Source of the DNA: Kiritimatiellia bacterium
GTDB taxonomy: Bacteria; Verrucomicrobiota; Kiritimatiellia; RFP12; UBA3636
Length of the DNA: 32,353 nucleotides
NCBI GenBank assembly: GCA_045642845.1
Contig: JAZUJQ010000267.1
Coordinates: 1-32,353, forward strand
Direction of reading: 5' to 3'
Shown: positions 1-32,353 of the stretch, piece by piece
How the letters are laid out: each line of letters opens with the position of its first letter
Position numbering within the stretch: position 1 is the stretch's first letter
The notes under the pieces: generated by a model
What the model was told of the DNA's origin: nothing
What the model saw: the letters and a program-made list of their open reading frames with translations, nothing else
Databases searched by the model: none
Made by a program: the position numbers and the translations under genes

Positions 1-1
1 C

Positions 2-607
2 GGCGTGCGAACCATGGCCGCCGGCGAATGGGGGTGCGGCATGAGCCACAAAAAGGTCTGCGAACGGTTTCTGAACGACGGCGGCGACGTTTGCGCCGTG
101 TTCGAAGACGACGTGCTCCTTTCCGACGACACCCAGCGCGCCGTCGAAGCCGTCATTCATTGGATTGATTCAGCGCAGCCTCGCATGGTTCTGCTGATGC
201 CGAATCTGTACGTAGCAGATCTTGCAAAGAAAAAAAACATGAATCACACGCTTTGCAAAGTGCTACAGGGGGCCGGAGCCTACGGCTATCTCATGAACAG
301 GAATGCGGCCACGATTCAATCGCGGCGCATGACGCCTTTTCGAACGCCGTGCGATTGGTGGCTTACAGTCATGTCTTGGGGAATCGACGTCAGAGCCGTT
401 TCTCCGCACGTTGCAAGTTTCTCGTCGGACCGTTCGGACTCGTCAATCGAGTGCGAACGAACCAAAATATGGAAACGGCAGAACAAAACGCAGATTTCCG
501 CACTGGACCGATTTTATCTCTTCAGGAACAAGAAACTCCCGGAAGTATTTCTCTCGGTCAGGAAAAAGCTCGGCCTTGCAGTGTTCCTGCCGAAAACATG
601 GGAGTGA
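2..607 (+). CDS. Glycosyltransferase family 25 (LPS/LOS glycosyltransferase-like), C-terminal part; the 5' end lies upstream of the window
   Basis: The frame is open from the window edge, and the 'M' at position 5 of the ORF track is a GTG. Motifs GEWGCGMSHKKV and AVFEDDVLL fit the GT25 core (G-C-x-x-SH ... EDD). Stop TGA at 605-607. Confidence 0.7.
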   Translation, partial: GVRTMAAGEWGCGMSHKKVCERFLNDGGDVCAVFEDDVLLSDDTQRAVEAVIHWIDSAQPRMVLLMPNLYVADLAKKKNMNHTLCKVLQGAGAYGYLMNRNAATIQSRRMTPFRTPCDWWLTVMSWGIDVRAVSPHVASFSSDRSDSSIECERTKIWKRQNKTQISALDRFYLFRNKKLPEVFLSVRKKLGLAVFLPKTWE

Positions 608-615
608 CAGGGCTG

Positions 616-1656
616 TCATTTCAAGTATTCAACGGTTCGGCGAACGGCCTCACGCAGAGGAATGCGGACCGTCCAACCCAAGGCGGACAGCTTGGATACA
701 TCCATCGTCGCCTTGGTGATTGTTGAGTATCCGGCTTTCTCGGTTTCCGTCGGAAGTTGGAACACGATCTTCCGGCCTCCTGCCTCCGCCGCCGTTTCGG
801 CAAAGTCGCGCAGCCGGAGCGGGGCCGGATCCGCGATGTTGTACGCCTGACCGTTGACTCCGTCCAGAAGCAACAACAGCATCGCCACGGCGCAATCTCC
901 GACATATCCCCAGGAATACAGTTGCATCCCATCGCTCTTGAGCACGATGTCCTCGCCGTGCACCGCATTCATAATGAACTGCGTCGGAGCCTTGGTATCA
1001 TTGAACAGCACCGTCGGCCCGAAGTAGCGCCCGATGCGCGCAATGACGAAATCGAATCCGTGATGCTCCGTCGCATAGGCGTTGCACAGCGCTTCCGCGC
1101 AGCGCTTCGCCGAGGGATAGCCCGCACGCACCGTATTGCTGTCCACATAGCCGCTGTAGTCCTCACCAAAGGCGTCCGTGTCCCCGTTGTTCCGTCCATA
1201 GGCCTCCACGGAAGAGCATTGGAGGAACCTCTTCGCGCCATGGCGCACGGCGAATTCGCACAGTCGATTCATGCCCAGAACATTCGTCAGAATGGTGTCT
1301 ACGGGTTTGGTGGCATAGTCGATTGGCGAGGTGTTGCTCGCGGCATGGACGACATAGTCCGCCGGTTCGTCCGGAAGATCGCCCGTGCAGATGTCCAGCA
1401 CGCACCGCTTCACGATGTCGGAGAAAACATCCGGAAAGCGCCTTTCCAGAAAACCGCCGTCACGATCGCACGCAAGCACGCGAATGCGTATGCCGAGTTC
1501 GCGGTGCGCCTGTATCAGCAGGTCGATCAGATACGATCCAATCAGTCCGGCCGCGCCGGAAACCAGAAACGACCGTCCGTCGAATCGGCGGATCAACGTC
1601 TCGTTCGCATGAATGTATTCGGACAGTTCACGTTCATATCCGGGTTTGTAGATCAT
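616..1656 (-). CDS. NAD-dependent nucleotide-sugar epimerase/dehydratase (extended SDR, UDP-glucuronate decarboxylase-like)
   Basis: 346 aa, ATG at 1656. N-terminal Rossmann motif VSGAAGLIGSYLIDLL (GxxGxxG) and catalytic YxxxK (YPSAKRCAE). Length is typical of extended SDRs. Confidence 0.85.
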   Translation of the reverse strand: MIYKPGYERELSEYIHANETLIRRFDGRSFLVSGAAGLIGSYLIDLLIQAHRELGIRIRVLACDRDGGFLERRFPDVFSDIVKRCVLDICTGDLPDEPADYVVHAASNTSPIDYATKPVDTILTNVLGMNRLCEFAVRHGAKRFLQCSSVEAYGRNNGDTDAFGEDYSGYVDSNTVRAGYPSAKRCAEALCNAYATEHHGFDFVIARIGRYFGPTVLFNDTKAPTQFIMNAVHGEDIVLKSDGMQLYSWGYVGDCAVAMLLLLLDGVNGQAYNIADPAPLRLRDFAETAAEAGGRKIVFQLPTETEKAGYSTITKATMDVSKLSALGWTVRIPLREAVRRTVEYLK

Positions 1657-1674
1657 GAATGACTCCTGTATTGT

Positions 1675-2991
1675 CTAGTTGCGTGATGTCGCCCGCGTCA
1701 GAAATTCCACAATGTTCTTCGCGGCGTCCACTTCGAGAAGACCGCATTCACGGACGATTTCCCAGCGCTTTTCGCGCATCGGGTCTTTCCCCTCTTCCAG
1801 CACCATGCGAAAAACATCGTGCATCTCGCTCTCCGTGCGCACTGAGTAGAACGAGCGGAAAAGCTTCTTTCCCGGAGCCATCGGCACCACACGGCTCTTC
1901 CCTGAAATCAGCCGGATCAGCGGACGGCCGGTGGTCGGATATTCCGCCAGAAACGAACTGCAGTCAGTCACCATGGCGCGGGAGTTCCGGAAGAGGTCCA
2001 CATAGTCCATCTCCGCGACTTTGCCGATCTTCGCCCATGCGCCCCAATAGGCATCGACCTCCTCCTGCGTCCAGACTCCGGCGGTCACGAGCCGTAGTTT
2101 AAGACGCGGGTGCGGCTTGAAAACCCAGTTCATTTCCGGATGGGCTTGAGCATAGGCCAGGATCGGGCGACCCAGCTGCAGAATGGTCGAGTAGTTCTCG
2201 AAATTCGGGTTGTTGGGGTGGAAGAAGGAGAAATGCGGGGCATAGATGGTGTAGCCATCGGGGCAGGCAACATTCCCAAGGCCATGGAACTGGTCCAGCA
2301 TTGTATGGCCAAGACCAAGCAGTTCCGCCGCAGAACTCCGCGGTGTCTGGAATTTACGGAAAGCCCTCGCCCATTCATCGCTTTGGATGAAATACCAGTG
2401 AAGCGTGCGGTGGAAGCGTTGCAACGTGTCAACTGACGGTTTCCCGTAGCAGAGAACGTAATATGCAATGTACGCCGTCAGTGCGTATTTGGAAACGGCT
2501 TCAGGCATCTGGCACGGCGCGATGGTCCACGGCTGCTGATAAACGACGATGTCGGGCGCAAACCGATCGAGAGGCGCCGCAACCAGCGTACCGTCCGTAT
2601 TGTTCTCGCAGGCGTCCACGCACGGCATTCCGCGGTTTTCGAACCACTCGCGGTTCGCCGCCTGCTTGGCGCGCGCCTCGACATCCGACAGGAACCGGTC
2701 GGCGTCGGCCAACGTGAGTGCAATGACCGGTTGGAAACGAACATCCGCCTTCAGCGCATCGTAGAGAGACTGCGCTTTCCAGCGGTTGATTTCGTTGACG
2801 AGGAACACGACGCGGATCGTCCGTCCGGACGGACGCACGCGGAGTTCCGCCTCCTTGCGGTCGTAATTCAAGCGGCACTCCCGGACAAGACGCTCCGTTT
2901 GACGGATGTCTCGAAGCGTGCGAATTGGATGCGCGCACTTGCGCATCGTCTCGTATGTGTCCGGAAAGCGGTTCTTGAGCATGGATTTCAT
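1675..2991 (-). CDS. CDP-glycerol glycerophosphotransferase family protein (TagB/TagF-like)
   Basis: C-terminal motifs NWVFKPHPRLKL and AMVTDCSSFLAEYPTTGRPLIRL resemble the Glyphos_transf signature (KxHP ... D-x-SS ... P-I/L-I). I prefer the ATG at 2991 (MKSMLKNRF...) because it forms an ATGA stop/start overlap with the upstream GT2 stop at 2988-2990. The ORF-track start at 3039 would overlap by 52 nt. Confidence 0.7.
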   Translation of the reverse strand: MKSMLKNRFPDTYETMRKCAHPIRTLRDIRQTERLVRECRLNYDRKEAELRVRPSGRTIRVVFLVNEINRWKAQSLYDALKADVRFQPVIALTLADADRFLSDVEARAKQAANREWFENRGMPCVDACENNTDGTLVAAPLDRFAPDIVVYQQPWTIAPCQMPEAVSKYALTAYIAYYVLCYGKPSVDTLQRFHRTLHWYFIQSDEWARAFRKFQTPRSSAAELLGLGHTMLDQFHGLGNVACPDGYTIYAPHFSFFHPNNPNFENYSTILQLGRPILAYAQAHPEMNWVFKPHPRLKLRLVTAGVWTQEEVDAYWGAWAKIGKVAEMDYVDLFRNSRAMVTDCSSFLAEYPTTGRPLIRLISGKSRVVPMAPGKKLFRSFYSVRTESEMHDVFRMVLEEGKDPMREKRWEIVRECGLLEVDAAKNIVEFLTRATSRN

Positions 2992-4277
2992 GTTTCGGAC
3001 GTCGATTGCGTTTTTACGCCATACTCCCGCAACAACCACGGAGCGGGTTTTGGAACATGCTTTGCGAATGTGCGTCGGTGAAAGGCGCGAAGCATCCGGC
3101 GCGTGAACGGCGTAAGCGCCCCGAACAGCAGCACGGCGGTGAGCGGCCAGGCACGGAAGCAGGTATACAGCGGACGGACGACCGGTCGCCGCAGAACTGC
3201 TCTGATGTAGCGCCTCTGGTCGCGTGGATTTTTCAGCAGCAGAGCGTCCACGAGCCGGTCGCGGAATTCATCCTGGAAATGCACGGGCAGATCGGAAATC
3301 GGACGCCCGGTCTCCTGCAGGAAGAAGTAGGCGCGGGTGAGGCTCACGTCGCGGTAGTTCCGGATAGGGTTTCGGTTCGTCGCCCCGGTCAGCAGCTGAT
3401 TGTAGCGGGCAACGACGTCCGGAAGGCAGTACACGTCCCCTTGCAACATCAGGGACGACCACAGGCGCACATCGCCGATGGCCAGCGCCCAATGGTGGAT
3501 TTCCATGTTCTGCAGCACCCGCTTGTAGGTCGCCGCTCGGTACATCGTCGTCGCCGTCATCACAAACTGCTCGTCGCCCTTGTGCAGCCGGTCCGGATAC
3601 TTGCCGAAGGCGTAGTTGAAAAAGAATTCGCGCCCGGACATCTTCCCGCCCGGGACATCCCCGTCCTGGTTCCAGACGCGCTCAGTCCCGTTTTTCTCGT
3701 AATAAATACGCGAAGAAGCGAAGCACAGTTCAACGGACGGGTTCGCCAGCATGACATCGACCTGCTTCTGCAACTTCAGCGGATCCGTCCATTCGTCGTC
3801 CCCTTCGCAAATCGCCCAGAACTCACCGCGGCAGCAGGATTCGACGCGCCGGAGATTTCCGCCGAGCTTGCGGACGTTTTCATGCCACCAAAGGACGCGG
3901 ATTCTGTCAGGAAACTTTTTTTGGCACTCGAAACATATCTCACGGGTTCGGTCCGAGGAGCAGTCCTCTCCGATAACGAGTTCGAATTCGAATTCTGTTT
4001 GCTGCGTCATCACGCCCTTGATGGCCTTTTCGATGTGCGCCTCGTGGTTGTAGGTGATCATAAGCACCGAAACAAGCGGTCGCCGACAGAGCTTTTCCGC
4101 ATCCGACGTCTCGATGAACGGTGCGGTTTCGGAAAGGTCGCGCAGACGGATCGGAGCTCCGCGCAAGGCCTCGAAATCGTCATGAAGAGACCCGTTCACG
4201 CAGATACTCCCAGCACGACGGATTCCGGCGATTCGATTTCCGCGCCGGACGATTCCGGAAAAAATGCGCAACCGCAT
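2988..4277 (-). CDS. Family 2 glycosyltransferase (GT-A fold) with a long C-terminal extension
   Basis: LVSVLMITYNHEAHIEKAIKGVMTQQTEFEFELVIGEDCSSDRT followed by AICEGDDEW (DxD-type). The track start at 4298 is a TTG and the first ATG is at 4277. Either start leaves an unusual Arg-rich N-terminal extension of about 65-70 aa before the Rossmann beta-1 strand, so the start is uncertain. Confidence 0.75.
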   Translation of the reverse strand: MRLRIFSGIVRRGNRIAGIRRAGSICVNGSLHDDFEALRGAPIRLRDLSETAPFIETSDAEKLCRRPLVSVLMITYNHEAHIEKAIKGVMTQQTEFEFELVIGEDCSSDRTREICFECQKKFPDRIRVLWWHENVRKLGGNLRRVESCCRGEFWAICEGDDEWTDPLKLQKQVDVMLANPSVELCFASSRIYYEKNGTERVWNQDGDVPGGKMSGREFFFNYAFGKYPDRLHKGDEQFVMTATTMYRAATYKRVLQNMEIHHWALAIGDVRLWSSLMLQGDVYCLPDVVARYNQLLTGATNRNPIRNYRDVSLTRAYFFLQETGRPISDLPVHFQDEFRDRLVDALLLKNPRDQRRYIRAVLRRPVVRPLYTCFRAWPLTAVLLFGALTPFTRRMLRAFHRRTFAKHVPKPAPWLLREYGVKTQSTSET

Positions 4278-4472
4278 TCCGGACGTACGATTTTGCAACA
4301 GATTCCAAAATTCACGGCATTCGGCAGTGTCAGGCCGACCCGACGGAACGCCACGCCCGCCTGAAAACGCTCCGCGAACAGTCCGAAACCGAATGAGTTT
4401 GAATTGTTAGATGAGAAATCCATAAATCCGCCGCCAAATCGTTGACAAATGTGCCGAGGCCTCCGAAAACGC

Positions 4473-6020
4473 CTACGATTCTACTTGTTTCATGATGTTT
4501 TTAACAAGAGGAATCATCCGCTTTGGAGCGCGTTTGACGAGTGCGGGACCGACGATCCTGACGTATTCCTTCAGAGGCCGCGGTTTCACGACGAACGACG
4601 TAACGAGGAACATGATCGTTCCGGCAACGGTCTGGACGAATATACGCATGACGAGTTCAACGGGGATTCTCCAAAGACGGACATCATCGAACAGCCGGAT
4701 TTTTCCAAAAAAGTACATCGCGACGGCCATGGGAATACACAGCAGGAACGGCTGTGCGACGTCCTTGAGCTGATCGCTCAGACAGTAGCCCATGAGCCTG
4801 CGATTCGGCCATGAGTTGATGATTATTCCGAGAGGACCGAGCGTGAATGCGGACAACATCGCGTAGACGATGACTCCGCAACGTTTCTGGAAGAAAACGA
4901 AAAACACCCCGAGAAGAGCAAAACAAAGCGATTTCTTGACGACCTCCAGATATAGGAAGAGGTCGCTCCGACCCATGGCCTTGACGCCCTGCAAATTGAT
5001 CGTGTGAAACGGCCAAAGCGACAGCGAAAAGCAGGCGATCTGCATGAAAGGAACAGCCGGCGCCCATTTTTCGCCGTACAGGAGACGGATAAGCGAAGGC
5101 GAGAGAAAACCCACCATGGTCATCATCGGAAAGACGAGGAACGTCGAGCACTGTATCATACGCCGCATCGACTCACGAAGACGGACTGGATCATCCTGCA
5201 TCTGAGCCAAAGCGGGGAACATGACTCGGCCAAGCGTACCGTTGATGGCCGACATCGCGAATCTAGGCGTGTGTCCGCCCTTTTGGAGAAAAGCAAGATC
5301 CTCCTTCGAATAGAACTTGCCGATCATAAGACCGTAAAGATTGTTGTAGCCGGAATCCAGCAGACTGGCGCAAGTCAGCTTCCAGCTGTATCCGAAAAGT
5401 CCGCCGAGAGCTCGGAACGAGAATTGAAGTCTTGGCCGCCACGCGATGAAGAACCAGCGGGATATGACTCCGCTGACGCCTCCGGCGATCGACTGCCAGA
5501 CCAACGCCCATGGACCGAACCCGAGCGCGGCGAACGTCAGACCCGTACACGTCGACACGAACACGGATATCAGGTTGATGCGAAAGCTCAGGTGAAAGAG
5601 CATTTTGCGACTCAACTCCGCATTCTGAACGCCGTTGACGGCGTTGAAAAAAAGTGTCAGAGCCGTAACGCGCAAAATGCTCTTCAGCACAGGAGTGTCC
5701 AGCCACTCCGCCACAAAAGGCGACAGGAAGAACAAAATCAGATAAAAGATTCCGGAAAGGGCCAGACTGCAGTAGAAAACGGAATTGAAATCCAAATCCG
5801 TGGCATTTTTCTTCTGTGTAAGGGCATTGGTGAAACCGCTGTCGGTAAGAACCAGAGCTATGGACGTGAAAATTGAAACCATCGCCACCGTTCCGTAGTC
5901 CGCCGGCGCAAGCAGACGGGCCAGAACAATACCGATAGCAAACCCGACGAACTGCGTGGCGAATTGCTCCAACAGAATCCAAATGGTTCCTTTTACGACT
6001 TTTTGTTTCAGGGAAGACAT
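4473..6020 (-). CDS. wzx: Wzx-type oligosaccharide/polysaccharide flippase (MOP/PST superfamily)
   Basis: 515 aa and hydrophobic throughout, with many predicted TM segments. The N-terminus VVKGTIWILLEQFATQFVGFAIGIVLARLLAPADYG is the typical Polysacc_synt opening. ATG at 6020. Confidence 0.85.
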   Translation of the reverse strand: MSSLKQKVVKGTIWILLEQFATQFVGFAIGIVLARLLAPADYGTVAMVSIFTSIALVLTDSGFTNALTQKKNATDLDFNSVFYCSLALSGIFYLILFFLSPFVAEWLDTPVLKSILRVTALTLFFNAVNGVQNAELSRKMLFHLSFRINLISVFVSTCTGLTFAALGFGPWALVWQSIAGGVSGVISRWFFIAWRPRLQFSFRALGGLFGYSWKLTCASLLDSGYNNLYGLMIGKFYSKEDLAFLQKGGHTPRFAMSAINGTLGRVMFPALAQMQDDPVRLRESMRRMIQCSTFLVFPMMTMVGFLSPSLIRLLYGEKWAPAVPFMQIACFSLSLWPFHTINLQGVKAMGRSDLFLYLEVVKKSLCFALLGVFFVFFQKRCGVIVYAMLSAFTLGPLGIIINSWPNRRLMGYCLSDQLKDVAQPFLLCIPMAVAMYFFGKIRLFDDVRLWRIPVELVMRIFVQTVAGTIMFLVTSFVVKPRPLKEYVRIVGPALVKRAPKRMIPLVKNIMKQVES

Positions 6021-6239
6021 GGCGGTCCGTTAGAGGCTACAGGAAAGGCCATACAAACGCAATCAAAAACGGCGTACCGGGCATCTGACATTCTCCGGAA
6101 CGGATCGCGAACCACAACGTTGCGCGGAATTCGCCCACGCTTGCACGACATGGATCGTATCATGGTGCCAGTCAAAAAACGGATCCGGAACTCAGGAAAT
6201 TCGTCTTTACGCGCGACTATCTGACATTCGCTCCGAACG

Positions 6240-6944
6240 TTAAGGTTGCTTGTAGAACTTCTTCACGACCGCAGGGCATCCGGCGACAAGAGCAAAATCT
6301 GGAGTGTCGCGGTTGACGACCGCACCGGCGGCAATCACGCACTTCCGACCCACGGTGACACCCGGAACGAGTATGGCACCAGCACAGACCCAGCATCCGT
6401 CCTTGACATTGATGTCCTTCACGCGGCGTTCGCCGCCGATGCACGGGCCGTCAGGGTCGATTACGTGCTCGTTTGTCTTGATTGAAACCATGTGGGCGAT
6501 TTTGCAATCGTCACCGATGGTGATTTTCGCCGTTCCAGTAGCGGAAATGTATGTGCGCGGCGCAACGCATCCTCCGTTTCCGATGCGGATTTCGGAGTGT
6601 TCGTAGGATTGCAGAAGAACTTCTTCCGAAATGCATTTGTCGTTTCCGATGACAACCGTGCCGCGGGCGCAGATCTGCGTTCCGAGTTTGATGAGCACCC
6701 TGTCACCGATATACAGTCCGCCCTCGGCGTACAGTTTCACGCCGGTGGCCACCGCGCAACCGTCGCCGAGTTTCAGGACTCCGTCGCCGAAAAAACAAGC
6801 GCCTTGAGAAATGCGGCATCCTTTTCCGATGTCGAATCCCGCCCACCGCAAAAAGCGGCTTCTTAATTCAAAGGCATTCCGCGTGAAAGGGCAATTCCGG
6901 ACGAACGAATGGTAGATCGCCAACTTGAAGCGTCTTGAAATCAT
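6240..6944 (-). CDS. Left-handed beta-helix (hexapeptide-repeat) O-acetyltransferase
   Basis: Many tandem [LIV]-G-x4 hexapeptide repeats (IGDRVLIKLGTQICARGTVVIGNDKCI; VKDGCWVCAGAILVPGVTVGRKCVIAAGAVV). The track start at 7016 is a TTG, so I prefer the ATG at 6944 (MISRRFKL...). Confidence 0.8.
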   Translation of the reverse strand: MISRRFKLAIYHSFVRNCPFTRNAFELRSRFLRWAGFDIGKGCRISQGACFFGDGVLKLGDGCAVATGVKLYAEGGLYIGDRVLIKLGTQICARGTVVIGNDKCISEEVLLQSYEHSEIRIGNGGCVAPRTYISATGTAKITIGDDCKIAHMVSIKTNEHVIDPDGPCIGGERRVKDINVKDGCWVCAGAILVPGVTVGRKCVIAAGAVVNRDTPDFALVAGCPAVVKKFYKQP

Positions 6945-7049
6945 GTGGCACACACTTTTTGTTTTTGCGCCGTCTTTGCGGCTATTTTCAATGTTCGGAC
7001 TATGCGGACGCGCCAAGCCGAAGTTTCGCGCGTCACGACGTCAACGTCC

Positions 7050-8390
7050 CTAATGCGCACGCAGTTCGGACGACGATATGCCGTTCGTCCGCGGCAGACG
7101 CACGACTTGTTTCCCGTGGTCGCGGCACCAGGCCTCGGCGCGTTTGAATCCGGCGTGAATCTGGTCTTCCCCAAGAACTAAAACATCGAAATCGATGCGC
7201 GTTATGGAGTCATCCACATCCGTGTACGGGACGACTTCATCGACATACCGCAGAGCACGGATCATTTTTACGCGGGTGTTCCAGTCGTACACAAGTCTGG
7301 TCTGCGGCTTGTACTTGGTCACCACGGCATCTTCCTGAACGGCGACGACGAGGGCTCCATCCGATCCGGCGATGTCTTTCGCCCGGCGAAAGAGTTCGTG
7401 ATGCCCGTAATGAAGAAGATCGTAAACGCCTACGGTCAGCACCCGTTTGGGACGCTTCATCTTCATTTCGTTCCAGATATCCACGCCGAGTTTGCGCATG
7501 TGTTTCCGATAAGGTTCGTCTGGATCCATCTCGGCTTCGTCATGTCCTGAAAGCCGCTTTTCGACGGGCGGAAGCTGCATGTAGTCTCCGTACTGAACAG
7601 TCAGAACGTCGTCGTATCCGATCGGCACGGGAAAACGGAATCCTTCAAAGTCCATGTCCATGGCCGAGTCGAACGATTCGGCTTTGAAGATATATTTGCG
7701 CCACGGGCTGAAATTGGAAACATTGCACCCCATGCATGCGGTGCGCGCACCGTTGAACTGCGACGCGAGCCGATGGACTTCCCTGTACGCATCTACCGGC
7801 GTGAGCCCGTAATGTTTGCGGAGACTGTCGCGCGCCTTGTCTGTCATGTCGTATCCCGGGATTTTCATGAAAGCCGAACACCAGACGTTCAGATCCAGAA
7901 CTTGATTGTAGAGTTCTTCGGCCTTTTCCGGTATTTGGTTGTCGATCGGCAGGATATCCAGAAAGATTCCGCACGTAAATCCCCAGAAGTGACGGTGCTT
8001 CTCGAAATACGTGGTGTTGGTATTGCGCAATTTCGGATAGGTGAAGGCGTACCCCCTGTCATTGTGCGGCATGGACAGAAAGTACGGCTCCCGGAATTCG
8101 CCGGCGCAACGTATGAATGCCTCGTAATCCTTTCGCGGCATGTAAATGTCTACATCGTCGTCCCAAGGCACGAACCCCTTGTGGCGGACCGCTCCGAGAA
8201 GCGTTCCGTATGTCAGAAAGTAGCGGAGACCGTGCTTTTTGCAGACGGCATCGACCTGCAGAAGCATGTCCAAAAGGATGGCCCAGATTTTTTTGCGCTT
8301 CTCGTCCACGAGAAAGTCGCAGCGAACTTCGGGTTTGAAGAACTCGCGGGGAAGAATTCCCTCGGCGATGATACGGTCGCACTCGGTCAT
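7050..8390 (-). CDS. Fusion protein: N-terminal LicD-family phosphotransferase plus C-terminal TagD-like (HxGH) cytidylyltransferase
   Basis: 446 aa. The LicD core YGTLLGAVRHKGFVPWDDDVDIYMPRKDYE lies in aa 1 to about 285 (about 7536-8390). The cytidylyltransferase domain runs from about aa 316 to the end (about 7053-7445), with TVGVYDLLHYGHHELFRRAK (HxGH) and the C-terminal RTNGISSSELR (RTxGIS-type motif of glycerol-3-phosphate cytidylyltransferases). One uninterrupted frame. Confidence 0.8.
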   Translation of the reverse strand: MTECDRIIAEGILPREFFKPEVRCDFLVDEKRKKIWAILLDMLLQVDAVCKKHGLRYFLTYGTLLGAVRHKGFVPWDDDVDIYMPRKDYEAFIRCAGEFREPYFLSMPHNDRGYAFTYPKLRNTNTTYFEKHRHFWGFTCGIFLDILPIDNQIPEKAEELYNQVLDLNVWCSAFMKIPGYDMTDKARDSLRKHYGLTPVDAYREVHRLASQFNGARTACMGCNVSNFSPWRKYIFKAESFDSAMDMDFEGFRFPVPIGYDDVLTVQYGDYMQLPPVEKRLSGHDEAEMDPDEPYRKHMRKLGVDIWNEMKMKRPKRVLTVGVYDLLHYGHHELFRRAKDIAGSDGALVVAVQEDAVVTKYKPQTRLVYDWNTRVKMIRALRYVDEVVPYTDVDDSITRIDFDVLVLGEDQIHAGFKRAEAWCRDHGKQVVRLPRTNGISSSELRAH

Positions 8391-8436
8391 TAGTGGTCAG
8401 TGGTTGGTGCAGGAAGTAAAGTCCGGATGGATTTTG

Positions 8437-9180
8437 CTATGTGGAAGCGATTGGCTTTTGTTGCAATTTCGCGCTGCTTTTGATGGTGGCACCCTTTTCA
8501 TGCCGTTCATTTTTATCCGGACACGACCCGCCGGCCGCCCTCCGCTTCATCAGCACTTCCACGATCTCAATGTCGTCGGGATGCGTGACCTTGAAAACGG
8601 GACCGCTGTGGAAAGCGTTGTAACCCTTGGCTTCGGTCGGAAGCTGGACCGCCGGATGTCCGTTGGGATGATCGGGATCGAAACAGTCGAGGAGTTCTCG
8701 GAAACGATAGGCGTCCGGAGCCTGGATCAGAAAATAGTCCTCGCGGTCGACTGTCCGGTCTTTGTACGAACCGAGGGCATCTGTGATTTTGATCGCCGTC
8801 TGCACCCAGTCGTATTCGTCCAAAAGTTCCATGTACCGGTCGATCGTCGCCGGTTCGGTGAGCGGACACGCCGCGTTGTTTTCTATTATTTTGGCGCAGT
8901 CCGGAAACTCGCGGGCAATGTAATCCAACGCGTTTTTCAACGACCAGTTGCGAGTTTTGCCGCCGCGCACCGTGCGGACGCCGTACTCGCGCGCGATGCG
9001 TCCGTTTTCGAACTCGTCGGAATTCAGCACGACGACAAAGTCGTCAATGCTCTTCGCGGCACGGAACAATTCGATCGAATACGCGATCATCTCCTTGCCG
9101 AGGATTTTGAAATACTGTTTCGGCATGTTCCCGCCGAAACGGGAGCCTATGCCGCCTGCGAGCACTATACCTATGTTCAT
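8437..9180 (-). CDS. IspD/TarI-family nucleotidyltransferase (alditol-phosphate cytidylyltransferase-like)
   Basis: 247 aa. The N-terminal GIVLAGGIGSRFGGNMPKQY is the signature P-loop of IspD / ribitol-5-phosphate cytidylyltransferase. ATG at 9180. Confidence 0.8.
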   Translation of the reverse strand: MNIGIVLAGGIGSRFGGNMPKQYFKILGKEMIAYSIELFRAAKSIDDFVVVLNSDEFENGRIAREYGVRTVRGGKTRNWSLKNALDYIAREFPDCAKIIENNAACPLTEPATIDRYMELLDEYDWVQTAIKITDALGSYKDRTVDREDYFLIQAPDAYRFRELLDCFDPDHPNGHPAVQLPTEAKGYNAFHSGPVFKVTHPDDIEIVEVLMKRRAAGGSCPDKNERHEKGATIKSSAKLQQKPIAST

Positions 9181-9195
9181 GCCGATTTCCCTACG

Positions 9196-10221
9196 TCAAG
9201 CCACCCTGTGCGGCGGTTGTGTTCCGGCCAAATACGCCGAAAGCGAGGCGATGACCATCTCTGTGCCGCACACCTGAACGTCGCCGGAAGAGCCGGCGAT
9301 GTGGGGCGTAACAATTAGATTCGGAGCGCCGACGAGACATGAATCCGGCGGAATTGGCTCTTTGCGAGTGACATCGATGGCCGCACCCGCGAGATGCCCG
9401 GAACTGAGCGAGTCGACAAGATCTTCCTCGACGACGAGTTCGCCGCGGGCCGAGTTGATGAAATACGCGCCGTTCTTCATTTTCGCGAAGACTTCCTTCG
9501 AAAAGAGTCCGCGCGTTTCGGCGGAGACGCCGCAGTGCACGGTGATGGCGTCTGACTCGGCGAGAAGCCTGTCCCACGACACCGGCTCGACGTAGTCCGG
9601 CTTGCCGTCGAACGTGCTGTACGGATCGTACGCCAGAATCCGCATGCCGAAAGCATGCGCCTTGGGCGCGAGCTGCCGGCCCACGTTTCCGAAGCCGACG
9701 ATGCCGAGTGTCATGGCGTTGAGACTGCGTCCGCGGAAACGTATGAACGGCGAATCGTTGTCCAGCCCCCAGACCGTGTCTTTGTATTCGCCGGGCTTTG
9801 TGCTGACTTCGCCAACCAGAAGTTTCGAATGGATCAGGTTGTTCGTGCGTGTAATGTTGCGCGTCATGTCGATGAGGTACCCCATCACCATGTCGGTTAC
9901 GGCGCCGGCGTTGCGTCCGGCGTTGTTGCAGACCATGATGCCTTTGGTCTTGGCCGCGTCAAGATCGATGACGGTCTTGACGCCGCCTCGACAGCACACG
10001 ATGAATTTCAGTTTCCCGGCGGCATCGAAAACGTCCTTCGAGACCGTATCGTATTCACAGATGAGGATGTCATAGTCCTTCACCTTTTTGACGAGTTCGG
10101 AGTGCGGCATCACGTCGTGATTTAGGATGTAGCCGTCGTAATCGAAATCGATTTTCCCGGCGAAAGCCGATTCAAGCCGTTCGCGGATGACTTCTGCAGT
10201 GACAAGAGATTTGAGTTTCAT
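9196..10221 (-). CDS. D-isomer-specific 2-hydroxyacid dehydrogenase family protein (phosphoglycerate/glycerate dehydrogenase-like)
   Basis: NAD-binding LGIVGFGNVGRQLAPKAHAFGMRILAYDP, and catalytic R/E/H context INSARGELVVEEDL ... VTPHIAGSS. I use the ATG at 10221 (MKLKSLVTAEV...). The track ORF extends to 10593 only as an Arg/Pro-rich read-through overlapping the upstream gene. Confidence 0.85.
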   Translation of the reverse strand: MKLKSLVTAEVIRERLESAFAGKIDFDYDGYILNHDVMPHSELVKKVKDYDILICEYDTVSKDVFDAAGKLKFIVCCRGGVKTVIDLDAAKTKGIMVCNNAGRNAGAVTDMVMGYLIDMTRNITRTNNLIHSKLLVGEVSTKPGEYKDTVWGLDNDSPFIRFRGRSLNAMTLGIVGFGNVGRQLAPKAHAFGMRILAYDPYSTFDGKPDYVEPVSWDRLLAESDAITVHCGVSAETRGLFSKEVFAKMKNGAYFINSARGELVVEEDLVDSLSSGHLAGAAIDVTRKEPIPPDSCLVGAPNLIVTPHIAGSSGDVQVCGTEMVIASLSAYLAGTQPPHRVA

Positions 10222-10241
10222 GATTGATTCTGCGGTTGCCG

Positions 10242-11318
10242 CTATTTGGACGGCATGAGGTTTTTGCGGTACTTTTCGCTTTCCCAGTTGGCTATGAACG
10301 CCTGCGCGGCGGCACCCATCGAGACGAGAGTGCGCCCGGTGCGGCGGACGGCGTCGGCGATGAAAACGATTGCCTCCAGAGTTTCGATGATCACGAGCGC
10401 CTTGGATTCCGGCATACGCAGGAGAATGCGGCCCGTTGCGGGGTCCGCCAGAGCCTGACCATCGCCCGGAATCCCTGAACCGAACGCGAACGAACCGATC
10501 AGGAACACCATCTGATCCGGGTAAAGCGGCTCTTTGAGGAAAAAGCTCTCGGTGTAATCGCCTGACGCTATGCGCGCGGACAAAGCCTCGCAATCCGCCT
10601 CAAACAGTCCCTCCTCCTTCCGTCGGACCGAAACCGCCGGAAAATCCGCTTCCGACACTCCGAACAGCTCGGCAATCCGGCGGTTGGCGTCGGCATGAAG
10701 CCGCAAACACTCGTCTGGATCGTCAGCATGGGCTATGACGCCGTGGTTTTTCATGATGATAACGGCGGGGCGGCGGCCCGTCTCCGCCTCGACGCGCGCG
10801 AGCTCATCACGGATTGCGAATGTGAGTCTGGCGCCGGGATCGACGTACCGGACGATGCCGACCGCGTAGTCGGCGTCGGCGAACGCTTCGCGCACGAGCG
10901 CGTCGCACTCCTCTGAACAGGCGGCGAGATTGGAGTAAACCGCATGACTGTGTGCGACGTATTTATCGAGCAAAGAATGGAATCCGGCTTCGACGGATGG
11001 ACGGCGCGGCGTGAGACCGTCAATGGAACGGATGCACGATTTGGCCTTTTCAGAACCCGACTTTTCCACATCTTCGAAGTCATCCGGAGACGAACCCAGA
11101 TAGAAATCTCGCAGAGCGCGGCCGTCCAGGACTGCATAAGCGTCTGACGGAGTGACGTCTTTCAGCCGGAATCCGGACGCCTTGATGGCCATGAGTCCGT
11201 CGGAAAACTTGGCCGACGTATTGCCTCCGCCGCCCTGGACGTAGTCCGGGCGAGCTCCGACCGCCTGCGAAATGCGAGTGAAGTCTTCGAGAATGGAAAA
11301 ATCTTGCAAAACGTTCAT
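10242..11318 (-). CDS. Class II aldolase/adducin-domain protein (long stand-alone form)
   Basis: GGGGNTSAK near the N-terminus, as in the aldolase halves of bifunctional rhamnulose-1-phosphate aldolase/dehydrogenases. Zn-ligand-like AHSHAVY (HxH) and MKNHGVIA (third His). Start ATG at 11318 (MNVLQDF...); the track start at 11375 is less likely. Confidence 0.7.
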   Translation of the reverse strand: MNVLQDFSILEDFTRISQAVGARPDYVQGGGGNTSAKFSDGLMAIKASGFRLKDVTPSDAYAVLDGRALRDFYLGSSPDDFEDVEKSGSEKAKSCIRSIDGLTPRRPSVEAGFHSLLDKYVAHSHAVYSNLAACSEECDALVREAFADADYAVGIVRYVDPGARLTFAIRDELARVEAETGRRPAVIIMKNHGVIAHADDPDECLRLHADANRRIAELFGVSEADFPAVSVRRKEEGLFEADCEALSARIASGDYTESFFLKEPLYPDQMVFLIGSFAFGSGIPGDGQALADPATGRILLRMPESKALVIIETLEAIVFIADAVRRTGRTLVSMGAAAQAFIANWESEKYRKNLMPSK

Positions 11319-11342
11319 AAAATGTGTCTCAACCGAGGCTGA

Positions 11343-11371
11343 AGTATAGCATAACGCATGGTCCATGACAA
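11343..11371 (-). promoter_or_regulatory. Candidate sigma70-type promoter for the minus-strand block 616-11318
   Basis: The minus strand reads TTGTCA-N17-TATACT with an extended-10 TG (aTGCTATACT), ending about 25 nt upstream of the ATG at 11318. Consensus match by eye only. Confidence 0.35.
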
Positions 11372-11420
11372 ACAACCGCGCGCCCGGACGTTCGATGTCG
11401 GATGTTTTGCCCCGTCTTAT

Positions 11421-11449
11421 TTGACTTTGTCAACAAAAAGGTTTACTCT
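11421..11449 (+). promoter_or_regulatory. Candidate promoter for the XRE gene and plus-strand block; the -35 lies inside the palindrome TTGACtttGTCAA
   Basis: TTGACT (11421-11426), N17, then TACTCT (11444-11449). The predicted transcription start falls within a few nt of the ATG at 11458, and no Shine-Dalgarno sequence is visible (ctctcaccgcctATG). Palindrome TTGAC-ttt-GTCAA at 11421-11433. Confidence 0.35.
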
Positions 11450-11457
11450 CACCGCCT

Positions 11458-11703
11458 ATGACGGCCAATCATCTCATCAATGGATTTCTGCGCCGCGTCC
11501 TTTCGCGAATGAAAGAGCTTGGGCTCAATCAATCCGCCTTGGCGCGCAGAATGGGGGTGACTCGTGCCTATGTCACGAAAGTCTTCTCGGGAGACGTGAA
11601 TATTTCGTTCGGCACCGCTCTGAAACTCGCACAAGCCGTGCAGATGGATTTCAGGCCTCAACTGAAGCGTAAAAAAGAATGCAATTCAAAACCAACGGAC
11701 TGA
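11458..11703 (+). CDS. Small XRE/Cro-C1-type helix-turn-helix transcriptional regulator
   Basis: 81 aa. LGLNQSALARRMGVTRAYVTKVFSG is a classic HTH_3-type helix-turn-helix. First gene of the plus-strand block, 13 nt upstream of the DegT gene. Confidence 0.75.
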   Translation: MTANHLINGFLRRVLSRMKELGLNQSALARRMGVTRAYVTKVFSGDVNISFGTALKLAQAVQMDFRPQLKRKKECNSKPTD

Positions 11704-11716
11704 CAGCAGTTTGCGC

Positions 11717-12865
11717 ATGAAAGAAGTGAATCGCCAGATCGAACCGTTCCGTGACCCGATTCTCGTCACCCGTCCGTATCTGCCTCCATTGGCCGATTAC
11801 AGGAAAGGCCTCGAAGAAATATGGAACAATCAGTGGCTCACCAACAACGGCCCGGTTCTCAAAAGGTTCCAAACCGAGTTATCTGAAACCCTGCGCGTGC
11901 CGGTGACGAATCTGTCGTTGTTCAACAACGGAACGCTCGCGTTGGAGATTGTGTTCCAGAGCATGGGACTTGCAGGATCAGAGGTGGTGACCACGCCATT
12001 CACGTTCGTGGCGACATCGCACGCCCTCAAACGCATCGGTGCCGTTCCGGTGTTCGCGGACATCGATCCCGAAACACTCTGCCTGAGCCCGTCCGAAGCA
12101 GAAAAGAAAATCACTTCAAGAACAAAGGCGATCGTTCCGGTCCATGTGTACGGGCATCCGTGCGACGTTGATGGATTCGCCCGCCTCGGCCGCAAATACG
12201 GAATACGGATACTGTACGACGCCGCGCACGCTTTCGGCGTAACGCTCGACGGCAAAGACATCTCCGCCTGGGGTGACGCGAGCATGTATTCTTTCCACGC
12301 CACGAAACTCTTCCACAGCATAGAAGGCGGGCTTTTGGTGTTCCGCGACCCGGAAGTGCAGCAGACCGTGAACAGACTCCGCAATTTCGCGATTCTTTCT
12401 GACACGGAATGCGTCGACGTCGGCACCAACGCGAAAATGAACGAAATGCAGGCGCTCATGGGAGAACTCAATCTCCGCGTTCTGCCTGAACTCATCGCCC
12501 GCCGCAAAGCGGTCTACGGCACCTATGCCGATGCGTTCGCCGGACGCGACGGCATCACCCTGCTTCAGCGTCCGGCTGTCTTCGGCGGATTCGCCGTTGC
12601 GCACAACTACGCATACTGTCCGGTGCTTTTCCGTGATTTCGAGACCCGCGAACGCGTATTCACAAAGCTTCAGGAATTCAATGTGTTCTCGCGACGCTAT
12701 TTCTATCCGTTGCTGACCGACTTCCGCCCGTACATGGACGCCCGAAGAACGTGTCCTGTCGCCGAAGACGCAGCACGCCGCATACTCACCCTCCCAACAT
12801 ACCACGATCTGGATCTCGTCGATGTTCGTAAAATCGCCGAAATCGTTTTGAACGTCGCGGATTGA
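11717..12865 (+). CDS. DegT/DnrJ/EryC1/StrS-family PLP-dependent aminotransferase
   Basis: About 382 aa. SMYSFHATKLFHSIEGGLLVF carries the family's Schiff-base lysine context (SFHxxK...EGG). The N-terminus PILVTRPYLPP is typical. ATG at 11717; the track start at 11711 is a TTG. Confidence 0.9.
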   Translation: MKEVNRQIEPFRDPILVTRPYLPPLADYRKGLEEIWNNQWLTNNGPVLKRFQTELSETLRVPVTNLSLFNNGTLALEIVFQSMGLAGSEVVTTPFTFVATSHALKRIGAVPVFADIDPETLCLSPSEAEKKITSRTKAIVPVHVYGHPCDVDGFARLGRKYGIRILYDAAHAFGVTLDGKDISAWGDASMYSFHATKLFHSIEGGLLVFRDPEVQQTVNRLRNFAILSDTECVDVGTNAKMNEMQALMGELNLRVLPELIARRKAVYGTYADAFAGRDGITLLQRPAVFGGFAVAHNYAYCPVLFRDFETRERVFTKLQEFNVFSRRYFYPLLTDFRPYMDARRTCPVAEDAARRILTLPTYHDLDLVDVRKIAEIVLNVAD

Positions 12866-12872
12866 AAACGCC

Positions 12873-14105
12873 ATGAATACCAAGAAACTCATGCTACTCG
12901 GCGGGTCTCGATACCTGTTCCCTGTCATCAAAAAAGCGCATGAACTGGGACTATACGTAATCACCTGCGATTATCTGCCCGACAACGACGCCCACAAGGT
13001 TTCTGACGAATACGTCAACGTCAGCATCGTCGAAAAAGAGAAGGTGCTGGAAGTCGCCATGGAAAAAGGAGTGTCCGGCATAATGTCGTTCGCCTGCGAC
13101 CCAGGTGTCGTCACCGCAGCCTATGTCGCCGAACGGATGGGGCTTCCATTCCAGTGTTCCTACGAGTCGACATGCATTCTTCAGGACAAGGGACGTTTCC
13201 GCGCGTTTCTTGCGGAGCACGGATTCAACTGCCCGCATGCCCGCAGTTACACGGATCCCGTGGCGCCCATAGCCGATGCGGATTTCTTCACATGGCCCGT
13301 CATCGTCAAACCCGTTGATTCCGCCGGAAGCAAGGGCGTCAGCAAAGTCGATTCGCCGGAAGGTCTTCCAGCGGCTGTGAAAACCGCTTTGGAGAGTTCC
13401 CGCAGCGGCTCGTTCATAGTCGAAGACTTTTTGACGTTTGAAAGCTACCACTCCAGCACCGACCCGTTCACGGTGGACGGTAAACTTTGCGCAGTCTCCT
13501 ATTCGGACCAGCTTTTCGACAAGGAGGCGGACAATCCGTACACACCGGCGTTCATAATCTGGCCCACGACCATGAAGCAGGAGCACCAGGACTATCTGAC
13601 GCGCGAAATACAGCGGCTCATGGACCTGCTGCACGTCGGCACCGGCATCTACAACATCGAGACCTGTGTCGGAGCGGGCGGCATTCCCTACATCATGGAG
13701 GTCTCCCCTCGCGGCGGCGGCTGCAAGATTGCGGAAATGCAGGAACTCGCCTTCGGCGGAAGCCTTATCGAAAACGAGATCCGCAAAGCCGTCGGTATGC
13801 CCCTTGTCCCCGTGGAAACGCACCCCATCCAAGGACATTGGTGCGAAATGGTGGTTCATGCGCGCCCCGGCATGCAGGGCGTGTTCGAGCGTATTGACAT
13901 CCGCGAGGACATCGGGAAGAGCAACGTACGCGTCATCGACATGTCAACGAAACCCGGCGACTACGTGTTTCCGTTCACGGGCGCCAACCGAGCACTCGGC
14001 GACATGTTTCTCCAATTCGCCACACGCGGTGAATTGAACGCCGCGATCGGGAACACGGCGGATTGGCTTGGCATCGTTCTGTCAGAGGAGAAAAGCAATG
14101 GATAG
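12873..14105 (+). CDS. ATP-grasp domain protein (carboxylate-amine ligase-like)
   Basis: 410 aa. WPVIVKPVDSAGSKGVSKV (ATP-binding Lys strand) and YIMEVSPRGGG (E-x-x-x-R-x-G-G-type C-terminal motif). The pre-ATP-grasp N-domain KLMLLGGSRYLFPVIKKAHELG is present. Confidence 0.8.
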   Translation: MNTKKLMLLGGSRYLFPVIKKAHELGLYVITCDYLPDNDAHKVSDEYVNVSIVEKEKVLEVAMEKGVSGIMSFACDPGVVTAAYVAERMGLPFQCSYESTCILQDKGRFRAFLAEHGFNCPHARSYTDPVAPIADADFFTWPVIVKPVDSAGSKGVSKVDSPEGLPAAVKTALESSRSGSFIVEDFLTFESYHSSTDPFTVDGKLCAVSYSDQLFDKEADNPYTPAFIIWPTTMKQEHQDYLTREIQRLMDLLHVGTGIYNIETCVGAGGIPYIMEVSPRGGGCKIAEMQELAFGGSLIENEIRKAVGMPLVPVETHPIQGHWCEMVVHARPGMQGVFERIDIREDIGKSNVRVIDMSTKPGDYVFPFTGANRALGDMFLQFATRGELNAAIGNTADWLGIVLSEEKSNG

Positions 14106-15030
14106 CGCGCCGTTCGCGACCGAGTGCGACAGGCTTGTCGCCGAAGGATCGCTCGATCCAGACTTCCTCAAGCCGGAAACACGCTGCGGTTTTCAGGTGG
14201 ACACGCGAAGAAAACGCCTTTGGGCCGTCCAACTGGACCTTCTGGCGCAATTGGATCGCTTCTGCAAACGTCACGGTCTCCGCTACTGCGCCATCGGAGG
14301 CACCATTCTCGGAGCGCTCCGCCACAGGGGATTCATACCATGGGACGACGACATCGACATCGTCATGCCGCGCGCGGACTACGAAAAACTTCCGTCTCTT
14401 GCCGAAGAATTCACCGGCCCTTATTTTCTTCAGACCCCGGGACGAGACCGCGACTACTTCATATCGCTGTCCAAACTGCGCAACAGCCGCACGGCGCAGG
14501 TCTCAATGACTCTGCGGCACTGCAGTTTCAATCAAGGCGCGCTGATCGACATCATTCCGCTGGATCTCTGGAACAGCCGAAAAGGACGTGAATCGTACGC
14601 ACGGATCAACGAATTGAACGTCGACAACGCCAATTTCATGCGACAGGGATTTCCTAATCCCGATGAAGAGATGCGCCGCCGCATCACGGCATGGTCCGGA
14701 CGCCGCCCCGAAGAAAACCTCGAGGAAATCAACCGCTTGGCCACGCAGTTCTCTGACGATCCCGAGGCGGACGTCGTGACCACGCCAGTCACCACTTTTT
14801 ATCCGTACGACAGGATAATGTTCCCGAAAGAATGCTTCGACTCATTCGTCGAAGTCCCGTTCGAAAACACCGTCATGGCCGTTCCGTCAGGCGCCGAACG
14901 CATACTTGAATTTCAGTTCGGGAACTGGCGTGAATTTCCGCCGCCCGGAAAAAGAGGCGCGTGGCACGGCAATGAAATTTTCGATGCAGATCGTCCGTAT
15001 GAAGCCGTTTTGAAGGATCTGAGGCGATGA
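14098..15030 (+). CDS. LicD-family phosphotransferase (stand-alone paralogue of the N-domain of 7050-8390)
   Basis: GGTILGALRHRGFIPWDDDIDIVMPRADYE. I prefer the ATG at 14098, which is preceded by GAGGAG and overlaps the ATP-grasp stop by 8 nt. The N-terminus ECDRLVAEGSLDPDFLKPETRCGF aligns with ECDRIIAEGILPREFFKPEVRCDF of the fusion protein. Confidence 0.8.
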   Translation: MDSAPFATECDRLVAEGSLDPDFLKPETRCGFQVDTRRKRLWAVQLDLLAQLDRFCKRHGLRYCAIGGTILGALRHRGFIPWDDDIDIVMPRADYEKLPSLAEEFTGPYFLQTPGRDRDYFISLSKLRNSRTAQVSMTLRHCSFNQGALIDIIPLDLWNSRKGRESYARINELNVDNANFMRQGFPNPDEEMRRRITAWSGRRPEENLEEINRLATQFSDDPEADVVTTPVTTFYPYDRIMFPKECFDSFVEVPFENTVMAVPSGAERILEFQFGNWREFPPPGKRGAWHGNEIFDADRPYEAVLKDLRR

Positions 15031-15497
15031 ATGAAAAGCGCGTATATCTCCGTCCGTTGACATCAGATGACGCCACGACGTCATGCCGATGGCGCAACGA
15101 CTCGGAGCTGTGGAAGTACACCGGCAAACGTCCGACGTGCGAAATCACCGAAGCGATGGAACGCGAATGGGTTGGCAAAGTCAATTCAGACCGCACGCGC
15201 ATGAACTTTGCAATCTGCCTCGCCGGAAACGACCGGTACATCGGAAACATCTATGTGGTGAACATCTCGAACGGCACCGGAGAACTCGGCGTATTCATCG
15301 GAGAACGTGATTGCCACGGACAGGGTTATGGAACTGAAGCCGTTCAGTTGCTGAAGGCCGAAGCCAAGGCCGCCGGCGTGAATTCGATCCGCATCAGAGT
15401 TCGACCGGAAAACGCTGCAGCGATCCGTGCATACCAAAAGGCCGGCGCCTCGTTTCTGCCACGCCAATGGATCGAAATGGAGGTTTCCTGTGACTGA
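15027..15497 (+). CDS. GNAT-family N-acetyltransferase (PseH/RimL-like)
   Basis: 156 aa. LRPLTSDDATTSCRWRND (the L-R-P-L..D....WRN opening seen in amino-sugar N-acetyltransferases of the PseH type) and the acetyl-CoA loop HGQGYGTEAVQLL. ATGA overlap with the LicD stop at 15027-15030. Confidence 0.8.
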   Translation: MNEKRVYLRPLTSDDATTSCRWRNDSELWKYTGKRPTCEITEAMEREWVGKVNSDRTRMNFAICLAGNDRYIGNIYVVNISNGTGELGVFIGERDCHGQGYGTEAVQLLKAEAKAAGVNSIRIRVRPENAAAIRAYQKAGASFLPRQWIEMEVSCD

Positions 15498-16422
15498 GGC
15501 CATCGGTGGCTATTTCGGAACCGAGCCCCTGCTTTCATCTCCCGACGGCGAACTTCATCCGGGCGTCCCGACGGTCAACATCGGCCGGTCAGGGCTCAGA
15601 CGGATCATGCAGGTCCGTGACATCCGGCGTCTTTGGATCCCGGACTACAACTGCCGCAGCGTAGTCACTTATCTGAATCTTTGGGAAATCCCTTACGAAA
15701 CATATGCCGTCGACGACGATCTGGAACCCGCGCTGCCGAAATTGTCGCAAGGAGACGCGCTGGTTTACGTGAACTATTTCGGCCTCAAAACCGCCGCTTG
15801 CCGCAGACTGGAAACCTCGAACATCCCATTGATCCTGGATTTGACCCAGGCGTTCTACTATAGACCCCTTCCAGGCACGTTCGCATTTTCAAGCGCGAGG
15901 AAGTTTTTCGGGCTTCCCGACGGAGGATACGTCTTCGGTCTTTCACCGGAAGAAGCGGACCTTCCGGCGTGGGAAATACCCGATGAGTATTTCGCTCCGC
16001 TGCGTTTGCGCGCATCGGGCGACGTCTCCGGAGGATATGCGAAGTTCAAGGAAATAAAATACTACCGGCTGCCGACCGCCGCCGCCAGCGCTTTTTCCCG
16101 CAACGCGATGCAACGCATCGACTATGCCGGTGTCGCCGCACGCCGCCGCGAAAATTTCGCGTTTTACCGCAAACACCTGCAGCCGACGAATCTGGTCCGA
16201 ATGAATCTGGAAAAAGACGATGTCCCGCTCTGCTATCCGTACCGCCCTGCGGCCGAGGCCGCCTCGCTGCGCGCCAAGCTGATCGAACGGTCGATTTTCG
16301 TTCCCATATACTGGCCGAAATGCGACAAGCCCAAATGGATCGATGAAACCATATTTCTGCCTCTTGATCAAAGATACGGTCGGGAAGAAATGCAACGCGT
16401 CATTCAAACGCTGATGGATTAA
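15490..16422 (+). CDS. Short, divergent DegT-like fold-type-I PLP enzyme (function unknown)
   Basis: FAFSSARKFFGLPDGGYVFG mimics the DegT lysine motif (SFxxxK....EGG). IPDYNCRSV ... ALVYVNYFG ... LILDLTQAF follows the strand order of the DegT large domain. The GTG at 15490 is preceded by GGAGG and overlaps the GNAT stop by 8 nt. The track ATG at 15427 would overlap by 71 nt. About 310 aa, shorter than canonical DegT enzymes. Confidence 0.5.
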   Translation: MTEAIGGYFGTEPLLSSPDGELHPGVPTVNIGRSGLRRIMQVRDIRRLWIPDYNCRSVVTYLNLWEIPYETYAVDDDLEPALPKLSQGDALVYVNYFGLKTAACRRLETSNIPLILDLTQAFYYRPLPGTFAFSSARKFFGLPDGGYVFGLSPEEADLPAWEIPDEYFAPLRLRASGDVSGGYAKFKEIKYYRLPTAAASAFSRNAMQRIDYAGVAARRRENFAFYRKHLQPTNLVRMNLEKDDVPLCYPYRPAAEAASLRAKLIERSIFVPIYWPKCDKPKWIDETIFLPLDQRYGREEMQRVIQTLMD

Positions 16423-16478
16423 AACGGCGTGGCGCTTGACTTTGCGCACCGACCTCGCGTATCGGTCGTTCGTCAGCC

Positions 16479-16498
16479 CGACTTTGTCCGCAAAGTCG
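16479..16498. terminator. Weak hairpin in the convergent gap between the plus block (end 16422) and the minus block (end 16518)
   Basis: CGACTTTG-tccg-CAAAGTCG, an 8-bp perfect stem with a 4-nt loop. There is no U-tract on either strand, so it is not a canonical intrinsic terminator. Confidence 0.25.
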
Positions 16499-16517
16499 AG
16501 ACGTAAACGACGGAACG

Positions 16518-17678
16518 TCAACCTCGACAGGCCAGAATCCGCTCGTACAACGCCAGATGTTTCGCGGCCACGACGGACGGCGACATGTATCCGCGTATGT
16601 TGTCGCGCGCGTTTTCGATGACGGCCGAATCAGAAGGATTCATGAAGACGTCGCATACGGCCGCCGCGATTGAGGCCGGATCCCGCTGCGGCACCACGGT
16701 GCAGTTTCCGAACCTGCGCGCGTTTTCCGCAAGCGCCGTGCCTTCCGCCACGATACCATGACAACCGCACATGACGGCCTCGATCAACTGGTTTCCGAAC
16801 ATCTCCTCAAGAGACGGCGCCACCAGCGCGGTGCAACCGCGCAACATGGAAAACAAATCGACCGACGGCATTTTCCCGTGCAACCGCAGATTGTCGCCCA
16901 GCGAAGCGCGCAACGAGCGAATGCACTCGCCCGCGAATCCGCCGACGGTATCTTCCGGAGGATTCCCGGCGACATGAAGAACGGTGTCGGGAAACGCCTT
17001 GACCACGTTTTTCATCGCTTCCGCGATGAACGACACGCCCTTGCGCATGTCCATCGTGCCCACGAACGCCAGAGAATGAGGCGTCTTGTCACTCAACGGA
17101 CAGTCGAGACCGGGCTCATAAGTATTCGGGATAAGCGTGAGGTCAAGATTCGGATATTCCGCCGCAAGCGCGTTTCGCACGTATTCGCTTTTGGCGATGA
17201 CGTGATTCGCCCGCTTCAGCACGGCGTGTTCTCCGGCCCTCAAAAAACGCTCGTTGAGCGTGGGAGGTCTGCCGAGCGTGGGTATGATCTGGAAAAACAA
17301 CCCCTGAGCCGTTATGCAGTACGGCAAACCGGAGCCCTGCGCGGCCCAGCCGTAAGCAGCCTCAGTGCCGTGCGCATGCACGACATCAGGATGCAACGCA
17401 CGGATTTTGCGCGCCATGCGCCACCGGTCGATCGCATAGAAAGTGAAATGCCGGTACGGATGATACGTACGCATGAAATGGACCGTGATGCCGTCGATGT
17501 CGCAAGAGAAATCGCATGACGCCTTGTGGGCCTGCGTCACGATTTCGACGTCCAATCCGGCCGACTTCTGCGCGAGGGCGTGATTCAGCACCCAGCGCCC
17601 CGGATGCTGCGATGACATGCGCCGCGCCTCGGCGTGATCCGCCGGAACCGGGACGTTTCCGACATGGATGACCTTCAT
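16518..17678 (-). CDS. GT4-family (GT-B, retaining) glycosyltransferase
   Basis: MKVIHVGN... N-terminus. C-terminal LVAPSLEEMFGNQLIEAVMCGCHGIV (E-x7-E motif) and FVGTMDMRKGV. The ATG at 17678 forms an ATGA overlap with the upstream stop at 17675-17677. Confidence 0.85.
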   Translation of the reverse strand: MKVIHVGNVPVPADHAEARRMSSQHPGRWVLNHALAQKSAGLDVEIVTQAHKASCDFSCDIDGITVHFMRTYHPYRHFTFYAIDRWRMARKIRALHPDVVHAHGTEAAYGWAAQGSGLPYCITAQGLFFQIIPTLGRPPTLNERFLRAGEHAVLKRANHVIAKSEYVRNALAAEYPNLDLTLIPNTYEPGLDCPLSDKTPHSLAFVGTMDMRKGVSFIAEAMKNVVKAFPDTVLHVAGNPPEDTVGGFAGECIRSLRASLGDNLRLHGKMPSVDLFSMLRGCTALVAPSLEEMFGNQLIEAVMCGCHGIVAEGTALAENARRFGNCTVVPQRDPASIAAAVCDVFMNPSDSAVIENARDNIRGYMSPSVVAAKHLALYERILACRG

Positions 17679-19159
17679 GTCATGGAAGCCGCAGGTGCGG
17701 TATTTGCGGGCCGCACACAGGAGAAACGTTGATACCATTCATCGACACCGCCACGCACGATCGCCAGCAAAAAGCCGTAATCGATCCAGGTTTCAAACGA
17801 TGTGAACGCGCTGTGCCCTGAAGTGTACGAAAAAACGAAGAGCAGCAAAAGCGCGGAAGAATAGTATATGAAACACGCCGAACGGAAAGGCCCGAGAGTC
17901 GTGCACCATGCAGCGCTTTTGAATATGAATCTTATGTAATAAAGCTGGAACAGAAGGAAAAACACGAGGCACGGAATTCCGAAGTCGGCTGCATATCCGT
18001 ACCAAGCGCTGTGCCAAGCGCCCGCAATGACATGTCCACCGTATCGCGTTTGCCTGGCATGTGTCCAGATCGTTGCTTCACGGTCCATTTTGAAACCTTT
18101 GCGACCGAACATCGGACTTTGCCGTATGACAAGCCGCGCTTCGCGGCGCATTTCGGCACGGAAATCATCGTTCAATCCACGCGCCGAACCGGTTTCGTAT
18201 TTAGGCACCACAATGGACATCGCACGGCGCACGCTCTGCGGGAGCTTGAAGAACACCCCGTCTCCGGCGACCATGAATCCCAGCATGAACGCCGCCGTCG
18301 CCCCGCAGCACAACAACGCTACGAAATCTCGTTTCGCAAGAATCGTCCGGAAAACCGGAATAAATGCGATTTTGCCGAACGCCGCGCGTTTGCCGGAATA
18401 TATCGCCAGCACGACGAACAAAAGCACGGCGCACAGACGTTTGAAAGATTGCAAAACCTCAGACACGGAATACCGCGCGAAAATCAAAGCGTACAATGAA
18501 ACCGCGCCAAGCAGTTCATAGTGGGAACCCGATGCCGCAGCATCGTCTTCCCCGATGTAAACATCCTCACCACCGAACATACTGCTCCACAGCGAATTCC
18601 TCAAAGTCGAGAGAATCGCCGCGCCGGCTACGACCGAAAAAAGCACCTTGCAATCCTTCTCCGTGAAACGGTGCGTCGACAAAGCGATCAAACCCAGAAA
18701 GCCAAGTACCACCGTGAAATAAAATCTTCCCCCGATGCTTTCAGATCCCAAAAGATTGATCCCGGTGGGATTAACCACCATAAAGAACATCATCCAAACG
18801 AACGCAGGCAAAACGACAAACAGTCTTCTGTCCCATTTCACCGGCATCTCGCGGTGCAAAGCGTTTCTTACAAAATAGATCGCAAAAAGAATTATGACGC
18901 CGCACTCATTTCCGTTGAACGGCAACCCAGGCACGCGCATCGAAAGGCTCATCATAAGAGGACACAGAATCCAATAATACCTGTCCAGCCAGAAATACGC
19001 CGCGATCAGGACGAACAATGCGCCAAGCATCATCAAACGCCTGCTGTTTCCGGCGACAACAACACCTTTTAGCGAAAATAAAACCAACGCAAGAAACACC
19101 AGACCAAAAACAATCTGGTATATCCTCGTTCTGTAAGATTCCAGTCCCTGTGATGACAT
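17675..19159 (-). CDS. wzy: Polytopic membrane protein, Wzy-like O-antigen/repeat-unit polymerase (or WaaL-like ligase)
   Basis: About 494 aa from the ATG at 19159 (MSSQGLESYRTRIYQIVFGLVFLALVLF...). Ten or more hydrophobic segments and one larger loop (KYETGSARGLNDDFRAEMRREARL...). Sits among glycosyltransferase genes in a locus that also has a Wzx. This family has no strong sequence signature. Confidence 0.55.
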   Translation of the reverse strand: MSSQGLESYRTRIYQIVFGLVFLALVLFSLKGVVVAGNSRRLMMLGALFVLIAAYFWLDRYYWILCPLMMSLSMRVPGLPFNGNECGVIILFAIYFVRNALHREMPVKWDRRLFVVLPAFVWMMFFMVVNPTGINLLGSESIGGRFYFTVVLGFLGLIALSTHRFTEKDCKVLFSVVAGAAILSTLRNSLWSSMFGGEDVYIGEDDAAASGSHYELLGAVSLYALIFARYSVSEVLQSFKRLCAVLLFVVLAIYSGKRAAFGKIAFIPVFRTILAKRDFVALLCCGATAAFMLGFMVAGDGVFFKLPQSVRRAMSIVVPKYETGSARGLNDDFRAEMRREARLVIRQSPMFGRKGFKMDREATIWTHARQTRYGGHVIAGAWHSAWYGYAADFGIPCLVFFLLFQLYYIRFIFKSAAWCTTLGPFRSACFIYYSSALLLLFVFSYTSGHSAFTSFETWIDYGFLLAIVRGGVDEWYQRFSCVRPANTAPAASMT

Positions 19160-19230
19160 CGTCGTTTTGCCGAATTCGCAGTTCAGGTCGGTAGTATATG
19201 TTTTGTGTTCCCTGACTTCAAGAGTCGACT

Positions 19231-20340
19231 TTACAGCACGGAGGCAATGACATCCATGACTTTTTCCACTGGAACACCGTAATTGCCGGAAACGTCGGGT
19301 TCCGTGGAAATGAAGCGATACGAAAGCCCCATCTGCACGGCCAGTTTGGCGTAGCACGTGTTGAACCAGTTCTCTGAAAGCAATTCGACCACTCGTGTGC
19401 CAGAACGAGCCGCAATCAAATTCGACAATCCAGCGCCGTGAGGAGCCACGACCATCGAAGCGCCGTGCACGGCATCCATCTGTTCGGAGAAAGACATGTC
19501 TTCGAAATAAAGCACGTTGAAACCGATTTCAACCAGACGTTTTTCCAGTTCGGATTCGCCGACAAGACGTCGGTTTGGCGAATGGGCTCTGGAAATGTAA
19601 ATTTTCAACGTTCCATCGACGTTTCGAACGCGGTTTTCAAGTGCATTTTTAAGCACGGCGACATCTCCGCGCGGAACAAACCCGCCGTTGACCCATCGAG
19701 GCACCAGCACGGCGCGTCCGACCGTCACGGGCCCGTCGGCTTGAAGAACGGAATTTTCGCCTATGCCGAAATACGACAAAATCGACTCAAGCAGTTTCGA
19801 ATGATTTCTCCGAACCAGCACTTTTGCGTCCGGATATGCGTCGAGCGCCAGCAAAACCTGAGGAACGCCTTCGATCAAGAGATGGTAATACGACACATCC
19901 GGGAGAACCACGACCGGTGCATCGCAGTCAAGATTCGGTGCGGACCGCAATGCGTCAGTGAGCGAATCCGCATATAGGCGCGGGACGCTGCCCATGCTTT
20001 GCTGAAGCATCCCGATTTCCGGGATCCACATGAATCCAGTGCGCGGAGACAGCGACACATCGCGCAAAAGATATATTGACCGCTCGGAGAACGCCTCAGA
20101 TCTCGGAAAATTCGGGGGAAACGAATTTGGAAATGCATACGACTGGACATATGCCTCGTCGATCAGCCTGCGCTCCAGCACCCGACCGCGAAAATCAGGA
20201 CGCGGCATGAATTCGTCAATGGATCTGATCACGCTTCCGGAAATTCCGCGACCGGCGCATCTCCCGAGAAACACCAAACCCGAAGCCCGCCACAATTTGT
20301 AACGGAGTTTTGCACACGATTCTTCAAACGATGGATTCAT
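19231..20340 (-). CDS. GT61/DUF563-like glycosyltransferase
   Basis: 369 aa. VVAPHGAGLSNLIAA matches the conserved HGAGL(T/S)N motif of DUF563/GT61 capsular polysaccharide proteins. The start ATG at 20340-20338 shares one base with the upstream stop (TAATG). Confidence 0.65.
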   Translation of the reverse strand: MNPSFEESCAKLRYKLWRASGLVFLGRCAGRGISGSVIRSIDEFMPRPDFRGRVLERRLIDEAYVQSYAFPNSFPPNFPRSEAFSERSIYLLRDVSLSPRTGFMWIPEIGMLQQSMGSVPRLYADSLTDALRSAPNLDCDAPVVVLPDVSYYHLLIEGVPQVLLALDAYPDAKVLVRRNHSKLLESILSYFGIGENSVLQADGPVTVGRAVLVPRWVNGGFVPRGDVAVLKNALENRVRNVDGTLKIYISRAHSPNRRLVGESELEKRLVEIGFNVLYFEDMSFSEQMDAVHGASMVVAPHGAGLSNLIAARSGTRVVELLSENWFNTCYAKLAVQMGLSYRFISTEPDVSGNYGVPVEKVMDVIASVL

Positions 20341-20993
20341 TAAGCAACGTTCATTGGGTTACGGTTTGAGCATCGATCATCCTTTTCAAAACGGCATCGC
20401 AGTGATAATGACGACGACCGGTCCACCCGGAAAACTCGGTGATTGCGAAACCATCGCAAAACGGTCCTTGGACCAACATCCCGCAATCGCCCGAGCAGAC
20501 GTGCCGTTTCCGTATCCTGCGTATAACAGAGTTTCGGATACGGAAGCGCCAGGGCGATGTCTTCCGGCGAAGCATTGGAATTGCCCGTGGCCAGCAGGAC
20601 AACACGGTTCATGTTCACGCGCGCCGTTCGCCGCCTCCATGCGTCCACGGACTCGTCAAACGTCTTGTAGTGAATGAACTTCAGTCGAATCGGAGTCGCT
20701 CCATCAACCTTCAACAACCCGACTGGAAACGGTTCCGTCTCAGCAGACTTTTCGATGTATGCGGACATGGAGCACGGAAGATTCTCGGCAAGCGTGAGGA
20801 ATTCTTGAAATGTAAAGGCGAGATTCACTGTCGGCGTATCAAAGCGGAGGCCAAGATCATGGCAAAGCATGCCGGCGACGCAATTGTTGCCGAGTACGGA
20901 ACAAGCTCCGCCACCCATCGTCCGATAGACCTTTCTCATACGCCATTGTCGAAATGGAATGAACTGTCGATTTACAAAATGGCGAAAGTTCAT
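20340..20993 (-). CDS. DUF1919-like exopolysaccharide-locus protein (function unknown)
   Basis: VLGNNCVAGMLCHDLGLRFDTPTVNLAF resembles the DUF1919 opening motif (S-N-N-C-W-G-G ... L-G-L ... S-P-T-V). The start is uncertain: the ATG at 20993 leaves a 13-nt gap to the upstream gene, while the track start at 21071 overlaps it by 65 nt. Confidence 0.55.
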   Translation of the reverse strand: MNFRHFVNRQFIPFRQWRMRKVYRTMGGGACSVLGNNCVAGMLCHDLGLRFDTPTVNLAFTFQEFLTLAENLPCSMSAYIEKSAETEPFPVGLLKVDGATPIRLKFIHYKTFDESVDAWRRRTARVNMNRVVLLATGNSNASPEDIALALPYPKLCYTQDTETARLLGRLRDVGPRTVLRWFRNHRVFRVDRSSSLSLRCRFEKDDRCSNRNPMNVA

Positions 20994-21006
20994 GACACGA
21001 CAGGTT

Positions 21007-22266
21007 TCATACAGTTGGTCCAGCGACAAACCCAGGAATTTCGCCAATGGACAGTTTCCTGTGCAATTCAAAATAGCACGCGGACTTGTTTTCCCATGAA
21101 AACGAAGTCACGGCACGATTGCGCGCCGCTGCAGAGAGTTTTTCACAAATAGCGCGGTCGCTCATCGTACGCATGGCCCTTGCCACGTCATCCACGATGG
21201 ATTCGGTTGTGTCCGGCCTAATCTTCACACCGGTGGAATCGTCCACCATCATGGCGGGGCCTCCATGATCCAGACAAATAACGGGAAGAGCTGCAGCCAT
21301 TGCTTCCTGAACGACACACCCCCCGGACTCCAAATCACACGGATGAAGCAACACATCGCATTGTCTCAACCTCTTCAATGCGTCACTCCGCGTCAAATGG
21401 CCCGCAAAATCAACATCACTCGAAACGCCGCATGCTTCGGCCAATTCCTGCAGTTTTGTTTTTTCTCTTCCGTCTCCTATAAGTACCAGGCGAGATCCTG
21501 AAACAGCGGCTTTTGCAAAAGCACGAATGGCGATGTCGAAGCGTTTTCTATGAATCAATCCGCCGACTCCCGCGAAAACGGGAGCCGAATGCCGGTTCTC
21601 ATTGGGTTCGGTATGCAACTCGGCGTTTGACAGGGCAATCGCCTGGCAAACACCGATTTTCCTTTCTTGAATGCCGAGTTCAATACAGCGTTCTCTGGTT
21701 TTGGGAGTCGCAGCCAGTATCAACCGTGCGTTTTTCAACGTGGATCGAACCGATGGCATATGTTCGCCAATCCAGCGGACTGCCTTGCGAATGGCGAAAA
21801 CGCACCGTTCCTTCCACGGATATTCATGTACAAGACCCTCCGCGGGAAGATCCGCACCCGCAACTGGGCCAAAGATATAGGGAATCCCCGCATTTCGCAG
21901 ACAACTCGGCGCCCAGTAACGAACAAGTGTTACATGCTGCGCACTGTTGAAGTTGTGGACGCTATGAAGTCTTCGCACCTTGTTCCCCGCCAGCAACTGC
22001 CAGACTGCATAGTGAATATCTATTCCTGGACTTCCATGTTTCCACCACCATCTCGCGCCAGGCAGATCGTAAAAATGGAAATGAAGCGTTTCAGGAACAC
22101 GTCCGGATGAAATCTCAGTCTCAATGTCTTGTTGAAATTCGAAGGTCGTCAAGACATGGATCTCGGCATGCTTCGCAAGCGACACGGCGGCGTTCCAACC
22201 GACGCCTGGTTCGGAACCTCTGTTTGGGCCGCAAGAATAAGCGGAAAGCAGAATTTTAAGATGCAT
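21007..22266 (-). CDS. GT4-family (GT-B) glycosyltransferase
   Basis: 419 aa. N-terminus MHLKILLSAYSCGPNRGSEPGVGW, and C-terminal LLHPCDLESGGCVVQEAMAAALPVICLDHGGP (E-x7-E). Confidence 0.8.
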   Translation of the reverse strand: MHLKILLSAYSCGPNRGSEPGVGWNAAVSLAKHAEIHVLTTFEFQQDIETEISSGRVPETLHFHFYDLPGARWWWKHGSPGIDIHYAVWQLLAGNKVRRLHSVHNFNSAQHVTLVRYWAPSCLRNAGIPYIFGPVAGADLPAEGLVHEYPWKERCVFAIRKAVRWIGEHMPSVRSTLKNARLILAATPKTRERCIELGIQERKIGVCQAIALSNAELHTEPNENRHSAPVFAGVGGLIHRKRFDIAIRAFAKAAVSGSRLVLIGDGREKTKLQELAEACGVSSDVDFAGHLTRSDALKRLRQCDVLLHPCDLESGGCVVQEAMAAALPVICLDHGGPAMMVDDSTGVKIRPDTTESIVDDVARAMRTMSDRAICEKLSAAARNRAVTSFSWENKSACYFELHRKLSIGEIPGFVAGPTV

Positions 22267-22288
22267 CGCCTAAATCACCCCGCATGCG

Positions 22289-23251
22289 TCACTTCGCGCT
22301 CATCTCCGTTTTGATGTACCGCCTGAACGGGAACTCGGTCCCGCGCAGAAATATCGCCGCACAGGTTACATTGCTCGATCCGTGCAAAAGGCCGTCGCAA
22401 CGCGACAGCAGATAGGCGTCGCGCAACACTTCGACGCCAAGCATGTAACGATGATCAGGCCTCGCACGGCGGGGTGATGAAGTATGCGCCGCCGCATGGC
22501 TCCCGGCGACCATTCTGTACGCCGGAGCGGAAATTACAGGAACTCCGACGGCTTCTTCAAGCGCGGAAGCGACGTCTTCTTCGTCGGTCGCGAGAAAAAT
22601 ACGGTCGGCGTGCATATCGCCGGCAAGGCCACGTGCATCATCAAGCAATTGAGCGAACGGAATGGAACAACGGTGTTTTCCGGGTGGTATTCTTTTATCG
22701 GTGCCGCGATAATGCACGCCGAGGGTGCGCCCTCCGCTCAATTTGGAATCGAAAAAAACGTCGAATCCGTCTTTAAGCTCTTTGCGAATCGCAATGTAGT
22801 CGCCGCAAATGGATTTCAACTCCGAAATTCTGCCGAAATCAGGATTGAAAACACCGTTAACCTCTTTCACCGGATTGAAAGAGTCGACCGGACGCACACC
22901 GTGCGAAAGCGTGAAATCTCCGCTTGCGTATGCCGTTCCCGTATTGATTGGCTGCGAAAAATAGTATTCCCATGCGTTCAAACTTCCGGCCACGGAATGA
23001 GTTTCCGAATACACGGTTTTGTAATTCCGCATGTCCACGACCGGAATAAGACCGCGTTCCTTCGCATGCGCGATATGAGTCAGAGCATAGAAATAATTTG
23101 AGAAAAAGCCGGCGTTTCCCCAATTCACGGTTCTTCTCACGATATAGTACGCCGCGCCGTCATTCGTCCGCCACGGCATTCTGACACGAATTTCGCGATT
23201 GAACCCGACAGTGTTCCAGAATTTGGCGAACATCGCGTTTTTCAACGACAT
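22289..23251 (-). CDS. Putative GT-B glycosyltransferase of the fucosyltransferase superfamily (HxRxxD motif); family unassigned
   Basis: LGVHYRGTDKR (HxRxxD), RIFLATDEEDV and DAYLLSRCDGLLHGSSNV. The same three-motif order appears in the protein at 24507-25349. ATG at 23251 (the track start at 23257 is a TTG), giving a 10-nt overlap with the upstream GT2 stop. Confidence 0.45.
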   Translation of the reverse strand: MSLKNAMFAKFWNTVGFNREIRVRMPWRTNDGAAYYIVRRTVNWGNAGFFSNYFYALTHIAHAKERGLIPVVDMRNYKTVYSETHSVAGSLNAWEYYFSQPINTGTAYASGDFTLSHGVRPVDSFNPVKEVNGVFNPDFGRISELKSICGDYIAIRKELKDGFDVFFDSKLSGGRTLGVHYRGTDKRIPPGKHRCSIPFAQLLDDARGLAGDMHADRIFLATDEEDVASALEEAVGVPVISAPAYRMVAGSHAAAHTSSPRRARPDHRYMLGVEVLRDAYLLSRCDGLLHGSSNVTCAAIFLRGTEFPFRRYIKTEMSAK

Positions 23252-24111
23252 TGACAATCCCCCTTTTCGTTCAATGCCTTCTCAACGGATTCTCTGTCGA
23301 AAAAAACAATTCTCAACATGACAAGCGCACGCCGCCACAGATGCGCAACGGGACTCGTGAGACGAAGCATCACGGCTGAACATCCCGTGTATTTCGATTT
23401 GATTGCAAGCTGCTCTTCCAAGCGCTTCGCTTCGAACGTGGTGCTCACGTTTGATCCGTGCCAAATGAAAGCGGCGATTGTAGCCGGAATGTAGCGGAAA
23501 CGACAGCCGGCGCGAACGAGACGGCAGTAATACTCGCCGTCCATGATGACTTTGTACGACGAATCCAGATAGTGTCCGTCGTCTAGAATCTTCCTGCGCC
23601 AAAACGAACAGCACGACGGAATCACGCAACCGTAGTGCAGCAGGACGAATTTTGAAAACGGATGATCTCTCTTGATGCGGATCGGCCTGTTGTCTGCATC
23701 CATGTACAGCGGTTCGCCGTAAATGAAATCAGACTCCGGATGGCCGAGAAATTCCTCGGCCATCTTCGCCAGTTTGCCCGGCAGATAATATTCGTCCGCA
23801 TTGAGCCACGCAACCACATCGCCCGCCGCCATACGAAGCCCTTTGTTAATCGCGTCGGTCTGCCCGTGATCCGGCTCGCTGATCCAACGGAAAGAATAGT
23901 GACTGGCGGCTTCGCCGGAATGTTCAGAAGCCCACCGACGGAGAAAATCGACGCTGCCGTCCGAGGAAACACCGTCGATCACTATGTGTTCTATTTCCAA
24001 CGGTACGCCATCCGACCCTATCGGCAGACCGACCTGACGCCACACGCTTTCCAGACACTGCGGGAGAAAACGCCCGTAGTTGAAGTTGGCAGTGACGATT
24101 GAAAGCTTCAT
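23242..24111 (-). CDS. Family 2 glycosyltransferase (GT-A)
   Basis: 289 aa. KLSIVTANFNYGRFLPQCLESV, VIDGVSSDGS, and WLNADEYY (DxD-like). First gene of the minus block. Confidence 0.85.
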   Translation of the reverse strand: MKLSIVTANFNYGRFLPQCLESVWRQVGLPIGSDGVPLEIEHIVIDGVSSDGSVDFLRRWASEHSGEAASHYSFRWISEPDHGQTDAINKGLRMAAGDVVAWLNADEYYLPGKLAKMAEEFLGHPESDFIYGEPLYMDADNRPIRIKRDHPFSKFVLLHYGCVIPSCCSFWRRKILDDGHYLDSSYKVIMDGEYYCRLVRAGCRFRYIPATIAAFIWHGSNVSTTFEAKRLEEQLAIKSKYTGCSAVMLRLTSPVAHLWRRALVMLRIVFFDRESVEKALNEKGDCQCR

Positions 24112-24200
24112 TTATTGCCGATTGTGGAAAAACATGTTTGCGCAAATCAGACGCCGGCGCTCAGCGAACGCCCGCTCTACCAAACCGAGGCACGCGATGG

Positions 24201-24230
24201 ATTATACGAAAATGACGAATGATTGCACAA
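24201..24230 (-). promoter_or_regulatory. Candidate promoter for the minus-strand block 16518-24111
   Basis: The minus strand reads TTGTGC-N18-TATAAT. The perfect -10 is at 24206..24201, about 90 nt upstream of the ATG at 24111. Confidence 0.35.
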
Positions 24231-24380
24231 ATTAACTTGTCGGGACGCGTTTCCGCGCCGGTTCGCCGCGGAACGCCGCCCGAACCGAAACACCCGTAGC
24301 ATGATGCCATTCACACAAAGATAAATCGACGACGATTTGAAAATCACGTCCGGGAAACACGGCTTGCATCGCGGCATTAC

Positions 24381-24409
24381 GTGAAAAGTCCGAACCGGAA
24401 TGCTATACT
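24381..24409 (+). promoter_or_regulatory. Candidate extended-10 promoter for the plus-strand block 24507-31600
   Basis: aTGCTATACT at 24400-24409 (TGn-TATACT) with a weak -35 (GTGAAA, 17-nt spacer), about 95 nt upstream of the ATG at 24507. The same 10-mer, aTGCTATACT, occurs in the candidate promoter at 11343-11352 on the minus strand. Confidence 0.3.
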
Positions 24410-24506
24410 CCGCGGCAGTCGCGGTCATTTCCGCCGAACCAGCACACGCCGCATCCACGACATACGGACCCGAAACTCCGTGCATGACACTCCGGACAGC
24501 AAAGAG

Positions 24507-25349
24507 ATGAGCAAGCCGTTGATCCTTCGTCCATCCGCCGGGCTCGCCAACCGGATGCGCGCGGTGGATTCATGCACGACGCTCTGCCGTCGCATAAACA
24601 GAGATATGGAAATAATCTGGTTTAAAGATCGTTCGTTCGGAGCCCGGTTCCACGACATCTTTGAACCGCTTGACATTCCGGGCACGACTCTCCGCGAGGC
24701 GCGGTTTTGGGAAATTCCCCTCTACGACGTCCCGATCGGTCGGCGAAACCTGCGCATTCCGCTGCTCTTCGAACGACTTCGTTTCGGGCATTCCCGCATG
24801 GTGTCACTTTGGGAAACCCAGCATTACCGCCGATCAGGAATCATTCCGGAAATCTTCCGGAAAACCGGCAAAACGGTCTACTTCGCCTGCGGACATCAGG
24901 TCGTTCCAACGGAACTACGCTATTCCATGTTCCGTCCGCGGCCCGACATCATGTCGGACATAGAAGCCATGTCATCTTCACTTCCGCCGGACGTCGCCGG
25001 AGTTCACGTTCGACGAGGCGATCATCGTCAGGCGATACGAGAATCGCCTTTGGAACTGTTTGAAAACGAAATCCGCCGTCTTCTGGATTCCGGCGAAGCG
25101 TCGGCCGTCTTTCTCGCTTCAGATTCCAATGAAGTCAAACGCAGACTCGTGTCGTCTTTCGGAAAACGCATCATAACACGTGACATTTCTCTTGAACGAA
25201 ACTCCGCCGAAGGAATCAGGGAAGCGGTCATCGATCTTTGGACTCTGTCACGATGCACACGCATCATCGGATCATCGGGTTCAACATTCGCGGAAACTGC
25301 CGCTTGGATGGGGCGTCGGCCATACAGTTTTCTGAAAAAGCCCGTTTGA
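24507..25349 (+). CDS. GT11-like / fucosyltransferase-superfamily glycosyltransferase (HxRxxD)
   Basis: About 280 aa from the ATG at 24507 (MSKPLILRPSAGLANRMRAV, compare the GT11 G-G-L-G-N-Q-M opening). AGVHVRRGDHR (the GT11 HVRRGD motif), AVFLASDSNEV and DLWTLSRCTRIIGSSGSTFAE. The track ORF start at 24381 adds an Arg-rich leader and is rejected. Confidence 0.55.
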   Translation: MSKPLILRPSAGLANRMRAVDSCTTLCRRINRDMEIIWFKDRSFGARFHDIFEPLDIPGTTLREARFWEIPLYDVPIGRRNLRIPLLFERLRFGHSRMVSLWETQHYRRSGIIPEIFRKTGKTVYFACGHQVVPTELRYSMFRPRPDIMSDIEAMSSSLPPDVAGVHVRRGDHRQAIRESPLELFENEIRRLLDSGEASAVFLASDSNEVKRRLVSSFGKRIITRDISLERNSAEGIREAVIDLWTLSRCTRIIGSSGSTFAETAAWMGRRPYSFLKKPV

Positions 25350-25388
25350 AATTGCCGAAAGGCACCGGTTCGGATAGAATTTCTTTGT

Positions 25389-26702
25389 ATGAAGACCTGT
25401 CCGCCATCCATTTGCGTTTCCTGCGGTTGCTGCGTGTACAAAAGCGGCGACCCATCGGTGCGCATGACTCAAACGAAGAACGGTCCGCGACCGACCGATG
25501 CGCAGGGGCGGCCGATCCGGCTTGAATGCTCCGTGTGCCCCGGACGCGGAATCAATTACCCGGAACTGTACCGCGCGCACTACGGAAGCGCTCCGGATTC
25601 ATGGCTCACCGGCAAAGTCGTCAAAGTCCGCACAGGACACGCGACCGATGGTGAAATCCGTCTGGCCGGAGCTTCCGGCGGTGTTCTTACTCGCGTACTC
25701 ATGCATCTTCTTGAAACCAAGCGCGTTGACGGCGTCATTTTGGCGAAACAAGGCGTTCCTACGCCGCTGGAGGCATCGGCGGTCATTGCGACCACTCCGG
25801 ACGAGGTGCTTTCGGGAGCGGGATCGGTCTACATTCCGGTTCCTATGATTCCCGCGCTTGCAAAACTCGAAAACGGGAAGCGCTACGCGATGGTCTGCAC
25901 CCCGGAGCAATCCGCAGCGATCCGCGCACTACAGGCAGAAGGCGACGAACGCGCCAGGCGGATCTCCTACGTCGTCGGACCGTACACCGGCACCGCGCTC
26001 ACGCCGCAGGCGCTTTCATACTATCTCAAAAGCAACCGCATCCCGGAAGACGACCCAGTCACAAGCGTGAAGTGGCGAGCCGGGAAATGGCCGGGCTATC
26101 TGGAAATCCGCACGTTGGGCGGCCGCGTGCTGCAGTCGCCGAAAGTCTATTACAACTTTCTCATTCCGTTCTTCGTCACTACGACGAGTCTTGTCAGCAT
26201 GGATTTTTGCAACGAATTCGCGGACCTCGCAGTTGGCGACGCCTGGTCTCCGAAATTCGAAAACGCCGGCAAGGGCGGAGTTTCTGTCGTGGTCACTCGC
26301 ACGACCGAGATGGAGTCCGTCCTTGCGGAAATGCAGTCGAAAGGGCTTCTCGACCTCACGGAGGAGGATCCGCTCAAGGCGGGCGACATGCACGGGCATA
26401 TGCTTGACTTCAAAAAGCGCGGCGGCCATCTTCGCTGCCGCATGCGGCGCACATTCGGGTTTCCGTCGCCGGAATACGGGTACCGTCCGACGCATATCGC
26501 ATTTTCACGCCGTTGCGTGGAACTTGTCACCAGCACCGTGTTCGCCGCCTGCCGCACCGCTCCGGCACGTTGGCTCGTGTGCAAAATTCCGGAACGGATT
26601 CTCGGACCGTTGTTCAACAAAGCGCGTCTCTCCTGGAAAGCCATGAGCCGCCCGACGAAGCGCAAAGGACTCACTAAATATGACATCGTCGAACTTCCTT
26701 AA
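25389..26702 (+). CDS. Coenzyme F420 hydrogenase/dehydrogenase beta-subunit-like (FrhB/FdhB-like) Fe-S flavoprotein
   Basis: 437 aa. N-terminal Cys clusters CVSCGCCVYKS and CSVCPGRG, then GASGGVLTRVLMHLLETKRVDGVILA, which is typical of the FrhB_FdhB N-domain. This family recurs in bacterial polysaccharide loci. Confidence 0.7.
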   Translation: MKTCPPSICVSCGCCVYKSGDPSVRMTQTKNGPRPTDAQGRPIRLECSVCPGRGINYPELYRAHYGSAPDSWLTGKVVKVRTGHATDGEIRLAGASGGVLTRVLMHLLETKRVDGVILAKQGVPTPLEASAVIATTPDEVLSGAGSVYIPVPMIPALAKLENGKRYAMVCTPEQSAAIRALQAEGDERARRISYVVGPYTGTALTPQALSYYLKSNRIPEDDPVTSVKWRAGKWPGYLEIRTLGGRVLQSPKVYYNFLIPFFVTTTSLVSMDFCNEFADLAVGDAWSPKFENAGKGGVSVVVTRTTEMESVLAEMQSKGLLDLTEEDPLKAGDMHGHMLDFKKRGGHLRCRMRRTFGFPSPEYGYRPTHIAFSRRCVELVTSTVFAACRTAPARWLVCKIPERILGPLFNKARLSWKAMSRPTKRKGLTKYDIVELP

Positions 26703-28281
26703 GGAAACGCTTGCAGACGCGCTTCCGCGCATTCTCACGCAGTGTTGCCGCGACAAAGGCTGTCCCGCCTACGGATGCTTCGACCGCAACTGGTGGCACT
26801 ACCGCATCAGAGACTTCGCTTCAAGCATTCTCCAACAAGGCGGTTACACGGTGTTGCGCGCCTCCGAAGCGCTTCCAGGCATGTTGCCGACTGATTTCGC
26901 CCTTGACATAGCCGCAGGATCGGCCGTTTTCTGGAACAACCGCGCCACGCGTCACGGCGCATTCGAAGAATACTACCCTTGGGAGCAGGGCTATCCGCCG
27001 GTCGCTTTCAGCACGCTGGCCGTCGCCAAGCTCGTCGCAGAGGGAATCGCCGACCGCGAGGCCGTGCGTCCAGGCATGAGAATCGCCTCGAAACAGCTTC
27101 TCTCACGCTTCGAGGCAAAGGCCACCAACCAGCAGGTCGCCGGGCTCGCCGCGCTTGCCTGGATTAGAAAAAGCTATCCCGAACTTGTTCCGGACGGGGA
27201 ATTCGTCACGCAAAAAGCGAAGACGCTCGCCCGTCAAAGCGACGAAGGTTGGTTCTGGGAGTACGACGGTCCCGACGCCGGATATCTCTCCGTCACGATG
27301 GATTGTCTTTGGGACCTCTATGACGCCACGGGCGACGCAGACTTCCGTGCATCCTGCGACAAGGCGTTGGGTTTTCTCGACATCGTCATCGGACAGCCCG
27401 GTTGCGGACTTGGAATGCTCAACGCCCGCAACACCGACTACGTGGTTCCATACGGGATCGCCCGTTACCTCAACGACGGCACGGATGACCAAAAGCGTCA
27501 GGCGGCCCGGCTCATCGACATCCTCTACGGCCACGCGAACGAAGCATTTCATTTTCTCCGTTCGGTCGACGACCGCTACTGGTGCCACTACATCGGCCAC
27601 TCCGTCGCCCGTGGCATCATCGAGCTGAACAAAGCGGCAGGACGATACGCACCCGCAGGCGAAGCCTGTCGGCCGGTCGGATGCAGTCTTCCGGAATGCG
27701 GCTATGAGTTCAGACCTCTTTCCAACGGGGTGCTTCTGACAATGGCGATGAACAAGGGCGGATGTCTGCGGCTGACGAATGACGGGAAAATTCTGGCCAT
27801 GGACTTCGGCTGGATCGTGAATGACGGGAAAAAACGCCATGTGACGCATTGGTGGTCGCTCGACTGGAAGTCGGCGAAGGACAAAAAAATTTCCGTCGAC
27901 GGATCGCTCGCCCCGCACAAAGAGGTCGAATCCACGCCATTCATGCATATTGGACTGCGCCTCGTCAGCTTTGTCTTCGGAAAATCAATCATCGGGCTTC
28001 TCAAAAACGTGATGATTTTCAAAAAAAAGCGCAGTCCGTACCGATTCAAGCGCACGGTGGAAATTGAAGACGGAGCGGTTCGAGTCATCGATGAGATCCG
28101 CGGCATCCCGCAAAACGCGAAAGTCACGCCAGCCCCGCGCGCGTCAAAACGCCACGTCGCCAGTGCGGACAGCTATCATCCGGAAGACACCGCTCTTGTT
28201 TCCGACGCCGTTGAGATGGAACGAACCGAAAAAATCGGCGACGGGACATTCAGAGCCGAGACCGTCTATCGAATCCGATAG
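26680..28281 (+). CDS. Hypothetical 533-aa protein, no family recognised; N-terminal CCx4Cx4C cluster
   Basis: A long ORF in the gene-dense plus block, with its ATG at 26680 overlapping the FrhB-like stop by 23 nt. The codon and amino-acid composition look protein-like, not the Arg/Pro-rich pattern of shadow ORFs. Cys cluster TQCCRDKGCPAYGCFDRNWWHY. The first ~330 aa look helix-rich to me and the C-terminal ~180 aa strand-rich, with one hydrophobic stretch FMHIGLRLVSFVFGKSIIGLLKNVMIF. Confidence 0.75.
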   Translation: MTSSNFLKETLADALPRILTQCCRDKGCPAYGCFDRNWWHYRIRDFASSILQQGGYTVLRASEALPGMLPTDFALDIAAGSAVFWNNRATRHGAFEEYYPWEQGYPPVAFSTLAVAKLVAEGIADREAVRPGMRIASKQLLSRFEAKATNQQVAGLAALAWIRKSYPELVPDGEFVTQKAKTLARQSDEGWFWEYDGPDAGYLSVTMDCLWDLYDATGDADFRASCDKALGFLDIVIGQPGCGLGMLNARNTDYVVPYGIARYLNDGTDDQKRQAARLIDILYGHANEAFHFLRSVDDRYWCHYIGHSVARGIIELNKAAGRYAPAGEACRPVGCSLPECGYEFRPLSNGVLLTMAMNKGGCLRLTNDGKILAMDFGWIVNDGKKRHVTHWWSLDWKSAKDKKISVDGSLAPHKEVESTPFMHIGLRLVSFVFGKSIIGLLKNVMIFKKKRSPYRFKRTVEIEDGAVRVIDEIRGIPQNAKVTPAPRASKRHVASADSYHPEDTALVSDAVEMERTEKIGDGTFRAETVYRIR

Positions 28282-28305
28282 CCGAAGCCCGCATGCAAAT
28301 TCGCA

Positions 28306-28737
28306 ATGAAGCCGTCAGCTCTTTTAAAAAAACTTTTTCTGTTTCTCGTCGTCGGACTTCCCGCATTCGCGGTGGCCTTTCCGCTGAACTTTCTGCTCGT
28401 CGACAAGGCGGGATGGCCGAAGTGGCTCGCCTACGCCGTGGTTCTTCTCGTTCAGGTCAACATCAACTTTCCGCTTTGCCGCAAATTCGTATTCGATCCG
28501 GACCCGGGAAAATCCGTCTGGAAACAGTACGGTGAATTCATGGCGGCGGTCGCCGCCTTCCGCGGATTGGACTGGCTGATTTACACGTTTTGCGTGGAGA
28601 CTCTGCGTTTTCCACTCGTCATTTTCGGAAATGACTGCTATTATCTCGCCTACCAGCTCGCCAATGTCGTGATATTCTCGCTCGCGAAGTTCGTTTTCTG
28701 CAAACGAGCCATCGAGGGAAGCCGTTCCCAACCATGA
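28306..28737 (+). CDS. gtrA: GtrA-family small membrane protein
   Basis: 143 aa with about four hydrophobic helices. KKLFLFLVVGLPAFAVAFPLNFLLV ... VNINFPLCRKFVF fits the GtrA-like family pattern. Sits immediately upstream of a GtrB-like GT2. Confidence 0.75.
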   Translation: MKPSALLKKLFLFLVVGLPAFAVAFPLNFLLVDKAGWPKWLAYAVVLLVQVNINFPLCRKFVFDPDPGKSVWKQYGEFMAAVAAFRGLDWLIYTFCVETLRFPLVIFGNDCYYLAYQLANVVIFSLAKFVFCKRAIEGSRSQP

Positions 28738-29699
28738 AACTCATCATCCAGATTCCATGTCTCAACGAGGAGCAAACCCTCGCGCAAACAGTAGCTGACC
28801 TGCCGCGTCACATCGACGGCATCGACGAAATCGAATTCATGGTGGTGGACGACGGATCCACCGACGGCACGGTCGATGTCGCGCGCCGTTGCGGAGTCCA
28901 TCACATCGTAAGCCACGGCAGCAACCGCGGTCTTGCCACGGCATTCTCCACGGGACGCGATTACGCACTTGCCCACGAAGCCGACATTCTCGTCAACACC
29001 GACGCGGACAATCAATATTACGGGCCCGACATAGCAAAGCTGGTCGTGCCGATATTGGAACACCGTGCGGAAATCGTCGTCGGCTGCCGTCCCATCTTGG
29101 AACACAAAGAATTCAGCCCCGTAAAAAAAATATTGCAATTGGCCGGCAGTTGGGCGCTCCGGAAAATTTCACAGACAACGGTACGCGATGCTCCCAGCGG
29201 CTTCCGCGCCTTCTCGCGCACCGCGCTTCAAAGGATTTTCATCCATTCGCGGTTCTCCTACTGCATGGAAACGCTTATTCAAGCTGGAGTGACCGGAATG
29301 CGCGTTGCATCGGTTGACGTGCGGGTCAACCCCAAAACCCGCGATTCGAGACTCTTCAAAAGCATTCCGCAGTACCTCCGCAAGACCGGCGGAACAATGC
29401 TTCACATGTTCCTGCTTTACCGTCCCGGGACGTTCTTTTCGCTGTTGTCGGTCCCGTTCTATCTAGCGGCGACTTTTCTCGGCATTCGATTTCTATGGCT
29501 CGTTTACGCGATGAAAATCCCTGGGCGGACCTATCTGCCGTCGCTGATCCTTCTGGCCATTTGCGCATTCGCCGGATTTTTATGCTCGCTTTTGGCCATT
29601 CTCGGCACGCTATTCCGCGCGCAACGCCGCTTGGCGGAAGAGGAAATATACCTCCTCCGCGCGTTTGCTGACAGAGATATGTCAACGAAACCATGCTGA
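28734..29699 (+). CDS. gtrB: Polyprenyl-phosphate glycosyltransferase (GT2, GtrB/DPM1-like) with C-terminal TM helices
   Basis: IIQIPCLNEEQTL, MVVDDGSTDGT and NTDADNQY (DxD), followed by two hydrophobic C-terminal helices (FFSLLSVPFYLAATFLGIRFLWLV; LPSLILLAICAFAGFLCSLLAILG). ATGA overlap with GtrA. Confidence 0.85.
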   Translation: MKLIIQIPCLNEEQTLAQTVADLPRHIDGIDEIEFMVVDDGSTDGTVDVARRCGVHHIVSHGSNRGLATAFSTGRDYALAHEADILVNTDADNQYYGPDIAKLVVPILEHRAEIVVGCRPILEHKEFSPVKKILQLAGSWALRKISQTTVRDAPSGFRAFSRTALQRIFIHSRFSYCMETLIQAGVTGMRVASVDVRVNPKTRDSRLFKSIPQYLRKTGGTMLHMFLLYRPGTFFSLLSVPFYLAATFLGIRFLWLVYAMKIPGRTYLPSLILLAICAFAGFLCSLLAILGTLFRAQRRLAEEEIYLLRAFADRDMSTKPC

Positions 29700-31600
29700 C
29701 GTTCTGCGCAACGCTCTGGATTGACTCAGTCGTCCTAATCCTGATTTCAACATGCGTCTGCAGCTGTTTTTCGCAAATGGCCGCAGGCGCTTGGATAGGG
29801 TTCGCCGGTGCAGTTGCAATTTCAACGTGGAAGATCATCCGTGCATGGCGGAATCATCTGCAAATTGAACATCCGCATGGCCCTTGCGAATGGGGTCTCA
29901 CATTCCTTGTCGCGCTTGTATTCGTTTCAATGTGCGTCGGTCCCCACTGCTTTCTCGATTCCTACAGCTACCGCTTTCCGCAAATGCTGTTCTGGATCCA
30001 AGAGGGACATCCTTGGACAGTACCGAACGTTGACATGCGCATCAACCAGATGCCGCATGTGTGGCCGATGCTCGCTTCCGCGTTTTATCTTCCGTTCGGC
30101 GAACGCGGAGTCGCGCTGCCGAACTTCATCTCGTATCTTTTACTCGCCACGCTCTTCCGCAACTGGGCGCTGGAGGCAACATCCGACGGCCGTCGCGCAG
30201 GAGCTCTGGCACTTGTCTTCGCATCGGCTCCGGTCTTTCTAATGGGTGCGTCGACAAACGACAATGTCGTCACGTGCACTGCCTTTCTCGCATTGTCGTT
30301 GCATTTCGCGATTCTGGTGTCGAAATCTCCCGATCGCATCTCGCCGTCGCAAAAAAGACTTATGGAATACAGCGCCCTGTCATTCGCGCTTTGCTGCGGC
30401 ATCAAACCGCAATATGCGGTTCTTGCGCCGATCTGGGCCGCATGGTTTTTCTTTGCTCCGGTCCGTCCGTTCCGCGTTTTCTTTTCAGAACGCAACACAG
30501 GAACAGACGGACGCCGATCTCCGGCCATTTTACGCACGACCGTTCTGTTTTTCGTTCTCGTGCTTTGCTCGCCTGCGCCCACAATGGCATGGAACCAGAT
30601 GCGGTGCGGCAGCTGCAAAAATCCGATTTTGACGGACTGTCCGGAAACATTTTCGACGCCTGGGCCACCCGAGCCCATCGGACGATCTTTCATGTCTTTG
30701 GGATTGCAACTTTTCGATTCTCCGATAAATCCGTTCTTCGCAAAAAACAACGAGTGGATTCAGACGTCCGATTCCGGTCTTGCACACGCATTCCGGAAAT
30801 ACGGAATTCGATTCCGACCTCTTCAAATCGCGGAAGGCGCATCATTTGGATTTTTCGTTTCGTTTGCGTTTTTCATCGGACTTTCATCGACGCTGCTTCG
30901 AAAAAAACAGACATCGACTGACAACGGCACGTTTTACGTTCCACACAAGCTACTCGCTCTCGCCGCACTTGTCTGCCTTTCACTCGCGATATGCGTCACG
31001 CGAGCCGGCACGCTCGGCCGGTCTTTCATCGGTTTTTTCGTTCTTCTCGTTCCATCGGCATTCGCAGGATTTCCGCATCGAATTCCAACGAGGTTTCTCT
31101 CGGCATACGCCTTCATCTGTTTTCTGTCGGGAGTTTTCGTGGTCGTCACCGACAGCGCACGCCCGCTCTGGCCTGTGGAATCGGTGGTGCAACGGGTCAA
31201 TTCGCCGACACTTCGAAAGCAACTGCACGACTACGCGCATTACAGCCGTCGCCAACTCGGCGCAAAGAAGCTGCTGGAGTCTTTGCCGACAGACGAACGC
31301 ACGCTTGGCGTCATCGTCGCCGCCGGGGAACCGATCGCGGAATGCTGGCTTGGCCGCAAGACGCCTACAAAAGTGATTCCGCACGCAACCAACGTCACCT
31401 CGGAACGTCTTGACGCCGAAAGCATTCGCTACCTTGTCGTAAAAACAAAAAACGGCGAATTCATCGACCCGGCTACCGGAATGCTGCGGGATGATTTTCT
31501 CTGTCAAATCGGTTGTGAAATCGTCGCGCGGAACTCGTACACGTCCTATATGTTCATCGGTGACGAACCATGGTTTCTCGTCCGCAGAAACACACATTGA
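29693..31600 (+). CDS. Large polytopic membrane protein, GT-C-like (GtrC-type polyprenyl-phosphate-sugar-dependent glycosyltransferase candidate)
   Basis: 635 aa. The N-terminal ~500 aa contain many TM helices, with an Asp-containing first loop (FLDSYSYRFPQMLFWIQEGHPW). The C-terminal soluble domain is about 130 aa. The start overlaps the GtrB-like stop by 7 nt (ATGCTGA). The assignment rests on architecture and context, not on a diagnostic motif. Confidence 0.5.
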   Translation: MLTFCATLWIDSVVLILISTCVCSCFSQMAAGAWIGFAGAVAISTWKIIRAWRNHLQIEHPHGPCEWGLTFLVALVFVSMCVGPHCFLDSYSYRFPQMLFWIQEGHPWTVPNVDMRINQMPHVWPMLASAFYLPFGERGVALPNFISYLLLATLFRNWALEATSDGRRAGALALVFASAPVFLMGASTNDNVVTCTAFLALSLHFAILVSKSPDRISPSQKRLMEYSALSFALCCGIKPQYAVLAPIWAAWFFFAPVRPFRVFFSERNTGTDGRRSPAILRTTVLFFVLVLCSPAPTMAWNQMRCGSCKNPILTDCPETFSTPGPPEPIGRSFMSLGLQLFDSPINPFFAKNNEWIQTSDSGLAHAFRKYGIRFRPLQIAEGASFGFFVSFAFFIGLSSTLLRKKQTSTDNGTFYVPHKLLALAALVCLSLAICVTRAGTLGRSFIGFFVLLVPSAFAGFPHRIPTRFLSAYAFICFLSGVFVVVTDSARPLWPVESVVQRVNSPTLRKQLHDYAHYSRRQLGAKKLLESLPTDERTLGVIVAAGEPIAECWLGRKTPTKVIPHATNVTSERLDAESIRYLVVKTKNGEFIDPATGMLRDDFLCQIGCEIVARNSYTSYMFIGDEPWFLVRRNTH

Positions 31601-31612
31601 AACAACGGACCG

Positions 31613-32353
31613 TCAGTGGTGGAACGTGCCGTCGAAGTTGGGGGCGAGGGGGCGGTTGGCGGGACGGTAGCCGATGACGATTTTACGGTTGCCGCCGGGA
31701 CGGACGGCGATGAAACGGAGGTTTTCGTCGACGGCGTACGGCCCGATTGACGCTCCGGAAGTTTTGCAGATCAGTCCCGGACGCCAGTTGTAGCGCAGAA
31801 CCAGTTCGGAATCCGGGTCGTCAGGTTCTATTTCAATGCGGTTTTCCCGCGCCGTGACTTTGGCCGAGCCGATCAGGCATTTCGCGGGTTCCGGAACTCC
31901 GATGCGTTTGTAAACGTAAATGTGCGTGCTCTGCTGCATGCGTTGATCGACGAGTTCGAACATGTTCGTTTCCGCATCGAAAAACGACTTGTTGCGGCTG
32001 TCGGTGACCGCCCAGTGAGTGATGCCGTAAGCGTCTGAAAAACGGGCGAAAAGTTCTTCGCTCCGGCGATAGAACTTCGGAGGGTAATTGCGCTCGGTCA
32101 GCCCCTTCGGGTACCCGTAATAATCGTCGGACATCATTTCACGTCCGGAAAGCACCGGCAGATACGTCGGCTTTCCCCATTCGAATTTGCAGTCGGTGAT
32201 TCCGGCGAAAGCGAAGCGTCCCTCAGGAGGCACGTTGCCGCGGATCCAATCCGCGAAGTCGTACACCGCTTCCTGCGCCGGCCAGAGTTTGAAGCCCGCC
32301 GAATTGCCGAAATGCGAAACCGCGACGCGTCCGCCGACGGCCAGCGCCGCCAG
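31613..32353 (-). CDS. Hypothetical protein, C-terminal part (the gene continues beyond the window)
   Basis: The frame stays open from 32353 down to the stop at 31613-31615. The 'M' at 32266 in the track is a GTG inside this open frame. The product looks soluble (DDYYGYPKGLTERNYPPKFY...), and I recognise no motif. Confidence 0.55.
   Translation of the reverse strand: MAALAVGGRVAVSHFGNSAGFKLWPAQEAVYDFADWIRGNVPPEGRFAFAGITDCKFEWGKPTYLPVLSGREMMSDDYYGYPKGLTERNYPPKFYRRSEELFARFSDAYGITHWAVTDSRNKSFFDAETNMFELVDQRMQQSTHIYVYKRIGVPEPAKCLIGSAKVTARENRIEIEPDDPDSELVLRYNWRPGLICKTSGASIGPYAVDENLRFIAVRPGGNRKIVIGYRPANRPLAPNFDGTFHH

What the first reader, a model, noticed from the sequence alone, without database searches (positions are those of the whole stretch)
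11717..16422. Operon of DegT, ATP-grasp, LicD, GNAT and a short DegT-like protein: candidate route to an amide-linked or otherwise non-standard amino substituent
Seen in sequence: five tightly coupled plus-strand genes, with 8-nt, 4-nt and 8-nt overlaps between the last four.

Established knowledge: in Campylobacter jejuni HS:2 capsule biosynthesis, DegT-family PLP enzymes (Cj1436/Cj1437) act on small phosphorylated metabolites to give ethanolamine phosphate and serinol phosphate. An ATP-grasp amidoligase domain (Cj1438) then couples these to glucuronate. So a DegT plus ATP-grasp pair does not have to mean a simple amino-sugar pathway.

Inference: the ATP-grasp enzyme here may amidate a uronic acid. 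The SDR at 616-1656 looks like a UDP-glucuronate-utilising type, which is weak support only. Alternatively it may ligate an amino acid to an amino sugar, with one PLP enzyme making the amine. The GNAT (WRN motif, PseH-like) would acetylate a second amino group, and LicD would add a phospho-alcohol.
Basis: partly seen in the sequence, partly recalled or inferred. Interest (0 to 1): 0.6.

Follow-up and report, generated by a model that had tools for sequence, protein, structure and literature searches.

The report
Operon for an amino-acid-decorated amino sugar

Summary
The five genes and their 8/4/8-nt overlaps are real. Cj1438C is a TupA-type ATP-grasp (PF14305) with no similarity to this protein, which has the PurT/PurK/L-amino-acid-ligase fold.

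The DegT is 40-41% identical to the VioA-type aminotransferases of E. coli O121 and O123/O186. In related loci its orthologues sit next to bona fide RmlA/RmlB.

The 'short DegT-like' protein has no Pfam or NCBIfam match. Its model (pLDDT 94.5) has the sugar-aminotransferase fold and keeps the catalytic Lys and Asp. Its family has about 2,500 representatives. It always follows either this ATP-grasp or a WbqC protein.

An unannotated homologue lies in the E. coli O123/O186 cluster, whose sugar is Qui4N carrying N-(3-hydroxybutanoyl)-D-alanyl. None is found in the O121 chromosome, whose sugar carries N-acetylglycyl.

Best reading:
- DegT makes dTDP-4-amino-4,6-dideoxyhexose.
- The ATP-grasp attaches an acid to the new amine.
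- The short PLP enzyme sets or creates the alpha-amino centre.
- The GNAT caps it.
- LicD is a separate add-on.

The chemistry is inferred, not shown. This scan has noted similar cassettes before on other DNA.

The parts
11458..11703 (+). XRE-type HTH regulator gene, possibly the first gene of the operon
   Evidence: Pfam HTH_3 43.6 bits. It ends 13 nt before the DegT start on the same strand.
11717..12865 (+). VioA/DesI-like DegT aminotransferase, predicted to convert dTDP-4-keto-6-deoxy-D-glucose to the dTDP-4-amino sugar
   Evidence: PF01041 292 bits. Best NCBIfam hit is PLP_DesI, 268 bits, below the equivalog cut-off of 650. Best PDB hit is DesI 2po3, E 4e-60. It is 41% identical (E 2e-95) to the E. 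coli O121 DegT and 40% identical (E 3e-99) to the O123/O186 DegT; the SFHATK lysine aligns with that of the O121 DegT.
12873..14105 (+). ATP-grasp carboxylate-amine ligase of the PurT/PurK/L-amino-acid-ligase clade, predicted to acylate the sugar's 4-amino group
   Evidence: Pfam ATP-grasp_3, ATP-grasp_4 and Dala_Dala_lig_C above their cut-offs. Model pLDDT 90.4; Foldseek top hits are 4dim, 3vot (L-amino acid ligase), PurT, PurK, RizA and BacD, TM 0.73-0.81. Nearly always directly after a DesI-like DegT in 23 related loci. Not TupA/Cj1438 type.
14098..15030 (+). LicD-family phosphotransferase, an accessory gene that is not part of the conserved core
   Evidence: PF04991 131 bits. Found with the module only here and in L013/L021, where it is 56% identical. 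40% identical to the LicD part of 7050-8390 on the other strand.
15027..15497 (+). GNAT (Acetyltransf_3, RimJ/RimL-like) N-acetyltransferase, predicted to cap the free amine of the attached residue
   Evidence: PF13302 86.5 bits; PseH model 36 bits, below the cut-off of 93. Homologues follow the fifth-family gene in L005, L010, L011, L013/L021, L015, L018 and L056. Related to the GNATs of L036 (27%, E 3e-15) and of E. coli O123/O186 (24%, E 2e-9).
15490..16422 (+). Short, divergent DegT-fold PLP protein of an undescribed family, predicted to act on the alpha-carbon of the residue attached to the sugar
   Evidence: No Pfam, NCBIfam or PDB sequence hit. Model pLDDT 94.5 with the sugar-aminotransferase fold. 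K138, D117 and R137 are invariant in 49 homologues. hhalign against VioA-like DegTs: probability 95%. About 2,500 representatives at E<=1e-30. Homologue in E. coli O123/O186: 29% identity, E 9e-36; profile E 6.6e-73.

Best explanation
The operon makes a nucleotide-activated 4-amino-4,6-dideoxyhexose whose 4-amino group carries a capped amino acid. It is a gut-bacterial counterpart of the aminoacyl-Qui4N sugars of E. coli O121 and O123.

Proposed steps:
1. RmlA and RmlB, encoded elsewhere in this genome, supply dTDP-4-keto-6-deoxy-D-glucose.
2. The VioA/DesI-like DegT aminates C4.
3. The ATP-grasp activates a small carboxylate, most likely an L-amino acid, as an acyl phosphate and joins it to the sugar's new amine. 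It does the job that WbqC-family proteins appear to do in E. coli.
4. The short PLP protein works on the alpha-carbon of the attached residue. The role I favour is epimerisation to the D-form, because its E. coli homologue goes with a D-alanyl sugar and no homologue was found in the chromosome that makes a glycyl sugar.
5. The GNAT acetylates the residue's free alpha-amine.
6. LicD is an accessory decorator. It adds a phospho-alcohol from a CDP donor made by the divergent cassette at 7050-11375.

Shown here: the gene families, the folds, the conserved gene order, and the homology to the E. coli genes. Inferred: every substrate and the order of steps 3 to 5. I put about 0.65 on the general reading, an acyl or aminoacyl amide on a dTDP-4-amino sugar. 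I put about 0.4 on the version with L-amino-acid ligation followed by epimerisation.
For: DegT:
- DesI is the best match in NCBIfam and PDB.
- It is 40-41% identical over its full length to the DegT of rfbB-rfbA-DegT-WbqC-GNAT in E. coli O121 and to the DegT of the O123/O186 cluster.
- All ten partner DegTs tested score best on the DesI model, at 279-314 bits.
- RmlB above the curated cut-off lies next to the module's DegT in L008 and L014 and within the locus in L016 and L020; RmlA above the cut-off lies in L006 and L014.
- A WecF-family GT56 sits beside the module in L056.
- The window's own genome has RmlA, RmlB and RmlC.

ATP-grasp:
- It has the full three-domain LAL/PurT/PurK fold.
- A DegT lies directly upstream in most of the 23 loci, which span Bacillota, Bacteroidota, Fibrobacterota, Lentisphaerota and Verrucomicrobiota.
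- B. cereus Pat/Pyl is a published case of an aminotransferase plus an ATP-grasp that acylates a UDP-4-amino sugar (title cited in PMC8987622 and PMC11257628).

Fifth protein:
- In loci L036, L038, L056, L057 and L058 and in E. coli O123/O186 it lies directly after a WbqC gene or this ATP-grasp. In L037 it follows a DegT, with WbqC a few genes downstream.
- The same profile finds a 336-bit homologue in the O123/O186-type chromosome and nothing in the O121 chromosome.
- O123 carries N-[(S)-3-hydroxybutanoyl]-D-alanyl on Qui4N. O121 carries N-acetylglycine (PMC7685785).

Capping step: the fifth gene is followed by a GNAT (7 loci), a second ATP-grasp (L001, L007, L020) or a PglD-like N-acyltransferase with KAS III (L006). 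This fits a free amine that needs a cap.

No WbqC was found in this genome.
Against: - No enzyme of this ATP-grasp family or of the fifth family has been assayed, and no glycan structure is known for any host of the module.
- The E. coli comparison rests on two clusters, and E. coli uses WbqC, not this ATP-grasp.
- No racemase or epimerase is known in the DegT family (my own knowledge). By fold, an aminotransferase role is the default.
- The ATP-grasp is far better conserved (53-76% identity) than its DegT (37-63%) or the fifth protein (26-42%). That fits a single universal acid such as 2-oxoglutarate at least as well as an amino acid.
- Some loci have the DegT and ATP-grasp pair without the fifth gene (L017, L019, L022, L035).
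- In the window, LicD and the GNAT lie between the ATP-grasp and the fifth gene, unlike every other locus seen.
- The DegT scores far below NCBIfam's DesI equivalog cut-off.
Confidence: 0.4

Rival explanations
1. Pyl-like variant. The ATP-grasp ligates a 2-oxo acid to the sugar's 4-amine. The acid could be 2-oxoglutarate, which is the aminotransferase's own by-product, or pyruvate. The short DegT-fold protein is a true aminotransferase that turns the 2-oxoacyl amide into an aminoacyl amide such as glutamyl or alanyl. The GNAT then acetylates the new amine.
For: [quoted passage not shown] The fifth protein has the fold and the Lys/Asp of sugar aminotransferases, so transamination is its simplest chemistry. 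This variant gives all four core enzymes a necessary role. One invariant acid would explain the unusually high conservation of the ATP-grasp. Some loci without the fifth gene have an SDR-type oxidoreductase right after the ATP-grasp (L022, L035), which could reduce a 2-oxo group as the 2-hydroxyglutaryl residue of the B. cereus polysaccharide requires (that residue is from my own memory of the paper).
Against: Homology of this ATP-grasp to Pyl could not be tested, because the Pyl sequence could not be obtained. In E. coli O121 a WbqC without any fifth-family partner goes with glycine. The O123 WbqC (38% identical) would therefore have to take a keto acid instead of an amino acid. The nearest solved folds include L-amino acid ligases.
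Confidence: 0.25
2. The ATP-grasp amidates a glucuronate or galacturonate residue with a small amine such as serinol phosphate or ethanolamine phosphate. One of the DegT-fold proteins makes that amine, as in C. jejuni Cj1436, Cj1437 and Cj1438.
For: That chemistry exists (PMC11800397). DegT-family enzymes can act on small phosphorylated metabolites. UDP-glucose dehydrogenase genes occur in three related loci (L006, L011, L020).
Against: Cj1438C is PF14305 TupA-like and unrelated in sequence to this ATP-grasp. The DegT is VioA/DesI-like and linked to RmlA/RmlB. No HAD phosphatase like Cj1435 turned up among the window's proteins scanned. The SDR at 616-1656 is not assignable to UDP-GlcA. No clear Ugd was found in this 79%-complete genome.
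Confidence: 0.04
3. Phospho-amino-alcohol route. One or both PLP proteins make an amino alcohol phosphate or an amino acid phosphate. This is CDP-activated by the cytidylyltransferases on the opposite strand and transferred by LicD. The ATP-grasp and GNAT modify that head group.
For: LicD lies inside the operon. A PGDH-like dehydrogenase and two cytidylyltransferases lie divergently upstream. In L021, LicD is followed by a class V aminotransferase and a cytidylyltransferase.
Against: LicD accompanies the module in only 2 of about 25 contexts. The DegT, ATP-grasp, fifth and GNAT core recurs without any LicD or cytidylyltransferase. The E. coli O123 homologue of the fifth protein works in a cluster that has no LicD.
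Confidence: 0.05
4. The short PLP protein is a second ring aminotransferase, so the product is a diamino sugar. The ATP-grasp acylates one amine and the GNAT acetylates the other.
For: It has a sugar-aminotransferase fold with the catalytic residues. Two N-modifying enzymes are present.
Against: The E. coli O123 sugar made by a cluster that contains a homologue is Qui4N, which has a single ring amine. No ketoisomerase or extra dehydratase accompanies the core module in the window. The protein lacks the N-terminal arm of canonical sugar aminotransferases.
Confidence: 0.05

Closest known systems
[quoted passage not shown]
   Same: The DegT is 40% identical. The 324-aa 'hypothetical protein' is a full-length homologue of the fifth protein (29% identity, E 9e-36; profile E 6.6e-73). 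A related Acetyltransf_3-type GNAT follows it. A Wzx flippase sits beside the module.
   Different: E. coli has a WbqC-family protein where the window has an ATP-grasp. No orthologue of this ATP-grasp is present in the E. coli chromosomes searched, and no WbqC was found in the window's genome. The cap is 3-hydroxybutanoyl, helped by MaoC, not acetyl. There is no LicD. The steps after VioA have not, to my knowledge, been tested biochemically in E. coli either.
E. coli O121 / Shigella dysenteriae type 7 genes rfbB-rfbA-vioA-wbqC-GNAT, for Qui4N carrying N-acetylglycine
   Same: The DegT is 41% identical. The logic is the same: amine, then amide, then N-acetyl cap.
   Different: No fifth-family gene in that chromosome. 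WbqC instead of an ATP-grasp. The GNAT is only marginally similar (21%, E 5e-5).
Bacillus cereus ATCC 14579 Pat/Pyl (UDP-yelosamine; Hwang et al. 2014, J Biol Chem 289:35620)
   Same: A 4-aminotransferase is adjacent to an ATP-grasp that forms an amide on the sugar's new 4-amino group, using ATP.
   Different: The B. cereus sugar is UDP-linked 4-amino-FucNAc and the acid is 2-oxoglutarate. No short PLP protein or GNAT is reported there. Sequence relatedness of Pyl to this ATP-grasp was not testable here.
C. jejuni HS:2 Cj1436, Cj1437 and Cj1438C
   Same: DegT-family enzymes plus an ATP-dependent amide ligase in a capsule locus.
   Different: Cj1438C is a TupA-like ATP-grasp (PF14305) unrelated in sequence. 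It amidates a uronate carboxylate on the growing polymer with a small amine phosphate. The roles of acid and amine are the reverse of those proposed here.
L-amino acid ligases (BL00235 3vot, RizA, BacD/YwfE) and PurT/PurK
   Same: The same three-domain ATP-grasp fold, TM 0.73-0.81. These enzymes use acyl-phosphate chemistry to join a small acid to an amine.
   Different: Only 15-19% identity. Their amine substrates are amino acids or ribonucleotides, not nucleotide sugars.

Membership tests
Cj1438-type (TupA-like) ATP-grasp amidoligase | Match to Pfam PF14305 ATPgrasp_TupA, or sequence similarity to Cj1438C | tested here: not met
   Cj1438C, taken from the supplement of PMC11800397, scores 130 bits on PF14305. 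The window protein has no PF14305 hit at E<=0.01. BLASTP between the two gives a best E of 0.76.
Cj1438-type (TupA-like) ATP-grasp amidoligase | Companion HAD phosphatase (Cj1435-like) and a supply of UDP-glucuronate | tested here: not met
   No HAD-family hit among the window proteins scanned. The SDR at 616-1656 is not a UDP-GlcA-type enzyme. No clear Ugd in the assembly; the genome is 79% complete.
DegT/DnrJ/EryC1/StrS sugar aminotransferases, VioA/DesI subgroup | PF01041 domain with the Schiff-base lysine and the PLP aspartate | tested here: met
   292 bits. SFHATK and YDAAHAFG align with the same motifs of E. coli O121 VioA.
DegT/DnrJ/EryC1/StrS sugar aminotransferases, VioA/DesI subgroup | Equivalog-level score on the NCBIfam DesI model (TIGR04427, cut-off 650 bits) | tested here: not met
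   268 bits. It is the best-scoring model but far below the cut-off. Call the protein DesI/VioA-like, not DesI.
DegT/DnrJ/EryC1/StrS sugar aminotransferases, VioA/DesI subgroup | Genomic link to dTDP-glucose synthesis and 4,6-dehydration (RmlA/RmlB) | tested here: met
   RmlB lies in L008, L014, L016 and L020, and RmlA in L006 and L014. All score above the curated cut-offs and lie beside or close to orthologous DegTs. In the window's genome RmlA and RmlB are on other contigs.
ATP-grasp superfamily, PurT/PurK/L-amino-acid-ligase clade | Pfam ATP-grasp domain above the gathering score, and the three-domain fold | tested here: met
   ATP-grasp_3 31.9 (cut-off 23.2), ATP-grasp_4 28.2 (27), Dala_Dala_lig_C 28.2 (24). 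Model pLDDT 90.4. Foldseek probability 1.0 to 4dim, 3vot, PurT, PurK, RizA and BacD.
Pyl-type UDP-4-amino-sugar:2-oxoglutarate ligase (B. cereus) | Sequence homology to Pyl, and use of 2-oxoglutarate | not testable with these tools
   The paper (PMC4271244) and the Pyl sequence were not obtainable. Only the shared adjacency to a 4-aminotransferase could be seen.
Aminoacyl-Qui4N module of E. coli O123/O186 | Homologues of the DegT, the 324-aa protein and the GNAT | tested here: met
   40% identity, E 3e-99; 29%, E 9e-36 (profile E 6.6e-73); 24%, E 2e-9.
Aminoacyl-Qui4N module of E. coli O123/O186 | WbqC-family protein (PF08889) between the DegT and the 324-aa protein | tested here: not met
   No PF08889 match in the window's genome (79% complete). 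The same model finds WbqC in E. coli O121 at 216 bits. An ATP-grasp occupies that position here.
LicD phosphotransferases | PF04991 domain | tested here: met
   131 bits, covering the full profile. Donor and acceptor are unknown.
PseH (UDP-4-amino-sugar N-acetyltransferase) | NCBIfam TIGR03585 equivalog score (cut-off 93.1 bits) | tested here: not met
   36.4 bits. It is a general Acetyltransf_3 GNAT (86.5 bits).

The most novel reading that the evidence does not exclude
The short PLP protein founds a large, unnamed branch of the DegT fold. It has about 2,500 representatives and no Pfam or NCBIfam model. Its job is not to aminate a sugar ring. It acts on an amino acid already hung on a nucleotide sugar, as a C-alpha epimerase that makes D-aminoacyl sugars. 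That would be a reaction type not known in this fold. With the highly conserved ATP-grasp, it would define the main route by which gut and rumen bacteria of at least five phyla make amino-acid-bearing surface sugars.
Probability: 0.3. Interest if true: 0.7.

Novelty: new variant of a known kind. Interest (0 to 1): 0.5.

Why it matters
Sugars that carry amide-linked amino acids are known antigenic parts of O antigens, as in E. coli O121, O123, O63 and O114. The enzymes that attach and tailor the amino acid have not been characterised, even in E. coli.

This locus ties together three things:
- an ATP-grasp family with more than 8,000 close relatives, mostly from gut and rumen metagenomes;
- a PLP family of about 2,500 representatives that no domain library describes;
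- an unannotated gene in the E. coli O123/O186 cluster, whose product sugar is known.

Together they give a concrete prediction that can be tested in a laboratory organism. They would also allow amino-acid-decorated glycans to be predicted from genomes of gut commensals such as Bacteroides cellulosilyticus and Agathobacter rectalis. If the PLP protein proves to be an aminoacyl-sugar epimerase, it adds a new reaction to the DegT fold.

Tried and rejected
- **Cj1438-type amidoligase.** Rejected after obtaining Cj1438C from a paper supplement.
- **SDR at 616-1656 as a UDP-GlcA enzyme.** Not supported.
- **Sequence searches for the fifth protein and for WbqC.** PDB, Pfam and NCBIfam gave nothing for the fifth protein; a PDB sequence search gave nothing for E. 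coli WbqC. Only structure prediction and profile comparison placed the fifth protein.
- **Literature.** No held paper links an ATP-grasp to Qui4N, Fuc4N, Qui3N or Fuc3N, to viosamine, or to dTDP-sugar aminotransferases, and none mentions WbqC. The Riegert/Raushel papers on Cj1436/Cj1437 and on the amidoligase, Wang et al. 2007 and Hwang et al. 2014 are not held.
- **Comparison with B. cereus Pyl.** Not possible, because the sequence was out of reach.
- **blastn of the ATP-grasp gene against 5,426 E. coli genomes.** No match. A protein-level search of the O121 and O123/O186-type chromosomes found only PurT and CarB.
- **blastn of the O123 fifth-family gene.** It found only 10 genomes, all at 96% identity or more. 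So other serogroups that carry D-amino acids (O63, O110) could not be examined.
- **Promoter and terminator scans.** Nothing above the shuffled expectation.
- **Ring diamination by the fifth protein.** Considered and set aside, because the O123 sugar has one ring amine.

Full report
**1.

Five + strand ORFs lie at 11717-12865, 12873-14105, 14098-15030, 15027-15497 and 15490-16422. Reading the junctions confirms the stated spacing:
- a 7-nt gap between DegT and the ATP-grasp;
- an 8-nt overlap between the ATP-grasp and LicD (ATGGATAG, GAGGAG upstream);
- a 4-nt ATGA overlap between LicD and the GNAT;
- an 8-nt overlap between the GNAT and the fifth gene (GTGACTGA, GGAGG upstream).

Pfam and NCBIfam confirm four of the five names:

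| Gene | Family result |
|---|---|
| DegT | PF01041, 292 bits |
| ATP-grasp | weak but above-threshold ATP-grasp domains |
| LicD | PF04991, 131 bits |
| GNAT | Acetyltransf_3, 86.5 bits; PseH 36 bits, below its cut-off of 93 |

The fifth protein hits nothing in Pfam, NCBIfam or PDB sequences. An XRE-type HTH gene ends 13 nt before DegT on the same strand. The next gene downstream is convergent.

**2. The fifth protein really is a short DegT-fold PLP protein**

- Forty-nine homologues (30-42% identity, nearly all unnamed) share invariant K138, R137 and D117. They also share an N-terminal IGGYFG.E motif.
- The AlphaFold model (pLDDT 94.5) matches DesV, AtmS13, WbpE, ArnB, WecE and other sugar aminotransferases. 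Foldseek probability is 1.0, TM about 0.6, identity 14-19%.
- A profile-profile comparison with VioA-like DegTs gives probability 95%, E 2.8e-8.
- That comparison aligns 'LDLTQAF' with 'YDAAHAF' and 'SARKFFGLPDGG' with 'HATKLFHSIEGG'. It shows that about the first 65 residues of a canonical DegT are missing.
- The family is large: 2,496 representatives at E<=1e-30 among 1.84 billion 50%-identity clusters.

**3. The ATP-grasp is not a Cj1438-type amidoligase**

I took the Cj1438C sequence from that paper's supplement.
- Cj1438C scores 130 bits on PF14305 (TupA-like ATP-grasp).
- It has no BLASTP similarity to the window protein; the best E is 0.76.
- The window protein shows no PF14305 hit.

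Instead the window protein is closest to an L-amino acid ligase (3vot), PurT and PurK by sequence. Its model (pLDDT 90.4) superposes on 4dim, 3vot, PurT, PurK, RizA and BacD at TM 0.73-0.81. These enzymes activate a small carboxylate as an acyl phosphate and pass it to an amine.

**4. The DegT is a VioA/DesI-like dTDP-sugar 4-aminotransferase**

- DesI is its best NCBIfam model (268 bits, below the equivalog cut-off) and its best PDB match (2po3, E 4e-60).
- It is 41% identical (E 2e-95) to the DegT in rfbB-rfbA-DegT-WbqC-GNAT of E. coli O121.
- It is 40% identical (E 3e-99) to the DegT of the O123/O186 cluster.
- All ten DegTs that partner this ATP-grasp elsewhere also score best on the DesI model, at 279-314 bits.
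- In L008 and L014 a bona fide RmlB lies directly beside the DegT, and L016 and L020 carry one close by. L006 and L014 carry a bona fide RmlA. All of these score above the curated cut-offs.
- L056 has a WecF-family GT56 next to the module.
- The window's own genome, a 2.0-Mb MAG that is 79% complete, encodes RmlA, RmlB and RmlC on other contigs.

The SDR at 616-1656 gives only 81 bits on the dTDP-glucose dehydratase model and cannot be called a UDP-glucuronate enzyme.

**5. A conserved, mobile module**

I collected 18 genome loci and several metagenome loci. Their order is [Wzx flippase]-DegT-ATP-grasp-fifth, with GNAT and LicD as optional additions. It recurs in:
- Agathobacter, Ruminococcus, Butyrivibrio and Lachnospiraceae;
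- Bacteroides cellulosilyticus DSM 14838 and Muribaculaceae;
- Fibrobacter;
- Candidatus Spyradenecus (Lentisphaerota);
- a Verrucomicrobia MAG.

Identity to the window proteins differs sharply between genes:

| Protein | Identity to the window's copy |
|---|---|
| ATP-grasp | 53-76% |
| DegT | 37-63% |
| Fifth protein | 26-42% |

The ATP-grasp is patchy among the window's own relatives: one 49%-identical orthologue in 18 genomes of the same family. L013/L021 carries all five genes in a different order (DegT, ATP-grasp, fifth, GNAT, LicD), with its own aminotransferase and cytidylyltransferase after LicD. LicD is therefore an add-on. It is seen with the module only there and in the window. RefSeq names relatives only 'ATP-grasp domain-containing protein'.

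**6. What the fifth protein keeps company with**

I started from homologues of the fifth protein in environmental genomes. Their contexts are:
- DegT-WbqC-fifth-GNAT (Hymenobacter, L036);
- DegT-WbqC-fifth (L038, L058);
- WbqC-fifth-...-GNAT (L057);
- GT56-DegT-ATP-grasp-fifth-GNAT-flippase (L056);
- DegT-fifth, with WbqC a few genes downstream (L037).

In L036, L038, L056, L057 and L058 its start touches or overlaps the stop of the WbqC or ATP-grasp gene. So WbqC and this ATP-grasp are alternative upstream partners of the same PLP protein.

What follows the fifth gene is an N-capping enzyme in most loci:
- a GNAT in 7 loci;
- a second ATP-grasp in L001, L007 and L020;
- a PglD-like N-acyltransferase with KAS III in L006.

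**7. A natural comparison in E. coli**

| | O121 cluster | O123/O186 cluster |
|---|---|---|
| Gene order | rfbB-rfbA-DegT-WbqC-GNAT | rfbB-rfbA-wzx-DegT-WbqC-'hypothetical protein' (324 aa)-GNAT-MaoC |
| Group on Qui4N | N-acetylglycine (PMC7685785) | N-[(S)-3-hydroxybutanoyl]-D-alanyl (Perepelov et al. 2010, title cited in PMC7685785) |
| Fifth-family gene | none found | present |

The 324-aa protein is a full-length homologue of the fifth protein: 29% identity, E 9e-36, and profile E 6.6e-73. The same profile finds it at 336 bits in the O123/O186-type chromosome and finds nothing in the O121 chromosome. So the fifth family goes with a chiral D-residue, and no member is found where the residue is glycine. 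Neither chromosome has an orthologue of the window's ATP-grasp. The window's genome has no detectable WbqC.

**8. Mechanism**

The proposed pathway has five steps.
1. DegT makes dTDP-4-amino-4,6-dideoxyhexose.
2. The ATP-grasp joins a small acid to that amine.
3. The short PLP protein acts on the alpha-carbon of the new residue.
4. The GNAT, an Acetyltransf_3 type, caps the free amine. RimJ and RimL, which acetylate N-terminal residues, belong to that family (my own knowledge).
5. LicD separately adds a phospho-alcohol, using a donor from the divergent cassette at 7050-11375.

For step 3 I favour epimerisation of an L-aminoacyl residue to the D-form. The E. coli contrast points that way. A fold-type-I PLP enzyme that racemises amino-acid amides is also known, namely alpha-amino-epsilon-caprolactam racemase (my own knowledge).

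The main rival copies B. cereus Pat/Pyl. There an ATP-grasp ligates 2-oxoglutarate to a UDP-4-amino sugar. Here the PLP protein would then transaminate the 2-oxo group. That rival fits both the aminotransferase fold and the striking conservation of the ATP-grasp. I could not test homology to Pyl.

All substrates are inferred. I give about 0.65 to the general reading and about 0.4 to the epimerase version.

**9. Novelty**

The kind of pathway, an aminoacyl amide on a 4-amino sugar, is known from O-antigen chemistry and from Pat/Pyl. This version replaces WbqC with an uncharacterised ATP-grasp family and includes an undescribed PLP family. It is therefore a new variant of a known kind.

Earlier notes of this scan describe similar cassettes in other genomes, so this is not the scan's first sighting. 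Two of those notes gave me leads, to O123/O186 and to Pat/Pyl. I checked the first fully. For the second I could confirm only the citation.

Noticed in passing
window 11458-11703 (+): An XRE-type HTH gene (HTH_3, 43.6 bits; HigA-antitoxin-like, 35 bits) ends 13 nt before the DegT start. It may be the operon's first gene and its regulator.
   Followed up: partly
L021 12666-16143 (Ca. Spyradenecus): The same five genes occur in the order DegT, ATP-grasp, fifth, GNAT, LicD. They are followed by a class V aminotransferase, a small CTP_transf_like cytidylyltransferase and a hexapeptide transferase. That looks like a self-contained donor pathway for LicD.
   Followed up: no
L034 (Brachyspira hyodysenteriae plasmid pBhyoB78, NZ_CP016085.2): The 32-kb plasmid carries a 36%-identical relative of this ATP-grasp together with three TupA-like 'ATP-grasp fold amidoligase' genes, a DegT, a radical SAM enzyme and rhamnan-synthesis genes. 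Both kinds of amide ligase are in one glycan locus.
   Followed up: no
L007 10174-13714 (Fibrobacter) and L001 3829-6166: After the fifth gene come a second ATP-grasp, an MR/MLE enolase-superfamily protein (the family that contains dipeptide epimerases) and an octopine-dehydrogenase-like protein. This suggests longer, opine-like or peptide-like side chains on the sugar.
   Followed up: partly
L006 10093-12149 (Ca. Spyradenecus): Here the fifth gene is followed by a PglD-like N-acyltransferase, a 76-aa ORF and a KAS III. This resembles the machinery needed for a 3-hydroxybutanoyl cap like that of E. coli O123.
   Followed up: partly
window 12873-14105 compared with loci L003-L020: The ATP-grasp stays 53-76% identical across five phyla, while the adjacent DegT drops to 37-45%. 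In L004 the values are 73% and 38%. Either the ligase is under unusually strong constraint or it moves independently of its neighbour.
   Followed up: partly
window 15490-16422 compared with L013: Against the Ca. Spyradenecus five-gene set, the fifth protein is only 33% identical while the other four are 51-75% identical. Its gene also sits in a different position. The window's copy may have been acquired separately.
   Followed up: no
L048 8806-9780 (E. coli 2013C-3513, NZ_CP027555.1): The O123/O186 O-antigen cluster gene annotated 'hypothetical protein' (WP_001206706.1) belongs to the short DegT-fold PLP family. It is present at 96% identity or more in 10 of 5,426 complete E. coli genomes.
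   Followed up: yes
G000 contigs C203, C204, C413: RmlB is on C203, and RmlA and RmlC are on C204. The only NDP-sugar dehydrogenase found (C413) is just 25% identical to a bona fide Ugd.
   Followed up: partly

Follow-up and report, generated by a model that had tools for sequence, protein, structure and literature searches.

A conserved pair of an FrhB-like flavoprotein and a protein with a predicted lyase-like fold in a five-gene glycosylation cassette from Kiritimatiellia

Introduction

Genes carrying the misnomer 'coenzyme F420 hydrogenase beta subunit' occur scattered through glycan loci, in bacteria for which F420 synthesis is not known. One gene of this kind is located in a stretch of 32,353 nt from a Kiritimatiellia bacterium (GCA_045642845.1 JAZUJQ010000267.1:1-32353), which was analysed in full and is referred to here as the window; it constitutes a large Wzx/Wzy-type polysaccharide locus. 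The gene overlaps a second one coding for a protein of 533 aa, here designated X533. This arrangement raises the question of which reaction an FrhB-like protein could perform in such a locus and what its neighbour contributes. A first-pass annotation had proposed a two-component redox tailoring enzyme, in which a CCx4Cx4C cluster of X533 accepts or donates electrons.

Overlapping gene pair

In agreement with the first-pass annotation, the ORF listing of the window shows that the FrhB-like gene ends 23 nt inside the X533 gene (Table 1), and the quoted peptides CVSCGCC, CSVCPG, GASGGVLTRVLMHLLETKRVDG, QCCRDKGCPAYGC and EGWFWEYDGPDAGYLSVTMDCLWDLYDATGD, including both Cys clusters of the FrhB-like protein, were all found in the translations. 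A Shine-Dalgarno-like motif (AAAGGA) is located approximately 10 nt 5' of the X533 ATG, in the 3'-terminal part of the FrhB-like coding sequence. The spacing of the two genes is also tight in other loci, e.g. with a 4-nt overlap in locus L091. The annotated absence of a pyruvyl transferase gene was borne out, as PF04230 (PS_pyruv_trans) had no match in a scan of the window that covered every non-shadow ORF with a length of 150 aa or more. Unassigned ORFs were rescanned at E-values up to 10, and a hidden pyruvyl transferase was rejected on the basis of these scans.

Table 1 Features of the five-gene cassette and of the proteins encoded by the overlapping gene pair (positions in the window)
Feature	Position	Strand	Basis or remark
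FrhB-like flavoprotein, 437 aa, predicted [4Fe-4S], reductase partner	25389..26702	+	PF04422 + PF04432
N-terminal ferredoxin-like Cys motif C9, C12, C15 ... C50-P	25413..25541	+	Subfamily alignment A2
23-nt overlap, FrhB-like stop / X533 start	26680..26702	+	ORF coordinates
X533, 533 aa, undescribed family, predicted lyase-like two-domain architecture	26680..28281	+	AF2, Foldseek
CCx4Cx4C cluster, residues 22-33	26743..26778	+	Not a conserved feature
Predicted (alpha/alpha)6 toroid domain, residues ~1-320	26680..27639	+	Twelve helices; conserved polar motifs in inter-hairpin loops
Predicted C-terminal beta-sandwich domain, residues ~335-533	27682..28281	+	DSSP of model
Hydrophobic helical hairpin, residues 420-447, then KKKR	27937..28020	+	Helices 420-433 and 436-445 in model
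GtrA-family small membrane protein, putative lipid-linked sugar flippase	28306..28737	+	PF04138, E 4.6e-12
GT2, polyprenyl-phosphate sugar synthase type (GtrB/ArnC/DPMS-like), C-terminal hydrophobic tail	28734..29699	+	PF00535
Predicted GT-C fold glycosyltransferase, 635 aa	29693..31600	+	AF2 + Foldseek

Characteristics of the FrhB-like protein

Both Pfam domains were detected in the 437-aa protein above their gathering scores (PF04422: E 3.6e-20, 72.3 bits, cutoff 22; PF04432: E 8.9e-20, 71.5 bits, cutoff 23.3). The best match in a PDB sequence search was 8riu_B (E 2.3e-18), with an alignment spanning the N-terminal Cys region, and HCAR (5dqr) was detectable as a relative. The protein matches FrhB (3zfs), the F420-reducing modules 8riu_B and 8rja_E and HCAR in both Pfam domains and in the GASGG flavin region, which is kept, and it shares the N-terminal ferredoxin-like Cys motif with 8riu_B. 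Across 30 orthologues (alignment A2), conservation reaches at least 90% for each of C9, C12 and C15 and is complete for C50; none of the remaining Cys residues is conserved. The four residues (CxxCxxC...CP) probably form the single [4Fe-4S] site of the protein. Weak precomputed Fer4 matches were present on one distant orthologue.

What separates the protein from the FrhB/FdhB flavoproteins named above is a conserved C-terminal extension of about 110 residues, ending in ...SKPTKRKGL (A2) with a basic, amphipathic tail, together with its replaceability by a nitroreductase (see below) and scores far below the cutoffs of the NCBIfam equivalogs (FrhB: 53 versus 331 bits; FpoF: 17.5 versus 475 bits). 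Hydrogenase, Fdh or Fpo partner genes were not found in a Pfam scan of the window ORFs. The hosts encountered in this analysis include members of the PVC group, Bacteroidota, Sphingomonadales and cyanobacteria, which are not known as F420 producers. F420 is probably not involved in the reaction, which makes 'F420 hydrogenase' a misnomer in this case. Other members of the FrhB family, HCAR and BciB, are ferredoxin-dependent reductases.

Sequence family of X533

The first-pass annotation had recognised no family for the 533-aa protein, and our profile searches led to the same result, with no match in Pfam (including a rescan to E 10), NCBIfam or the sequences of the PDB. The X533 family comprises 1188 cluster representatives, and its profile yielded a single 70-residue match to GH76 at the level of a repeat. 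Pec_lyase matches were obtained for 16 of 44 family members; since these span only one hairpin repeat each (40-50 residues), membership in Pec_lyase was rejected. Some members also give short matches to LANC_like and GH88 at the level of toroid repeats. Precomputed Pfam matches of two distant homologues to Ulvan_lyase_N were set aside, as they were not reproduced in our own hmmscan. One distant homologue was present in a plasmid collection, where its record carries no annotation.

The electron-transfer role ascribed to the CCx4Cx4C cluster is not in line with its conservation. Among 52 close homologues, C23 is retained in 50, C33 in 37, C22 in nine and C28 in two, and no Cys is conserved in the alignment of the wider family (A4). 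The lack of conservation largely refutes an Fe-S role of the cluster and indicates that X533 is not an Fe-S partner. The residues that are invariant across the wider family include D35, W39, E102, N150, E194, D199, Y202 and R250, with the invariant Asp, Glu, Asn, Tyr, Arg and Trp located in toroid loops. Many Arg and Lys residues are likewise invariant, and no invariant His was found in the wide family alignment. Based on conservation, N150, Y202, Y254 and R250 are candidates for the catalytic Tyr/His and the Asn/Arg neutraliser of a lyase-type active site.

Predicted structure of X533

The AlphaFold2 model of X533 (pLDDT 89, pTM 0.92) features twelve helices up to residue 319, a beta-sandwich from residue 335 to 533 and a helical hairpin at residues 420-445, matching the helical body, strand-rich tail and single hydrophobic segment described in the first-pass annotation. 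Its impression of a lyase- or epimerase-type layout is also shared by Foldseek. PL33, PL15, GAGase VII, PL8 and heparinase II (PL21) head the list of PDB matches, the top 11 of which are all lyases with a toroid and a beta-sandwich (E 1.4e-6 to 5.7e-4, probability 1.00). With TM-scores of 0.39-0.49 and about 11% identity, the similarity of the folds is moderate. Both domains are covered only by PDB matches of the lyase and GH127 type. Weaker matches to AGE, glucose-2-epimerase and cellobiose-epimerase-type toroids (E ~1e-2) are restricted to the toroid.

The order of a toroid followed by an antiparallel beta-sandwich is the same in BtPL33HA (PL33, 8r71), Atu3025 (PL15, 3a0o), chondroitin AC lyase (PL8, 2wda) and heparinase II (PL21, 2fut). 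In contrast to these lyases, X533 falls outside the Pfam lyase families (Lyase_8, Hepar_II_III, Alginate_lyase and others), is predicted to be cytoplasmic, occurs in a biosynthetic instead of a degradative context and has the additional hydrophobic hairpin. The latter is moderately hydrophobic (mean Eisenberg hydrophobicity 0.52-0.55), with P420, H423, R427, G434 and L441 conserved, and may serve as a membrane-surface anchor or as a partner interface. A signal peptide is not evident in X533, as residues 3-19 form an amphipathic helix of the fold and not a hydrophobic leader, and no true transmembrane segment was found in X533 or in the FrhB-like protein. X533 is accordingly described here as a predicted cytoplasmic, non-Fe-S protein.

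Occurrence across genomes

The survey covered 80 species-level loci with X533 homologues from at least 10 phyla, 78 of which had enough flanking DNA to be judged. An FrhB-like gene was found near the X533 homologue in 68 of these 78 loci. Relative to X533, it is located directly upstream in 60, directly downstream in six and within 10 kb in two of the 80 loci. The adjacency in 66 of 80 loci across many phyla is far beyond chance. The FrhB-like gene and the X533 gene are a conserved functional pair.

In five loci without an FrhB-like gene, a flavoprotein of the nitroreductase family (PF00881) is encoded between the GT2 and X533 genes. The two flavoprotein genes never co-occur, the nitroreductase being present only where the FrhB-like gene is absent, and an FMN protein of the nitroreductase family can take the place of the FrhB-like reductase. 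This replacement had not been recorded in the first-pass annotation. Counting either type, 73 of the 78 judged loci encode a cytoplasmic flavoprotein near X533, and the pairing, including the two alternatives, persists around X533 homologues with only 22-28% identity. About 6-10% of the loci (L017, L020, L065, L072 and Phyllobacterium) contain X533, GT2, a flippase-like protein and GT-C without an adjacent reductase, suggesting that the reductase is not always needed or is encoded elsewhere. No fusion of the FrhB-like protein with X533, which would point to a complex, turned up in the 120 nearest FrhB-like proteins or in the 150 top-ranking representatives of X533.

Five-gene cassette

The pair is followed by genes for a GtrA-family protein (PF04138, 46.6 bits, cutoff 26.1), a GT2 and a 635-aa protein. 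By sequence, the GT2 is assigned to the polyprenyl-phosphate sugar synthase type; the NCBIfam models closest to it are AglJ and PpgS, neither of which reaches its cutoff, and dolichyl-P-hexose transferase, and its C-terminal hydrophobic region (residues 269-302) has a weak LapA_dom match. The 635-aa protein lacks a Pfam match in the window, although some of its homologues bear PF13231 (PMT_2). Its AlphaFold2 model (pLDDT 91.6) is of the GT-C (ArnT-like) fold, with ArnT (5f15, E 6.8e-6), ALG12, STT3, DPY19, ALG9, Pmt4 and AftB as best Foldseek matches.

The five genes are tightly packed between positions 25389 and 31600, with overlaps of 23, 4 and 7 nt and a single gap of 24 nt, and form a self-contained cassette of FrhB-like reductase, X533, GtrA, GT2 and GT-C. 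In a 7.4-Mb genome, the five genes of the cassette, in the order PMT_2, FrhB, X533, GT2, GtrA, stand alone, outside a polysaccharide locus. GT2 is present in 62 of the 80 surveyed loci, GtrA adjoins the X533 homologue in at least 35, and 23 contain a protein of the LPG_synthase_TM family, which we take to be flippase-like. The first-pass annotation does not mention this context; the constant companions of the pair are these genes and not a pyruvyl transferase.

The cassette represents a Gtr/Arn-type three-component periplasmic glycosylation system with two extra cytoplasmic enzymes that probably act in tailoring. A GT2 synthase, a GtrA-type protein and a GT-C enzyme are likewise grouped in the Gtr (GtrA/GtrB/GtrC), Arn (ArnC/ArnD/ArnEF/ArnT) and undP-pentofuranose systems, the last of which include auxiliary epimerases (PMC11127046). 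ArnD, DprE1/E2 and ORF13 alter the lipid-linked sugar ahead of flipping (PMC11127046), and the extra cytoplasmic enzymes of the cassette could do the same. Unlike in known three-component systems, the auxiliaries are a lyase-fold protein and an Fe-S flavoprotein or nitroreductase. In the literature searched, we found no report of such auxiliaries in three-component systems and no description of the FrhB-like/X533 pair or of the five-gene cassette.

Proposed function and alternatives

Tailoring of the sugar that the three-component system carries is the likely role of the pair. The best explanation overall, to which we give about an even chance, is that X533 and the reductase act on the lipid-linked sugar before flipping. 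The hairpin and KKKR of X533 and the basic amphipathic tail of the FrhB-like protein suggest an action at the membrane surface, and auxiliary enzymes of three-component systems are described to act on undP-linked sugars (PMC11127046).

For the chemistry, we tentatively propose an elimination followed by the reduction of a C=C bond. The GT2 would attach a sugar, which may be acidic, to undecaprenyl phosphate; Pfam scans of the ORFs identified no uronate-forming gene in the window. X533 would then perform a lyase- or dehydratase-type elimination on the loaded sugar at the membrane surface, yielding a conjugated C=C bond (e.g. a 4,5-unsaturated uronate). The flavoprotein would reduce this bond, the FrhB-like type drawing electrons from ferredoxin and the nitroreductase type from NAD(P)H, with a deoxygenated or saturated sugar as the net product. 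GtrA would flip the product, and the GT-C enzyme would transfer the sugar to the glycan built by the rest of the locus.

A non-redox eliminating enzyme combined with a flavin or Fe-S flavin reductase of a conjugated C=C bond has functional analogues in E1/E3 of two-component sugar deoxygenation (CDP-4-keto-6-deoxyglucose 3-dehydrase and its Fe-S flavoprotein reductase) and in the enolpyruvyl reductases MurB and FbiB-C. The analogy is functional only, as E1/E3 and MurB have no sequence or fold relation to the pair. E1 has a PMP/[2Fe-2S] aminotransferase fold and MurB is of the VAO type, and both act on nucleotide-linked substrates. The nitroreductase-fold domain of FbiB reduces an enol-ether acrylate, dehydro-F420-0 (PMC6450877).

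The pair could instead act earlier, on a nucleotide-activated sugar, with the GT2 subsequently loading the unusual donor onto undecaprenyl phosphate. This option is unlikely, though not negligible. ArnA and ArnB, which act before ArnC, provide an analogy, the gene context is equally compatible, both proteins lack a true transmembrane segment, and the invariant Arg and Lys residues of X533 could bind a nucleotide diphosphate. However, the conserved hairpin with KKKR and the basic tail of the FrhB-like protein point to the membrane surface, and the auxiliary epimerases of known three-component systems are proposed to work after transfer to undP (PMC11127046).

We consider it rather improbable that X533 is an epimerase or isomerase, with the flavoprotein performing a separate oxidation or reduction, so that the lipid-linked sugar would be inverted in a DprE1/DprE2-like manner. 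Related folds occur in heparosan C5-epimerase and in the AGE family, and the epimerase-type toroids returned by Foldseek as well as a weak C5-epim_C match in one family member fit such a role. These toroid-only matches are, however, at E ~1e-2, compared to ~1e-6 for two-domain lyases, and the paired His residues of AGE-type epimerases are not conserved in the X533 family. Moreover, FrhB-like and nitroreductase families are known as reductases of activated C=C or nitro groups and not as alcohol oxidases. On the other hand, DprE1/E2 and ORF13 are precedents for the epimerisation of polyprenyl-phosphate sugars (PMC11127046).

Two further possibilities are very improbable. First, the lyase-like fold and the Wzx/Wzy-type locus would agree with a true polysaccharide lyase that trims or clears polymer next to an incidental reductase, comparable to AlgL, a lyase encoded in alginate operons. 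This does not fit the missing signal peptide, with the N-terminus being a helix of the fold, the cytoplasmic flavoprotein nearby in nearly all judged loci, the cassette standing alone outside polysaccharide loci, or the fact that no PL-family HMM fits X533. Secondly, the pair could modify the lipid carrier, with a terpene-cyclase/prenyltransferase-like toroid binding the polyprenyl chain and the flavoprotein saturating an isoprene unit, resulting in a dolichol-like carrier. Weak matches to the terpene cyclase MstE, SQHop_cyclase and Prenyltrans (Foldseek, Pfam) and the reduction of a vinyl group by the FrhB relative BciB are in favour of this idea, but the matches are weaker than those to lyases and limited to the toroid, and the invariant residues of X533 are polar, charged or aromatic, as in a carbohydrate site and not in a hydrophobic prenyl pocket.

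The two-subunit redox enzyme of the first-pass annotation, with an Fe-S centre in X533 relaying electrons, is scarcely credible: the four Cys are present in this sequence and the genes overlap and co-occur strongly, but good conservation in close homologues is limited to C23, and there is no Fe-S chain to extend where a nitroreductase substitutes for the FrhB-like protein. Of that proposal, the conserved functional pair stands, while the predicted Fe-S site is that of the FrhB-like protein.

Implications

Taken together, X533 and the reductase point to an undescribed sugar-tailoring step in at least 10 bacterial phyla. The cassette is a concrete, conserved and portable five-gene unit that gives an FrhB-like gene of this kind a fixed lyase-fold partner. 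With this fixed partner and the replacement by a nitroreductase, the chemistry is narrowed to a reduction that depends on flavin and is coupled to a non-redox enzyme of toroid fold, and it becomes open to testing in vitro. For three-component periplasmic glycosylation, whose auxiliary tailoring enzymes have been epimerases, the cassette would represent a second kind.

More speculatively, X533 may be the founder of a new enzyme family, a cytoplasmic membrane-surface 'eliminase' of polysaccharide-lyase fold acting on an undecaprenyl-phosphate-linked sugar, which with its interchangeable flavin reductases would open a new way of making deoxy or saturated sugars at the level of the lipid carrier. 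If this reading is true, FrhB-like proteins encoded in bacterial glycan loci would gain their first biochemical role. The cassette implies that many uncultured Kiritimatiellia, Verrucomicrobiota and Bacteroidales, as well as cultured sphingomonads and cyanobacteria, bear an undescribed sugar modification on their surfaces.

Gene organisation in the window

The FrhB-like flavoprotein gene and the gene of X533, the 533-aa protein behind it, overlap by 23 nt on the same strand, as stated in the first-pass annotation, and all peptide motifs quoted there were found in the ORF translations. The X533 start is preceded, at about 10 nt, by an AAAGGA motif that falls within the 3' end of the FrhB-like gene. 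Both genes belong to a cassette of five, in which the spacing from FrhB to GT-C is -23, +24, -4 and -7 nt. The model of the 635-aa product of the last gene is confident (pLDDT 91.6) and its structure matches, ArnT, ALG12, STT3, DPY19, ALG9, Pmt4, AftB and EmbA, are all GT-C enzymes. The cassette (25389-31600) is a three-component periplasmic glycosylation system with two additional cytoplasmic proteins; its GtrA/GT2/GT-C context was missed in the first-pass annotation.

When every non-shadow ORF was scanned, the window turned out to be a large polysaccharide locus of the Wzx/Wzy type, which carries genes for GT2, GT4 and GT61 transferases and for two LicD proteins, along with IspD-like, cytidylyltransferase, DegT, ATP-grasp, GNAT and Wzx genes. 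The scan yielded no PS_pyruv_trans gene in the window, in line with the earlier observation that this usual partner of FrhB-like genes is absent. One of the LicD-family proteins is fused to a cytidylyltransferase; the LicD, cytidylyltransferase, 2-hydroxyacid dehydrogenase and class II aldolase genes suggest that the main glycan is decorated with a polyol-phosphate or a similar phosphodiester. The dehydrogenase ORF (465 aa) shares about 350 nt with the 5' aldolase ORF, and Pfam domains are recognised in it only from residue ~158 onwards; its listed TTG start is probably set too far upstream. The 322-aa ORF directly 5' of the FrhB-like gene is not conserved beside X533 in other loci. Its motifs GLANRM... 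and HVRRGDH resemble those of GT11/GT23-type fucosyltransferases, and its true start may be an internal Met (MSKPLIL...).

Coordinates of genes in the window and in loci with X533 homologues
Feature	Location	Strand	Basis or remark
FrhB-like, 437 aa	window 25389-26702	+	ORF listing, PF04422 and PF04432
X533, 533 aa	window 26680-28281	+	ORF listing
GtrA	window 28306-28737	+	PF04138
GT2, polyprenyl-phosphate sugar synthase type	window 28734-29699	+	nearest NCBIfam models AglJ and PpgS
GT-C, 635-aa polytopic protein	window 29693-31600	+	AlphaFold model and structure matches
322-aa ORF	window 24381-25349	+	no Pfam match
2-hydroxyacid dehydrogenase ORF, 465 aa	window 9196-10593	-	
Class II aldolase ORF	window 10242-11375	-	
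LicD, cytidylyltransferase, dehydrogenase and aldolase set	window 6240-11375	-	
LicD, cytidylyltransferase, dehydrogenase and aldolase set	window 14068-15030	+	
Nitroreductase beside X533	L022:6815-7543		PF00881
Nitroreductase beside X533	L031:8287-9015		PF00881
Nitroreductase beside X533	L066:9319-9960		PF00881
Nitroreductase beside X533	L081:9273-9956		PF00881
Nitroreductase beside X533	L030:1757-2422		PF00881
Nitroreductase beside X533	L088:9607-10245		PF00881
L090, Phyllobacterium sp. A18/5-2 (cultured rhizobial)	NZ_CP104967.1 64176-83558		1.59-Mb replicon; GT2, X533 homologue (26% identity), LPG_synthase_TM-like, GT-C-like
B12-binding radical SAM	L087:276-1715		
B12-binding radical SAM	L087:2675-4117		
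B12-binding radical SAM	L081:11593-13104		
AsnB-like amidotransferase	L066:12944-14830		resemblance in N-terminal sequence
AsnB-like amidotransferase	L081:13112-14998		resemblance in N-terminal sequence
UDP-glucose/ManNAc dehydrogenase	L086:3781-5076		

The FrhB-like protein

The FrhB-like protein scores 72 bits against PF04422 and 71.5 bits against PF04432, both above the gathering score, and falls far below the NCBIfam equivalog cutoffs of true FrhB and FpoF. In 30 orthologues, the conserved Cys residues are C9, C12, C15 (CxxCxxC) and C50 (C-P), the last of them invariant; together they make up one ferredoxin-type [4Fe-4S] motif within an N-terminal extension. This extension aligns with the corresponding region of the best PDB relative, 8riu_B (E 2.3e-18). 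Also strongly conserved are the flavin region (GASGG) and, at the C-terminus, a long extension (MHGHMLDFKKRGG ... IPE..IGPVFN.LRL.WK..SKPTKRKGL). HCAR (5dqr) is detectable as a relative; like BciB, it is a member of the FrhB family that works as a ferredoxin-dependent reductase in organisms without F420.

Family and fold of X533

X533 had been described as a protein of unrecognised family, and searches found no match in Pfam, NCBIfam or PDB sequences, even with E values up to 10. Its relatives number at least 715 among 90%-identity clusters, every one labelled 'hypothetical', and the family comprises 1188 representatives of 50%-identity clusters (E ≤ 1e-3). Full-length members are nearly all 500–560 aa long and none with fusions was seen.

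An AlphaFold2 model built on a 52-sequence alignment is confident (pLDDT 89.1, pTM 0.92). It consists of an (alpha/alpha)6 toroid of twelve helices (residues ~1-320) and a beta-sandwich (335-533), within which a hydrophobic helical hairpin (420-445) is followed by KKKR. The best Foldseek matches in the PDB are polysaccharide lyases of the same two-domain architecture: PL33 BtPL33HA (E 1.4e-6), PL15 Atu3025, GAGase VII, PL8 chondroitin AC lyase and heparinase II. Lower-ranked matches to GH88, GH127, the terpene cyclase MstE, LanCL, AGE-type epimerases and GH76 cover the toroid only. The earlier impression of a lyase- or epimerase-like layout, with a helical body and a strand-rich tail, was thereby borne out. 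The likeness to the lyases is remote (TM 0.39–0.49, ~11% identity), and some members match Pec_lyase and other six-hairpin families over a single hairpin of 40–50 residues only. Based on these values, X533 is lyase-like in its modelled fold, yet cannot be placed in any of the described families. For three distant homologues (L083, L084 and L087), a precomputed match to PF25840 Ulvan_lyase_N was rejected, since hmmscan did not reproduce it at E ≤ 0.1.

In the wide alignment, D35, W39, E102, N150, E194, D199, Y202 and R250 are invariant down to 22% identity. R24, R36, Y41, D45, E97, Q151, E189, W191, Y254, D297, R299, Y300, K359, R427, R458 and D471 are nearly so. When sequence positions are compared with the model helices, the conserved toroid residues lie mostly in inter-hairpin loops, which is where such enzymes hold their active sites. 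The CCx4Cx4C cluster, for which an Fe-S role had been proposed, is poorly kept (C22 in 9/52, C23 in 50/52, C28 in 2/52 and C33 in 37/52 homologues) and no Cys is conserved in the wider alignment. The cluster is a local peculiarity of X533 and very probably no Fe-S site.

Distribution and gene neighbourhood

When one genome was searched for each species, X533 relatives turned up in at least 576 species. Among the groups represented are Kiritimatiellia, Verrucomicrobiota, Lentisphaerae, Planctomycetota, Bacteroidota, Alpha- and Betaproteobacteria, Desulfobacterota, Cyanobacteria, Cloacimonadota, Acidobacteriota, Chloroflexota and Spirochaetia.

Among the 80 loci kept, the FrhB-like gene immediately precedes X533 in 60 and immediately follows it in 6; in another 2 it lies no more than 10 kb away, and it is absent from 12, two of which are truncated contigs. 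Its direct adjacency in 66 of 80 loci substantiates the co-occurrence expected from the first-pass annotation. A GT2 orthologue is present in 62/80 loci, GtrA in at least 35/80 and an LPG_synthase_TM protein, which we take to be flippase-like, in 23/80. A crude count gave a large polytopic membrane protein, in some cases with PMT_2, in at least 50 loci.

Five loci without FrhB (L022, L030, L031, L066 and L081) encode a nitroreductase-family flavoprotein (PF00881, 213–242 aa, E 1e-22 to 1e-26) adjoining X533, between X533 and GT2. It carries a basic C-terminal extension (...YY..P.R.WLR....YEKKF) and is absent from all loci that have FrhB. Counting both flavoproteins, a flavin reductase is found near X533 in 73 of the 78 loci whose flanking DNA is long enough to judge, directly adjacent in 71. 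Since two different flavoproteins fill this slot, we infer that its requirement is for two-electron flavin reduction, and neither for F420 chemistry nor for a particular Fe-S relay.

The pattern is retained in homologues of only 22–28% identity, with gene orders such as GT2, FrhB, X533, LPG_synthase_TM; LPG_synthase_TM, GT2, X533, methyltransferase, FrhB, PMT_2, GtrA; and GT2, GtrA, an unassigned 533-aa protein, X533, nitroreductase. One 7.4-Mb genome has PMT_2, FrhB, X533, GT2 and GtrA alone, outside any polysaccharide locus. In a minority of loci, GT2, X533 and GT-C occur together with a flippase-like protein but have no reductase adjacent to them: cyanobacterial L065 and L072, Lentisphaerae L017 and L020, and a chromid of Phyllobacterium (L090). 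The L090 region has no adjacent reductase, and the PLSDB table holds no annotated genes for it.

B12-binding radical SAM genes flank some distant homologues, and a Methyltransf_21 gene lies between X533 and FrhB in L086; in some lineages the tailored sugar may receive additional C- or O-methyl groups. Genes for a UDP-glucose/ManNAc dehydrogenase and, judging from N-terminal sequence, apparently AsnB-like amidotransferases lie near some cassettes, a weak hint at chemistry on uronic acids.

Proposed function

We infer the function of the X533/FrhB-like pair from the cassette composition, the folds, the restriction of the Fe-S motif to the FrhB-like protein and the exchange of two unrelated flavin reductases. 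The pair is probably the tailoring pair of the three-component system. Both flavoprotein families contain reductases of activated C=C bonds: BciB reduces a vinyl group. The nitroreductase domain of FbiB reduces the enolpyruvyl group of dehydro-F420-0 (PMC6450877). X533, non-redox and lyase-like in its model, would be the natural candidate to make such a bond. Lyases of this fold abstract the proton alpha to the uronate carboxylate and eliminate the C4 substituent. On the basis of this fold and the C=C reductases in both families, we propose that X533 would catalyse an elimination on a polyprenyl-phosphate-linked sugar at the cytoplasmic membrane surface. The flavoprotein would then reduce the new bond in a flavin-dependent manner, with a deoxygenated or saturated sugar as net product, which would be flipped by GtrA and transferred by GT-C. 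This eliminate-then-reduce chemistry is tentative and, on balance, rather doubtful. In its logic, though not by descent, it is comparable to MurB and to the E1/E3 3-deoxygenation pair. Action at the membrane surface would agree, if weakly, with the hydrophobic hairpin in X533 and with the basic, amphipathic tails that both kinds of reductase carry.

There are three main alternatives. The pair may act on a nucleotide sugar instead of the lipid-linked one, or X533 may be an epimerase, a class represented among its toroid-only matches. Epimerases are the only auxiliary enzymes so far described on undP-sugars in three-component systems, and the authors of that work were aware of no further examples (PMC11127046). 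The pair may also saturate the lipid carrier. That X533 is an exported polymer lyase is unlikely. Of the two-component redox enzyme proposed earlier, the conserved pairing stands but the X533 Cys cluster does not, and an Fe-S relay through X533 is improbable.

Neither the pair nor the cassette was described in the literature retrieved by full-text searches (FrhB + GtrA, F420 hydrogenase + pyruvyl transferase and related terms). In a survey covering 79 Klebsiella cps loci, the gene census includes 'nitroreductase (n = 2)' as well as 'coenzyme F420 hydrogenase (n = 1)', with functions unassigned (PMC4616057). This is a hint that the two reductase types may also replace each other in other glycan loci, e.g. 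beside pyruvyl transferases. Taken together, the pair and the cassette are real, go beyond what was seen at first and form a system built around an undescribed lyase-fold family.
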